DNA of 32,323 nucleotides from Thermodesulfobacteriota bacterium (lineage in GTDB: Bacteria > Desulfobacterota > DSM-4660 > Desulfatiglandales > Desulfatiglandaceae): positions 1 through 32,323 of the forward strand of contig JAXHTA010000001.1 in the NCBI GenBank assembly GCA_034190285.1, given 5' to 3'. The position numbers and the translations under genes were made by a program. Under the pieces are notes generated by a model. That model was not told where the DNA came from and searched no databases. It saw only the letters and a list, made by a program, of their open reading frames with translations. Shown here in pieces: positions 1 to 32,323 of the stretch (positions are counted from its first letter, which is position 1; the number at the start of each line of letters is the position of its first letter).

Positions 1-156
1 AGTTCGCCCTGGAGCACATTGACTCAAGCGACATCGCCGCGCTGACCCCAGAGGCCTCCAGAGTGAGCGGTATTCCACTGGTATCAGACCTGGATAGAGA
101 AGAGGCCGCGAGGATACTGGAGCGGGAGATTTGAGAGTTCGGAAATCCCGGGAGAA

Positions 157-1635
157 ATGGATGCCCTTGTAGGTGAATGGCGTGAGAAAATGATTGAAAA
201 CATCGTTGAAGCCAGCGACGAACTCATGGAAAAGTATTTGGAGGGGGAAGAGCTTTCCGTTGCCGAGATCGAAGAGACTCTCTGGGAGGGTATCAAATCG
301 GGAACGCTGGTTCCCGTGATTTGCGGCTCTTCTGTGCTGAATATAGGTGTCCCTCACTTAATGGATCTTATCATCCAGGGACTCCCATCTCCGATCGAGA
401 AAAGACCCAGAAAGGGGACCGAACCCGGTAGTGAAGAAGTCGCTGAAAGGCCGCCCACTCCCGACGCTCCTTTTTCCTCGCTTGTTTTTAAAACCGTTGC
501 TGACCCCTTTGCGGGCAGGCTTACCCTGATGAGGGTTTTTTCAGGCACGATTCAATCCGATTCAACCCTTCATAACGCCAACAAGAATATCAAAGAAAAA
601 ATGGGCCAGCTGCTTCTCATGGAAGGTAAACAGCAGCATCCGGTGGAAAAGGCCGGTCCTGGAGATATTGTCGCCATAGCGAAGCTAAAAGAGACATCTA
701 CAGGGGATACCCTGTGTTCGGCAAATGATCCCATCATTTACAGGCCGTCTGAACCCCTCCCACCCGTCATATCCTATGCGGTTGAGGCAAAGATTAAAGG
801 TAGTGAAGACAAGGTCTTTGCCTCTCTAGCCAAACTTCTTGAGGAAGATCCTACACTCAGGCTGGAGAGGGACCAGTCCACATCCGAGATCGTGCTCTCA
901 GGTACTGGGCAGATACACCTGGAGACCACTTGCGAAAAGCTGAACCGAAAATTCGGGGTCGAGGTCAACCTCAATCCCGTTAAGGTGCCCTACAGGGAAA
1001 CCATCAAGAAATCTGTTCAAAAGGTTATTTATCGCCACAAGAAACAAACAGGCGGTCGCGGACAATTTGCCGAGGTGCATTTTGATGTCTCTCCATTGGA
1101 AAGGGGAGTGGGCTTTGAATTCCAGGATGCCTTGACAGGCATGAATGTTCCCAGGAGTTTTGTGCCCGCCGTGGAGAAAGGCCTTAATGAAGCACTCCAA
1201 AGGGGTATACTCGCAGGCTACCCCGTGGTGGATCTGAAGGTCCGTTTCTATGACGGCAAGTCCCATGACGTGGACTCGTCGGAGATGGCGTTCAAGATAG
1301 CAGCCAGCATGTGTCTTAAAAAGGCCGTTCAGGAGGCTAGTCCTACTTTGCTCGAGCCCATTTTGAAAATGGAGGTTACTGTCCCGGAGGAGGTTTTAGG
1401 GGATGTTATGGGCGATCTGAACGGCCGGCGGGGAAGGGTAATAGGGATGGGCAGCCAGGGCAGGTATCAGGTGATCAAGGCCCAGGTTCCAATGGCCGAG
1501 GTCTTGCAGTACGCCCTTGATCTCAATTCGATTACGGGTGGCAGGGGGTCATTTAGTGTGGAGCGCTCCCATTACGAAGAAGTCCCTGGTCAACTGGCGG
1601 AAAAAGTGATCTCAGCTGCCCAAGAAAAAGAGTAG
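157..1635 (+). CDS. fusA: Elongation factor G family protein, C-terminal ~70% only (end of G' subdomain plus domains II-V); no GTPase domain in frame
   Basis: 492-aa ORF with the canonical EF-G blocks in order: EIPGEMDALVGEWREKMIE, ELMEKYLEGEEL, LPSP, GDTLC, YRETI, KQTGGRGQFAEV, SHDVDSSEMAFKIA, ITGGRGSF. Frame-1 stops at 43-45 and 64-66 prevent an in-frame upstream G domain. Confidence 0.8.
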   Translation: MDALVGEWREKMIENIVEASDELMEKYLEGEELSVAEIEETLWEGIKSGTLVPVICGSSVLNIGVPHLMDLIIQGLPSPIEKRPRKGTEPGSEEVAERPPTPDAPFSSLVFKTVADPFAGRLTLMRVFSGTIQSDSTLHNANKNIKEKMGQLLLMEGKQQHPVEKAGPGDIVAIAKLKETSTGDTLCSANDPIIYRPSEPLPPVISYAVEAKIKGSEDKVFASLAKLLEEDPTLRLERDQSTSEIVLSGTGQIHLETTCEKLNRKFGVEVNLNPVKVPYRETIKKSVQKVIYRHKKQTGGRGQFAEVHFDVSPLERGVGFEFQDALTGMNVPRSFVPAVEKGLNEALQRGILAGYPVVDLKVRFYDGKSHDVDSSEMAFKIAASMCLKKAVQEASPTLLEPILKMEVTVPEEVLGDVMGDLNGRRGRVIGMGSQGRYQVIKAQVPMAEVLQYALDLNSITGGRGSFSVERSHYEEVPGQLAEKVISAAQEKE

Positions 1636-1656
1636 AGGTATGTTTAAGGATGGATA

Positions 1657-2154
1657 ATGGATAGACAAATCAAGGCGGCCGTCCTCACAATCAGTGATAA
1701 AGGAGCCCGGGGGTTAAGGAAGGATGAGAGCGGCGAAGCCATCGTCAAGATCCTCGAGGACCACGGCTTTTTGTATGTGAGGAAAAAGATCGTCCCGGAT
1801 GACCCCGGACAAATTGCCGATACGATTAGGGAGTGGGTCGACAAGGACCGGCTGCCCCTGGTCGTCACATCCGGCGGAACCGGGCTCAGCCCCACGGATG
1901 TCACTCCACAGGCCATGAAAGAAGTTATTGATTATGAGGTGCCCGGTATGGCAGAGGCCATGCGTGCGGACGGTTTGAAAAAGACACCGCACGCTATGAT
2001 TTCCAGGGCCATGGTCGGCGTGAGGCACTCATGTCTTATCATCAACCTTCCCGGCAGTTTGGGTGGAGCGAGGGACAATCTTTTGGTGGTATTGCCAGCT
2101 CTGGATCACGCCCTTGCAAAACTGGCCGGAGATCCTTCGGACTGTGGAACATAA
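1657..2154 (+). CDS. mog: Molybdopterin adenylyltransferase / molybdenum cofactor biosynthesis protein (MogA/MoaB family)
   Basis: 165 aa. Contains AAVLTISDKG, VVTSGGTGLSPTDVTPQA, MISRAMVGV and INLPGS, which is colinear with E. coli MogA. Confidence 0.85.
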   Translation: MDRQIKAAVLTISDKGARGLRKDESGEAIVKILEDHGFLYVRKKIVPDDPGQIADTIREWVDKDRLPLVVTSGGTGLSPTDVTPQAMKEVIDYEVPGMAEAMRADGLKKTPHAMISRAMVGVRHSCLIINLPGSLGGARDNLLVVLPALDHALAKLAGDPSDCGT

Positions 2155-2223
2155 GAAAACGGGTGCGGTACTATTCCCGATTGTTTCCTAATTCCATGCT
2201 CGAAGGTTTTGGTCCTTTTTCAC

Positions 2224-2253
2224 TTGACGTTTGGCGGAGTTATGTCTTATGGT
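2224..2253 (+). promoter_or_regulatory. Possible sigma-70 promoter for the cold-shock gene
   Basis: TTGACG (2224-2229), 18-nt spacer, TATGGT (2248-2253). This would give a ~115-nt 5' UTR, which is typical for cspA-type genes. Motif match only. Confidence 0.3.
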
Positions 2254-2375
2254 GCAAACCTTGATCGCAGGGTGTCCCCTAAACTGGTTTTGCGCTTGAA
2301 AATCGTTTTTTTGCCAACGTGACGACCTAAGGCTTGGAACCACGACAGAAAGGTATTTGAAAGGAGTTCAGCGCT

Positions 2376-2576
2376 ATGGCAGAAGGAATCGTAAAATGGT
2401 TTAGTGATAAAAGAGGTTTTGGCTTCATTGAGCAGGAAGAGGGTCAGGACTTGTTTGTTCATTTTTCCGCCATCAGTACCTCTGGATTCAAGACCCTCTC
2501 TGAGGGTGACCGGGTGAGCTTTGAGGTGGAAGAAAGCGACCGGGGACCTAAGGCCAAGAACGTTGTGATACTCTGA
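2376..2576 (+). CDS. Cold-shock protein, CspA family (CSD/OB fold)
   Basis: 66 aa. [15 protein letters not shown] (RNP1) and DLFVHFSAI (RNP2) are textbook CspA motifs. GGAG lies upstream of the ATG. Confidence 0.95.
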
Positions 2577-2600
2577 TTTTCAGTTACATATAGTGCATAC

Positions 2601-2636
2601 GGGCATCTTGTTGAGACGGGATGCCTTTTTATTTTT
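2601..2636 (+). terminator. Rho-independent terminator after csp
   Basis: GGCATC (2602-2607) pairs with GATGCC (2620-2625), followed by TTTTTATTTTT. Confidence 0.6.
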
Positions 2637-3063
2637 CCGGGCGTCCAGGTAGAGGAGGTCCCCGTAATTCTGTAATTGACTCCAAACACCCGGCGCCTTC
2701 AAATCGGGCATTAGGCCTGATTGGGGCACTACTGTTTATGTAGCTGGCGTGCGGACTGATGGGTTTTTATACCGATGACAAGCCGGTCATCATCATTTTG
2801 TATGGCGCAGCATATTGAAAATGCCGTGGAGGTACTTATATTTACTGTGTAAAGGAAACTAGGGTTTTTCGTCGAGATCGCGTCGGTCGAAAATTTTAAA
2901 CGCAGGAATATATTGGAATATTTCGAGGATTAAGATTTGAGTCCAACGAAGATATAGGCGAAAAAGACGGTTTTCGTTCGGGCACTATTTAAGCATTGAC
3001 AAAATGAAAAAACTATAACATGTTTCCATGTTCACGGTCTGGGGCGTGAGCCAATAGCAGAAC

Positions 3064-3140
3064 GGCGGTGTAGCTCAGTTGGTCAGAGCATACGGCTCAT
3101 ATCCGTAGAGTCACTGGTTCAAATCCAGTCACCGCCACCA
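3064..3140 (+). tRNA. tRNA-Met (anticodon CAT), probably elongator
   Basis: 77-nt cloverleaf. Acceptor stem GGCGGTG/CACCGCC, D-arm TAGCTCAGTTGGTCAGAGCA, anticodon stem TACGG/CCGTA with loop CTCATAT, T-arm ACTGG-TTCAAAT-CCAGT, and an encoded CCA. The G1-C72 pair and the lack of a GGG/CCC anticodon stem argue against an initiator. tRNA-Ile2 (lysidine) is not excluded. Confidence 0.9.
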
Positions 3141-3151
3141 CAAGACAAGCA

Positions 3152-3682
3152 ATGGCGTTTAATTCTTTTAGAAATCATGACCTGGTAATAGTCAGTGATG
3201 CCCTTGACATTGCGGAGGATGCAACGGCTAATTTCTATAAATTCTCCTTAGGGCAGTGGAACAGGCACAGGTATGACGTAAGGACTCTTTCGTCTTTGCA
3301 GGATAATGAAATAAGGCAACATACGTTTGCATTGTTGAGCAAGGCTTCCAAGGAGGTTGTAGGCTTTGAGTCTGATTCCAGAGACCGCGATTTCTATTTA
3401 ATATGTCTCCAAGACCACCACATATTGGAGGCCTTAAAGAGGGACAAAGAACTCGGGCTTCTGGCTCTCCTCGTTTACGTCCTGACGCATGAACTTGTTC
3501 ATATTGTGAGGTTCTGTAATTTCTTTAAGAGATTTGATGTCTCAGGAAAGGAAAAGGAGGAAGAAGAAAAGGTTGTTCATGCAACTACCTTTGAGATATT
3601 AAAAGGCTTCTCACTACCTGCGCTGGATTATGTCCTCGGAGCTTATAGAGACCACAGGTTTTGCGGTATGGCTACTGTTTAG
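3152..3682 (+). CDS. Hypothetical protein with HExxH motif (THELVHIVRF)
   Basis: 176-aa ORF with coding-like composition and a single HELVH motif followed by an acidic stretch. I recognise no family. The ATG lies 12 nt after the tRNA CCA and has no obvious SD. Confidence 0.55.
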   Translation: MAFNSFRNHDLVIVSDALDIAEDATANFYKFSLGQWNRHRYDVRTLSSLQDNEIRQHTFALLSKASKEVVGFESDSRDRDFYLICLQDHHILEALKRDKELGLLALLVYVLTHELVHIVRFCNFFKRFDVSGKEKEEEEKVVHATTFEILKGFSLPALDYVLGAYRDHRFCGMATV

Positions 3683-3717
3683 TTCGTTGAGAAGCCGCGT
3701 GATGGAGGTTATCAGAA

Positions 3718-4044
3718 GTGCCAGTTTACGAATATGAATGCACGAAATGCGGAAATAATACAGAGGTTTTCCAAAAATTTTCCGATTTGCCCGTTACCGA
3801 ATGTGAATTGTGTCACGGCAAGATGAAGAAGCTCATCTCCCAAAGTACCTTTCACCTGAAGGGGACCGGATGGTATGTCACTGATTATGCTTCGAAGTCT
3901 ACGGAAAGGGAGGGGAGCACATCCAAGTCCTCAGAGAAACTGCAGGAGAGTTCAAACACAGACAAGCAGGGTTCGAAAACCGAGGCAAAGGAATCCACGG
4001 AGGGTGGAGAAAAAAAGGATTCCTCTCAGCCAACAACGGACTGA
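3718..4044 (+). CDS. FmdB-family zinc-ribbon protein (CxxC...CxxC) with Ser/Glu/Lys-rich tail
   Basis: MPVYEYECTKCG...TECELCHG...LKGTGWY is the FmdB/TIGR02605-type signature. GTG start is preceded by GGAGG. Confidence 0.85.
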   Translation: MPVYEYECTKCGNNTEVFQKFSDLPVTECELCHGKMKKLISQSTFHLKGTGWYVTDYASKSTEREGSTSKSSEKLQESSNTDKQGSKTEAKESTEGGEKKDSSQPTTD

Positions 4045-4222
4045 AATATCCGGCAATACGATATGTTCAAAACGTAGCATATTTCCCCGGTGCGGTTAGT
4101 CCAGTGAGGGCTGGATCATCCGCCTTGATGCGGACGAGTATCCCTGGTTTTCGTTCAGGCAGTTAGTAGTGAGGATATCTCACGTTTTATTAAACTTATT
4201 GAGAATTTGCCAAAGGTAGTCT

Positions 4223-4768
4223 ATGCAGACTAGATATAGCGGGAGAGTACAGGACAAAATCATAAACAAGCTTGAAAGGCAGGAAAGGCAGCAGGCCTTC
4301 AAAAAAGACAGGCTTTTCAGGTTCAAACTCCCCGAAATCCATAACAGACTGTCTCAGACACTGCTGATGGAAAAGATCATTGAAACAGACGACCCGGCCG
4401 CCGTCTCCGACGCAATCCTCTTGGGTCTGAAAAAGGCGCTTAGAAGCTCGGAATTCGACTTTAGCTACTTTATTGCACCGATTCGTAACCTCGTTCCCCG
4501 CGCGAATTCTTATTCACTGTATATGAGTCAGTACATTTTAGAGGTCCTTATAAATGATCCCAATGTTATTGAGGTCTATGGTACGGACGAGGATATCTAC
4601 CGGGTCGTGGACAAGGTCTTTAGTGAGATCAGCACCAGATTTGAACAGGCTGAAGAGGAAGTTGTGGCGCAACTGTCACGCAATAAGTCCCTTGTGGAGG
4701 GATCCAGAGAATATGAAATAGCACTGGATCAGCTTATGCGTGAGAAAGTGGGGGAGCCTCAAAAGTGA
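4223..4768 (+). CDS. Hypothetical protein (possibly DUF507-like; not verifiable here)
   Basis: 181-aa ORF with coding-like composition. No motif that I can assign with certainty. Confidence 0.55.
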   Translation: MQTRYSGRVQDKIINKLERQERQQAFKKDRLFRFKLPEIHNRLSQTLLMEKIIETDDPAAVSDAILLGLKKALRSSEFDFSYFIAPIRNLVPRANSYSLYMSQYILEVLINDPNVIEVYGTDEDIYRVVDKVFSEISTRFEQAEEEVVAQLSRNKSLVEGSREYEIALDQLMREKVGEPQK

Positions 4769-4940
4769 TTTTGTCTAACCAACCCCGGATACCCTGAATG
4801 GGTCCGCAAAAGGCTTGGGGAGACGGAATATCCTTTCATGGCGTTTGGGTGGCGTGATACGCCAGGTCTGTTCAACAAGATAAAGGCAGTTTCCGTTAGG
4901 CCGCGACGTTGTTTTTCAACGTATCCTCCAGGAATTTTCA

Positions 4941-5879
4941 ATGCCCGAAAAAACCGCATTTCTGTTTCCCGGCCAGGGTTCGCAATTTGTTGGCATGGGC
5001 CGGGATATGTTAGACCAGTTTCCAGCAGCAAAGGATATTTTTGGCGAGGTGGATGAAATTTGCGGAAGGCCTATCTCAAGGCTCTGTTTTGAGGGGCCCA
5101 TGGATGAATTGACGCTCACCGAGAATCTCCAGCCCGCCATTACTGCCGTGAATCTGGCCTGCCTGGCAGCGTTGAATAACTCAGGAGTCGGTCCAGCGGT
5201 TTCTGCCGGACACAGCTTAGGGGAATATGCCGCGCTGGCCTCCTCGGGCGTAGTCAGTAGCTACGATGCCCTCCGGCTTGCCCAGAAAAGGGGTGCGTTG
5301 ATGCACAGGGAGGCCCTGGCAAATCCCGGGGGCATGGCTGCTATAATAGGCATGGATATCGACGCAGTCCAGACGATTGTGGACCTGGCGGGAGACAAAG
5401 ACATACTGTCTGTGGCAAATCATAACACCGCTGAACAGATCGTGATCACGGGCGAAAAAAGGCCTCTTTCTCGGGCTATTCAACTGGTGAAGGAAAAAAA
5501 GGGCAGGGCTGTCCCTTTAAAGGTCAGCGGCGCATGGCACAGCGACCTCATGAAAGGCGCGGTAAACGAGTTCCGACGATTTATGGAAGATATTCCATTT
5601 TCAAGGCCTGAATTTCCAGTCCTGTTCAACGCCACAGCAAAGAGCGAAACAGACCCTGAGAGCATAAAAGACATAATGGCCATGCAACTCGTGAACCCGG
5701 TCAAATGGTATGACATAATAGTGAACATGTTGAATGACGGTATAGAGCTATTTGTGGAAGTGGGGCCTAAGAAGGTTTTGACCGGTCTACTGAAGAAGAT
5801 TCTCCCTCAAGGAAAGGATGTTGGAGTCTATAATGTGGAAGATACCCAGGGCCTGGGTTTATTCCTGAAAGAATCTTGA
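4941..5879 (+). CDS. fabD: Malonyl-CoA:ACP transacylase
   Basis: FLFPGQGSQFVGMG, the GHSLGEYAAL active-site Ser motif, and VSGAWHS. The 312-aa length is canonical. Confidence 0.95.
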   Translation: MPEKTAFLFPGQGSQFVGMGRDMLDQFPAAKDIFGEVDEICGRPISRLCFEGPMDELTLTENLQPAITAVNLACLAALNNSGVGPAVSAGHSLGEYAALASSGVVSSYDALRLAQKRGALMHREALANPGGMAAIIGMDIDAVQTIVDLAGDKDILSVANHNTAEQIVITGEKRPLSRAIQLVKEKKGRAVPLKVSGAWHSDLMKGAVNEFRRFMEDIPFSRPEFPVLFNATAKSETDPESIKDIMAMQLVNPVKWYDIIVNMLNDGIELFVEVGPKKVLTGLLKKILPQGKDVGVYNVEDTQGLGLFLKES

Positions 5880-6404
5880 CTACGTTTTCTTCCAACGTTT
5901 CTCCCGGCCGAGCAGGTACCTTTTCACCTCAATGCCGCTGCTGAAACCACCGAGACCTTCGGCGGCAACAACTCTGTGTCAGGGAAAGACTAACGGCAAT
6001 GGGTTACTACCCAAGGCCTGGCCTACGGCCCTTGCACCGCCGGCTTTCCCAACCATAAGCCCGACCTCTCCATAACGCCTTGTTTCTCCGAAAGGTATAG
6101 CTTTTATAGCGTTGAGTACCCTCCATTGAAACTGTGTGCAGGAAAAGGCCCGATCAAAGCCACCCCGGTGCCTCTTGTTCGTCAGGGCGGCCTCAACTAC
6201 TTGCACGATCTGCCTGTTGAAATGATAATCCTTGACCAGCCTGGTGTTCGGGAATAGCCCTCTGAAGAAGTCTATGCAATCAGCTTGTTTTTTCAGCGTG
6301 AGCCCTATTCTGAGCGCCCCTTCTCTTTTTGAGGCAAGATATACGTTCAGATCCCCCGCTGATATTTCCCAGCAGTAGACTTCCGGTACATTCGTCCCTG
6401 CCAT
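5880..6404 (-). CDS. ogt: Methylated-DNA--protein-cysteine methyltransferase (Ogt/MGMT) with in-frame UGA at the catalytic position; candidate selenoprotein (174 aa, U142), or else a nonsense pseudogene
   Basis: The tracked ORF 5979..6404 ends ...GARAVGQALGSNPLPLVFP, then TGA at 5979-5981. Reading on gives HRVVAAEGLGGFSSGIEVKRYLLGREKRWKKT, ending at TAG 5880-5882. Together this reconstitutes the P-[C]-HRV active site and the MGMT C-terminus. A SECIS-like hairpin follows the UGA. Confidence 0.7.
5946..5966 (-). promoter_or_regulatory. Candidate bacterial SECIS hairpin
   Basis: The mRNA reads GCCGCCGA-AGGUC-UCGGUGGU. This is an 8-bp stem (2 G-U pairs) with an apical loop containing GGUC. It starts 12 nt after the UGA, and GGU sits at +25..+27 from the U of UGA. 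Confidence 0.55.
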
Positions 6405-7291
6405 GTCTTTTCCCTTTCCAGTCTCTCGCGGATAAGTCTCAGGTTCGTGGTCTTTTCATTCGCCCACAGGGGGGCTACAAGTTCGGATTTCAGAGGGTCT
6501 CCTGTCAGTCTCTGGATTACCGTAGCAGGGCTGAGAAGCTCCAGAAAGCCCACGACCAGGTCCACATACTCCTCTCTTTGAAGACAGCGAAATTCCCCTT
6601 GCTTATACCACGCGGCCAGATGTGTCCCCTCAACAACATAGAGGAGATGGATCTTGACGCCATGGACCGGCAGATCCGAAAGAAGGCGTGCGGTCTGTAA
6701 CATCATCGCACGGTCTTCACCTGGTAGGCCCAATATTATGTGCGCACATACATTCAAGCCCGATTCACTGGCCATAACGACGCTACGCTCAAAACAGTCC
6801 ACATCGTGGCCCCGATTAATCCGGTCAAGGGTCAAGTCATGGGCAGACTGCAAGCCGTATTCGACCCAAACTAGGTGATCTTTTTTATAAGAACACAATA
6901 GCTTCAAGACATCCGGATCTATACAATCCGGCCTTGTTGAGACCGACAGACCTACCATGTCATCGTAGGCCAAAGCCTGATCATAGAGCGCTTTCAGTCT
7001 GGGGATAGGGGCATAAGTATTGGTAAAGGACTGGAAGTAGGCGATGAATTTCTTAGCGCCATACCGCTTCTGAATAAACCGGCGAGCCTTGGCAATTTGT
7101 TGGTCTATGGAAAGCCCATGATCTATGAATGAGCCCGTACCTGAACCGCGAGGATCACAAAAGACGCAACCTTTGTCGGAAATGCTTCCATCACGATTGG
7201 GGCAGTTCAAGCCGGCATCCAGGGGTATCTTTTGAACACGTTCCCCGAATATCTCCTTTAAATAGCCATTGAAATCGCGATATCTTTTCAA
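6347..7291 (-). CDS. Radical SAM protein, TIGR01212/YhcC family
   Basis: 314 aa. Contains KIPLDAGLNCPNRDGSISDKGCVFCD (CxxxxxxxxxxxCxxC-type cluster region) and overall colinearity with the YhcC family. Confidence 0.85.
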   Translation of the reverse strand: MKRYRDFNGYLKEIFGERVQKIPLDAGLNCPNRDGSISDKGCVFCDPRGSGTGSFIDHGLSIDQQIAKARRFIQKRYGAKKFIAYFQSFTNTYAPIPRLKALYDQALAYDDMVGLSVSTRPDCIDPDVLKLLCSYKKDHLVWVEYGLQSAHDLTLDRINRGHDVDCFERSVVMASESGLNVCAHIILGLPGEDRAMMLQTARLLSDLPVHGVKIHLLYVVEGTHLAAWYKQGEFRCLQREEYVDLVVGFLELLSPATVIQRLTGDPLKSELVAPLWANEKTTNLRLIRERLEREKTWQGRMYRKSTAGKYQRGI

Positions 7292-8322
7292 TGCAGCAAG
7301 GCCTTGATGCCCTTTCCAAAAGGCGGCCTTATTATTCCTTTCTCAGTGATGATTGCTGAGACATACCTGGCGGGTGTGATGTCAAAGGCTGGATTAAGGA
7401 TACGCACCCCTGAAGGTCCTAATTCAAGTCTTCCAAATCTACATATTTCTTCGGCGCCCCTTTCTTCCACCGGGATCAAATCGCCGTTCTTGACCTTGGG
7501 GTCAATTGTGGAAAGAGGGGCGGCCACGTAAAATGGGATGTTATTCGTTTTGGCCAGCACAGCTACCTGGTAAGTGCCTATTTTGTTGGCAACGTCACCG
7601 TTTGCGGCAATTCTGTCAGCCCCCGTGATCACGAGGTCAATCGCTTTCTTGCGCATCAGCGATCCGGCGGCGTTGTCGGCAATAACTGAAACAGGGATTC
7701 CATCTTCCGTCAACTCGAACGCCGTAAGCCTGAGGCCTTGCAGCCACGGTCTGGTTTCGTCGGCAATGACTTCGATTTTTTTTCCATTGTCAAAGGCCGC
7801 ACGTATCACGCCCAGTGCCGTCCCGTAACCAGCAGTGGCCAATGAACCTGCGTTACAGTGGGTGAGTATGGTCGATCCGTCCGGAACAAGGATCTGCCCA
7901 TTTCTACCCATACTTCGGTTGATTTCTATATCCTCGGCCAGGATGTCCTCAGACTCCTTTTTTAGGGCCAACCTAATGTCTTCCAACGGCTTATCGAGGA
8001 TATCTGCCACCAGGCTCTTCATCCTTTCGACAGACCACCTCAAATTCACGGCAGTAGGACGGGCAAGGAGCATCTCTTCGGCTATCTCATCAAACCTGCG
8101 AATAAATCCGGCTTTGGACCTTGCCCTGATGGAATAAGCACCCAGGGCCAAACCCATAGCGGCCGCAACGCCAATGGCGGGAGCACCACGGATAACCATC
8201 CTCTGGATGCCCTTGATGACGTCCTTGTATCCCCTGCAGATATACCAGTCAATTCTGGACGGTATCTTCCTCTGGTCAATCATACGGATATGATCGCCGT
8301 ACCATTCGATAGTGGGGACCAT
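7288..8322 (-). CDS. mtnA: S-methyl-5-thioribose-1-phosphate isomerase (eIF-2B alpha/beta/delta family)
   Basis: 344 aa. Contains RGAPAIGVAAA, RPTAVNL, THCNAG, GTALGV, ETRP.LQG.RLTA.EL, GADRIAANGD.ANKIGTY and NPAFDITP. Confidence 0.9.
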   Translation of the reverse strand: MVPTIEWYGDHIRMIDQRKIPSRIDWYICRGYKDVIKGIQRMVIRGAPAIGVAAAMGLALGAYSIRARSKAGFIRRFDEIAEEMLLARPTAVNLRWSVERMKSLVADILDKPLEDIRLALKKESEDILAEDIEINRSMGRNGQILVPDGSTILTHCNAGSLATAGYGTALGVIRAAFDNGKKIEVIADETRPWLQGLRLTAFELTEDGIPVSVIADNAAGSLMRKKAIDLVITGADRIAANGDVANKIGTYQVAVLAKTNNIPFYVAAPLSTIDPKVKNGDLIPVEERGAEEICRFGRLELGPSGVRILNPAFDITPARYVSAIITEKGIIRPPFGKGIKALLH

Positions 8323-8338
8323 CTGATAACCTCTTGAA

Positions 8339-9412
8339 TCAATTAATACGCTCTACCCATCCATACGTATCGGTCTTTTCTCCATACTGTATGGCCAGGA
8401 TCTCGTTATAAAGTCTCTGGGAGATGTCTCCCATTTTTCCCCCTGCTATAACATGACCTTCTCCACCATAGGTAATCTGACCCACCGGCGATATCACGGC
8501 CGCCGTACCCGTGCCAAATGCCTCACTCAGGCTGCCCTCCTGGGCGGCTTTGATAACTTCATCAATGGCCAGAGAACGCTCTGAGACCTTTATGCCCCAA
8601 TCTTTCACTATCTGTATGACAGAGTCCCTTGTGATCCCCGGCAGGATGCTTCCGGTTAGGGGCGCGGTGACCAATTCACCGTCGATGACGAAGAACATGT
8701 TCATGGTTCCAACTTCTTCCACATATTTGCGCTTTGCAGCATCCAACCACAATACCTGTGTGAAACCCTTTTCCTTCGCCTTTTCGGCGGCCAGCAAGCT
8801 GCCTCCGTAGTTGCCCGCGGTCTTCGCTTCACCGGTTCCACCCGGGGCGGCCCGGACGAAATAGTCCTCGACATGTATCTTGACAGGATTCAGACCCTCT
8901 TTGTAATATGCCCCTACAGGCCCAATAATTGTATAAAAAAGATAGGAATTGGCTGGTCGCACACCTAAATGCGGCTCTGTGGCCAGCATGGTAGGTCTAA
9001 TGTAAAGGGAGGTCCCCTGACTTCTTGGTACCCATTCCTTGTCCAGCAGAATGAGTTTCTTTATTCCTTTCATGGTCAGGTCAATGCTCACTTCAGGCAT
9101 GCACATCCTTTTAGCTGAGAGATTCAACCTCTTTAGATTGTCTCTGGCCCTGAAAAGGTAAACGGCACCGTTTGGTCCACCATAGGCCTTAAGCCCTTCA
9201 AATATCTCCTGCCCGTAATGTATTGCCATGGCAGCTGGATCGATTGAGATATCGCCGTATGGCTCGATACGGGGATTGAACCAGCCCTTTTCTGATTCAT
9301 AGTCCATAAGGAACATGTGGTCCGTCAAGATATCGCCAAATCCGAGTTTGGATTCATCCTCCGGTTTGGGTTTTAACTGATCGGGATCGGCCTGCGTAAG
9401 TTTGATCTCCAT
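8339..9412 (-). CDS. ilvE: Branched-chain amino acid aminotransferase (class IV, long form)
   Basis: Contains GFGDILTDHMF, HYGQEIFEGLKAY, LYIRP, G.GEAKTAGNY and PGITRDS. The ORF extends to 9460, but the ATG at 9412 (MEIKLTQ...) preceded by AAAGG is the more likely start. Confidence 0.9.
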   Translation of the reverse strand: MEIKLTQADPDQLKPKPEDESKLGFGDILTDHMFLMDYESEKGWFNPRIEPYGDISIDPAAMAIHYGQEIFEGLKAYGGPNGAVYLFRARDNLKRLNLSAKRMCMPEVSIDLTMKGIKKLILLDKEWVPRSQGTSLYIRPTMLATEPHLGVRPANSYLFYTIIGPVGAYYKEGLNPVKIHVEDYFVRAAPGGTGEAKTAGNYGGSLLAAEKAKEKGFTQVLWLDAAKRKYVEEVGTMNMFFVIDGELVTAPLTGSILPGITRDSVIQIVKDWGIKVSERSLAIDEVIKAAQEGSLSEAFGTGTAAVISPVGQITYGGEGHVIAGGKMGDISQRLYNEILAIQYGEKTDTYGWVERIN

Positions 9413-9505
9413 GGTTCTATACCTTTCGCAATTGTCGAGAATTTGTTCTTCCCATAGCATAGGTACTACGAAAATTCAACAGAGTACTCGGGGTAAGGCC
9501 AGACC

Positions 9506-10615
9506 CTATATCTTGACGACCTTGTATTCTCGGCTGCCAAGCCCTATCTTCTCGGCATGCTTCAGTTGGACAGTCCAGTCAACTTTAGGATAAATGCCCT
9601 TGAATTTGTCTTCGCCCGGCTCTCTACATTTTGAAACACAGGACCCTTCAGCGGCCGCCTGCTGATTGACCATATCTGCCGATGCCTGATCAATGGCAAC
9701 AGGATCTTTAGATGCCATTATGCCTATGTCGTGAACAATGGGGGCGTCGCTGTGCCCATAGCAGTCGCAAGCAGGAGAAATGTTGGTCAAGAAGTTCACA
9801 AAAACCGCCTTTCCCTGCTTCTCTTTCAGCACTGCAAATGCGTATTCTACCAACTTCTTCTGGAAGATAGGGATGTCCGCACTCCATCTAATATCGATCA
9901 CACCATTTGGGCATATAAGAATACATTCGCCGCAGCCCACGCATTTTTTTGGGTCAATTGTCGCCTTATCCTCTAGGAGGGAGATCGCCCTTTGTGCACA
10001 ATGGTGGACGCAATCACCGCAACCAACACATTTCTTGCGTTTGACTTTTGGGGACAAGCCGGAATGCTGATCCAGCTTCCCTTTTCTCGATGCACACCCC
10101 ATTCCCAGGTTCTTGATAGTACCTCCAAATCCCGACAATTCGTGGCCTTTAAAATGGGCCAAACTTATAAGGAAATCGGATTGAACAATCTCCCTGCCTA
10201 GGAAGGCTGTCTTTATTATTTCCTGGTTTATCTCAACCGTTGAAAAGGTGGCGCCTCTCATGCCGTCGGCAATGATGATTGGGGCATTCACCACCGAATA
10301 GGCAAATCCGTTTTCTGTGGCCGTGTTCAGATGGGAGACGCTATCACTCCTTGTCCCTGCATAAAGAGTGTTACAGTCCGTCAGGAAGGGTGAGGCGCCC
10401 AGGTCTTTGACCCGATCGACGATCTGCCGGATAAAGAGAGGCCGGATAAAGGCGGTGTTTCCCTTTTCGCCGAAGTGCATCTTGAGAGCGACAAGGCTTC
10501 GAGGGGTGATAATTTGTTCGAGACCGGTGCTGTTTACAAGTCTCACCACTTTGGACAAGAGATTTTCTCTTGCTGAAGCCCTGAGATCTGAAAAATACAC
10601 TTCACTAACAGGCAT
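9506..10615 (-). CDS. DUF362-domain protein with 2x[4Fe-4S] ferredoxin insert (COG2768-like)
   Basis: 369 aa. Contains KMHFGEKGN, FLTDCNTLY and HFKGH, plus two CxxCxxCxxxCP motifs (CVGCGDCVHHC and CVGCGECILICP). Confidence 0.85.
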   Translation of the reverse strand: MPVSEVYFSDLRASARENLLSKVVRLVNSTGLEQIITPRSLVALKMHFGEKGNTAFIRPLFIRQIVDRVKDLGASPFLTDCNTLYAGTRSDSVSHLNTATENGFAYSVVNAPIIIADGMRGATFSTVEINQEIIKTAFLGREIVQSDFLISLAHFKGHELSGFGGTIKNLGMGCASRKGKLDQHSGLSPKVKRKKCVGCGDCVHHCAQRAISLLEDKATIDPKKCVGCGECILICPNGVIDIRWSADIPIFQKKLVEYAFAVLKEKQGKAVFVNFLTNISPACDCYGHSDAPIVHDIGIMASKDPVAIDQASADMVNQQAAAEGSCVSKCREPGEDKFKGIYPKVDWTVQLKHAEKIGLGSREYKVVKI

Positions 10616-10753
10616 GTGAAAGCTCCTGAAACGAGGCCCGTGCGGGCAGGTGAATAATTGATGATTGTTTCAAAGCACTAAAGGACGCTTGGTTATCGGG
10701 ACGAATCTTCACATGAATTCTTCAGAAAACCCGGTTAGTTCATATCCTGCATC

Positions 10754-10783
10754 GTAACTTCTGAAAAAGTCGGGGCATATTCT
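10754..10783 (+). repeat. Copy A of a 30-nt repeated motif GTAACTTCT-S-AAAAAGTCGGGG-Y-ATAT-Y-CT
   Basis: 27/30 identity to 27848-27877 in the same orientation. The flanks are unrelated. Confidence 0.7.
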
Positions 10784-10957
10784 TCTGACAACATGGCCCT
10801 CATCTCTTCCCGGACTTTTTTAGATGTTACCCGCAGCATCCGGCCTTTTGAGGGGGACCTTATAGCCCGGCCTTGAGGCCTTGGGATCATACTCAGTGCC
10901 TGCAAGACACAAAAAAGGTTTAGCCGATATACATCCAGCAGAGACCTAATAGCGCCA

Positions 10958-10986
10958 GTTTTATGCATTCTTGATTTGCCTGTCAA
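10958..10986 (-). promoter_or_regulatory. Possible sigma-70 promoter driving a ~335-nt leader upstream of the DUF362 gene
   Basis: Minus strand reads TTGACA (10986-10981), 17-nt spacer, TAAAAC (10963-10958). Motif match only. Confidence 0.3.
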
Positions 10987-11136
10987 GGGTGTTATTTTGA
11001 TGCACACATTTTTCGTTGACAAACAAAACACTTCTGGATTATTAGTTTATGGCTAAATTTGATGCCGTGTGAATATGGGCCTTGATGGCTATGGCAGGTA
11101 TTAGAATCATGGAAGATTCGCCTTTGCGGTGTGAAC

Positions 11137-11142
11137 TATAAT
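11137..11142 (+). promoter_or_regulatory. Possible -10 box (TATAAT) for the rhodanese gene
   Basis: Perfect TATAAT 56 nt upstream of ATG 11198. No convincing -35. Confidence 0.25.
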
Positions 11143-11197
11143 TTTTTGGAAAAAGACCCGATAGCTCGGGCGTTAAGATATTTCTTTTAATGATGCT

Positions 11198-11827
11198 ATG
11201 AATAGACAGAATTTCTTTCCAGGCTTTCTTGTTGTCGTCTTAGGTCTCTGCTTTGTGTTTATTGCGCCGGTCTCTGCTCTTGCTCAGGAGCCAAAAAATA
11301 TCCTTAGTATCGAGGCATACGATATGCTTAATACTGTTCCTGATACTTACATCATTGATGTCAGGACAAGGGCTGAATATCAGTTCGTGGGTCATCCCAT
11401 TGGGGCTTACCTTTTCCCCTACATGTTTATGACCAAAGAATTCGGGAAGATGGATGATCAATATTGTTATCGTTTCAACATCAGTAACAAGGGGTTTATC
11501 CAGGAAATAACCAAGGTCTTTAAAAAGACGGACAACCTGCTGATAATTTGCCGTGACGGTTTACGGAGCGTTTTGGCTGCAAAGGACCTTATCGATGCTG
11601 GTTTCAAGAATGTCTTTGACGTGGAGGACGGTTTTGAAGGACCTGAATTCCCCTCCTTCAAGAACAGTAACAGGCACAAGTTTTATCGGCAGCTTGCGAA
11701 AAGAAACAAGATTCACGGTTTTAACCACCGGGGGCGCTATGGATGGCAGTGGTGGGGGCTTCCTTGGACTTATGAAATGAACCCGAAATTTGCTTATCCC
11801 CCAGATCTGGCTCCGCCTAAGGAATAA
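11198..11827 (+). CDS. Secreted rhodanese-domain sulfurtransferase-like protein
   Basis: Signal peptide (LGLCFVFIAPVSALA-QE), YIIDVRTRAEY, and the active-site loop CRDGLRS (CRxGxR[ST]). Confidence 0.75.
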   Translation: MNRQNFFPGFLVVVLGLCFVFIAPVSALAQEPKNILSIEAYDMLNTVPDTYIIDVRTRAEYQFVGHPIGAYLFPYMFMTKEFGKMDDQYCYRFNISNKGFIQEITKVFKKTDNLLIICRDGLRSVLAAKDLIDAGFKNVFDVEDGFEGPEFPSFKNSNRHKFYRQLAKRNKIHGFNHRGRYGWQWWGLPWTYEMNPKFAYPPDLAPPKE

Positions 11828-11936
11828 CCTCTTTTCCACTCTGGCGATTCCCTTCTTTACCCAGATTGTTACTATCGGCCGTATTTTTCCCCTGATATTT
11901 CAAACCTGACCCGGACATTACGAAAGCTGGAACCTG

Positions 11937-12161
11937 TTGCGAAGCAGAGGGAATGGGCGCAATTTGCCTGCCGAAGAAAACCAGCTATTCTCGGACACAA
12001 TCCCGGCAGTTGTAGAGTGGGCAGCCTTTTACAACCTGCAAAGAAAACGGACAGGACGCCTTTTCAACTCTCCCGACGGCCGATTCTGTTTTGGCCAAAA
12101 CCTCTTACTAATCAATGTGTTGACTCCCATCCACCTGTTACACCTCTGGCACGGTTCTTGA
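11937..12161 (+). pseudogene. Remnant of the C-terminal end of a DDE (rve-type) transposase
   Basis: The peptide ...LFSDTIPAVVEWAAFYNLQRKRTGRLFNSPDGRF resembles the conserved transposase tail (...W..FYN..RPH..L...SP..F). There is no catalytic core, no inverted repeats, and it sits in a 575-nt gap. Confidence 0.3.
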
Positions 12162-12402
12162 TAATACGCATAGTAACTACTTAACAGATTAATTTCACGA
12201 CGACACGGCGGCCTTGGAAAGCGACATGAGCCCATGAGAGAAAAGACGGCTCTTAAAGATATTAATCCATGCACTGACTTGTTGGCAGATGGCTTGAGAT
12301 AACATCTGCGGGAAAGGAGGTGGTGTTTCCGTATGTAAGGCATTTATTAATACATTCGGTGAGCATATCATATGTGCAGTAAACAAGAGAGGAGGAAAGA
12401 AG

Positions 12403-13206
12403 ATGAGGAAGAATATATTAAGTGTGTCCATTATGTGTGTGACGGTAGTGGCTATTCTTGCGGTTTTTTCTGTCCGCAATGTCGGTGCTCAGAATGTTAT
12501 CAAGTATTCGTGCTCAGCCCAGATTTATGAGGCGCTGGAAAAGGTACGGCTTGACGCCTTTACCCAGAGGACGGGGCTTAAGATTGAGGTTCATGTCTGT
12601 TCATCGTCTACTGCCGTCAATCAACTTGTGAACGGATATACCGATTTGGCTTCCACTGCCTGGAGGCTGTCTCCCCTGCATAAACAGGACGGGTATTATG
12701 AAACGGTTTTTTCCAGAGATCCTGTTGCCATAGTGGTGAATACCCGGAATCCGGTGACAGATATTACCACCGATATACTCAAAGATGTTTTTGCCGGGGA
12801 AATAACCAACTGGAAGGAACTTAGCGGCTCCGACGAGCCGATCCTAGTCGTCCTGCCGACTACATATACGGCGTCATACAAAAACTTCAGCAGAAATGTC
12901 ATGGGCTATAAAAAAATGAATTATGATATAATGACCCGTCTGTCCAGCAAGGTTATGGAAATAGTGGATCGTTTTCCCTGGGCTATCTCATTTATAGCCG
13001 AGGGGGCCGCGACGCATAGCCATGTGAAAACACTGAGGGTTGACGGCAGGAATCCTATGGATATGGGCTATCCCTATTATCAGGTTTTTTCATTTGTCAC
13101 CAAAGGGAAACCCACTGGGGTCGTGAAGGAATTTATTGACGACCTTCTTTCCGGCCCAGGGAGGGAGATTATGAAGGAAAGACGGATCACTCCATATTAT
13201 GAATGA
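12403..13206 (+). CDS. Periplasmic substrate-binding protein, PstS/PBP-like_2 family (orphan, no ABC partners nearby)
   Basis: Signal peptide (VVAILAVFSVRNVGA-QN) and the family motif DVFAGEITNWKELSGSDEPILVV. GGAGGA RBS. Confidence 0.7.
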   Translation: MRKNILSVSIMCVTVVAILAVFSVRNVGAQNVIKYSCSAQIYEALEKVRLDAFTQRTGLKIEVHVCSSSTAVNQLVNGYTDLASTAWRLSPLHKQDGYYETVFSRDPVAIVVNTRNPVTDITTDILKDVFAGEITNWKELSGSDEPILVVLPTTYTASYKNFSRNVMGYKKMNYDIMTRLSSKVMEIVDRFPWAISFIAEGAATHSHVKTLRVDGRNPMDMGYPYYQVFSFVTKGKPTGVVKEFIDDLLSGPGREIMKERRITPYYE

Positions 13207-13237
13207 TTCTATAGACCTTCTGCTCCCTTTCTGAACG

Positions 13238-13286
13238 AAAAAAGCCAGCCTGCCCCGAATTATGCCGAGGCCGACTGGCTTTTTTC
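13238..13286. terminator. Bidirectional intrinsic terminator between convergent genes
   Basis: AAAAAGCCAG...CTGGCTTTTTT. The stem arms GCCAG/CTGGC have A-run and T-run flanks. Confidence 0.55.
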
Positions 13287-13395
13287 AGGCCGATAAGTCT
13301 TGAATATGTATCCACGGGAGCGGCGGGAAGGTTTCATCGTTCAGTCCAAACATTGACCGGCTCCATTTGTGCCATGCTGGATTCTTCCAATCATA

Positions 13396-14076
13396 TCAGC
13401 TGTCATCTATCACACCGATTATGGCAAATTCTGCTTTGACAGCATTTTTCAGTTTTTCCAACTTTTCGGGGGCAAAATCCTTGAGGCGAATATAGACATG
13501 ACGATATCCTTGATCGTCTTCGGGATAGAGGACAAAGATGCCGGCAACCCGTCCGTCATTTTCCCGTATTATGTCCACCACCTTTTGAATTGCTCCAGGA
13601 CTGTCTTCTAGTCGAAACCCCAATGTTATCTTCCCTGTGTTAATTCCAGAAAAATCGACCAAGACCTTGAAAATATCCGATTCAGTTATAATCCCGACAA
13701 GCCTCTTCTGGGAGTCCAAAACTGGTAAACCGGAAACACGATTTTTGAGCATTGTCTCCGCCGCCTTCACAACGCTCTGATCAGGACCGATGCTAATCAC
13801 ATCCCTTTCCATTATTTCTTCGGCTGTGATTCTTTTCAACAGATCATAAAGATCAGGGAACAGTTTTCTCTCTGCTTCGTCAAAGCTGATGACCTGGGAC
13901 GGCCCGGCTGAACGAAGATCACTATCCGTGATTATCCCAATGATCTCACCATTACTCACCACAGGGAATCTACGAACTCCGTGTTTTTTCATAAGCTCAT
14001 ATGCCCTCACAGCGGAAATATTTTTCCCTATCGTCTTTGGATTGGCCGTCATGTATTTTTCTATCAGCATACCCAA
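13396..14076 (-). CDS. CBS-pair plus ACT domain protein (AcuB-like)
   Basis: 226 aa. Two CBS repeats (MT.NP.TI...RRFPVV..GE.IGIITDSDL and VISIGPDQSV...SGLPVLD...LVGIITESD) and a C-terminal ACT-like segment. Confidence 0.85.
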   Translation of the reverse strand: MGMLIEKYMTANPKTIGKNISAVRAYELMKKHGVRRFPVVSNGEIIGIITDSDLRSAGPSQVISFDEAERKLFPDLYDLLKRITAEEIMERDVISIGPDQSVVKAAETMLKNRVSGLPVLDSQKRLVGIITESDIFKVLVDFSGINTGKITLGFRLEDSPGAIQKVVDIIRENDGRVAGIFVLYPEDDQGYRHVYIRLKDFAPEKLEKLKNAVKAEFAIIGVIDDS

Positions 14077-14217
14077 ACCTCCTTATATCCTATTCTTTCA
14101 TAAGCTATTATTTCATTCCCAGTCCCCCTCAGCTCTTGCGGACTCCCGCGACTGGTTGGCATTCGGTTGCCGGGACCAGTCCAAATCAACCGATAAGGGG
14201 CTCGAGATGCAAATATT

Positions 14218-14233
14218 TGCAATACCCGTGCCA
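14218..14233 (-). promoter_or_regulatory. Sigma-54 (-24/-12) promoter for the CBS-ACT gene
   Basis: Minus strand reads TGGCAC-GGGTA-TTGCA, a perfect consensus with GG-N10-GC spacing. It lies ~140 nt upstream of ATG 14076. Confidence 0.7.
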
Positions 14234-14338
14234 GGGCCACGTGAGGATGCCAATTAATCTAACTACTTGATACAAAGAAATATTATTGAAACATATCCAG
14301 TCCATGCAGGCGATCCGGGTGGGTTTGGCGTTGGGATT

Positions 14339-14355
14339 CTTTACAGATTGTAAAG
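14339..14355. promoter_or_regulatory. Palindrome CTTTACA-GAT-TGTAAAG, candidate enhancer-binding-protein UAS
   Basis: Perfect 7-bp inverted repeat. Its centre is ~115 nt upstream of the GG of the minus-strand sigma-54 promoter. The same palindrome recurs at 18251-18267. Confidence 0.45.
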
Positions 14356-14457
14356 CAGGAGGGCATACACGGATCCAAGAGAGTTGATGTCAGGTCGAAC
14401 AGATGTTAACATAATTGTGTAAATCCGCAGAAAGTTTGGGAAGACGAGGGAAGCCAT

Positions 14458-15957
14458 ATGAGTCTTTTTAGACAATACATGCCGAGGATGTTGAAAAAAA
14501 TCAACATACGCATTCGCATCTATGCGCTTTTGGCCTGTATCGTATTCGTCACTCTGGTGGGTGGCCTGGTAATGATATGGTACACCTATCAGATGGAAGG
14601 TCTCCTGTCCCAAATTGTTGATAGAAATATGGCCGCTTTCCTGGCGGCCGAGGAACTTGAAACGGCCCTGGCAAATCAGAAGGGTTTTGTATCTTATTAT
14701 TTTCTGGACGGTGACCCGGACTGGTTGAGGCGATTAGGGGAATATCGACAGATTATCAATCAGCGCCTCAAGAAGGCGAAATTCCTAGTTGAAACCGATA
14801 AACAAAAGAATACCGTTGAATGTATCGAGTCTGAATACGGCCGTTATATCAAGTTGAAAGACAGGGTTATCGACCATTACAAGGCAGGGGAAAGAGATGT
14901 CGGCGCTCTGCTTCATAAAGAAGTCCGCACCCACTTTCTGACAATTCAAGAACTGACCAAGCAATACAAGGACATGCATGCTGAAATTATAAAACATGAC
15001 AGGGAGCAAAGCCATAAAAGGGCAAAAAGGCTCAGGATTATTGCTGGAACTGCTATGCTCATGGTTACTCTGCTGGCTATGTTTTTGGTCTCTGTCCTGG
15101 TGCACCATATCTTAGAACCTGTCAGAAGGTTGGCCCGTGAGGCCACCCGAAAACGATTAACCGATGAAGAATCAGGTGATGAAATCAGGATCCTGAGCCG
15201 CCGTGTTCACGGCCTGATTGAAGATTTTGACCATACGCATTTTGAACTTGAAAAAAGCCGAGAACATCTATTACAGGCCAAAAAACTGGCGCTCGTGGGA
15301 AAGCTTGCAGCAGGGGTGGCTCACAGTATTCGCAATCCCCTTACATCGGTAAAAATGCGGCTCTTTTCATTAGAGCGAACCCTCAGTCTTTCCGACCATC
15401 AGAAAGAGGACTTTGAAGTCATATCAGAGGAGATCAAACATATTGACAATATCTTACAGAACTTTCTTGAGTTTTCACGTCCTCCCAGGCTCAGGACGCA
15501 AAAGATCAGTCCTTCGGACGTTGTGGACTTAGTAGTTCAATTGTTGCGCCACCGCCTGGAGTCTTATAATGTGGACATAAAGATATTCCGGCAAGGCCCT
15601 CTCCCGGATATCCAGGCCGACCCGGAGCAATTGAAGGAACTACTCATAAATCTCATTGTGAATTCTTGCGAATCAATGGCAGGCGGCGGTAAAATTCTTA
15701 TCCATGAGGAGGAGTCTTTCGCAGACCCTTTGGGAAAGGTGGTAGTCATTCGGTTGGCCGACAATGGCCCCGGTGTGCCAGAATCGCTTCAGGAAAAAAT
15801 CTTTCAACCCTTTTTTACAACCAAAGAGGAGGGATCGGGACTCGGGCTTAGCATTGCTGCACGTATCGTGGAGGAACACGGCGGGTGGCTGGACCTCGTA
15901 ACAGACGAGGGAGAAGGTTCGACTTTTGTCATCACATTTCCTGTCCCGGAGTGGTAA
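14458..15957 (+). CDS. Membrane sensor histidine kinase (2 TM, helical periplasmic domain, HAMP-like linker, HisKA, HATPase_c)
   Basis: H-box LAAGVAHSIRNPL, N-box LINLIVNSCESM, G1 DNGPGV, F-box FQPFFTTK, G2 GSGLGLSI. Two hydrophobic segments at ~aa 20-43 and ~195-217. Confidence 0.9.
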   Translation: MSLFRQYMPRMLKKINIRIRIYALLACIVFVTLVGGLVMIWYTYQMEGLLSQIVDRNMAAFLAAEELETALANQKGFVSYYFLDGDPDWLRRLGEYRQIINQRLKKAKFLVETDKQKNTVECIESEYGRYIKLKDRVIDHYKAGERDVGALLHKEVRTHFLTIQELTKQYKDMHAEIIKHDREQSHKRAKRLRIIAGTAMLMVTLLAMFLVSVLVHHILEPVRRLAREATRKRLTDEESGDEIRILSRRVHGLIEDFDHTHFELEKSREHLLQAKKLALVGKLAAGVAHSIRNPLTSVKMRLFSLERTLSLSDHQKEDFEVISEEIKHIDNILQNFLEFSRPPRLRTQKISPSDVVDLVVQLLRHRLESYNVDIKIFRQGPLPDIQADPEQLKELLINLIVNSCESMAGGGKILIHEEESFADPLGKVVVIRLADNGPGVPESLQEKIFQPFFTTKEEGSGLGLSIAARIVEEHGGWLDLVTDEGEGSTFVITFPVPEW

Positions 15958-15960
15958 GCC

Positions 15961-17445
15961 ATGAATGATATCCTAATCATTGATGATGACGACCAATTAC
16001 GAATGAGTTTTGAAAAACTTTTGACATCAGAGGGTTATACGGTAAGAAACGCCTCATCAGGGGAAGCAGGCGTCAAACTGATACATGAGGGAGTCCCGGA
16101 CCTGGTCATTCTGGACTTACGGCTGCCCGGAATAAACGGGCTTGAGACCTTTCAGGTGATTCATGAAATCGAGCCAAGACTCCCGGTTATAATCATGACA
16201 GCTTATGGCACAACAGACAACGCCATAGAGGCGACCAAAATGGGGGCCTTCGACTATATCCTTAAACCTTTTGAAATCCCCGACATGCTGAATGTGATTG
16301 AGCAGGCATTGGAAGCCGATCGTTTTATGCGTTCTCCGGTGGATATCAATACAGACCCTGAAAAGGCTTCCAGGGAGGCAATCATTGGCCGTTGCAAGCC
16401 GATGCAGGATGTCTATAAGGCGATCGGGAGGGTGTCTTCCACGAACGCCACGGTTCTCATTCGGGGGGAGTCCGGTACGGGCAAGGAACTTGTGGCCCGT
16501 GCCATCTATCAACACAGCCTCCGGGCGAATAGGCCGTTTCTTGTGATCAACTGCGTGGCAATCCCTGAAAATCTACTCGAAAGCGAGTTGTTCGGCTATG
16601 AGAAAGGGGCCTTCACAGGGGCCTCCCACAGGCGTGTGGGAAAGGTTGAACAGGCCCATAATGGTACAATTTTCTTAGACGAAATTGGTGACATGCCCCC
16701 GAGCATACAGGCCAAGATCCTGAGGTTGCTCCAGGAGAGGAGTATTGAGCGTCTGGGAGGCCAAAAGACCATTCAGGTGGATGTGCGAATTATTGCCGCC
16801 ACTAATAGAAATCTGGAGAAGGCCCTTTCAGAAGGTCGTTTTCGTGAAGACCTTTATTATCGTCTCAAGGTGGTGACCGTCTGGCTTCCCCCCCTTCGCG
16901 AAAGGCAGGGTGATGTCCCCCTCCTCACGGAGTATTTTCTATCTAAGTACGCCGCTCAAATGGACATTGATGTCCCTGGTATTGGAAGGGAGAGCATTAA
17001 GGTGCTTGAAGACTATCCATGGCCTGGCAATGTTAGAGAGCTTGCCAATACCATACAGAAGACGCTGATATTCAACCGTGGAGGGCCCGTGCGGCCCGAT
17101 GCCATTACCCAGTCAATCGGAGGCAGGGATCAAGACGGAGCTAATCGTAGCATAAGCGCTGATGACACCATCCGAAAATGGGTACGAGAAAAGTTGGTGT
17201 TTGAGGCTGGTGACAATATGTTCGATTCGTGCATGGACCTGCTCGCCAGTATTCTCGTCGGCGAAGCGCTCAGCCTGACAGGCGGCAACCGTTCCCGTGC
17301 GGCCAGACTCCTTGGTCTTTCAAGACCCACCCTTCACGCAAAAATCGAAAAATACGGACTCAAACTAAAAACATCGGTAAGGGAGGAAAAAAGCCGCGAT
17401 AATTTGACCCTGGCGTTGAATAAATTTGATACCAAAACGCCTTAG
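15961..17445 (+). CDS. Sigma-54-dependent response regulator (REC - AAA+ - Fis-type HTH; NtrC family)
   Basis: REC (DLVILDLRLPG, KP). AAA+ Walker A GESGTGKE, GAFTGA loop (EKGAFTGA), Walker B FLDEIG, RVIAATN. C-terminal HTH GNRSRAARLLGLSRPTL. Confidence 0.95.
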   Translation: MNDILIIDDDDQLRMSFEKLLTSEGYTVRNASSGEAGVKLIHEGVPDLVILDLRLPGINGLETFQVIHEIEPRLPVIIMTAYGTTDNAIEATKMGAFDYILKPFEIPDMLNVIEQALEADRFMRSPVDINTDPEKASREAIIGRCKPMQDVYKAIGRVSSTNATVLIRGESGTGKELVARAIYQHSLRANRPFLVINCVAIPENLLESELFGYEKGAFTGASHRRVGKVEQAHNGTIFLDEIGDMPPSIQAKILRLLQERSIERLGGQKTIQVDVRIIAATNRNLEKALSEGRFREDLYYRLKVVTVWLPPLRERQGDVPLLTEYFLSKYAAQMDIDVPGIGRESIKVLEDYPWPGNVRELANTIQKTLIFNRGGPVRPDAITQSIGGRDQDGANRSISADDTIRKWVREKLVFEAGDNMFDSCMDLLASILVGEALSLTGGNRSRAARLLGLSRPTLHAKIEKYGLKLKTSVREEKSRDNLTLALNKFDTKTP

Positions 17446-17530
17446 ATCAGGTCGGCAAACTACTTTGGGACATTTTCGGGGTGAAAGCGCCATGATTAGC
17501 TGGCATCTATATGCTGCTTCTGCTGACTAT

Positions 17531-17546
17531 TGGCACGAGAGTTGCT
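17531..17546 (+). promoter_or_regulatory. Sigma-54 (-24/-12) promoter for the stand-alone REC gene
   Basis: TGGCAC-GAGAG-TTGCT with GG-N10-GC spacing, ~100 nt upstream of start 17648. Confidence 0.7.
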
Positions 17547-17647
17547 TTTTGATTTTTAGGTGAGTCTTTCTATCCTGCCGGGGTTATTCCTGTCAAAACA
17601 AGACTATGGAGAATTAGACGCGTTTCAACGGTCTCAAAGGTGTTTCC

Positions 17648-18079
17648 TTGGGAAAGAAGTCCACAATCCTGATAGCGGATCGGAACCCTCGCGTGAGAGA
17701 GTTTCTAAAGCGTGAGATGATGGCTGAAGGCTACCAGGTCCGGCTGGCAAAGAGCGGCAGGGAAGTCCTTGAATTTGCTTATGACCACGACCCCCTTGAC
17801 TTGCTTATATTAGACCCGGATCTTCCCGATTCAAGCGAAACGCCAATACTGGAAAAGATTGAGGATCGCATCCCCTTGCTACCGGTGGTGGTTCACGCCT
17901 TTGCCCCGGATTATGGAAACCACAGCTTCTTATCGGCTACCGTGGTTTTTGTGGAAAAGAGAGGAAATAGTATCGAGGACCTCAAAAAAACGGTTCTTGA
18001 TCTTTTGAGAAAGACCGGCGTGGATCACTCGGATATCCAAAACAGGAGTAGCCGGCACCGCCACCAGCCCCGAGGTTAA
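17648..18079 (+). CDS. Stand-alone receiver (REC) domain protein, partly degenerate
   Basis: 143 aa with a TTG start after AAAGG. ILIADRN...LLILDPDLPD...VVVHAF...VEKR is a CheY-like fold signature, but DD appears as DR and the conserved T/S appears replaced. Confidence 0.65.
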   Translation: MGKKSTILIADRNPRVREFLKREMMAEGYQVRLAKSGREVLEFAYDHDPLDLLILDPDLPDSSETPILEKIEDRIPLLPVVVHAFAPDYGNHSFLSATVVFVEKRGNSIEDLKKTVLDLLRKTGVDHSDIQNRSSRHRHQPRG

Positions 18080-18143
18080 TCAGATCAGGAAAAGATAATT
18101 AAAGCTTACGCAAAAAAAGTCCTCCCTTCACCCTTCTCCCCTC

Positions 18144-18167
18144 GGAGGCTTCAGGCGTCTCTTTTTC
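18144..18167 (+). terminator. Weak candidate intrinsic terminator
   Basis: GAGGC (18145-18149) pairs with GTCTC (18157-18161), followed by TTTTT. The stem is only 5 bp with one G-U pair. Confidence 0.3.
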
Positions 18168-18250
18168 CTTTCCGGACTTCTTGAGAACTAAATTCTTTGA
18201 GCCTTATTGGTTTAAGGCAAAGCATCAATAAGCATAGCATACGTCCGTCG

Positions 18251-18267
18251 CTTTACAATATGTAAAG
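18251..18267. promoter_or_regulatory. Palindrome CTTTACA-ATA-TGTAAAG, candidate enhancer-binding-protein UAS
   Basis: Perfect 7-bp inverted repeat. Its centre is ~116 nt upstream of the GG of the sigma-54 promoter at 18374. Same half-sites as 14339-14355. Confidence 0.45.
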
Positions 18268-18373
18268 AATATCGACAAAAAATTCGTCGCCGGGCATAAA
18301 GCCATTCCGTTTATCTCCAGAAAAACGGCCTCATTCTATACGATTAGCCACTATTGCCCGCTAACCGTGTTTT

Positions 18374-18389
18374 TGGCATACCAATTGCC
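18374..18389 (+). promoter_or_regulatory. Sigma-54 (-24/-12) promoter for the permease/HK/REC gene string
   Basis: TGGCAT-ACCAA-TTGCC with GG-N10-GC spacing, ~70 nt upstream of ATG 18460. Confidence 0.7.
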
Positions 18390-18459
18390 ATAATGTTTTC
18401 CGCCAAAGAAGATGTCTCCCATCTCTTTACAATCTGTAGATACGAATTTGGAGGAAGAC

Positions 18460-20115
18460 ATGGTTCACCGTGCTACAACCGATATCCAACGTAAAGCGAG
18501 CTTCTGGGCAAGCAAACCAGGGTACAAGCCTGTCCTGTTCATAACCGCTGCTATTGTATTTGCCGGAGTGGTTATTGCACCTCCTCCCCGGAGCATGGTT
18601 GACCTGGCGGGAAAGGCCGGACCCCCCGGTTACAGGCTGGCAGGCGGGTGTGAGACTATTACAGACTGTATCAATAAAAAGCTCCGTCCCGCGGCCTTTA
18701 AGGCATCAAGAAAAGAGGATAAACAAAAGGTCGCGGAATCGGCGCCCCTATTCACGGACAGAGAAGCGGCCCAATTGGCAAAAACAATGCTGGCCATCTT
18801 TTTCTTGGCGGTCTTTCTCTGGGCAACGGAGGCCCTGCCCCTGGGGGCCACCGATTTGCTGGCAGCAGTCATGCTGTATCTGTTTTCCATCCTTCCCATC
18901 AATGAGATCTCCAAGGCTTATATGCAAGATGCCGTATTTTTTATCTTCGGCATTCTTGTGGTTGCAGTAGGTGTGGCAAAGACCGGACTTGACAAACGGA
19001 TAGGTCTGATACTCTTGAGTCGGATAAGGAGCGCCAGGGCGTTCGGCCTCGTGTTTCTTCCGCTTCTGGCGATGTCGGCGAGCTTTTTGTCCGAGCACGC
19101 CCTTGTGGCCCTTCTTATTCCTGTCTTGATGGGCGTGTACAAAGTGACGTGCAGGATGCACGGTGTGGAAAAAGACCCGGCGCTGGCCGTCTTTCTCCTA
19201 TTGGGTATATGCTTTGCCGCGAACCATGGCGGGCCGGGGTCTCCCGCGGCGGGCGGGAGAAACGCAATTATGGTAGGCTACTTCATGGAATATGGGGCCA
19301 CCATTTCCTTTTTAGATTGGATGAAATATGGCATGCCCTTTGTCCCTCTGATGGGCATTGTCATAGGCTCCTACATGTATATACGTTTGAAACCGAAATT
19401 CCGTGTCCAGAATGTCAACCCCGGTGAGGTCATCAAGACGGAAGTTGCCAGGATGCCCAAGTTCGGCGGAAAAGAGGCCAAGATGGCGGCCATACTGGTT
19501 TGTGTGGTGAGTGCATGGATAATTCTGGGGGAGCACTCTGGATTAGGGGGGCCCACCCTCTACGCGGTCATGGCCATGTTTCTCTGCCGTATTATCACCT
19601 GGGACGATATCCAGGAGGGTGTGGCTTTAGACGTGGTCGGCCTGTACGCCGCGGCCTGCGCCATGGGAGCGGGCCTTAAATTCACCGGCGGTGCCCTCTG
19701 GCTGGCCAATGCATTTGTTGCGCTGTTGCCCGATTTTATTGCGCACGGAGACAACCTGGCAATAGGAATCAGCGTTCTGACAGGGATTATGACCAATTTC
19801 ATGAGTGACGGCGCCACGGTTGCGGCCCTTGGGCCAATCGTCCTTCCCATGGCGGAACTTGCTAATGTCCACGTGTGGAAACTGGGTCTGGCCTGCGCCT
19901 TTTCCTCTTCCTTCGCCAACTTTTTGGTTGTCGGGACCCCTAACAATGCTATTGCCTTTGGCATGGGCAAGGATCCTGAGACAGGGGAAAGATTGTTGAA
20001 CGTTTTGGATTTCGTGAAGTACGGTCTGCCGGTCACAATCCTGGCGTGGCTTGTCCTGTGGTTTTGGTCCATTCTGGGATACTGGCAGTTCATGAGTTGG
20101 CCGGGACTTCCATAA
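18460..20115 (+). CDS. DASS/SLC13-like anion permease (ion-transporter superfamily), paralog 1
   Basis: Polytopic membrane protein with two hairpin-type motifs, GGPGSPAAGGRNAIM and VVGTPNNAIAF. The ORF opens at 18412, but the ATG at 18460 follows a GGAGGA RBS and lies downstream of the predicted sigma-54 start site. Confidence 0.75.
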   Translation: MVHRATTDIQRKASFWASKPGYKPVLFITAAIVFAGVVIAPPPRSMVDLAGKAGPPGYRLAGGCETITDCINKKLRPAAFKASRKEDKQKVAESAPLFTDREAAQLAKTMLAIFFLAVFLWATEALPLGATDLLAAVMLYLFSILPINEISKAYMQDAVFFIFGILVVAVGVAKTGLDKRIGLILLSRIRSARAFGLVFLPLLAMSASFLSEHALVALLIPVLMGVYKVTCRMHGVEKDPALAVFLLLGICFAANHGGPGSPAAGGRNAIMVGYFMEYGATISFLDWMKYGMPFVPLMGIVIGSYMYIRLKPKFRVQNVNPGEVIKTEVARMPKFGGKEAKMAAILVCVVSAWIILGEHSGLGGPTLYAVMAMFLCRIITWDDIQEGVALDVVGLYAAACAMGAGLKFTGGALWLANAFVALLPDFIAHGDNLAIGISVLTGIMTNFMSDGATVAALGPIVLPMAELANVHVWKLGLACAFSSSFANFLVVGTPNNAIAFGMGKDPETGERLLNVLDFVKYGLPVTILAWLVLWFWSILGYWQFMSWPGLP

Positions 20116-20178
20116 TTAATGCTGTGCGGCGTAAAGAGCTGTATACGGGCCTTTGTTCAAATGGGGTTGTAAGCCAAT

Positions 20179-21840
20179 ATGAAGAGTTCACTTTATCTGA
20201 ATCTCCAGAGGAAGATCATTTCCCTCACCTTACTGGTTTCCTTTGCTCCGCTGATTATCCTCGGCGTGACCATGTACTGCCTGTTCTCCCGGACCGCGAG
20301 GGATAAGATCGAAGAACAGATAAGATATCGAGCAAGGTCGCAGTCAGAGGCGGTGGATCTGTTTTTAAAAGAGCGCACCGCCATTCTCGGCGCGATGGCT
20401 GAAAACCGAAATATCCTTGATATTACAGATGAAAAGAACCTTTCCCACGTATTAAATGTCATGAATTCATGGGCTGGGGCCTTTGTGGATCTGGGCGTAA
20501 TTGACAATGCGGGCCGGCACCTTGCCTATGTGGGGCCCTATGATCTTAAGGGCATGAATTACTATCAGGAACCCTGGTTTGCCGAGGTCATGAGCAAAGG
20601 GATCTATGTCAGCGATGTCTACATGGGTTTCCGGCAGTCGCCACATTTTATTATTGCCGTAAGACGCCAGGAGGACGAGAGTAGCTGGATACTAAGGGCA
20701 ACTATTGATCCGGATGTCTTTAGTGGAATCGTGAGATCAGCACAGATAGGAAAGACAGGGGATGCCTACATCATAAATAAGGCCGGCGTTTTTCAGACAG
20801 GTCCCCGGTTTGATGGGCAGATTCTGTCCAAATCCGAACTAAACCCGAGTTTATTCGGCGGAAGGACGACGGTTTCTGAGCATAAAAATGGTCGTGGCAA
20901 AAAACTTCTCTATGCGGGCAGTTGGCTCAAAAACGATAAATGGCTTCTCATCATCAGCCAGGATCCGGCCGAGCAATTGAGCGGGCTGCTTGCCGCGCGA
21001 AATGTGGAGATCAGCATCATTATTTCCGGTATCCTGGCAATTATCCTGACAACGGTTTTTACAACTCGTTTGACAGTCAACCGGCTAAAACAGACGGATT
21101 TAAGGATGGATGAACTCAATGCTCAACTTATCCAGTCTGATAAATTGGCGGCGTTAGGAAAAATGGCGGCCGGTGTCGCTCATGAAATCAACAACCCGCT
21201 GGCTGTAATTATGCAGAAGACCGGCTGGATGGAGGATCTGCTTTCTGAAGAGGATTTTCAAAGGTCCGAAAATCTTAAAGAATACAAGAAGTCCCTTACA
21301 AGCATAGACGAACACGTGGAACGGGCGCGAAAGGTCGTCCACGGGATGCTTGGTTATGCCCGCAAGATGGAGCCGCATCTGGAGGATGTGGACATAAACA
21401 CGACCTTGAACCAGACGATCAGTCTTCTGGAAAATTACGCCAAAATTAATAATATCGAGATTCAAACAGACCTCCGTCCCGATCTGCCGATTATTGCAGG
21501 TGATGAGGCCCAGCTCCAACAAGTTTTCTTGAATATCATATCCAACGCGATTGACGCAATCGGCAAGGACGGTTTGATTCAGGTAAAAAACAACTGCGTG
21601 GGTTCAACAGTCAGCGTGAGTGTTACGGATGATGGGCCGGGTATTCCCGAAGACAAACAAAAAAAGGTGTTTGACCCCTTTTTTACAACAAAGCAAACGG
21701 GTAAGGGAACGGGACTCGGGTTATGGATCACCTATGGGATCATAGAAAGGATGGGGGGGTCCATTTCATTGAAAAGCGAACCCGGTAAAGGCAGCACTTT
21801 TTCCGTTAATATCCCCATTGTGCTGCCGGAGAAGAAATGA
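20179..21840 (+). CDS. Sensor histidine kinase with extracytoplasmic Cache/PDC-like domain, paralog 1
   Basis: TM1 (LLVSFAPLIILGVTMYCLF), a ~250-aa periplasmic domain (DLGVIDNAGRHLAYVGPY...PWF...YVSDVYMGFRQSPHFIIAV...GKTGDAYIIN), then TM2. H-box AAGVAHEINNPL, N-box LNIISNAID, G1 DDGPGI, FDPFFTTK, GTGLGL. Confidence 0.9.
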   Translation: MKSSLYLNLQRKIISLTLLVSFAPLIILGVTMYCLFSRTARDKIEEQIRYRARSQSEAVDLFLKERTAILGAMAENRNILDITDEKNLSHVLNVMNSWAGAFVDLGVIDNAGRHLAYVGPYDLKGMNYYQEPWFAEVMSKGIYVSDVYMGFRQSPHFIIAVRRQEDESSWILRATIDPDVFSGIVRSAQIGKTGDAYIINKAGVFQTGPRFDGQILSKSELNPSLFGGRTTVSEHKNGRGKKLLYAGSWLKNDKWLLIISQDPAEQLSGLLAARNVEISIIISGILAIILTTVFTTRLTVNRLKQTDLRMDELNAQLIQSDKLAALGKMAAGVAHEINNPLAVIMQKTGWMEDLLSEEDFQRSENLKEYKKSLTSIDEHVERARKVVHGMLGYARKMEPHLEDVDINTTLNQTISLLENYAKINNIEIQTDLRPDLPIIAGDEAQLQQVFLNIISNAIDAIGKDGLIQVKNNCVGSTVSVSVTDDGPGIPEDKQKKVFDPFFTTKQTGKGTGLGLWITYGIIERMGGSISLKSEPGKGSTFSVNIPIVLPEKK

Positions 21841-21905
21841 AGATGATCCTATAAACTTCAAAGCCGAAGTATAGCCAATTCTGGAAAGAATTTTAGGAGG
21901 CAAAA

Positions 21906-22370
21906 ATGGACCATTTCATAGTTTTGGTCGTGGATGATGAAAAGGACTTCACGGACACCCTGGTCAATCGCTTGGACAAGAGGAATATAGATGCGGCCGG
22001 CGTTTTAAGCGGGGAGGATGCCCTTGAAGCGATGAAGGTGAGACTATTTGATGTGGTGATCCTTGACGTGAAAATGCCCGGCGGAATGGATGGGATTGAG
22101 ACGCTCAGGGAAATCAAGAAGATCCAGCCCCTTGCCGAAGTTATTTTGCTGACCGGTCACGGATCGGTGGAAACGAGCATCGAGGGGATGAAATTAGGGG
22201 CCTTCGATTACCTCCTGAAGCCCGTAAAACTGGAAGATCTCCTCGTAAAGATGGCTCAAGCCTTTGAAAAAAAAGACGCCCATGATCAGAAGATTCGAAG
22301 CGCCAGGATCAAAGAATTAATCCGTTTTCCGGGAAGGGTGTTTGATCAGGAAAAAGAAGAAGAGACATAA
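21906..22370 (+). CDS. Single-domain response regulator (REC plus ~35-aa tail)
   Basis: VVDDE, VVILDVKMPGGMDGIETL, LLTGHG and FDYLLKP. No recognisable output domain. Confidence 0.9.
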   Translation: MDHFIVLVVDDEKDFTDTLVNRLDKRNIDAAGVLSGEDALEAMKVRLFDVVILDVKMPGGMDGIETLREIKKIQPLAEVILLTGHGSVETSIEGMKLGAFDYLLKPVKLEDLLVKMAQAFEKKDAHDQKIRSARIKELIRFPGRVFDQEKEEET

Positions 22371-22381
22371 GATTTAAGGCC

Positions 22382-24070
22382 ATGAAGGAGAATCATTATT
22401 CAGGTGTAAGAAGGAGCATTTTGGGCGGCATGATTTTGGTGCCCTCCCTTCCGTTTGTCTTGGTTCTGGGCATCGGGTACTATTATTTTGCCACATCTCT
22501 CCAGACCAGCACCATCTCCAGCATGAACAGGATTGTCAAAGACCACCGTCAGATGATTGATTCGTTTTTTAGCGAGCGAAAGGCCGACCTTGGCTTTATT
22601 CTCCACACATATAAATATGAGGATCTCACGGAGTCTCAAAAACTCTATGATGTCTTTGCCGGGCTGCAACGTGTATCCAGCGCGTTCTTGGATCTTGGCG
22701 TTTTTGATGAAAAGGGCCTCCATGTCAGTTACCAGGGACCTTACAAATTGGCCGGCAGGGATTATGGGAGTGAGGGCTGGTTCAAGGAGGTTCTAAAGGA
22801 GGGCTGTTACATCAGCGATGTCTTCCTTGGCTATCGCCGCATACCCCACTTCATCATCGCCTTGGCCGGACAGGATGGTAGAAAGAAATGGGTTATTCGG
22901 GCCACCATTGATACCTACATGTTTAACGGCCTGGTCAAAAAAGTGCACATTGGCAAGACCGGTGAGTCCTACCTAATTAACAGAAACGCTGTATTCCAGA
23001 CTGAGAGACGTTCAGGCGGGAATCTTATGGATAAAGCCCCTGAAAACATCAAATACCCTTTATCCCGTAGCGGGGTAGAGAACTTCGTTTTAAAAGATCA
23101 AAGGGGAGATGCGCATTGCTATGCCACGACCTGGCTCAAAAACAAGGATTGGCTGCTGGTCGTGAGACAGGAGAAGGCGGACGCGTTCAGGCTCCTTTAT
23201 TCAGCTGGCTATCTGATCCTTCTCATTTCCATAGTGGGCGGCGGAGGCATTGTTGTTCTCGCCTTCTACATGACCGGCCGGATTGTCAGGCGAATGCAGC
23301 AGATGGATATGGAAAAAGAAAAACTGGGTGATCAGCTCATCAGGGCCGGACGATTAGCGGAATTAGGCGAGATGGCGGCAGGGTTCGCACATGAGATCAA
23401 TAATCCGCTCCAGATAATGAAGAGCGAGCAGGCGCTTATGGATGCCGTTTTTTCAGAACTGAAGGAAAAAGGCCAATTAAAGGAATCAGAGGATTTGGCC
23501 GAATTGGAGGACTCCATAGCCCAAATAAGGCTTCAAATCGAGCGTTGTTCAAAAATTACACATTCCATACTCGCCTTTGGCAGAAAAGGTGAAGCCGAAC
23601 CAACGGCCGTGGACCTACGGACTTTCATTCCTGAAGTCACAGGCATGGTCGCCAAGAAGGCAATTGTCCATGGGATTCAGATGAACCAGGCTTTATTGGA
23701 AGCCCTCCCTCCGGTTCGTGTTGACCCGGCGCTTTTTCAACAGGTCTTGCTCAATCTCTTAAACAACGCCATTGACGCGATCCTGGAAAGACATGGTGCC
23801 AGCGGCGGAGAGATGTCTATTGAAGCCCGTCCGGCAGAAAATGGAGACGTGGAGATTTCTGTCAAAGATAACGGCATCGGAATCAGCCCGGATAATCAGG
23901 AAAAGATATTCAGGCCCTTTTTTACCACGAAACCGGCAGGCAGGGGAACAGGATTAGGCCTTTCCGTATGTTACAGCATAATAGACAACATGGGTGGTGT
24001 CATGAAGTTGAGCAGTGAAAAGGGCGTTGGTACGACTGTTACGATACTCCTGCCAAAAGAGACTCGCTGA
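22382..24070 (+). CDS. Sensor histidine kinase with extracytoplasmic Cache/PDC-like domain, paralog 2
   Basis: Same architecture as 20179..21840 (DLGVFDEKGLHVSYQGPY...GWF...YISDVFLGYRRIPHFIIAL...GKTGESYLIN). H-box AAGFAHEINNPL, LNLLNNAID, DNGIGI, FRPFFTTK, GTGLGL. Confidence 0.9.
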   Translation: MKENHYSGVRRSILGGMILVPSLPFVLVLGIGYYYFATSLQTSTISSMNRIVKDHRQMIDSFFSERKADLGFILHTYKYEDLTESQKLYDVFAGLQRVSSAFLDLGVFDEKGLHVSYQGPYKLAGRDYGSEGWFKEVLKEGCYISDVFLGYRRIPHFIIALAGQDGRKKWVIRATIDTYMFNGLVKKVHIGKTGESYLINRNAVFQTERRSGGNLMDKAPENIKYPLSRSGVENFVLKDQRGDAHCYATTWLKNKDWLLVVRQEKADAFRLLYSAGYLILLISIVGGGGIVVLAFYMTGRIVRRMQQMDMEKEKLGDQLIRAGRLAELGEMAAGFAHEINNPLQIMKSEQALMDAVFSELKEKGQLKESEDLAELEDSIAQIRLQIERCSKITHSILAFGRKGEAEPTAVDLRTFIPEVTGMVAKKAIVHGIQMNQALLEALPPVRVDPALFQQVLLNLLNNAIDAILERHGASGGEMSIEARPAENGDVEISVKDNGIGISPDNQEKIFRPFFTTKPAGRGTGLGLSVCYSIIDNMGGVMKLSSEKGVGTTVTILLPKETR

Positions 24071-24293
24071 CGAGGCAAATATTTCGAAAGCTCAACGGCA
24101 ACTTCCAAAGAAAACACGGTTAGCGGAGCTGATATTTGAGCAAGAATCGGCCTTTTGAAGGTAAGACACCACGACCCGAGGGAATCTCTTTTGCCAAAGC
24201 CGAATTACAATGGGTCAGCAACAGGGCGATGAATGTTTCGAAGACCGATCAGCACTACGTTTTTGGGATGTTAGAACAACGGGGGGATATAGG

Positions 24294-24761
24294 ATGGAAC
24301 ATATGAAAATTATGTTGGTTGATGATGAGGAGAGGTTCCTTTCCACCACCAAAAAACTTCTTGCGAGGAAAGGTCATGATATTTTCACTGCAACCGGCGG
24401 CGCTGACGCCCTCGAACAACTGCGAATCCACAGTATTCACGTGGTGATCTTAGACGTCAAGATGCCAGGCATGGACGGCATTGAAACCTTGAAGGCCATT
24501 AAAAGGATTTATCCTATGGTTGAGGTGATTATGCTGACCGGTCACGGCACAGTGGATTCCGCCGTTGAAGGTTTGAAGTCCGGAGCCACGGACTATTTGA
24601 CCAAGCCCACCGATGTGAATGACCTCATTGAAAAAGCGGAAGAGGCATTTGAAAAAAGACAGAGACTGGAAGAAAAAATCCGTGTGGCCCAGGTGCGAAG
24701 CTTCATGAAGTCTCCAGGTGAGATTATTAGAGAAACCGAAAAGAGTTCACGCGAAAGATGA
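24294..24761 (+). CDS. Single-domain response regulator (REC plus ~35-aa tail), paralog of 21906..22370
   Basis: LVDDEE, VVILDVKMPGMDGIETL, MLTGHG and TDYLTKP. The ORF opens at 24210, but ATG 24294 (or 24303) preceded by a G-rich SD fits REC N-termini. Confidence 0.9.
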   Translation: MEHMKIMLVDDEERFLSTTKKLLARKGHDIFTATGGADALEQLRIHSIHVVILDVKMPGMDGIETLKAIKRIYPMVEVIMLTGHGTVDSAVEGLKSGATDYLTKPTDVNDLIEKAEEAFEKRQRLEEKIRVAQVRSFMKSPGEIIRETEKSSRER

Positions 24762-24771
24762 GGTGAAGAAA

Positions 24772-26622
24772 ATGTCTCAGGTCAAGAAAAAGGCCACGGG
24801 ATACGATAAGTATGTTGACTGGCGACTGTTCTCTATACCTGTTGTCCTGTTTTTTGCAATCCTGATCCTGCCGACGCCTTACGGGATGAAGGACGTGGGT
24901 ACGGAGGTCAAGGTCGGGCCGAAAACCGTTATTAATCTTGTCACCACGGAATTGTTTAATAACAAGAGCATAGAAGTGGCCCAGTGGGAACTTCTCACTG
25001 CCCGGATAATGGAAAGAAATATGAGGATGGGAGCGCTTTCCAGAGGTCGTTTTCTAAAACGGGACATCAAGTGGTGCGAAAAATACGAGATTCAGGCAGA
25101 TTCCGAAAACCTGAAAAAGGCTCAGGACTATATTAACGAGACAGTCAGTGATGAAAGGTTTTCCACAATTATGAAAAAGGCCGTGGAACTCAGGAGAGAC
25201 GGCCTCAAGTATGAGGAGCTTTCCGGCAGGGACAGGAAGGCCGCCGATAAAGGGGCCTGGCACATTAAGGTCGCCATAGGCATGATGGTTTTTGTGGTTT
25301 TCTGCTTCATGACGGAATGCATCCCCTTGCCGGGTGTCGCCTTTTGCATCGGTCTTATCCTTGTTTGCACGGGCGTTGTAACAAGACAGCAGGTGGCCAT
25401 GCTCTACTGGAGCGACGCCTGCTGGTTCATTATGGGGAGCCTCATGTTTGCAGCGGCCTTTGTCAAGACCGGTGTTGACAAGAGAATATGCCTCATGATG
25501 TTCAGAAAACTGGCCGTTCCCAATGTGAAATGGGTCACGCTTATTTTCTTTATAATCATTTCACCCCTTGCGGCCTTTATCTCAGACCATGCCTTAGCCG
25601 CCATGTTCCTCCCCATAGGCATGCTGCTTTACCAGAACAGCCTGACCGATGAGGTCCCGGAGGACATGGAGCTTGCCAAGATGATGATGATATCCATTGC
25701 AATGGCCTGTAACATAGGAGGCCCGGGGGCCCCGTCAGGCGGCGCAAGAAACGTAATAATGATGACCTATCTTAATGACATGTTCGGCTTTGATATCGGT
25801 TACTTCCAATGGGTCACCTATTGCTTTCCCTTTATACTGGTCATGATCCCTATAACATGGTTCACGGTGAATCTGCGCTTCAGGCCCAAGATCACTTCCC
25901 TCGCCCCTGCCATGAACCAGCTGCAAAAAGAAATAGGGAAGATGGGAGGATGGAACAAGAGGCAAATATGGGCTCTCATCATATTTGTCATTATGGTATA
26001 CGGCTGGTTCACTGAAAAGGTCTTCTTCAACATGGGTATATATCCCGTTCGTCTCGGCATAGGGGTGATAGCAGTTGCAGGCGCGGTGGCCTATCTCCTT
26101 ACCGGCGTCGTAAATTGGAGAGACTATCAGGAGAGAGTGGACTGGGGGGTAGTCTGGCTTTATGCCGGGGCCATCATCTTTGGCCGAACCCTGGACAGCA
26201 CCGGTGCTGCCTACTGGCTGGCAAGATCTGTGATTGATCTTCTCGGGCCTTTGGGAATGAATTCCGGGCTTCCCCTCATGGCGACTTCCAATGGTCTCAC
26301 GGCCATACTGACCAATCTCATGGCAGATGGCCCCGCCGCCGCCGCCGTGGGTCCAATCTCCCTTAACATGGCCGGTCTTGTCCATCCGGGTACCACATTC
26401 CTGCCATTTATGGCCATGGCCACGGCGATTGCCTCTTCCTTTGCCTACTGTTTGGTTATTGGAACGCCCCCGAATGCCATTGTTTATGCAAGCGGTTACC
26501 TTGAGCCAAGAGACTACCTTAGAGTAGGCATTGCCATGTGGCTCTTCGCAAATGTGCTGATCATCCTTCTCACAGCATTCTACTGGGGTTTCAGGGGATT
26601 TGTGGGACTAACTGGATTCTAA
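24772..26622 (+). CDS. DASS/SLC13-like anion permease, paralog 2, with a ~125-aa hydrophilic insert after TM1
   Basis: Motifs GGPGAPSGGARNVIM and VIGTPPNAIVY. ATG 24772 follows GAGGTG and lies 10 nt after the REC stop, so the upstream ORF extension to 24718 overlaps the REC gene. Confidence 0.75.
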   Translation: MSQVKKKATGYDKYVDWRLFSIPVVLFFAILILPTPYGMKDVGTEVKVGPKTVINLVTTELFNNKSIEVAQWELLTARIMERNMRMGALSRGRFLKRDIKWCEKYEIQADSENLKKAQDYINETVSDERFSTIMKKAVELRRDGLKYEELSGRDRKAADKGAWHIKVAIGMMVFVVFCFMTECIPLPGVAFCIGLILVCTGVVTRQQVAMLYWSDACWFIMGSLMFAAAFVKTGVDKRICLMMFRKLAVPNVKWVTLIFFIIISPLAAFISDHALAAMFLPIGMLLYQNSLTDEVPEDMELAKMMMISIAMACNIGGPGAPSGGARNVIMMTYLNDMFGFDIGYFQWVTYCFPFILVMIPITWFTVNLRFRPKITSLAPAMNQLQKEIGKMGGWNKRQIWALIIFVIMVYGWFTEKVFFNMGIYPVRLGIGVIAVAGAVAYLLTGVVNWRDYQERVDWGVVWLYAGAIIFGRTLDSTGAAYWLARSVIDLLGPLGMNSGLPLMATSNGLTAILTNLMADGPAAAAVGPISLNMAGLVHPGTTFLPFMAMATAIASSFAYCLVIGTPPNAIVYASGYLEPRDYLRVGIAMWLFANVLIILLTAFYWGFRGFVGLTGF

Positions 26623-26679
26623 TGGATGATAATAATACCATCTCTGCTAACGTACTGTTTTCATAAGAAGGAGAGAGTC

Positions 26680-26820
26680 ATGAAGCAGAAGAAAACCGTG
26701 TTTTACTCAAAGGGGGTTACCTATTTTGACAAAAAAGCGGAGCAGACCTTTTTCTTCATACTGACAATCATAATGCTTCTATGGGGCCTTTTCGCGAAGC
26801 TGGGTATCTTGACGGGCTAA
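26680..26820 (+). CDS. Small (46-aa) single-pass membrane protein
   Basis: AAGGAG RBS 6 nt before the ATG. Basic N-terminus (MKQKKTVFYSKG) followed by one TM (TFFFILTIIMLLWGLFAKLGIL). No homology recognised. Confidence 0.45.
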   Translation: MKQKKTVFYSKGVTYFDKKAEQTFFFILTIIMLLWGLFAKLGILTG

Positions 26821-26940
26821 GGGATCCAGTCGATTCTTTTGGGCTCTCGGAGCGGTGATTTTTCACTTCAAGGTCCTTTAAGGGATAGGACATGTCAAGA
26901 ATAATCTAACAGGATGCCCTTAAAAAAGGAGGCGAATGAA

Positions 26941-27843
26941 ATGGGCCATATGATAAAGGTCTTGATGGTGGATGATGAAGACCAGTTTCGTGCGACCACC
27001 AAGAAGCTATTGAACAGGCGGGGGTTCGAGACAATCCTGGCCGCCAGCGGCAAAGAGGCTATTGCCAAACTTCAAAAGGATCCTGATGTGGTCGTCTTAG
27101 ATATCAAGATGCCTGATATGGACGGCCATCAAGCCCTGAAGGAAATCAAAAAACGCTACCCCGATCTTCCCGTAATCATGCTTACCGGGCACGGAGCCCG
27201 CCCTTCGGCAAGGGAGGCCCTCGTCGAAGGGGCATTTGATTACCTTTCAAAACCCTGTGATATGGATCTGTTAGCCTCCAAAATAGTGGAGGCGTTCCGG
27301 CACGGGAAAAGGCAGGAACCCTCCGAAGAGAAAAACGTCATGGACGTGATGGTCCCCATTGAAGAATATACAACCTTGAAAGGAGATTCTACCATCAGGG
27401 ATGCCATCTTCGGTTTAAAAGAGTCTTTTGCATCAAAGGAATCGACAAGCAGAATCATGGAAACAGGGCACCGCTCTATCCTCGTCTTCGATAGCAGAGG
27501 AAAGGTCCAGGGTATTCTGGCTATTGCAGACTTGCTTAAAGGAATAATGCCCGCCTACCTCAGCGCGGCCAAGCCATCCACGGCAGACAGTATTGAGTAC
27601 TCCCCGATGTTCTGGAAGGGTATGTTCATAAGACAGGTCAAAGATTTATCCAAGAAAAATGTCTTAGAGATCATGTCTCCGGCCCCATTCACGATTGACG
27701 GGGAGTCGAATCTCATGGAAGCGGCCTTTATGATGATCGAAAAAAAAGCCAGGCGACTTGCTGTAGTCAGATCAGGAAAGGTTGTGGGCGTGGTTCGTGA
27801 GCAGGACCTGTTTTTTGAAATGGAGAGGATACTTAAGAGATAA
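26941..27843 (+). CDS. Response regulator with CBS-pair output domain (REC-CBS-CBS)
   Basis: MVDDED, VVVLDIKMPDMDG, MLTGHG and FDYLSKP, then two CBS repeats (VMVPIEEYTTLKGDSTIRDA...ILVFDSRGKVQGILAIADLL and IMSPAPFTIDGESNLMEAA...RRLAVVRSGKVVGVVREQDL). AAGGAGG RBS before ATG 26941. Confidence 0.85.
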   Translation: MGHMIKVLMVDDEDQFRATTKKLLNRRGFETILAASGKEAIAKLQKDPDVVVLDIKMPDMDGHQALKEIKKRYPDLPVIMLTGHGARPSAREALVEGAFDYLSKPCDMDLLASKIVEAFRHGKRQEPSEEKNVMDVMVPIEEYTTLKGDSTIRDAIFGLKESFASKESTSRIMETGHRSILVFDSRGKVQGILAIADLLKGIMPAYLSAAKPSTADSIEYSPMFWKGMFIRQVKDLSKKNVLEIMSPAPFTIDGESNLMEAAFMMIEKKARRLAVVRSGKVVGVVREQDLFFEMERILKR

Positions 27844-27847
27844 AACG

Positions 27848-27877
27848 GTAACTTCTCAAAAAGTCGGGGTATATCCT
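27848..27877 (+). repeat. Copy B of the 30-nt repeated motif
   Basis: 27/30 identity to 10754-10783. It starts 5 nt after the REC-CBS stop codon. Confidence 0.7.
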
Positions 27878-27952
27878 CGATATGATAAATCATGAAACCT
27901 CCTGAATCGAAGACATTATGCCTGGATATCCGGCATGTCTGTTGCCTCAACA

Positions 27953-27976
27953 GGGGCGCGTCGGGCAGGCCCCTTT
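27953..27976 (+). terminator. Weak candidate terminator between convergent operons
   Basis: GGGGC (27953-27957) pairs with GCCCC (27969-27973), followed by TTT. The T-run is short. Confidence 0.3.
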
Positions 27977-27989
27977 CCGTCAGCTATCA

Positions 27990-28346
27990 TTACCGTTTAG
28001 GACAGGTCGGGCAGTTATCCAATTTGATATCCAATCGTTTGGCTCCATCATTCAGCATAACCCTATGTGCGATCCGCCCCACTTTTATCAAGTATAGACC
28101 GGGGGAGAGATCGGAGAACCGGTATTTCCCCGCCCAGTCGGTCTCAGCACTTCTTATGGGCGTGCCGCTGTGTCCGTCAAGAAGTACGACCACCTCAGAA
28201 ACAGCTGGCTCAGAAAGCGATGCCCCGACAAAGCCGTAGATGCTGTGTTCGATTTTCGAAATCTCCAGTTCCGGCCCCGGTGCGCACGAAGCGAGCAGAG
28301 ATAAGCAGTACAGAATGGACATGGCGCCGACGAAATAACTTCTCAT
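27990..28346 (-). CDS. Small lipoprotein with carboxypeptidase-regulatory-like (CarboxypepD_reg) beta-sandwich domain
   Basis: MRSYFVGAMSILYCLSLLASC gives the lipobox L-A-S-C. ...VVLLDGHSGTPIRSAETDWAGKYRFSDLSPGLYLIKVG is typical of that fold. The ORF opens at 28439, but that part overlaps exbD. Confidence 0.6.
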   Translation of the reverse strand: MRSYFVGAMSILYCLSLLASCAPGPELEISKIEHSIYGFVGASLSEPAVSEVVVLLDGHSGTPIRSAETDWAGKYRFSDLSPGLYLIKVGRIAHRVMLNDGAKRLDIKLDNCPTCPKR

Positions 28347-28380
28347 GGCCGTCTCTCTTTTTCCTCCGGTTTTTGGTGAC

Positions 28381-28806
28381 TTACAGGTCTTTTTCAGTGG
28401 CCAGACACAGCCTCCCGGCCCCGGCCGCCTTTGCCACATCCATAACCTTGACAGCCTTGTTCAGGATTACGCCCCTGTCGGCCCTGACAACCACCAGTTT
28501 ATCCTTCTGAGCCCCTATCATTGCCTTGAGTCTCGTAAATAGGTTGGCGATGCTGGTCTCCTGATTGTTCAAATAGGATCTCCCGTCTCGATCTACATAG
28601 ACCGTAATGGTTTGCTCTGTCTGGTGTGCAGAGGCCTTAGCCTGGGGAAGTTTGATCTTTATCCCTTCGTCCACCATGAAGTTCGTGGTCAATAGGAAAT
28701 AGATCAGAAGCATAAATACAATGTCGATCAGAGAAGTAAGCGGAGCCTGAATTTCATAACGCGGCCTTTTTTTACGATGAACCAACATAACATATTCCTT
28801 TGTCAT
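28381..28806 (-). CDS. exbD: ExbD/TolR-family biopolymer transport protein
   Basis: 141 aa. N-terminal TM with the LIDIVFMLLIYF motif and the periplasmic domain (VRADRGV...VMD.AK.AG). ATGA overlap with exbB. Confidence 0.9.
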   Translation of the reverse strand: MTKEYVMLVHRKKRPRYEIQAPLTSLIDIVFMLLIYFLLTTNFMVDEGIKIKLPQAKASAHQTEQTITVYVDRDGRSYLNNQETSIANLFTRLKAMIGAQKDKLVVVRADRGVILNKAVKVMDVAKAAGAGRLCLATEKDL

Positions 28807-29429
28807 GCATTTGCACGTCCGTTATGCAGGCCTGAAACAACCTTAATAAAGGTGACAGACCCGTCCTGTAACCGTGCCTCATAATTGTCCACACGGGAAA
28901 GAAGATAACTATGTGCTATCATGGTTGGTAAAGCAACGGCAAGGCCAAGGGCTGTGGTCATCATGGCCTCCCAGATTCCGCCTGCAAGCACGGCCGAATT
29001 TACCTTGCCCCCCATCTCTTGAATGACCATAAAGGCCTTAATCATACCGATGACCGTGCCCAACAGGCCAAGCAATGGTGCAATGTTTCCGATGGTCGCC
29101 AGCGCCTGGATATAGCGGGAAAGGCCTCTCACCTCTTCATCGGAGGCATGGGCAATTACGGTTTCAAGGGTTTCCCGATCCTGATCCTTCACCTCCAGGG
29201 CCTGTGCCAGCACTCGACCCATGGGCGAATCACTCCCCACGGCTATTTCACGGGCTTTATTATCCTCGCCATTCTTCAATTGTTCGGTGACTCTTATCTC
29301 CAGGCCCTGTCCTCGATTTCTCATTCGCGCTAGGCGGATCACCCTTTCCAGAAATATGGCCAGGGCCACAACAGAGCAAAATAGAATAGGGATAACAAGC
29401 ACACCCCCTTTTGCCAGAAATACAAACAT
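28803..29429 (-). CDS. exbB: MotA/TolQ/ExbB-family proton channel
   Basis: 208 aa with three TM segments. GNIAPLLGLLGTVIGMI and the conserved C-terminal TM (TALGLAVALP). GGGAGGA RBS. Confidence 0.9.
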   Translation of the reverse strand: MFVFLAKGGVLVIPILFCSVVALAIFLERVIRLARMRNRGQGLEIRVTEQLKNGEDNKAREIAVGSDSPMGRVLAQALEVKDQDRETLETVIAHASDEEVRGLSRYIQALATIGNIAPLLGLLGTVIGMIKAFMVIQEMGGKVNSAVLAGGIWEAMMTTALGLAVALPTMIAHSYLLSRVDNYEARLQDGSVTFIKVVSGLHNGRANA

Positions 29430-29515
29430 TTCAAAAATCCTCCCTTGTTTAGAGACGACGAAAAAGCGGCAAAGAGAGCGGGTGGGGAAACTGAGGCCCC
29501 TGCTAACCTTCTCAC

Positions 29516-31285
29516 TTACTCACCCGCAATATCTTCAACATCCGGCACGCCGTCAAAATTCAGATCCTTCGCACGTCTTATCAACGCCTCAAACTCATCA
29601 TATTCTTCCCATAAATCCGCCTTCCCGTCGTTGTTGGTATCTTCATGAACGGCGGTTACCCGACTCTGCTCATAGTAATACCATGTATCCACCCGTCCAT
29701 CGGCATTGTTGTCCTTTTCCGCCCTTACAGCCTCTTCTTCATCGTTGTAAAACCAGGAGGTGTTCAGCCCACCCGTGCCACCATCATCCTCTTCACTTCT
29801 TTTGAGCTTGCCGTTTGCATCATAATGCTCTCTCAGATTCAGACACCCGTCTTCATCTTCATCAAGCTCTTTAAGCCTTAACACCCCATTGTCATAGCAA
29901 TACCGGGCTTCCACAGACTGGTTGCCATTATAGTCCATCTCAGTAACAACCGACCAAGGAGAACGATCAAACCACTGGGTGGTCTCAAACCTGCCGTCAT
30001 GGTCCTGGTCCATAATCAGCCTGGCTTTTTTCTCATCCCTGTAAAACACTTTCATATCAACCGCGCCGTCCCCATTTTCGTCTTTTTCCGTTCTCACAAG
30101 CTTACCGTGGCGATAGCGTTGCCAGATATCCATCTTTCCATCAAGGTCGGAATCCTTTTCCAACCTTTCCTTTTCTTCGTGCTTGTCAAAAAAGATCTTT
30201 AGATCCGGCTTTCCATCTCGATTTTCATCCTGTGTCCGGAGGTACATTTTTCCTTTCTTGAAAAGCGAGACGATACCCATGTGCCCATCGCCCTTGTCGT
30301 CGTATTCCACCCTTATCGGTTCACCATCTTCATAGGTCCTGATCCTGTCTATCCGTCCTGTATATCGGGTGTCCTCCTCAATCTTTGAGGGCAGGCCCTC
30401 GGAGTCAAACCAGCAGAAAACGTCTTTTTTCCCGTCAAAGTTGGCGTCCTTTTCCTGATAAATGGGTTTGCCGTTCTCATATCGCAGAAGGATGTCAAAC
30501 ACCTTATCCAGGTTCGAGTCTTTTTTTTGTTCAAAGGGCTGTGAGTCCCTGAAAGAAGTGACAATTTCAAACCATCCATCAAGGTCCGCGTCCTTTTTCT
30601 GTTCCAGAATTTGCCCCTGTTGATAGAATCGAAAGGTTTCCATGCTTCCGTCCTCGTCAAGATCGTGACGGCTCCTCTCCGGAAGGCCCTCTGAATCATA
30701 GAACACGATCCTTTCTACCCGTCCGTCACCGTCTGCATCCACCTTTTGTTCAGCCGGTTTCTCATTCTTGTACGTCAGCCAGATGTTTGGTTTCAGGTCT
30801 TTGTCCGTATCCCTGGTATAAGAAGAGAGCAGGCCGTCCTTATATAAGTAGATCATGTCAAACATGCCATCATTGGTCGTGTCTTTTTCTACCTTAAGGG
30901 GACGCTCCTTTTCATCAAAACAGACGACCTGTGTGATTTTGCCTGAGCTATTCAAACGTTCGCACCGGACCCTCTTTTCTTTTTCAAAATAGTCCCGGCT
31001 GTCAATTTTTTGATCGTGATCAGAATCTCTTTCAGCCCTGATCAATAATTCATTTTGATAATACTGGAAACGGTCCATGATACCGTCTCCATTACTGTCG
31101 ATTTCAAGCCCCAGGACCCTTCCTGTTCCATCAAGGTGGATGATTCGATCTGTTTTTCCATCGTCATCCGTATCTCTTTCCACGACCTTGCCTTTTGCCA
31201 GGGCCGGGCCCATGGGGAATACCCAGAGGGTCCACATCAGGGCCAAAAATCCTAAATGGACGAAAATCGAAAATCTCCCGCTCAC
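29516..31285 (-). CDS. Secreted protein built from ~22 tandem 24-residue DxDxDG (calcium-loop-like) repeats
   Basis: Repeat consensus is roughly [KE]D.[DN].DG..D....[YF]..[GE]......, for example KDSDLDGKMDIWQRYRHGKLVRTE and KDENGDGAVDMKVFYRDEKKARLI. The ORF opens at 31450 but overlaps tonB. GTG 31285 (or TTG 31300) gives a signal peptide SGRFSIFVHLGFLALMWTLWVFPMGPALA-KG. Confidence 0.75.
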   Translation of the reverse strand: MSGRFSIFVHLGFLALMWTLWVFPMGPALAKGKVVERDTDDDGKTDRIIHLDGTGRVLGLEIDSNGDGIMDRFQYYQNELLIRAERDSDHDQKIDSRDYFEKEKRVRCERLNSSGKITQVVCFDEKERPLKVEKDTTNDGMFDMIYLYKDGLLSSYTRDTDKDLKPNIWLTYKNEKPAEQKVDADGDGRVERIVFYDSEGLPERSRHDLDEDGSMETFRFYQQGQILEQKKDADLDGWFEIVTSFRDSQPFEQKKDSNLDKVFDILLRYENGKPIYQEKDANFDGKKDVFCWFDSEGLPSKIEEDTRYTGRIDRIRTYEDGEPIRVEYDDKGDGHMGIVSLFKKGKMYLRTQDENRDGKPDLKIFFDKHEEKERLEKDSDLDGKMDIWQRYRHGKLVRTEKDENGDGAVDMKVFYRDEKKARLIMDQDHDGRFETTQWFDRSPWSVVTEMDYNGNQSVEARYCYDNGVLRLKELDEDEDGCLNLREHYDANGKLKRSEEDDGGTGGLNTSWFYNDEEEAVRAEKDNNADGRVDTWYYYEQSRVTAVHEDTNNDGKADLWEEYDEFEALIRRAKDLNFDGVPDVEDIAGE

Positions 31286-31340
31286 GTGTCTGTTCCTCAA
31301 ATTGGTTTGGATCCCCCCCTCATTCCACCCGGAAAGCAGA

Positions 31341-32042
31341 TCAGGTTGTCTCAAATATAATATTAAGTTCCAGAGGGATGTCGCCTTCAAAGTGCCTGCG
31401 GGGGGGGCTCGGGAAAGGCGCTGAGTCCTGGATGGCCTGAAGCGCCGCATTATCCAGGCTCTGGTGTCTGGACGGCTTAACGACCTTGAGGTCCCTTACA
31501 TTCCCCAGGAGGGTAATGGTAAACCCTACAGTCACCCGCCCTTCTATGTTTCTGGATTTTGCCGCCTCCGGATATCTTTTTTTTGCTTCTATCCTGAGAA
31601 TCACCATTTCAAAGTAGCTGTCGGGCGTACTGTAATCCGCAGTATCTGTCAACTCTCCCAGGCTGTAAGCGTCGCCATTCATGCCCTCGGGGATGTCCGG
31701 TATGCCTATCCCCACCATGAGACCGTCGGACAGGTTGCTGTCCGCGGAGTCCAATTTAATAGGCCTGAATTTGGGTATACGCCGCTGGGTTATCCGGAGT
31801 TTTTCTATTTTCCGCGGCTTTTCGGGCGTTTTTGGCCTCTGTTTCGGACGCGGAATATCCCGGGTTAAAGGTTTGGAGATATCCTGTAAAGTAAGCTCAA
31901 TGGCCTGTAACATATTTGAATTATAGACCCCGGAAATATGCAGACAAAGAATGGCATGTATCCCGATAGAAATACCGATCAGCCCGCGAAATAACCAGTT
32001 GGGCTTTCTTTTGATGGCGCAACTTGTTTGCATGTTATTCAT
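31341..32042 (-). CDS. tonB: Energy transducer TonB
   Basis: N-terminal TM anchor, a Pro/Lys-rich spacer (RPKQRPKTPEKPRK), and the C-terminal TonB_C motif (YPEAAKSRNIEGRVTVGFTI...G.V..LKVVKPS....LD.AAL.AI). Confidence 0.85.
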   Translation of the reverse strand: MNNMQTSCAIKRKPNWLFRGLIGISIGIHAILCLHISGVYNSNMLQAIELTLQDISKPLTRDIPRPKQRPKTPEKPRKIEKLRITQRRIPKFRPIKLDSADSNLSDGLMVGIGIPDIPEGMNGDAYSLGELTDTADYSTPDSYFEMVILRIEAKKRYPEAAKSRNIEGRVTVGFTITLLGNVRDLKVVKPSRHQSLDNAALQAIQDSAPFPSPPRRHFEGDIPLELNIIFETT

Positions 32043-32061
32043 TGTAATGGTTCTGAATTAT

Positions 32062-32323
32062 TCAAAAGAAGGTAACTGTAAGCGAAACCCCGAAGACCCG
32101 ATCCGGCATGGGATACCCGTAGACCTCTTCATAGTTTTCTTCGAATATATTGTTGGCATAAATAAGCAGTTTTGTTTTACTTATGACACCCTGCCATATA
32201 CCCAGGTTGAGGTTCTGTTCAATACCCAAATCGGCGGTAAAGAAATCATCCAGGTCATAGCCGCCTTCGCTTTTCCTCTCGCCCACATAGCGCAGATCGG
32301 TTGTGATCAGGGTATTTTCAAAC
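32062..32323 (-). CDS. TonB-dependent outer-membrane receptor, 3' end (partial, continues off-window)
   Basis: Alternating beta-strand pattern ending in ...VFGVSLTVTFF with a terminal aromatic residue. This is the typical C-terminal strand of TBDR/OMP barrels. It sits directly upstream of tonB. Confidence 0.7.
   Translation of the reverse strand, partial: FENTLITTDLRYVGERKSEGGYDLDDFFTADLGIEQNLNLGIWQGVISKTKLLIYANNIFEENYEEVYGYPMPDRVFGVSLTVTFF

Follow-up and report, generated by a model that had tools for sequence, protein, structure and literature searches.

Methylated-DNA-protein-cysteine methyltransferases (MGMT) that contain selenocysteine (Sec) have been described before. Wu et al. (2005) reported such a protein in Carboxydothermus hydrogenoformans (CHY0809, ABB14497.1), in which a stem-loop followed the UGA codon, and the case was called unique and a very recent Cys-to-Sec event by the authors (PMC1287953). 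Zhang and Gladyshev (2007/2008) listed the family among the known selenoproteins, and the accessible text of these surveys gives two members in the Olavius algarvensis symbiont metagenome and one in GOS (PMC1976440, PMC2398784). Sec-MGMT was also placed under PF01035/COG0350 in reviews of 2022 and 2026 (PMC9312934, PMC13188914). In addition, the human AGT variant C145U could protect ada/ogt-deleted E. coli from MNNG, while the Ser variant could not (Haruna et al. 2014, PMC4150793).

An MGMT/Ogt gene with UGA at the codon of the alkyl-acceptor Cys was analysed here in a stretch of 32,323 nucleotides from a Thermodesulfobacteriota bacterium (GCA_034190285.1, JAXHTA010000001.1:1-32323), which is called the window below. 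The gene is taken to encode an alkyltransferase of 174 residues, in which codon 142, UGA, would be decoded as Sec, and a probability of about 0.9 is given to this reading. Since Sec-MGMT has been catalogued since 2005, the locus would be a further member of a known selenoprotein family. The novelty implied by the original prediction thus had to be given up, in view of the report of 2005 (PMC1287953), the Olavius and GOS metagenomes and the reviews of 2022 and 2026. The core of that prediction, a Sec-type MGMT with a SECIS element and not a pseudogene, was strongly supported by Sec/Cys pairing, by TGA in 37 loci, by purifying selection and by a conserved hairpin.

The ORF on the minus strand started with ATG at 6404 and reached TGA at 5981-5979, and its translation gave 141 aa with the C-terminal end ...GSNPLPLVFP, in agreement with the coordinates and sequence predicted originally. 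Reading in frame past the TGA gave HRVVAAEGLGGFSSGIEVKRYLLGREKRWKKT, up to TAG at 5882-5880. PF01035 matched residues 91-169 of the readthrough product over profile positions 1-80 of 81 (E 1e-26; Cys was put at the TGA position for the Pfam match), so the MGMT domain crosses the TGA and a complete PF01035 domain requires UGA readthrough. The readthrough product was also matched by TIGR00589 ogt of NCBIfam (E 1e-25), and OGT, AGT and Ada structures in PDB aligned across the Sec position with E values from 1e-20 to 1e-14, the best being M. tuberculosis OGT 4wxc/4bhb (E ~1e-20, lowest 1.5e-20). The downstream frame had been proposed to be an intact MGMT C-terminus, and both PF01035 and the OGT structures do align through the TGA.

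The acceptor motif reads P-[UGA]-H-R-V, with flanking residues the same as in the family consensus, and from this sequence context we infer that the acceptor residue at the UGA is Sec. In the alignment with 4wxc the motifs ipfgetrryge/ipygetrsyge, aravg, np, pchrv and llgrek/llelek were kept. The Tyr of GETRxYG, the Arg finger of ARAVG and the Asn of NP(L/V)P are all located 5' of the UGA, while the His-Arg of PCHR and the Glu of LLxxE are located 3' of it, the Glu being kept in all Sec-type tails. The hAGT counterparts of the Tyr, the Arg finger, the Asn and the C-terminal Glu are Y114, R128, N137 and E172. The N-terminus MAG..YCWEI was kept among orthologs. By its domain and motifs the product belongs to the O6-alkylguanine-DNA alkyltransferases, and a stoichiometric alkyl transfer to the protein is predicted by analogy with hAGT C145U. 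The features of the locus are collected in Table 1.

Table 1. Positions of the candidate Sec-type MGMT gene, its elements and the adjoining genes, numbered from the first nucleotide of the window
Feature	Position	Strand	Remarks
Predicted Sec-type MGMT/Ogt, full CDS	5880..6404	-	174 codons, putative Sec at codon 142, plus TAG stop
Putative UGA selenocysteine codon, alkyl-acceptor position	5979..5981	-	P-U-H-R-V
Post-UGA coding region, HRVV...YLLGREKRWKKT	5883..5978	-	His and Arg of PCHR motif, conserved Glu of YLL..E
True stop TAG	5880..5882	-	abuts convergent fabD stop at 5877-5879
SECIS-type hairpin	5946..5966	-	5' arm 5966-5959 GCCGCCGA; loop 5958-5954 AGGUC; 3' arm 5953-5946 UCGGUGGU
mnmL/ytqA-type tRNA-modification radical SAM gene, upstream of MGMT	6347..7291	-	TIGR01212, E 7e-110
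fabD, convergent	4941-5879		TGA at 5877-5879

The radical SAM gene overlaps the start of the MGMT gene by 58 nt (6347-6404), which makes translational coupling of the two within one operon probable. This overlap and the contact of the MGMT TAG with the fabD TGA had both been pointed out originally, and both match the coordinates. The radical SAM/MGMT pair with an overlap of 43-58 nt was found in most Sec- and Cys-type orthologs (L081-L090 and L171-L172 among the loci), with the exceptions of L084 (4 nt) and L085 (none). Why a tRNA U34-modification enzyme should be functionally linked to an alkyltransferase is not obvious. The genes of the window have ordinary housekeeping and signalling functions and are, in order, a partial EF-G gene, MogA-like, CspA-like, tRNA-Met, DUF507, fabD, MGMT and mnmL/ytqA, then mtnA, ilvE, a DUF362 ferredoxin protein, a rhodanese, two-component systems, DASS transporters and ExbBD/TonB. 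Desulfobacteraceae MAG loci shared the order radical SAM - MGMT - (fabD) - DUF507 - ORF3152 - tRNA-Met, much of which was also present in Cys-type relatives, e.g. strain NaphS2, and by this gene order the contig belongs to Desulfobacterota.

Some further observations concern the rest of the window. The EF-G-like ORF (1-1635, plus strand) has domains II-V only, without a GTPase domain, and in-frame stops occur in its first ~65 nt; probably the contig is ragged at this end, and no real truncated paralog is involved. Positions 2376-2576 (plus strand) encode a small cold-shock protein, in a gap that is otherwise free of annotation. Signalling and transport genes are densely packed at 14458-27843 (plus strand), with three histidine kinases (two with dCache sensor and one with 4HB_MCP module), five response-regulator proteins (one being a sigma-54 activator) and two paralogous DASS-family transporters of the Na/sulfate-citrate type.

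The codon at the catalytic position was compared among relatives by a species-representative scan, with one genome per species and 80 loci in total. TGA was present in all of the 12 closest species representatives (L001-L012, 50-60% identity), which are Desulfobacteraceae, Desulfobacterales, Deltaproteobacteria and Ca. Desulfacyla MAGs, and after the TGA these continue in frame with HRVVAAGGLGGFGSGLxVKRYLL. The remaining loci (L013-L080) had TGC or TGT in 68/68. TGC or TGT in close orthologs had been named originally as evidence that would count against Sec, and TGA was what all of L001-L012 carried. Cys/Sec pairs at this column, proposed earlier as a check, were found as well: with the metagenome scan added, there were 37 TGA loci (30 distinct 60-nt segments) versus 134 Cys loci (TGC/TGT). 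The Sec and Cys forms were interleaved in a rough NJ tree, which carries no support values. A more distant MGMT (L131:115-700, metagenome contig Ga0316628_100529858) had TGA at 577 as its catalytic codon and a different hairpin, GCUCAGC/AGGCGC/GCUGGGC, at a spacing of 20 nt. It seems to belong to another Sec-MGMT lineage, distinct from the Desulfobacterales clade.

A search of ~5.8 billion proteins gave full-length Cys-type relatives of ~50% identity, and nine proteins of 45-77% identity whose C-termini were all ...NPLPL[VI]F[PA], a single residue short of the catalytic Cys. The deposited lengths of the nine were 141 aa (one 143), or 128 where the start was called downstream and 162 where it was called upstream. 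The annotation of the window product and of eight database homologs, all deposited short and ending just before the active site, would therefore need to be corrected, the actual product being most probably a 174-aa selenoprotein.

An 8-bp stem with an AGGUC loop, 12 nt after the UGA, had been predicted, and folding confirmed it at 5966-5946, with the hairpin starting 12 nt and the apical loop 20 nt past the UGA. The hairpin is encoded by the codons A-A-E-G-L-G-G. Since GCN GCN ... GGN GGN codons for Ala-Ala...Gly-Gly are self-complementary by nature, controls for the fold were required. In fact, the single-sequence fold of 66 nt was no more stable than dinucleotide shuffles (z = -0.8), so the case for a hairpin beyond chance rests on the comparative and synonymous-recoding tests. 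Of 5000 synonymous recodings of the window peptide, drawn from the codon usage of the window, only 0.68% were as stable as the real sequence, and the stability of the hairpin thus exceeds what the encoded peptide requires. The dS of the eight hairpin codons was 0.81, versus 1.41 for the rest of the tail.

The published bSECIS criteria (loop of 3-9 nt, stem of 4-16 bp, G among the first two loop positions, 16-37 nt from UGA to loop, MFE <= -7.5 kcal/mol; PMC13188914) were applied in our own implementation, which demands a perfect stem. The hairpin fits them with a 5-nt loop AGGUC, G at position 2, an 8-bp stem, 20 nt of spacing and -12.1 kcal/mol. Among the Sec-type sequences 28/32 passed, always with a spacing of 18-21, while 16/128 Cys-type sequences passed with scattered spacings. 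Three of the four Sec-type failures had a single stem mismatch, which the perfect-stem rule rejects, and in the fourth (L002) the hairpin was deleted. In this Deltaproteobacteria MAG (L002:849-900, JAFDHL010000261.1) the TGA was kept and, compared with L001, an exact 18-nt in-frame deletion removed the hairpin (CGCCGAAGGTATCGGCGG); it could be either a decaying copy or an assembly artefact induced by the hairpin.

The mean fold of the 36 nt after the catalytic codon was -15.0 kcal/mol in Sec-type (30) versus -9.4 in Cys-type (126) sequences (Mann-Whitney p = 3.6e-9), and within the peptide class HR[VI]xA[AV]xGxGGF only it was -15.5 (n=24) versus -9.6 (n=18; p = 9e-6), though the sequences share phylogeny and are not independent in these statistics. 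The stem positions were paired in 91.7% of cases in an ungapped alignment of 30 sequences, versus 29-55% when the partners were slid, and changes on both sides occurred at three stem pairs. The observed covariation was reached by 3-7/500 shuffles on four of five measures, and by 55/500 for further pair types. Hairpin conservation with compensatory changes had been proposed originally as a check; the hairpin is conserved, and the support from covariation is modest, which is due to the location of the stem in conserved codons.

Equally strong hairpins existed in some GC-rich Cys-type genes (L035, L062 and L085). The strongest hairpin of all (-20.6 kcal/mol, in the SECIS position) belonged to a Cys-type gene with TGC, that of the delta proteobacterium NaphS2 (L085:3303-3350, ADZZ01000262.1), which would be consistent with Cys having recently replaced Sec, or with a pre-adapted ancestor. 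Between Ala-Ala and Gly, Sec-type sequences had Gly or Glu (AA[G/E]G), and peptide-matched Cys-type sequences had Asn, Arg, Lys, Ser, Thr or His, with Gly in two. The restriction of this protein residue to Gly or Glu appears to be imposed by the GG of the SECIS loop. The locus illustrates how a SECIS may be built out of pre-adapted, self-complementary Ala-Ala...Gly-Gly codons. An Rfam search of 5700-6500 at a permissive E-value gave no match to a SECIS family, only a chance match to uxuA (E 8.5).

The hairpin had been described as fdhF-like, and this was compared with the K-12 fdhF sequence, TGACACGGCCCATCGGTTGCAGGTCTGCACC, i.e. TGA-CAC...GGTTGCA-GGTC-TGCACC. The UGA-CAC context and the GGUC in the apical loop are common to both, and the stem-loop starts ~11-12 nt past the UGA in E. 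coli fdhF as it does here, so these parts of the description, with the near-equal spacing, were right. However, GGUC is at +22..25 in E. coli fdhF and at +25..28 here, one codon (3 nt) further downstream, an equivalent of the bulged U17 is absent, and the stem sequence is unrelated, which does not agree with an element of fdhF type. The loops of orthologs were mostly GGN or GGGGN, not GGUC. Given the shifted loop, the absent bulged U and the different ortholog loops, the resemblance is to the generic bSECIS model and not to fdhF specifically.

For the decoding of the gene, SelB-GTP-Sec-tRNA(Sec) would bind the hairpin that starts 12 nt 3' of the UGA, and Sec would be delivered to the ribosome at the UGA in competition with release factor 2. 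The ribosome would then continue to the TAG at 5882-5880, giving a product with the active site P-U-H-R-V. The selenolate is expected to be alkylated from O6-alkylguanine in a single SN2 step, stoichiometric and irreversible, like the Cys in Ogt, Ada and MGMT. This chemistry is plausible since engineered human AGT C145U protects E. coli. The sequences themselves show the UGA/Cys pairing, the retention of TGA and of a translated frame past it, and a conserved hairpin of bSECIS type, while dependence on SelB, incorporation of selenium and alkyl transfer to it are proposed.

Pfam and NCBIfam annotation of 27 ORFs revealed no selA, selB or selD in the 32-kb window, ARAGORN found only tRNA-Met and no selC/tRNA-Sec in the same window, and the flanks of the 33 Sec-type loci contained no tRNA-Sec. 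A scan of the window for ORF-TGA-ORF arrangements gave no second selenoprotein gene, only the MGMT gene and spurious overlaps; the candidate at 2247-2729 (minus strand) was rejected, being antisense to the cold-shock protein gene 2376-2576. The window being without sel genes, the Sec-decoding capacity of the host is deduced from its taxonomic neighbourhood: Desulfobacterales are among the bacteria richest in selenoproteins, with some of the largest known selenoproteomes (BSepDB, PMC13326102).

The lack of visible Sec machinery in the 32-kb window would also suit readthrough of the UGA without Sec, by near-cognate Cys or Trp insertion, or predominant termination with a functional 141-aa fragment, e.g. 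a DNA-damage-binding alkyltransferase-like protein, and the full-length product made only occasionally. Because termination is generally a competitor of Sec insertion, a certain amount of truncated product is to be expected in any case, which would favour the fragment as a product. Nevertheless, this alternative is improbable, although it survives better than the others. The conserved stem-loop with G in its apical loop and a fixed 20-21 nt spacing is a signature of SelB-dependent decoding, and the clade lies within the selenoprotein-rich Desulfobacterota. The truncated product would end within the PF01035 domain and would have neither the nucleophile nor the His, the Arg and the conserved C-terminal Glu. 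Moreover, purifying selection acts across the tail, so the full-length product is what is selected.

For this selection, the mean pairwise dN/dS of Sec-type orthologs was 0.127 after the TGA (24 codons) versus 0.133 before it (51 codons), and the neutral evolution of 5880-5978 that would have spoken against the original prediction was not observed. The tails of Sec-type sequences stopped 27-40 codons past the TGA, which is the normal MGMT C-terminus, except for L095, whose frame was still open at the 50-codon limit of the tail scan. No frameshift or additional stop was found in the Sec-type tails. These data bear on a nonsense pseudogene, in which a single TGY-to-TGA mutation would have inactivated a Cys-type ogt and left the downstream frame open by accident. 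Gene callers do treat the locus in this way, with P0001 and eight homologs deposited as truncated proteins of ~141 aa, and decay is possible, as the related locus L002 lost its hairpin through the 18-nt deletion. But TGA is found at the acceptor codon in 12 species-level genomes and in 30 distinct sequences whose protein identity spans 45-77%, the downstream dN/dS of 0.13 equals that upstream with the tails free of frameshifts and extra stops, and the hairpin is conserved, which makes a pseudogene very improbable.

Least probable of all is a sequencing or assembly error, or an alternative genetic code with UGA as sense: the contig is metagenomic with a ragged-looking 5' end, where the EF-G frame is broken over the first ~65 nt, but the 525-nt gene was 100% identical in two independent run assemblies (SRR24907504 and SRR24907505), with the identity extending over 3.8 kb and 2.9 kb, the TGA codon is shared with orthologs, and TGA is the commonest ordinary stop within the contig (13/28 genes). 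By the comparative, assembly-identity and stop-usage data, pseudogene, error and code reassignment can in practice be dismissed.

The preferred reading, a 174-residue alkyltransferase with Sec at its acceptor position, leaves the known picture of Sec decoding and MGMT chemistry unchanged. MGMT is one of the few selenoproteins which are not redox proteins, and it is consumed stoichiometrically. A much bolder proposal is that Sec has long been kept in Desulfobacterales MGMT, is possibly ancestral there, and, boldest, that the Se-adduct is dealkylated and the protein regenerable. Dealkylation of an Se-alkyl-selenocysteine adduct is conceivable in view of the lower strength and higher reactivity of the C-Se bond, and what bears on the proposal is the clade-wide retention of Sec and the Sec/Cys interleaving in the rough NJ tree; it is regarded as a long shot. 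If it were true, a long-maintained Sec would mean that selection strongly favours the expense of selenium on a single-use protein, and a regenerable Sec-MGMT would be the first protein of the MGMT family to act catalytically.

Compared with CHY0809, the locus has the same family (PF01035/COG0350), Sec predicted in place of the alkyl-acceptor Cys, a stem-loop directly past the UGA, and the same way of detection by Sec/Cys homology. CHY0809 is from a Firmicute and not from Desulfobacterota, and the two were compared by description, not by sequence. While CHY0809 was deemed unique and recent, Sec in Desulfobacterales appears to be common to a whole clade, and its presence in 12/12 nearest species representatives and in ~30 distinct environmental sequences contrasts with the view of 2005. 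The Olavius and GOS Sec-MGMTs are, like the present one, environmental TGA-containing MGMT genes of a catalogued selenoprotein family, and the Olavius data set is described in the accessible text as dominated by marine sulfate-reducing deltaproteobacteria, the broad group of the relatives found here. As far as that text goes, they are given as table counts, with the Olavius sequences not tied to any symbiont, and a clade-level analysis, a description of the SECIS or synteny is not part of it. Engineered human AGT C145U shares Sec at P-U-H-R-V and a selenolate as single-turnover acceptor, and it repaired MNNG damage in vivo; it differs in being artificial and not a natural selenoprotein, with Sec inserted at UAG by an EF-Tu-dependent, SECIS-free system. 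Judged from the sequences compared, Sec is the prevailing state of MGMT in a sizeable Desulfobacterales clade, and this may go beyond the literature covered, as may the Sec/Cys interleaving, the second TGA lineage (L131) and the truncation of the gene in public gene calls.

Follow-up and report, generated by a model that had tools for sequence, protein, structure and literature searches.

Introduction

NtrC binds the consensus TGCACCA-N3-TGGTGCA, its strongest site being centred near -140, and the NifA site reads TGT-N10-ACA. For Desulfovibrio vulgaris, the motif predicted for DVU0110/DVUA0057 is TGTAAAAAAAGCTGACA (Kazakov et al. 2015, PMC4641369, Additional file 4). The motifs of two other activators of this organism are TTTACA-N4-TGTAAA (DVU1949) and GTAAAC-N5-GTTTAC (DVU0804) (Kazakov et al. 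2015, PMC4641369). Here we analyse a stretch of 32,323 nucleotides of a Thermodesulfobacteriota bacterium from a marine metagenome (the window), in which palindromes built on the TTTACA/TGTAAA half-sites face sigma-54 promoters and flank a kinase/activator gene pair.

Results

Three oriented sites facing sigma-54 promoters

The initial annotation of the window had described a perfect 7+7 inverted repeat occurring only twice. An exact search with the pattern CTTTACANNNTGTAAAG indeed returned two matches, at 14339-14355 (CTTTACAGATTGTAAAG) and 18251-18267 (CTTTACAATATGTAAAG). The expected number of CTTTACA-N3-TGTAAAG sequences was 0, and none appeared in 100 dinucleotide-preserving shuffles. When read towards the promoter, the two copies agree at 21 of 22 nt (GCTTTACAAT-N-TGTAAAGAAT), indicating that conservation runs past the palindrome and is oriented. 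The palindrome is in fact the core of a longer oriented element of 27 nt, YTTTACA-N3-TGTAAAAAA-N2-CyGACA. A matrix for this element, trained on relatives alone with the window left out, gave exactly three strong hits in the window, scoring 34.2, 32.3 and 31.7 bits where the maximum in shuffles averaged 5.0. All three face a sigma-54 promoter 113-116 nt away. The sites and promoters are the following.

14329..14355, minus strand: site A, predicted composite UAS, CTTTACAATCTGTAAAGAATCCCAACG; core 14339-14355, dyad centre 14347
14260..14272, minus strand: IHF-type site of promoter A, TATCAAGTAGTTA, perfect match to WATCAANNNNTTR; starts 40 nt upstream of GG
14218..14233, minus strand: sigma-54 promoter A, TGGCACGGGTATTGCA, 0 mismatches to consensus
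18251..18277, plus strand: site B, predicted composite UAS, CTTTACAATATGTAAAGAATATCGACA; core 18251-18267, dyad centre 18259
18374..18389, plus strand: sigma-54 promoter B, TGGCATACCAATTGCC, 2 mismatches to the 16-nt pattern, GG and GC kept
12027..12053, plus strand: site C, predicted composite UAS, TTTTACAACCTGCAAAGAAAACGGACA; dyad centre 12035; 31.7 bits
12110..12122, plus strand: IHF-type site of promoter C, AATCAATGTGTTG, perfect consensus match; starts 38 nt upstream of GG
12147..12162, plus strand: sigma-54-like promoter C, TGGCACGGTTCTTGAT, 1 mismatch; -12 element GA, not GC
17531..17546, plus strand: orphan sigma-54 promoter, TGGCACGAGAGTTGCT, in front of a REC-only gene (17648-18079)

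The target promoters are of the sigma-54 TGGCAC-N5-TTGC type. Upon recomputation, the dyad centres of sites A and B lay 115 nt (14347-14232) and 116 nt (18375-18259) upstream of the first G of the GG, in agreement with the 115-116 nt given earlier. For site C the distance, to the GG at 12148, is 113 nt. Each of these three promoters is thus preceded by a conserved dyad-symmetric site within the range of about 80-150 nt expected for a UAS. Site B carries all three blocks and scores 34.2 bits with the relatives-only matrix. The third block of site A is degenerate (AACG in place of GACA), and the matrix gives this site 32.3 bits on its own, minus strand, compared with 16.0 bits on the plus strand. 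The palindrome of site C (12027-12043, TTTTACAACCTGCAAAG) has two mismatches, with an intact third block, CGGACA. The regulon of two sites previously proposed therefore holds for the two perfect palindromes, but it overlooked this degenerate third copy, and at least three sites are present. Similarly, the bare 17-bp palindrome proposed as operator is only the core of a 27-nt oriented composite, which is followed by an IHF-type site. The match to an IHF-type bend site between UAS and promoter, judged on the consensus alone, is perfect at promoters A and C and weak at B, where an A-tract (18321-18325) and a TTA (18344-18346) upstream of the promoter jointly form only a weak site. The promoter at 17531, already reported to lack the palindrome, showed neither UAS nor IHF-type site in pattern and matrix scans.

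A kinase/activator pair of the NtrC family

Two adjacent genes of the window encode a putative two-component system.

14458..15957, plus strand: sensor histidine kinase with two transmembrane segments, a periplasmic 4HB_MCP/CHASE3-like sensor, HisKA and HATPase_c
15961..17445, plus strand: NtrC-family enhancer-binding response regulator with REC, an AAA+ domain with GAFTGA, and HTH_8

The kinase gene ends 3 nt ahead of the activator gene, and the pairing is kept in at least 75 loci. Pfam matches of the activator are Response_reg (2e-31), Sigma54_activat (2.1e-73), AAA_lid_14 and HTH_8 (3.8e-11); its translation shows an intact GAFTGA loop and the Walker A motif GESGTGKE, and, among solved structures, NtrC1, NtrC4 and LuxO are its best relatives. 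Both its domains and the adjacent kinase gene place the predicted protein in the response-regulator class (NtrC family) of bacterial enhancer-binding proteins, of which it is the sole representative in the window.

Named systems were also considered for the pair. Scores fell below the equivalog cut-offs of NtrC proper (NR(I); TIGR01818, 484.7 < 558.6 bits; NF008176, 407.1 < 620 bits), below the curated cut-offs of AtoS/AtoC (AtoC, 451.9 < 714 bits; AtoS, 209 < 646 bits) and below those of PEP-CTERM PrsK/PrsR (TIGR02915, 429.3 < 502.6 bits; TIGR02916, 85.3 < 300 bits). DVUA0057 belongs to PEP-CTERM PrsK/PrsR.

The element and its spacing recur in related loci

Phylogenetic footprinting, suggested in the initial annotation, revealed the same element and the same spacing in dozens of relatives. 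The core TTTACA-N3-TGTAAA (at most one mismatch) was found 68 times in the 842 kb made up of the window and orthologous loci, versus 4 times in 1.10 Mb of loci with paralogous activators. In the orthologous loci the distance from site to promoter was 116.9 +/- 1.9 nt (56 pairs, range 113-123, mode 117), whereas about 0.3 pairs at 113-123 nt would be expected by chance, as estimated from the counts of sites and promoters. Counting from the promoters instead, a dyad stood at that distance in 48 of the 100 distinct sigma-54 promoters of these loci, and 42 of the 48 also had the GACA block, the other six carrying the dyad alone. No control promoter had all three blocks (0/106). Among oriented matrix hits in relatives, 55 of 76 had a promoter (at most two mismatches) at 108-128 nt. 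The GACA block, which had played no part in choosing the sites where its conservation was counted, was well kept in them (G 45, A 50, C 49 and A 43 of 53). The IHF consensus was present at -42..-38 in 17 of the 48 UAS-bearing promoters of relatives; of the 52 promoters without a UAS in these loci one had it, and of the 106 controls none.

Site density was highest directly after the activator gene, where 21 of 54 loci have a site. One locus from a complete MAG genome (L163), whose activator is 74% identical, contains three sites, each 116-117 nt from its promoter. Of the homologous kinase/activator loci with an essentially identical HTH, about half lacked a site up to about 10 kb away; most of these are of G+C 0.53-0.61, and Desulfatiglans anilini is among them. 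CBS-ACT orthologues that do not adjoin the activator (L164-L167, among them those of the N47 and NaphS2 genomes) likewise lack a site.

What the computation shows directly is where the sites lie, how they are oriented and spaced, that they are conserved and that they co-localise with the regulator. These results strongly support the earlier proposal that the palindrome is a UAS of the adjacent NtrC-family activator, held in a fixed geometry to the -24/-12 element. Co-localisation supports the predicted assignment of the element to the activator encoded at 15961-17445. Since the site recurs at the same distance in dozens of marine sediment relatives, this is a solid but ordinary regulon prediction.

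Predicted target genes

The genes downstream of the three promoters are the following.

13396..14070, minus strand: CBS-pair and ACT-type protein (AcuB-like), predicted target of promoter A; ATG at 14070 after AAGGAGG
18460..20115, plus strand: DASS-family anion:Na+ symporter, predicted target of promoter B; first gene of a cluster
12403..13206, plus strand: PstS-family (PBP_like_2) periplasmic binding protein, probable target of promoter C; leader of about 230 nt

The cluster behind promoter B extends to 27843 in the order DASS / dCache kinase / REC / dCache kinase / REC / DASS / REC-CBS. The CBS-ACT orthologues that adjoin the activator in relatives have the same UAS and promoter, DASS genes are predicted targets there too, and a homologue of the PstS-like gene (locus L156) also carries UAS and promoter. 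The local regulon is accordingly predicted to include Usp, CstA, DASS transporters, CBS-ACT proteins and signalling proteins.

These members allow a tentative reading, to which we give somewhat less than even chances. The pair, widespread in uncultured marine Desulfobacterota, may control an undescribed local regulon of the starvation or stress type through a stereotyped enhancer cassette whose rigid geometry would be required for activation. The cassette would consist of the dyad plus half-site and IHF at -40, at 117 +/- 2 nt. The regulon would comprise universal stress proteins, CstA, DASS transporters and acetyl-CoA synthetase, among others, together with CBS-ACT and cNMP-binding proteins, a DAC-like cyclase and additional kinase/receiver cascades.

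Discussion

From the arrangement of sites and genes, the palindrome is likely to form the core of a UAS recognised by the product of the 15961-17445 gene, the NtrC-family response regulator and predicted binder of sites A to C. We infer the identity of this binder, the parts played by IHF and by the third block, and the signal, in the following scheme. The membrane kinase (14458-15957) would sense a periplasmic signal and phosphorylate the regulator, a dimer of which would bind the 7-N3-7 dyad YTTTACA-N3-TGTAAAR through its Fis-type HTH domains. On the promoter side the element would be lengthened by an A-tract and by the half-site-like yGACA block, which is 21 bp from the left half-site and would therefore lie on the same helix face; both probably aid assembly of the active AAA+ oligomer. 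By means of a bend at the IHF-type site, about 40 nt before the -24 GG, the activator at its position about 117 nt upstream of this GG (about -142 relative to the transcription start) could then contact sigma-54 RNA polymerase in the closed complex, and ATP hydrolysis would open the promoter. The units driven in the window would be the CBS-ACT gene on the minus strand, the DASS transporter/signalling cluster and the PstS-like binding-protein gene.

Site A might in addition autoregulate the kinase/activator operon, by activating or repressing a sigma-70-type promoter. The annotated distance of about 100 nt to this operon is correct, as 103 nt separate the end of copy A from the kinase ATG (14458), and a weak sigma-70-like match is present at 14387-14415, although the count of such matches was not above that of shuffles. 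In two loci (L095 and L097) a regulated gene precedes the kinase gene on the same strand, so that read-through is possible. However, the interval from site A to the kinase gene contains no sigma-54 promoter, and the asymmetric extension faces away from this gene, towards the minus-strand CBS-ACT promoter (32.3 bits versus 16.0 bits on the plus strand). Moreover, relatives seldom have a site before the kinase, with 3 sites in the approximately 65 kb covered by the kinase-start bin versus 25 just after the activator gene. Orientation, the missing sigma-54 promoter and this rarity all argue against autoregulation, which we now regard as unlikely.

It is quite unlikely, in our view, that the enhancer is bound wholly or partly by another activator, the adjacent regulator being merely linked to it. 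The candidate would be a DVU0110/PrsR-like protein reading the TGTAA-N7-yGACA part. The right-hand 17 nt of the element (TGTAAAAAAnnCyGACA) match the published DVU0110/DVUA0057 site in register and the DNA-binding domains are unlike, so that a second protein could read this part. A second activator-like gene is indeed present in 13 of the loci, and nearby sites are missing from many loci with the same HTH. On the other hand, TGTAA...GACA without the dyad was found at only 1 of the 100 promoters of orthologous loci, as against the 42 with three blocks and the six with the dyad alone. Most site-bearing loci, like the window, encode a single activator, and it is at the 3' end of this activator's gene that site density peaks. 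As for the palindromes being chance repeats, or DNA or RNA hairpins such as terminators, the two perfect copies can fold, as single strands, into 7-bp stems (-4.1 and -6.1 kcal/mol), but these stems are weak and without a T-run, the third site is unfolded (-2.0 kcal/mol, z = +0.84), no Rfam match was found, and chance predicts no copy at all. Across dozens of diverged loci it is the bases rather than the pairing that are conserved, at a fixed promoter distance. This reading, already contradicted by the comparative data, is extremely improbable.

Binding of the adjacent regulator to the composite element, as preferred here, would provide a predicted operator, a promoter class and a first target set for an uncharacterised two-component system. 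This system is common among the sulfate reducers and syntrophs of the Deltaproteobacteria in marine sediments, most of them uncultured and with largely uncharted regulation. For any genome with the regulator, the 27-nt matrix allows direct prediction of the regulon. Although no new mechanism is revealed, the uniform enhancer-promoter spacing and the conserved IHF site make a clean natural test case for DNA-looping geometry at sigma-54 promoters.

Among the D. vulgaris activators, the closest DNA-binding domain is that of DVU0118 (27/42 identical, including GGNRxRAARLLGxSRPTL), likewise a two-component regulator of a transporter operon, but its published site, ATGTTCC-N6-GGAACAT, is unrelated to the element. 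The motifs of DVU1949 and DVU0804 share the half-site letters TTTACA/TGTAAA. DVU1949 differs by a spacer one base longer; it belongs to the one-component regulators, and its DNA-binding domain is NifA-like (10/42 identical). In the DVU0804 motif the half-sites face outwards across a wider gap, and 19/42 DNA-binding-domain positions are shared. The DVU0110/DVUA0057 motif, compared as the published 17-mer itself, fits positions +2..+18 of the composite in register. However, the DNA-binding domains are dissimilar (14/42 and 9/42 identical), and the D. vulgaris site is about 205 nt from the DVU0132 promoter, versus about 117 nt here. Moreover, the TTTACA-N3 block is nearly always present in our sites, and those with the right-hand part only are almost absent. 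A search with the DNA-binding domain of DVU0110 returned no match.

NifA-type and other IHF-assisted sigma-54 promoters have the same three-part layout of UAS, IHF consensus and -24/-12 element, and the TGT and ACA inside the composite, 11 nt apart, resemble the TGT-N10-ACA of NifA. As differences, the activator would be a phosphorylated response regulator rather than a GAF-domain protein, and the spacing, unlike that of NifA-type systems, is unusually uniform over unrelated target genes (116.9 +/- 1.9 nt, 56 pairs). With NtrC (NRI) at enteric glnAp2 the activator has in common REC, AAA+ (GAFTGA) and a Fis-type HTH, as well as a 17-bp 7-N3-7 dyad, an adjacent partner kinase gene and a site centre at about -142 from the start, versus near -140 for NtrC. 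The half-site sequence differs, nitrogen-assimilation genes are absent among the targets, and where NtrC has two full dyads we find one dyad plus a half-site 21 bp off and a conserved IHF-type site. The element and its predicted activator thus most likely represent a member, as yet uncharacterised, of the classical NtrC-type enhancer/IHF/sigma-54 system.

A palindrome repeated upstream of sigma-54 promoters

The initial annotation had described two copies of the palindrome CTTTACA-N3-TGTAAAG and proposed that they form the UAS of the neighbouring activator. A pattern search of the 32.3-kb window indeed returned exactly two copies, at 14339-14355 (copy A) and 18251-18267 (copy B), and none of 100 dinucleotide-preserving shuffles contained a match. 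The distance from the dyad centre to the first G of the promoter GG was 115 nt for copy A (centre 14347) and 116 nt for copy B (centre 18259), in agreement with the distances first given. In the direction of their promoters, copies A and B share 21 of 22 nt (GCTTTACAAT-N-TGTAAAGAAT); their likeness therefore exceeds the palindrome and has a direction. A search with mismatches allowed revealed a third, degenerate copy, TTTTACAACCTGCAAAG, at 12027-12043 (site C), whose centre lies 113 nt from the GG of a sigma-54-like promoter downstream of it. The promoters and genes concerned are the following.

12147-12162, plus strand: sigma-54-like promoter C, TGGCACGGTTCTTGAT, with GA in place of GC at -12
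12403-13206: gene for a PstS-family periplasmic binding protein, behind promoter C
13396-14070, minus strand: gene for a CBS-pair/ACT protein, behind promoter A; ATG preceded by AAGGAGG
14218-14233, minus strand: promoter A, TGGCACGGGTATTGCA, match to the sigma-54 consensus
14458-15957: gene for a membrane histidine kinase whose periplasmic domain is 4HB_MCP/CHASE3-like, between copies A and B
15961-17445: gene for an NtrC-family response regulator (REC, AAA+ with GAFTGA, HTH_8), starting 3 nt past the kinase gene
17531-17546, plus strand: promoter 17531, TGGCACGAGAGTTGCT, match to the sigma-54 consensus
17648-18079: gene for a receiver-only protein, behind promoter 17531
18374-18389, plus strand: promoter B, TGGCATACCAATTGCC, match to the sigma-54 consensus
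18460-20115: gene for a DASS-family anion symporter, behind promoter B and first of a cluster

No sigma-54 activator gene other than that of the regulator is present in the window. The DASS-led cluster (18460-27843) has an unusual make-up, encoding in order DASS, a dCache kinase, a receiver, a dCache kinase, a receiver, a second DASS and a REC-CBS protein, and no further sigma-54 promoter was found within it. If it forms a single transcription unit from promoter B, the regulator would govern a downstream signalling cascade. The PstS-like gene is separated from promoter C by a leader of about 230 nt (12163-12402), which has no Rfam match and is overlapped by a 104-codon antisense ORF (12029-12343), probably spurious. 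The window also contains a tRNA gene at 3064-3137 (Rfam RF00005, 73 bits), without relation to the UAS.

Conservation of the site and its spacing

Scanning reference genomes with the regulator returned mostly paralogues and two close relatives, a Desulfobacterium sp. MAG (L001, regulator 62% identical) and a locus cut by a contig end (L002, 71% identical). In the former, a receiver-only gene and a Usp/CBS-ACT operon are preceded by minus-strand sigma-54 promoters, with the degenerate copies TTTTACACTATGAAAAA and TTTAACAGGATGTAAAA located 115 and 116 nt further upstream. A metagenome scan, with the kinase alignment as query, yielded 80 loci (L081-L160; kinases 55-65% and regulators 62-82% identical). 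With at most one mismatch, the core TTTACA-N3-TGTAAA occurred 68 times in the 842 kb of the window and orthologous loci, compared with 4 times in 1.10 Mb of paralogue loci (L003-L080) used as controls.

We then paired sites with correctly oriented sigma-54 promoters (GG and GC required, at most two mismatches). This gave 56 pairs with 113-123 nt between the dyad centre and the first G, against a chance expectation of about 0.3 estimated from site and promoter densities. Distances of 115, 116, 117, 118 and 119 nt accounted for 10, 8, 16, 8 and 6 pairs, respectively, and each remaining distance for 1-2, so that the mean computed from the counts is 116.9 nt (SD 1.9 nt). The dyad was present at the pair distance from 48 of 100 distinct promoters (at most one mismatch) of orthologous loci, and the full element at 0 of 106 control-locus promoters. 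The complete chromosome of a MAG (L163, with a 74% identical regulator) has three sites whose promoters, 116-117 nt away, stand before genes for a Usp, for a 135-aa protein plus CBS, and for an HdrD-like CCG/Fe-S protein. Phylogenetic footprinting, the check suggested by the initial annotation, thus recovers the site at the same promoter spacing in orthologous loci.

A composite, oriented element

Alignment of 53 non-identical regions in promoter orientation gave the consensus YTTTACA-N3-TGTAAAAAA-N2-C-y-GACA, which runs from -8 to +18 relative to the dyad centre. Its GACA block, which had not been used in site selection, is conserved in 45 (G), 50 (A), 49 (C) and 43 (A) of the 53 regions. As it lies 21 bp from the left half-site with identical polarity, it resembles the first half of another, incomplete dyad positioned on the same helix face. 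Blocks A (TTTACA), B (TGTAAA) and C (GACA) were found together at 42 promoters, A and B alone at 6, and B and C alone at 1.

A matrix of 27 columns, derived without the window from 51 sites in relatives, produced exactly three strong hits in the window, each facing a sigma-54 promoter.

centre 12035, plus strand: site C, 31.7 bits
centre 14347, minus strand: site A, 32.3 bits
centre 18259, plus strand: site B, 34.2 bits

Next came site A reversed (16.0 bits) and a weak minus-strand hit at 18433 (10.9 bits). Shuffled windows had top scores of 5.0 bits on average and 17.8 at most. Among the relatives' oriented hits above 18 bits, 55 of 76 have a promoter 108-128 nt away, and the rest are mostly reverse readings of the same palindromes. 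Control loci gave a single hit, of 18.8 bits, without a promoter.

The hit at 18433, a candidate site D (CTTTACAATCTGTAGAT, 18425-18441), was left out of the count because its score falls within the shuffle range. It sits in the DASS leader, downstream of promoter B, and has 17 of 20 nt in common with site B, flank included. In L001, the leader of the receiver-only gene contains a strong copy, an orphan scoring 31.5 bits (centre 3896, minus strand). Both might be feedback sites or remnants.

An IHF-type site between predicted UAS and promoter

Regions anchored on the promoter displayed an A/T tract at -54 to -50 and a TTTCAA-N4-TTAA pattern at -41 to -28. The IHF consensus WATCAANNNNTTR (at most one mismatch, positions -42 to -38) was detected at 17 of 48 UAS-bearing promoters, compared with 1 of 52 UAS-less promoters of the same loci and 0 of 106 controls. 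Two perfect matches are present in the window.

12110-12122: IHF-type site of promoter C, AATCAATGTGTTG
14260-14272, minus strand: IHF-type site of promoter A, TATCAAGTAGTTA

The region of promoter B shows only an A-tract and TTA as IHF-type features. Any roles of IHF and of the third block, GACA, are inferred.

Proposed assignment of the sites to the regulator

Site density peaks sharply just past the regulator stop codon, with 25 sites in the first kb beyond the gene midpoint, and 21 of 54 loci have a site within -150 to +300 nt of the stop. Most site-bearing loci encode this activator gene alone. Together, the conserved spacing, the matrix and the density near the regulator support and sharpen the proposal that the palindrome is a predicted UAS of the adjacent activator, which would be the protein binding it. 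A hairpin or terminator reading of the palindromes was rejected because the stems are weak, a T-run is absent and the third site does not fold; no Rfam family matched them.

In relatives, the genes behind the sites encode receiver-only, CBS-ACT, single and tandem Usp, CstA and DASS transporter proteins; dCache kinases, REC-CBS and cNMP-binding proteins; a DAC-like protein that has DACND/DACNH sensor domains; and an HdrD-like protein, an acetyl-CoA synthetase N-terminus, a poly-gamma-glutamate hydrolase and a PstS-like protein. Judging by these targets, the response may be one to carbon, energy or other stress. The sequencing runs holding the sequence are DNA runs of a marine metagenome only.

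Autoregulation and the orphan promoter

Autoregulation of the kinase operon, raised as a possibility from the position of copy A, is not supported for sigma-54: no such promoter faces the kinase gene, site A points the other way, and relatives seldom have a site upstream of the kinase. In two loci, L095 (centre 1201) and L097 (centre 462), a C-block-like sequence (GACA, GACG or GATG) flanks one site on both sides, and this site scores 34.9 bits in its promoterless direction. Because the genes downstream of it precede the kinase, autoregulation by read-through is possible in these genomes.

Promoter 17531, already reported to lack the palindrome, has no hidden UAS according to the matrix scan, and the consensus scan found no IHF-type site at this perfect consensus promoter of the receiver-only gene. 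The most conserved UAS position of the relatives, just past the activator stop, is coding in the window, where the activator carries a 20-codon C-terminal extension (17385-17445, REEKSRDNLTLALNKFDTKTP) absent from relatives. Promoter 17531 may respond to another activator, be activated from a distance, or be decaying. In L164, a receiver-only gene lies upstream of a CBS-ACT orthologue (70% identical) that is not beside the activator; in front of this receiver-only gene, at 260-274, is a sigma-54-like promoter, TGGCATGCTTTGTGC, which has GTGC as its -12 element and lacks the UAS.

Homologous loci without the site

For about half of the homologous loci, whose HTH is essentially identical (GGNRSxAAKLLGLSRPTLHSKIEKY), a site is lacking within about 10 kb. 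These are mainly loci of G+C 0.53-0.61, including that of the cultured Desulfatiglans anilini; the regulator may have its targets in other parts of those genomes. D. anilini and the other G+C-richer loci yielded no other motif that could be attributed to this regulator. CBS-ACT orthologues (49-70% identical) in regulator-less loci, including those of the N47 and NaphS2 genomes, have no site; that gene therefore belongs to the regulon locally rather than universally.

Seven G+C-richer loci (L127, L133, L135, L137, L139, L149, L159) contain a second activator gene. They have in common a distinct, conserved upstream element in which GGATAC/GTATCC repeats precede a TGGCAC-N5-TTGC promoter. It lies on the upstream side of minus-strand sigma-54 promoters, at a distance of about 115-150 nt (GG at 6516 in L133, for example), and probably serves the second activator as UAS.

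Comparison with known systems

Scored against curated NCBIfam cut-offs, the regulator does not qualify as NtrC, AtoC or PrsR. In its 7-N3-7 dyad and the position near -142, the element resembles the NtrC sites at glnAp2. Among the regulators with readable sites in the D. vulgaris sigma-54 regulome (PMC4641369), this motif is absent and resemblances are partial. The predicted motif of DVU0110/DVUA0057, TGTAAAAAAAGCTGACA (Kazakov et al. 2015, PMC4641369), corresponds in register to the right-hand 17 nt of the composite, a comparison over the published motif alone. The DNA-binding domain of DVU0110 has only 14 of 42 positions in common with that of the window regulator, and a search for its loci with this published 42-aa domain gave no match. 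The DVU1949 motif, TTTACA-N4-TGTAAA, has a spacer one base longer than here, and in the DVU0804 motif, GTAAAC-N5-GTTTAC, the half-sites face outward. DVU0118 has the closest DNA-binding domain (27 of 42 positions), but its site is unrelated (all PMC4641369, as far as sites are readable there). A full-text literature search returned no account of this regulon, nor of the motif with sigma-54 in a relevant organism. The layout of UAS, IHF-type site and promoter is classical, and the system is an uncharacterised, new member of a well-known kind.

Follow-up and report, generated by a model that had tools for sequence, protein, structure and literature searches.

A putative DASS-type sulfate uptake and sensing island under sigma-54 enhancer control in a Thermodesulfobacteriota bacterium

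The window analyzed here, a stretch of 32,323 nucleotides from a Thermodesulfobacteriota bacterium (contig JAXHTA010000001.1), contains a string of eight genes that combines two permeases of the DASS family with two dCache sensor histidine kinases, three response regulators, and a small membrane peptide. The string probably forms the central part of a larger island for regulation and uptake (positions ∼13396–27843) in this uncultured, Desulfobacteraceae-like bacterium, which is best explained as a DASS-type sulfate uptake and sensing island under sigma-54 enhancer control (probability roughly 0.6).

All eight genes lie on the + strand, and their domains were verified with Pfam and NCBIfam profiles. 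The string begins with permease 1 (PERM1, 18460..20115, 551 aa), a putative sulfate carrier assigned by profiles, alignment with VcINDY, and ortholog lengths. It is followed by dCache kinase 1 (HK1, 20179..21840), the single-domain receiver REC1 (21906..22370, 154 aa, with a conserved C-terminal tail of ∼35 aa), dCache kinase 2 (HK2, 22382..24070), and a second single-domain receiver, REC2 (24294..24761, 155 aa, also with a conserved C-terminal tail). Permease 2 (PERM2, 24772..26622, 616 aa), a conserved single-helix membrane peptide of 46 aa (26680..26820, preceded by AAGGAGAG), and REC-CBS (26941..27843, 300 aa), a receiver joined to a CBS pair and assigned by domain profiles and ortholog length, complete the order. 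The intergenic gaps measure, from 5′ to 3′, 63, 65, 11, 223, 10, 57, and 120 nt. PERM1 starts at the ATG at 18460, which has a GGAGGA Shine-Dalgarno sequence on its 5′ side and agrees with the ortholog lengths (549–551 aa); this start replaces one at 18412. The start of REC-CBS at 26941 corresponds to an ortholog length of 300 aa.

The paralogs within the string are diverged, with 30% identity between PERM1 and PERM2, 37% between HK1 and HK2, and 44% between REC1 and REC2. The closest relative of the REC-CBS receiver among the receivers of the string is REC2 (50% identity). An earlier, sequence-only reading had given the same gene list, domains, and gaps and had described diverged paralogs with shared sensor and receiver motif blocks; all of this is confirmed, and the motif blocks are seen in homolog alignments.

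In a sample of 79 related loci from Desulfobacterales genomes, two of them Desulfosarcina, the string resolves into two recurring modules, PERM1-HK1-REC1 and HK2-REC2-PERM2-peptide-REC-CBS. The gene after HK1 is REC1 in 80 of 83 evaluable cases, and the gene after HK2 is REC2 in 28 of 32. PERM1 lies directly 5′ of HK1-REC1 in 53 cases, PERM2 adjoins REC-CBS, on either side, in 21/21 evaluable loci, and at least 15 of 22 loci have a homolog of the 46-aa peptide beside PERM2. In the present lineage, the two modules are merged into one eight-gene string with a single sigma-54 promoter. The labels of the relatives are nearly all Desulfobacterales, Desulfatiglandales, or an unresolved “delta proteobacterium”; outside the Thermodesulfobacteriota-group labels there are only a few generic or evidently mislabelled titles. 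No dsr genes are seen in the window itself. Two-component and transporter families such as these are common in these genomes, and unrelated members might come to stand side by side. However, a gene order that is kept in dozens of species-level genomes, together with cis-elements common to them, refutes such a chance juxtaposition, to which we attach a negligible probability. The idea of one conserved functional unit, for which the sequence-only reading had suggested a neighborhood search, is thereby upheld.

The string is preceded by a sigma-54 −24/−12 promoter (18374..18389, + strand, TGGCATACCAATTGCC), in line with the earlier proposal of a sigma-54-driven string, and the closest relative (L016) has retained this promoter (TGGCATACCTATTGCC). 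Two perfect sigma-54 promoters lie farther upstream, one of the −24/−12 type for a CBS-pair gene (14218..14233, − strand, TGGCACGGGTATTGCA) and one for a degenerate receiver gene (17531..17546, + strand, TGGCACGAGAGTTGCT). A perfect, enhancer-like palindrome, CTTTACA-ATA-TGTAAAG (18251..18267), is situated 123 nt upstream of the PERM1 promoter. Another, CTTTACA-GAT-TGTAAAG (14339..14355), precedes the 14233 promoter by 122 nt and falls in the divergent region beside a gene for a four-helix-bundle kinase. Within the window, no palindrome was found upstream of the promoter at 17531, and HK2 has neither a sigma-54 promoter nor a palindrome 5′ of the gene. A weak copy of the palindrome with two mismatches (12027..12043, + strand, TTTTACAACCTGCAAAG) is found 120 nt before a sigma-54-like site (12147..12162, + strand, TGGCACGGTTCTTGAT) and may mark a further regulon member; the site itself is doubtful, because it lacks the C of the −12 GC, which is otherwise invariant.

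Both elements recur in the relatives. Against a background expectation of 0.03 sites per 410 nt, the regions ahead of PERM1 (23/47), HK2 (19/31), and the degenerate receiver gene (7/8) are enriched in sigma-54 sites; such sites are scarce before HK1 (2/83), REC1 (4/144), PERM2 (0/21), and REC-CBS (0/23). The palindrome stands ahead of sigma-54 promoters in 44 of the 79 related loci, and 57 of 62 palindrome sites in relatives are paired with such a promoter, at a spacing of 120–124 nt (46 sites) or, one helical turn less, 111–114 nt (9 sites). In a control of 849 kb around unrelated NtrC genes, only four palindrome sites were found, one of them paired. This single paired site (locus L081) adjoins a 67% identical ortholog of the activator that is encoded in the window, and the same locus also holds the kinase, a DASS permease, Cache kinases, and REC-CBS. 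The pairing of palindrome and sigma-54 promoter in the window and in its relatives indicates that transcriptional control is a conserved output of the system.

A candidate for the protein that binds the palindrome is encoded between the two perfect copies. The NtrC-type sigma-54 activator (15961..17445, + strand; Sigma54_activat, 246 bits) consists of a receiver, an AAA+ domain with Walker A and GAFTGA motifs, and a Fis-type helix-turn-helix (HTH_8), and the promoters have the corresponding −24 GG and −12 GC elements with an upstream enhancer. Assignment of the activator as an NtrC equivalog was rejected (TIGR01818, 484.7 bits; equivalog cut-off, 558.6). Its presumed partner is a sensor histidine kinase with a periplasmic four-helix-bundle sensor (4HB_MCP/CHASE3 by domain profiles; 14458..15957, + strand), whose gene ends 3 nt short of the activator start. 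Six related loci (L001, L005, L008, L076, L081, and L082) retain this pair, and some relatives pair a third Cache-like kinase with a 40% identical activator. Adjacency in the window and in L001, L005, L008, and L081, together with the control above, supports the link of activator and palindrome. In most related loci, no activator ortholog is found within 10 kb, although the palindrome is there, and the binder could therefore be another activator. The sequence-only reading had suggested an output of the string at the protein level “rather than transcription.” It had missed the upstream kinase and activator and the palindrome ∼122 nt before the sigma-54 promoters, and with these in place that part of the reading is not supported.

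Between the activator and the string lies the gene for the degenerate receiver (17648..18079, + strand, 143 aa), assigned by its domain profile and a receiver alignment. It keeps the phospho-acceptor Asp, but the acidic pair reads D-R, the Thr is replaced by His, and the K-P motif reads K-T. Its orthologs stand first in the cluster at many loci, and in the window a terminator-like hairpin with a T-run (18144..18170, + strand) follows on its 3′ side. The CBS-pair protein at the other end of the island (13396..14076, − strand, 226 aa) has two CBS stretches (115 bits) and a C-terminal part of ∼85 aa without an assigned domain. Next to it is a gene for a secreted PstS-like anion-binding protein (PBP_like_2; 12403..13206, + strand), a possible regulon member, of which a 37% identical homolog precedes the HK2 module in L013. 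The neighbors of the island also include a secreted rhodanese-like protein.

The three regulators of the string match only Response_reg in Pfam and NCBIfam, plus two CBS stretches in REC-CBS, and a DNA-binding domain is absent, as the sequence-only reading had noted. In particular, none contains the winged helix of OmpR/WalR-type regulators (Trans_reg_C), and “OmpR family” names are automatic labels. The receiver motifs common to the three were verified by alignment, and the phosphorylation residues are kept in every receiver except the degenerate one. The receivers match those of the NtrC family best, with the receivers of DctD and NtrC1 among the top matches.

Receivers without a DNA-binding domain could also exert their output on proteins. 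REC1, REC2, and REC-CBS, once phosphorylated, would then bind and gate the DASS permeases, perhaps together with the 46-aa peptide, and sigma-54 control would set the expression level only. CBS and SPX domains control transporters such as MgtE and the DASS relative Pho90. The conserved C-terminal tail of REC1 and REC2 is a possible docking helix, and the frequent position of PERM1 directly ahead of HK1-REC1 points in the same direction. The constant neighborhood of REC-CBS and PERM2 likewise fits REC-CBS acting on PERM2, a role on which gating and our preferred explanation are compatible; the two compete on the role of REC1 and REC2. For these, ∼20 loci (e.g., L030, L031, L035, L039, and L045) speak against gating, as orthologs of HK1-REC1 (∼62% identity) occur there in strings of receivers and kinases that are permease-free within 10 kb. 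Moreover, receivers and tails resemble the receiver-linker part of NtrC-type activators. We consider a protein-level output possible but unlikely. A more elaborate version holds that REC1 and REC2 with their tails, REC-CBS, and the 46-aa peptide serve the DASS permeases as regulatory subunits, so that a phosphorelay and a sensor of an adenosine ligand (ATP, AMP, or APS) gate sulfate import, atop a Desulfobacterales-wide sigma-54 regulon defined by TTTACA-N3-TGTAAA. This proposal is speculative; if true, it would describe a two-component system that has a transporter, not a gene, as its output.

HK1 possesses a dCache_1 sensor (62.4 bits) followed by HisKA and HATPase domains. The predicted structure of its sensor assumes a dCache fold (pLDDT 85.7), with DctB among the structural matches. 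HK2 scores under the Pfam cut-off for dCache_1 (31.7 bits) and was assigned by this profile and by comparison with HK1, to which it is 37% identical over the full length. The sensor blocks DLGV.D..G.H..Y.GPY, SDV..G.R..PHFIIA, and GK.G[DE] are invariant or almost so in 16–20 homologs of 41–78% identity, and an alignment of 16 sensors of 35–78% identity contains 37 invariant columns, including R152, H156, R173, and R210. Direct reading of the DHp helices reveals that the residues after the phospho-His differ among the three kinases, which favors insulated over converging pathways. More remote homologs of the Cache sensor adjoin a TauE/TSUP carrier, and others adjoin SulP carriers (PMC11887813). 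Together with the DASS permeases, these neighbors tie the sensor family to three unrelated families of putative sulfate carriers.

Both permeases belong by sequence to the fold family of VcINDY and SLC13 (DASS, TC 2.A.47), and similarity of the DASS permease to VcINDY was detected at E = 4e-24. PERM1 scores 137.8 bits against Na_sulph_symp (PF00939; cut-off, 27 bits) and 192.2 bits against TIGR00785, just under the cut-off of 198.6 bits; PERM2 reaches 152.9 and 213.4 bits, respectively, the latter over the cut-off. Compared with VcINDY, PERM1 and PERM2 possess insertions of 60 and 140 aa after the first membrane helix; that of PERM2 lies between the first two membrane helices. The canonical SNT motifs of the hairpin tips are replaced in the VcINDY alignment by S-E-H and S-D-G in PERM1 and by S-D-H and A-D-G in PERM2. 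Both hairpin tips of both permeases thus carry Asp or Glu, whereas VcINDY has a Na+-binding Asn there. As a consequence, coupling ion and substrate may differ.

The island might instead handle another anion, be it a di- or tricarboxylate, phosphate, thiosulfate, sulfite, or another oxyanion, with the sulfate label of the literature being a family-derived annotation; the altered SNT motifs fit this view. The DASS family carries carboxylates, sulfate, or phosphate, and among solved structures, VcINDY (a carboxylate carrier), members of SLC13, and the phosphate carrier Pho90 are the nearest. Orthologs bear the automatic name “sodium-dependent dicarboxylate transporter,” dCache sensors such as DctB bind carboxylates, and genes for the PstS-like and rhodanese-like proteins lie nearby. 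Published data point to sulfate. The homologous DASS genes HRM2_38230 and HRM2_38300 of Desulfobacterium autotrophicum are transcribed in a sulfate-dependent manner and induced by low sulfate (Tarpgaard 2017, as relayed in PMC5840216), and in sulfate-grown Desulfosarcina, the DASS carriers of the cluster belong to the abundant membrane proteins that are produced constitutively (PMC11887813). The common candidate substrate of the three carrier families beside the sensor is a sulfur oxyanion. PERM1 is also unusually conserved (77–86% identity over >120 sequence clusters), and the named relatives, a few generic or mislabelled titles aside, belong to Desulfobacterales or related Thermodesulfobacteriota groups. 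On this evidence, a substrate other than sulfate is improbable. The earlier statement that the substrate cannot be read from sequence stands for sequence alone, whereas published expression and proteome data and the sensor–carrier linkage point to sulfate.

The architecture, which the sequence-only reading did not recognize as a characterized system, is known from a 2025 study (Sci Adv, PMC11887813), in which a “DASS-type sulfate transporter” cluster with a putative role in sulfate uptake was described for 26 sulfate reducers. Besides the carriers, it comprises Cache kinases, response regulators, CBS proteins, and REC-CBS. The string of the window belongs to this cluster type, as it combines DASS carrier genes and Cache kinases with the conserved sensor residues with the categories of Fig. 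S21 in that study (response regulators, CBS proteins, and a response regulator with CBS). The parts list agrees with the cluster of Desulfosarcina variabilis 3be13 and other Desulfobacteraceae, and the taxonomic home probably does too; the likeness to the former (Dvar_38230 and Dvar_38430) is drawn from the parts list and from two Desulfosarcina MAG loci as proxies (L078 and L079), which have matching modules and permeases of 70–77% identity. In contrast to the window, the published cluster spans 30.5 kb and also includes universal stress proteins. Its regulators are described as “WalR type” and drawn acting on promoters, whereas those of the window have no DNA-binding domain, and sigma-54, the NtrC-type activator, and the palindrome, all present in the window, are unmentioned.

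Similarities to other systems are partial. Like DctB/DctD/DctA of rhizobia, in which the transporter takes part in sensing, the island combines periplasmic dCache kinases, a sigma-54 activator predicted to bind an upstream enhancer, and an anion carrier as the presumed regulated target. However, its Cache kinases pair with single-domain receivers and not with the activator, which is accompanied by a four-helix-bundle kinase of its own; its carrier is of the DASS rather than the DAACS family, and REC-CBS and CBS proteins are additional. HRM2_38230 and HRM2_38300 are, by their description in PMC5840216, likewise diverged DASS paralogs a few genes apart in a Desulfobacteraceae genome with sulfate-dependent expression. 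PhoR/PhoB-Pst, the phosphate-limitation system chosen as an analogy in PMC11887813, resembles the model for the island in placing a sensor kinase for anion limitation over high-affinity uptake genes. However, PhoB binds DNA through a winged helix and acts at sigma-70 promoters, and PhoR lacks a periplasmic sensor, whereas the promoters of the window are of the sigma-54 type and the adjacent regulators possess no DNA-binding domains.

For the sulfate uptake and sensing island, we envisage the following mechanism. The adjacent NtrC-type activator, phosphorylated by the neighboring four-helix-bundle kinase, with the Cache kinases as possible further donors, would bind the palindrome and turn the island on, and the permeases would import sulfate. 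The Cache kinases may sense periplasmic sulfate, either directly or with the neighboring permease, and phosphorylate the adjacent receivers. REC1 and REC2, resembling the receiver-linker of NtrC-family activators, could tune the activator/kinase network, serving either as phosphate sinks or as partners for the receiver of the activator. REC-CBS would take phosphate from kinase 2, read an adenosine-type ligand (ATP, AMP, or APS), and adjust PERM2.

Dissimilatory sulfate reduction, which accounts for a large share of carbon mineralization in marine sediments, begins with sulfate uptake, and the window offers a clean, compact example of the published cluster type. As the regulators adjacent to the permeases are unable to bind DNA, the arrow that the published model draws from regulator to promoter requires a further component. 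Beyond that model, the window adds a conserved palindromic enhancer whose distance from sigma-54 promoters is fixed and helically phased, and a candidate activator/kinase pair that is encoded beside the cluster.

The eight-gene string on the + strand proposed by the sequence-only reading was confirmed by ORF listing and profile searches, and its gene starts were refined using Shine-Dalgarno sequences and ortholog lengths (549–551 aa for PERM1 and 300 aa for REC-CBS). It consists of a DASS permease (PERM1, 18460–20115), a dCache kinase (HK1, 20179–21840), a single-domain receiver (REC1, 21906–22370), a second dCache kinase (HK2, 22382–24070), a second single-domain receiver (REC2, 24294–24761), a second DASS permease (PERM2, 24772–26622), a 46-aa membrane peptide (26680–26820), and a receiver with a CBS pair (REC-CBS, 26941–27843). 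The components are indeed diverged paralogs, with identities of 30% for PERM1 and PERM2, 37% for HK1 and HK2, 44% for REC1 and REC2, and 50% for the REC-CBS receiver and REC2. The blocks earlier picked out in the sensor domains are invariant or near-invariant among homologs of 41–78% identity. In structure, the modeled HK1 sensor (mean pLDDT 85.7) best matched dCache ligand-binding domains (e.g. PctB, DctB, and KinD); the structural search confirmed the dCache fold and named no ligand. REC1, REC2, REC-CBS, and the activator encoded upstream all retain the receiver phosphorylation residues (acidic pair, phospho-acceptor Asp, conserved Thr and Lys). As claimed before, a profile search of REC1, REC2, and REC-CBS found no DNA-binding domain in any of them. 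A sequence search of solved structures returned no REC-CBS structure, and a literature search no characterized REC-CBS regulator.

The gene order is conserved in relatives. Scanning species-representative genomes with the sensor-domain alignment gave at least 589 relatives, from which we retrieved 79 loci, nearly all labeled Desulfobacterales, Desulfatiglandales, or unresolved “delta proteobacterium.” Mapping the window proteins onto these loci revealed two recurrent modules, PERM1-HK1-REC1 and HK2-REC2-PERM2-peptide-REC-CBS (REC-CBS may flank PERM2 on either side), which occur in either order. HK1 is followed by REC1 in 80 of 83 cases and preceded by PERM1 in 53, HK2 is followed by REC2 in 28 of 32, and PERM2 adjoins REC-CBS in all 21. 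In the closest relative, a Desulfobacteraceae MAG (L016), all eight genes stand in the same order, and the REC1-HK2 junction is likewise 11 nt. Five more distant Cache-kinase contexts (L160–L164), from frameshift-rich assemblies, lend partial support. Two of them encode more distant sensor-kinase homologs (41–45%; L161 4795–6895 and L163 15–751), next to DVU0150-family, TauE/TSUP, DUF4881, and universal stress protein genes.

The permeases depart from VcINDY at the SNT motifs, which bind Na+ and substrate in that protein. These read S-E-H and S-D-G in PERM1 (about residues 211–213 and 449–451) and S-D-H and A-D-G in PERM2. At both hairpin tips, Asp or Glu thus replaces the Na+-binding Asn, so that the coupling ion and substrate of both carriers may differ. 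After the first hairpin comes a conserved GG.RN motif. In both permeases, a Lys/Arg-rich insertion without a Pfam match separates the first membrane helix from the conserved DASS core (∼60 aa in PERM1, within 18460–18810; ∼140 aa in PERM2, within 24772–25320). By VcINDY topology, the insertions would presumably face the periplasm, as the Cache sensors do. The 46-aa peptide looks like an accessory subunit of PERM2; among 22 loci, at least 15 have a homolog adjoining PERM2. The peptide is a single helix with the conserved motif G[IV]TYF.K.TER.FFF.LT.IML and lies 26–250 nt past PERM2 or just before it (loci include L003, L010, L011, L013, L015, L016, L022, L032, L048, L057, L063, and L079).

The sequence-only reading listed the string itself correctly and left out three same-strand genes directly upstream as well as a divergently transcribed gene for a CBS-pair protein (13396–14076). 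The three are a kinase whose periplasmic sensor is a four-helix bundle (14458–15957, +), an NtrC-type sigma-54 activator with Walker A, GAFTGA, and Fis-type HTH motifs (15961–17445, +) that starts 3 nt past the kinase stop, and a degenerate receiver (17648–18079, +). Perfect sigma-54 −24/−12 elements precede the CBS-pair gene (14233–14218, −) and the degenerate receiver (17531–17546, +). The predicted promoter before PERM1 (18374–18389, +), which agrees with the earlier proposal of a sigma-54-driven string, has two mismatches and keeps the GG and GC. Comparison of the regions upstream of the promoters revealed a perfect 17-bp palindrome, CTTTACA-N3-TGTAAAG, at 14339–14355 and 18251–18267, in both cases 122–123 nt (start to start) upstream of a sigma-54 element. 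Before HK2, REC2, PERM2, and REC-CBS, neither a sigma-54 promoter nor the palindrome was found in the window; with none before HK2, the 18374 promoter in this lineage heads both modules as a single string. An imperfect third copy, CTTTACAATCTGTAGAT, lies in the PERM1 leader downstream of the promoter (18425–18441) and was not seen at the equivalent position in relatives. A 16-nt perfect inverted match, CCGCTAACCGTGTTTT, links 18358–18373, immediately next to the PERM1 promoter's −24 element, with 24111–24126 in the 223-nt HK2-REC2 gap and lacks conservation in related loci. Rfam detected no RNA element in the island region (∼13396–27843, the string plus these upstream genes), its sole match in the window being a tRNA gene at 3064–3137.

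Against a background of 0.03 per 410 nt, sigma-54-like elements occur upstream of 23/47 PERM1, 19/31 HK2, and 7/8 degenerate receiver orthologs, compared with 2/83 for HK1, 4/144 for REC1, 0/21 for PERM2, and 0/23 for REC-CBS. In 1.19 Mb of related loci, the invariant core TTTACA-N3-TGTAAA is present at 62 sites, and at 57 of them a sigma-54 element lies downstream, mostly at a spacing of 120–124 nt (46 sites) or, one helical turn less, 111–114 nt (9 sites). As a negative control, 849 kb around unrelated NtrC genes (77 other loci of a metagenome scan with the activator) contained only four palindrome sites. The one paired with a sigma-54 element lies in L081, a locus with a 67% activator ortholog and its kinase, a DASS permease, Cache kinases, and REC-CBS.

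The metagenome scan yielded only three close relatives of the activator (L080–L082). When the HTH regions of every NtrC-like gene in the 79 loci were compared, true orthologs were confined to L001, L005, L008, and L076; orthologs of the kinase-activator pair adjoin the cluster in these four loci and in L081. Activators of ∼40% identity have a different HTH, so binding to the same site cannot be assumed. In other lineages (L015, L017, L064–L066, L068, L073, and L164), a third Cache-like kinase, sharing ∼38% identity with HK1, forms a direct pair with such a different NtrC-type activator downstream of the PERM1-HK1-REC1 module. Most related loci carry the palindrome without the activator of the window within 10 kb, and its binder could therefore differ from the adjacent activator.

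The sequence-only reading did not recognize the architecture as a characterized system, yet the cluster type was published in 2025, though experimentally uncharacterized, as a 30.5-kb “DASS-type sulfate transporter” cluster of Desulfosarcina variabilis that is conserved in 26 sulfate reducers (Sci Adv 2025, PMC11887813). That cluster encodes many two-component systems along with CBS proteins and a “response regulator with CBS domain.” Conserved Cache sensor residues were noted there, sulfate was proposed as effector, and the CBS proteins were proposed as a second control level reading the energy state (PMC11887813). The regulators were named “WalR type,” whereas REC1, REC2, and REC-CBS lack a DNA-binding domain. 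PMC11887813 makes no mention of sigma-54, an NtrC-type activator, or an enhancer for the DASS cluster, and the palindrome motif is absent from the D. vulgaris sigma-54 regulome paper. In D. autotrophicum, as summarized in PMC5840216, low sulfate is the condition under which the DASS paralogs HRM2_38230 and HRM2_38300 are expressed, against high sulfate for HRM2_40290.

A secreted rhodanese-like protein (11198–11827, 209 aa, signal peptide), whose sulfur-related chemistry is consistent with a sulfur-oxyanion theme, is encoded immediately before the island. A gene for a secreted PstS-like (PBP_like_2) binding protein (12403–13206) is preceded by a weaker palindrome copy at 12027–12043 and, 120 nt downstream of that copy, by a doubtful sigma-54-like site; no ABC transporter is nearby in the window, and a homolog in L013 (37%) lies ahead of the HK2 module. 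Outside the island, a 644-aa protein with many Asp-rich repeats of ∼35 aa (29516–31450, −) and no confident Pfam match is flanked by ExbB/ExbD and TonB-like genes on the opposite strand (28381–29429 and 31341–32042).

We rank the interpretation in decreasing confidence from cluster membership through the activator, sulfate, and kinase-receiver pairing to the receiver targets. Most confidently, the island belongs to the published cluster type. A sigma-54 activator at the palindrome, most likely the adjacent one, would drive the island. The carriers probably import sulfate; one sensor family accompanies DASS (here), SulP (PMC11887813), and TauE/TSUP (L161) carriers. Adjacency and receiver similarity suggest that HK1 may signal to REC1, and HK2 to REC2 and REC-CBS. 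The sequence-only reading suggested protein-level control, possibly of the permeases themselves; the alternative that every receiver acts directly on the permeases may hold but is weakened by HK1-REC1 orthologs that also occur in kinase/receiver strings without a permease within 10 kb. We favor instead that REC1 and REC2, which resemble NtrC-family receivers and have a conserved tail like the receiver-AAA+ linker of the activator, might modulate the activator or the kinase network, and that REC-CBS, invariably paired with PERM2, might act on that permease. Overall, the observed parts and their arrangement hold, and the interpretation is supported in part. What is new relative to the published cluster is the enhancer, the candidate activator, and regulators without DNA-binding domains, which are worth testing.
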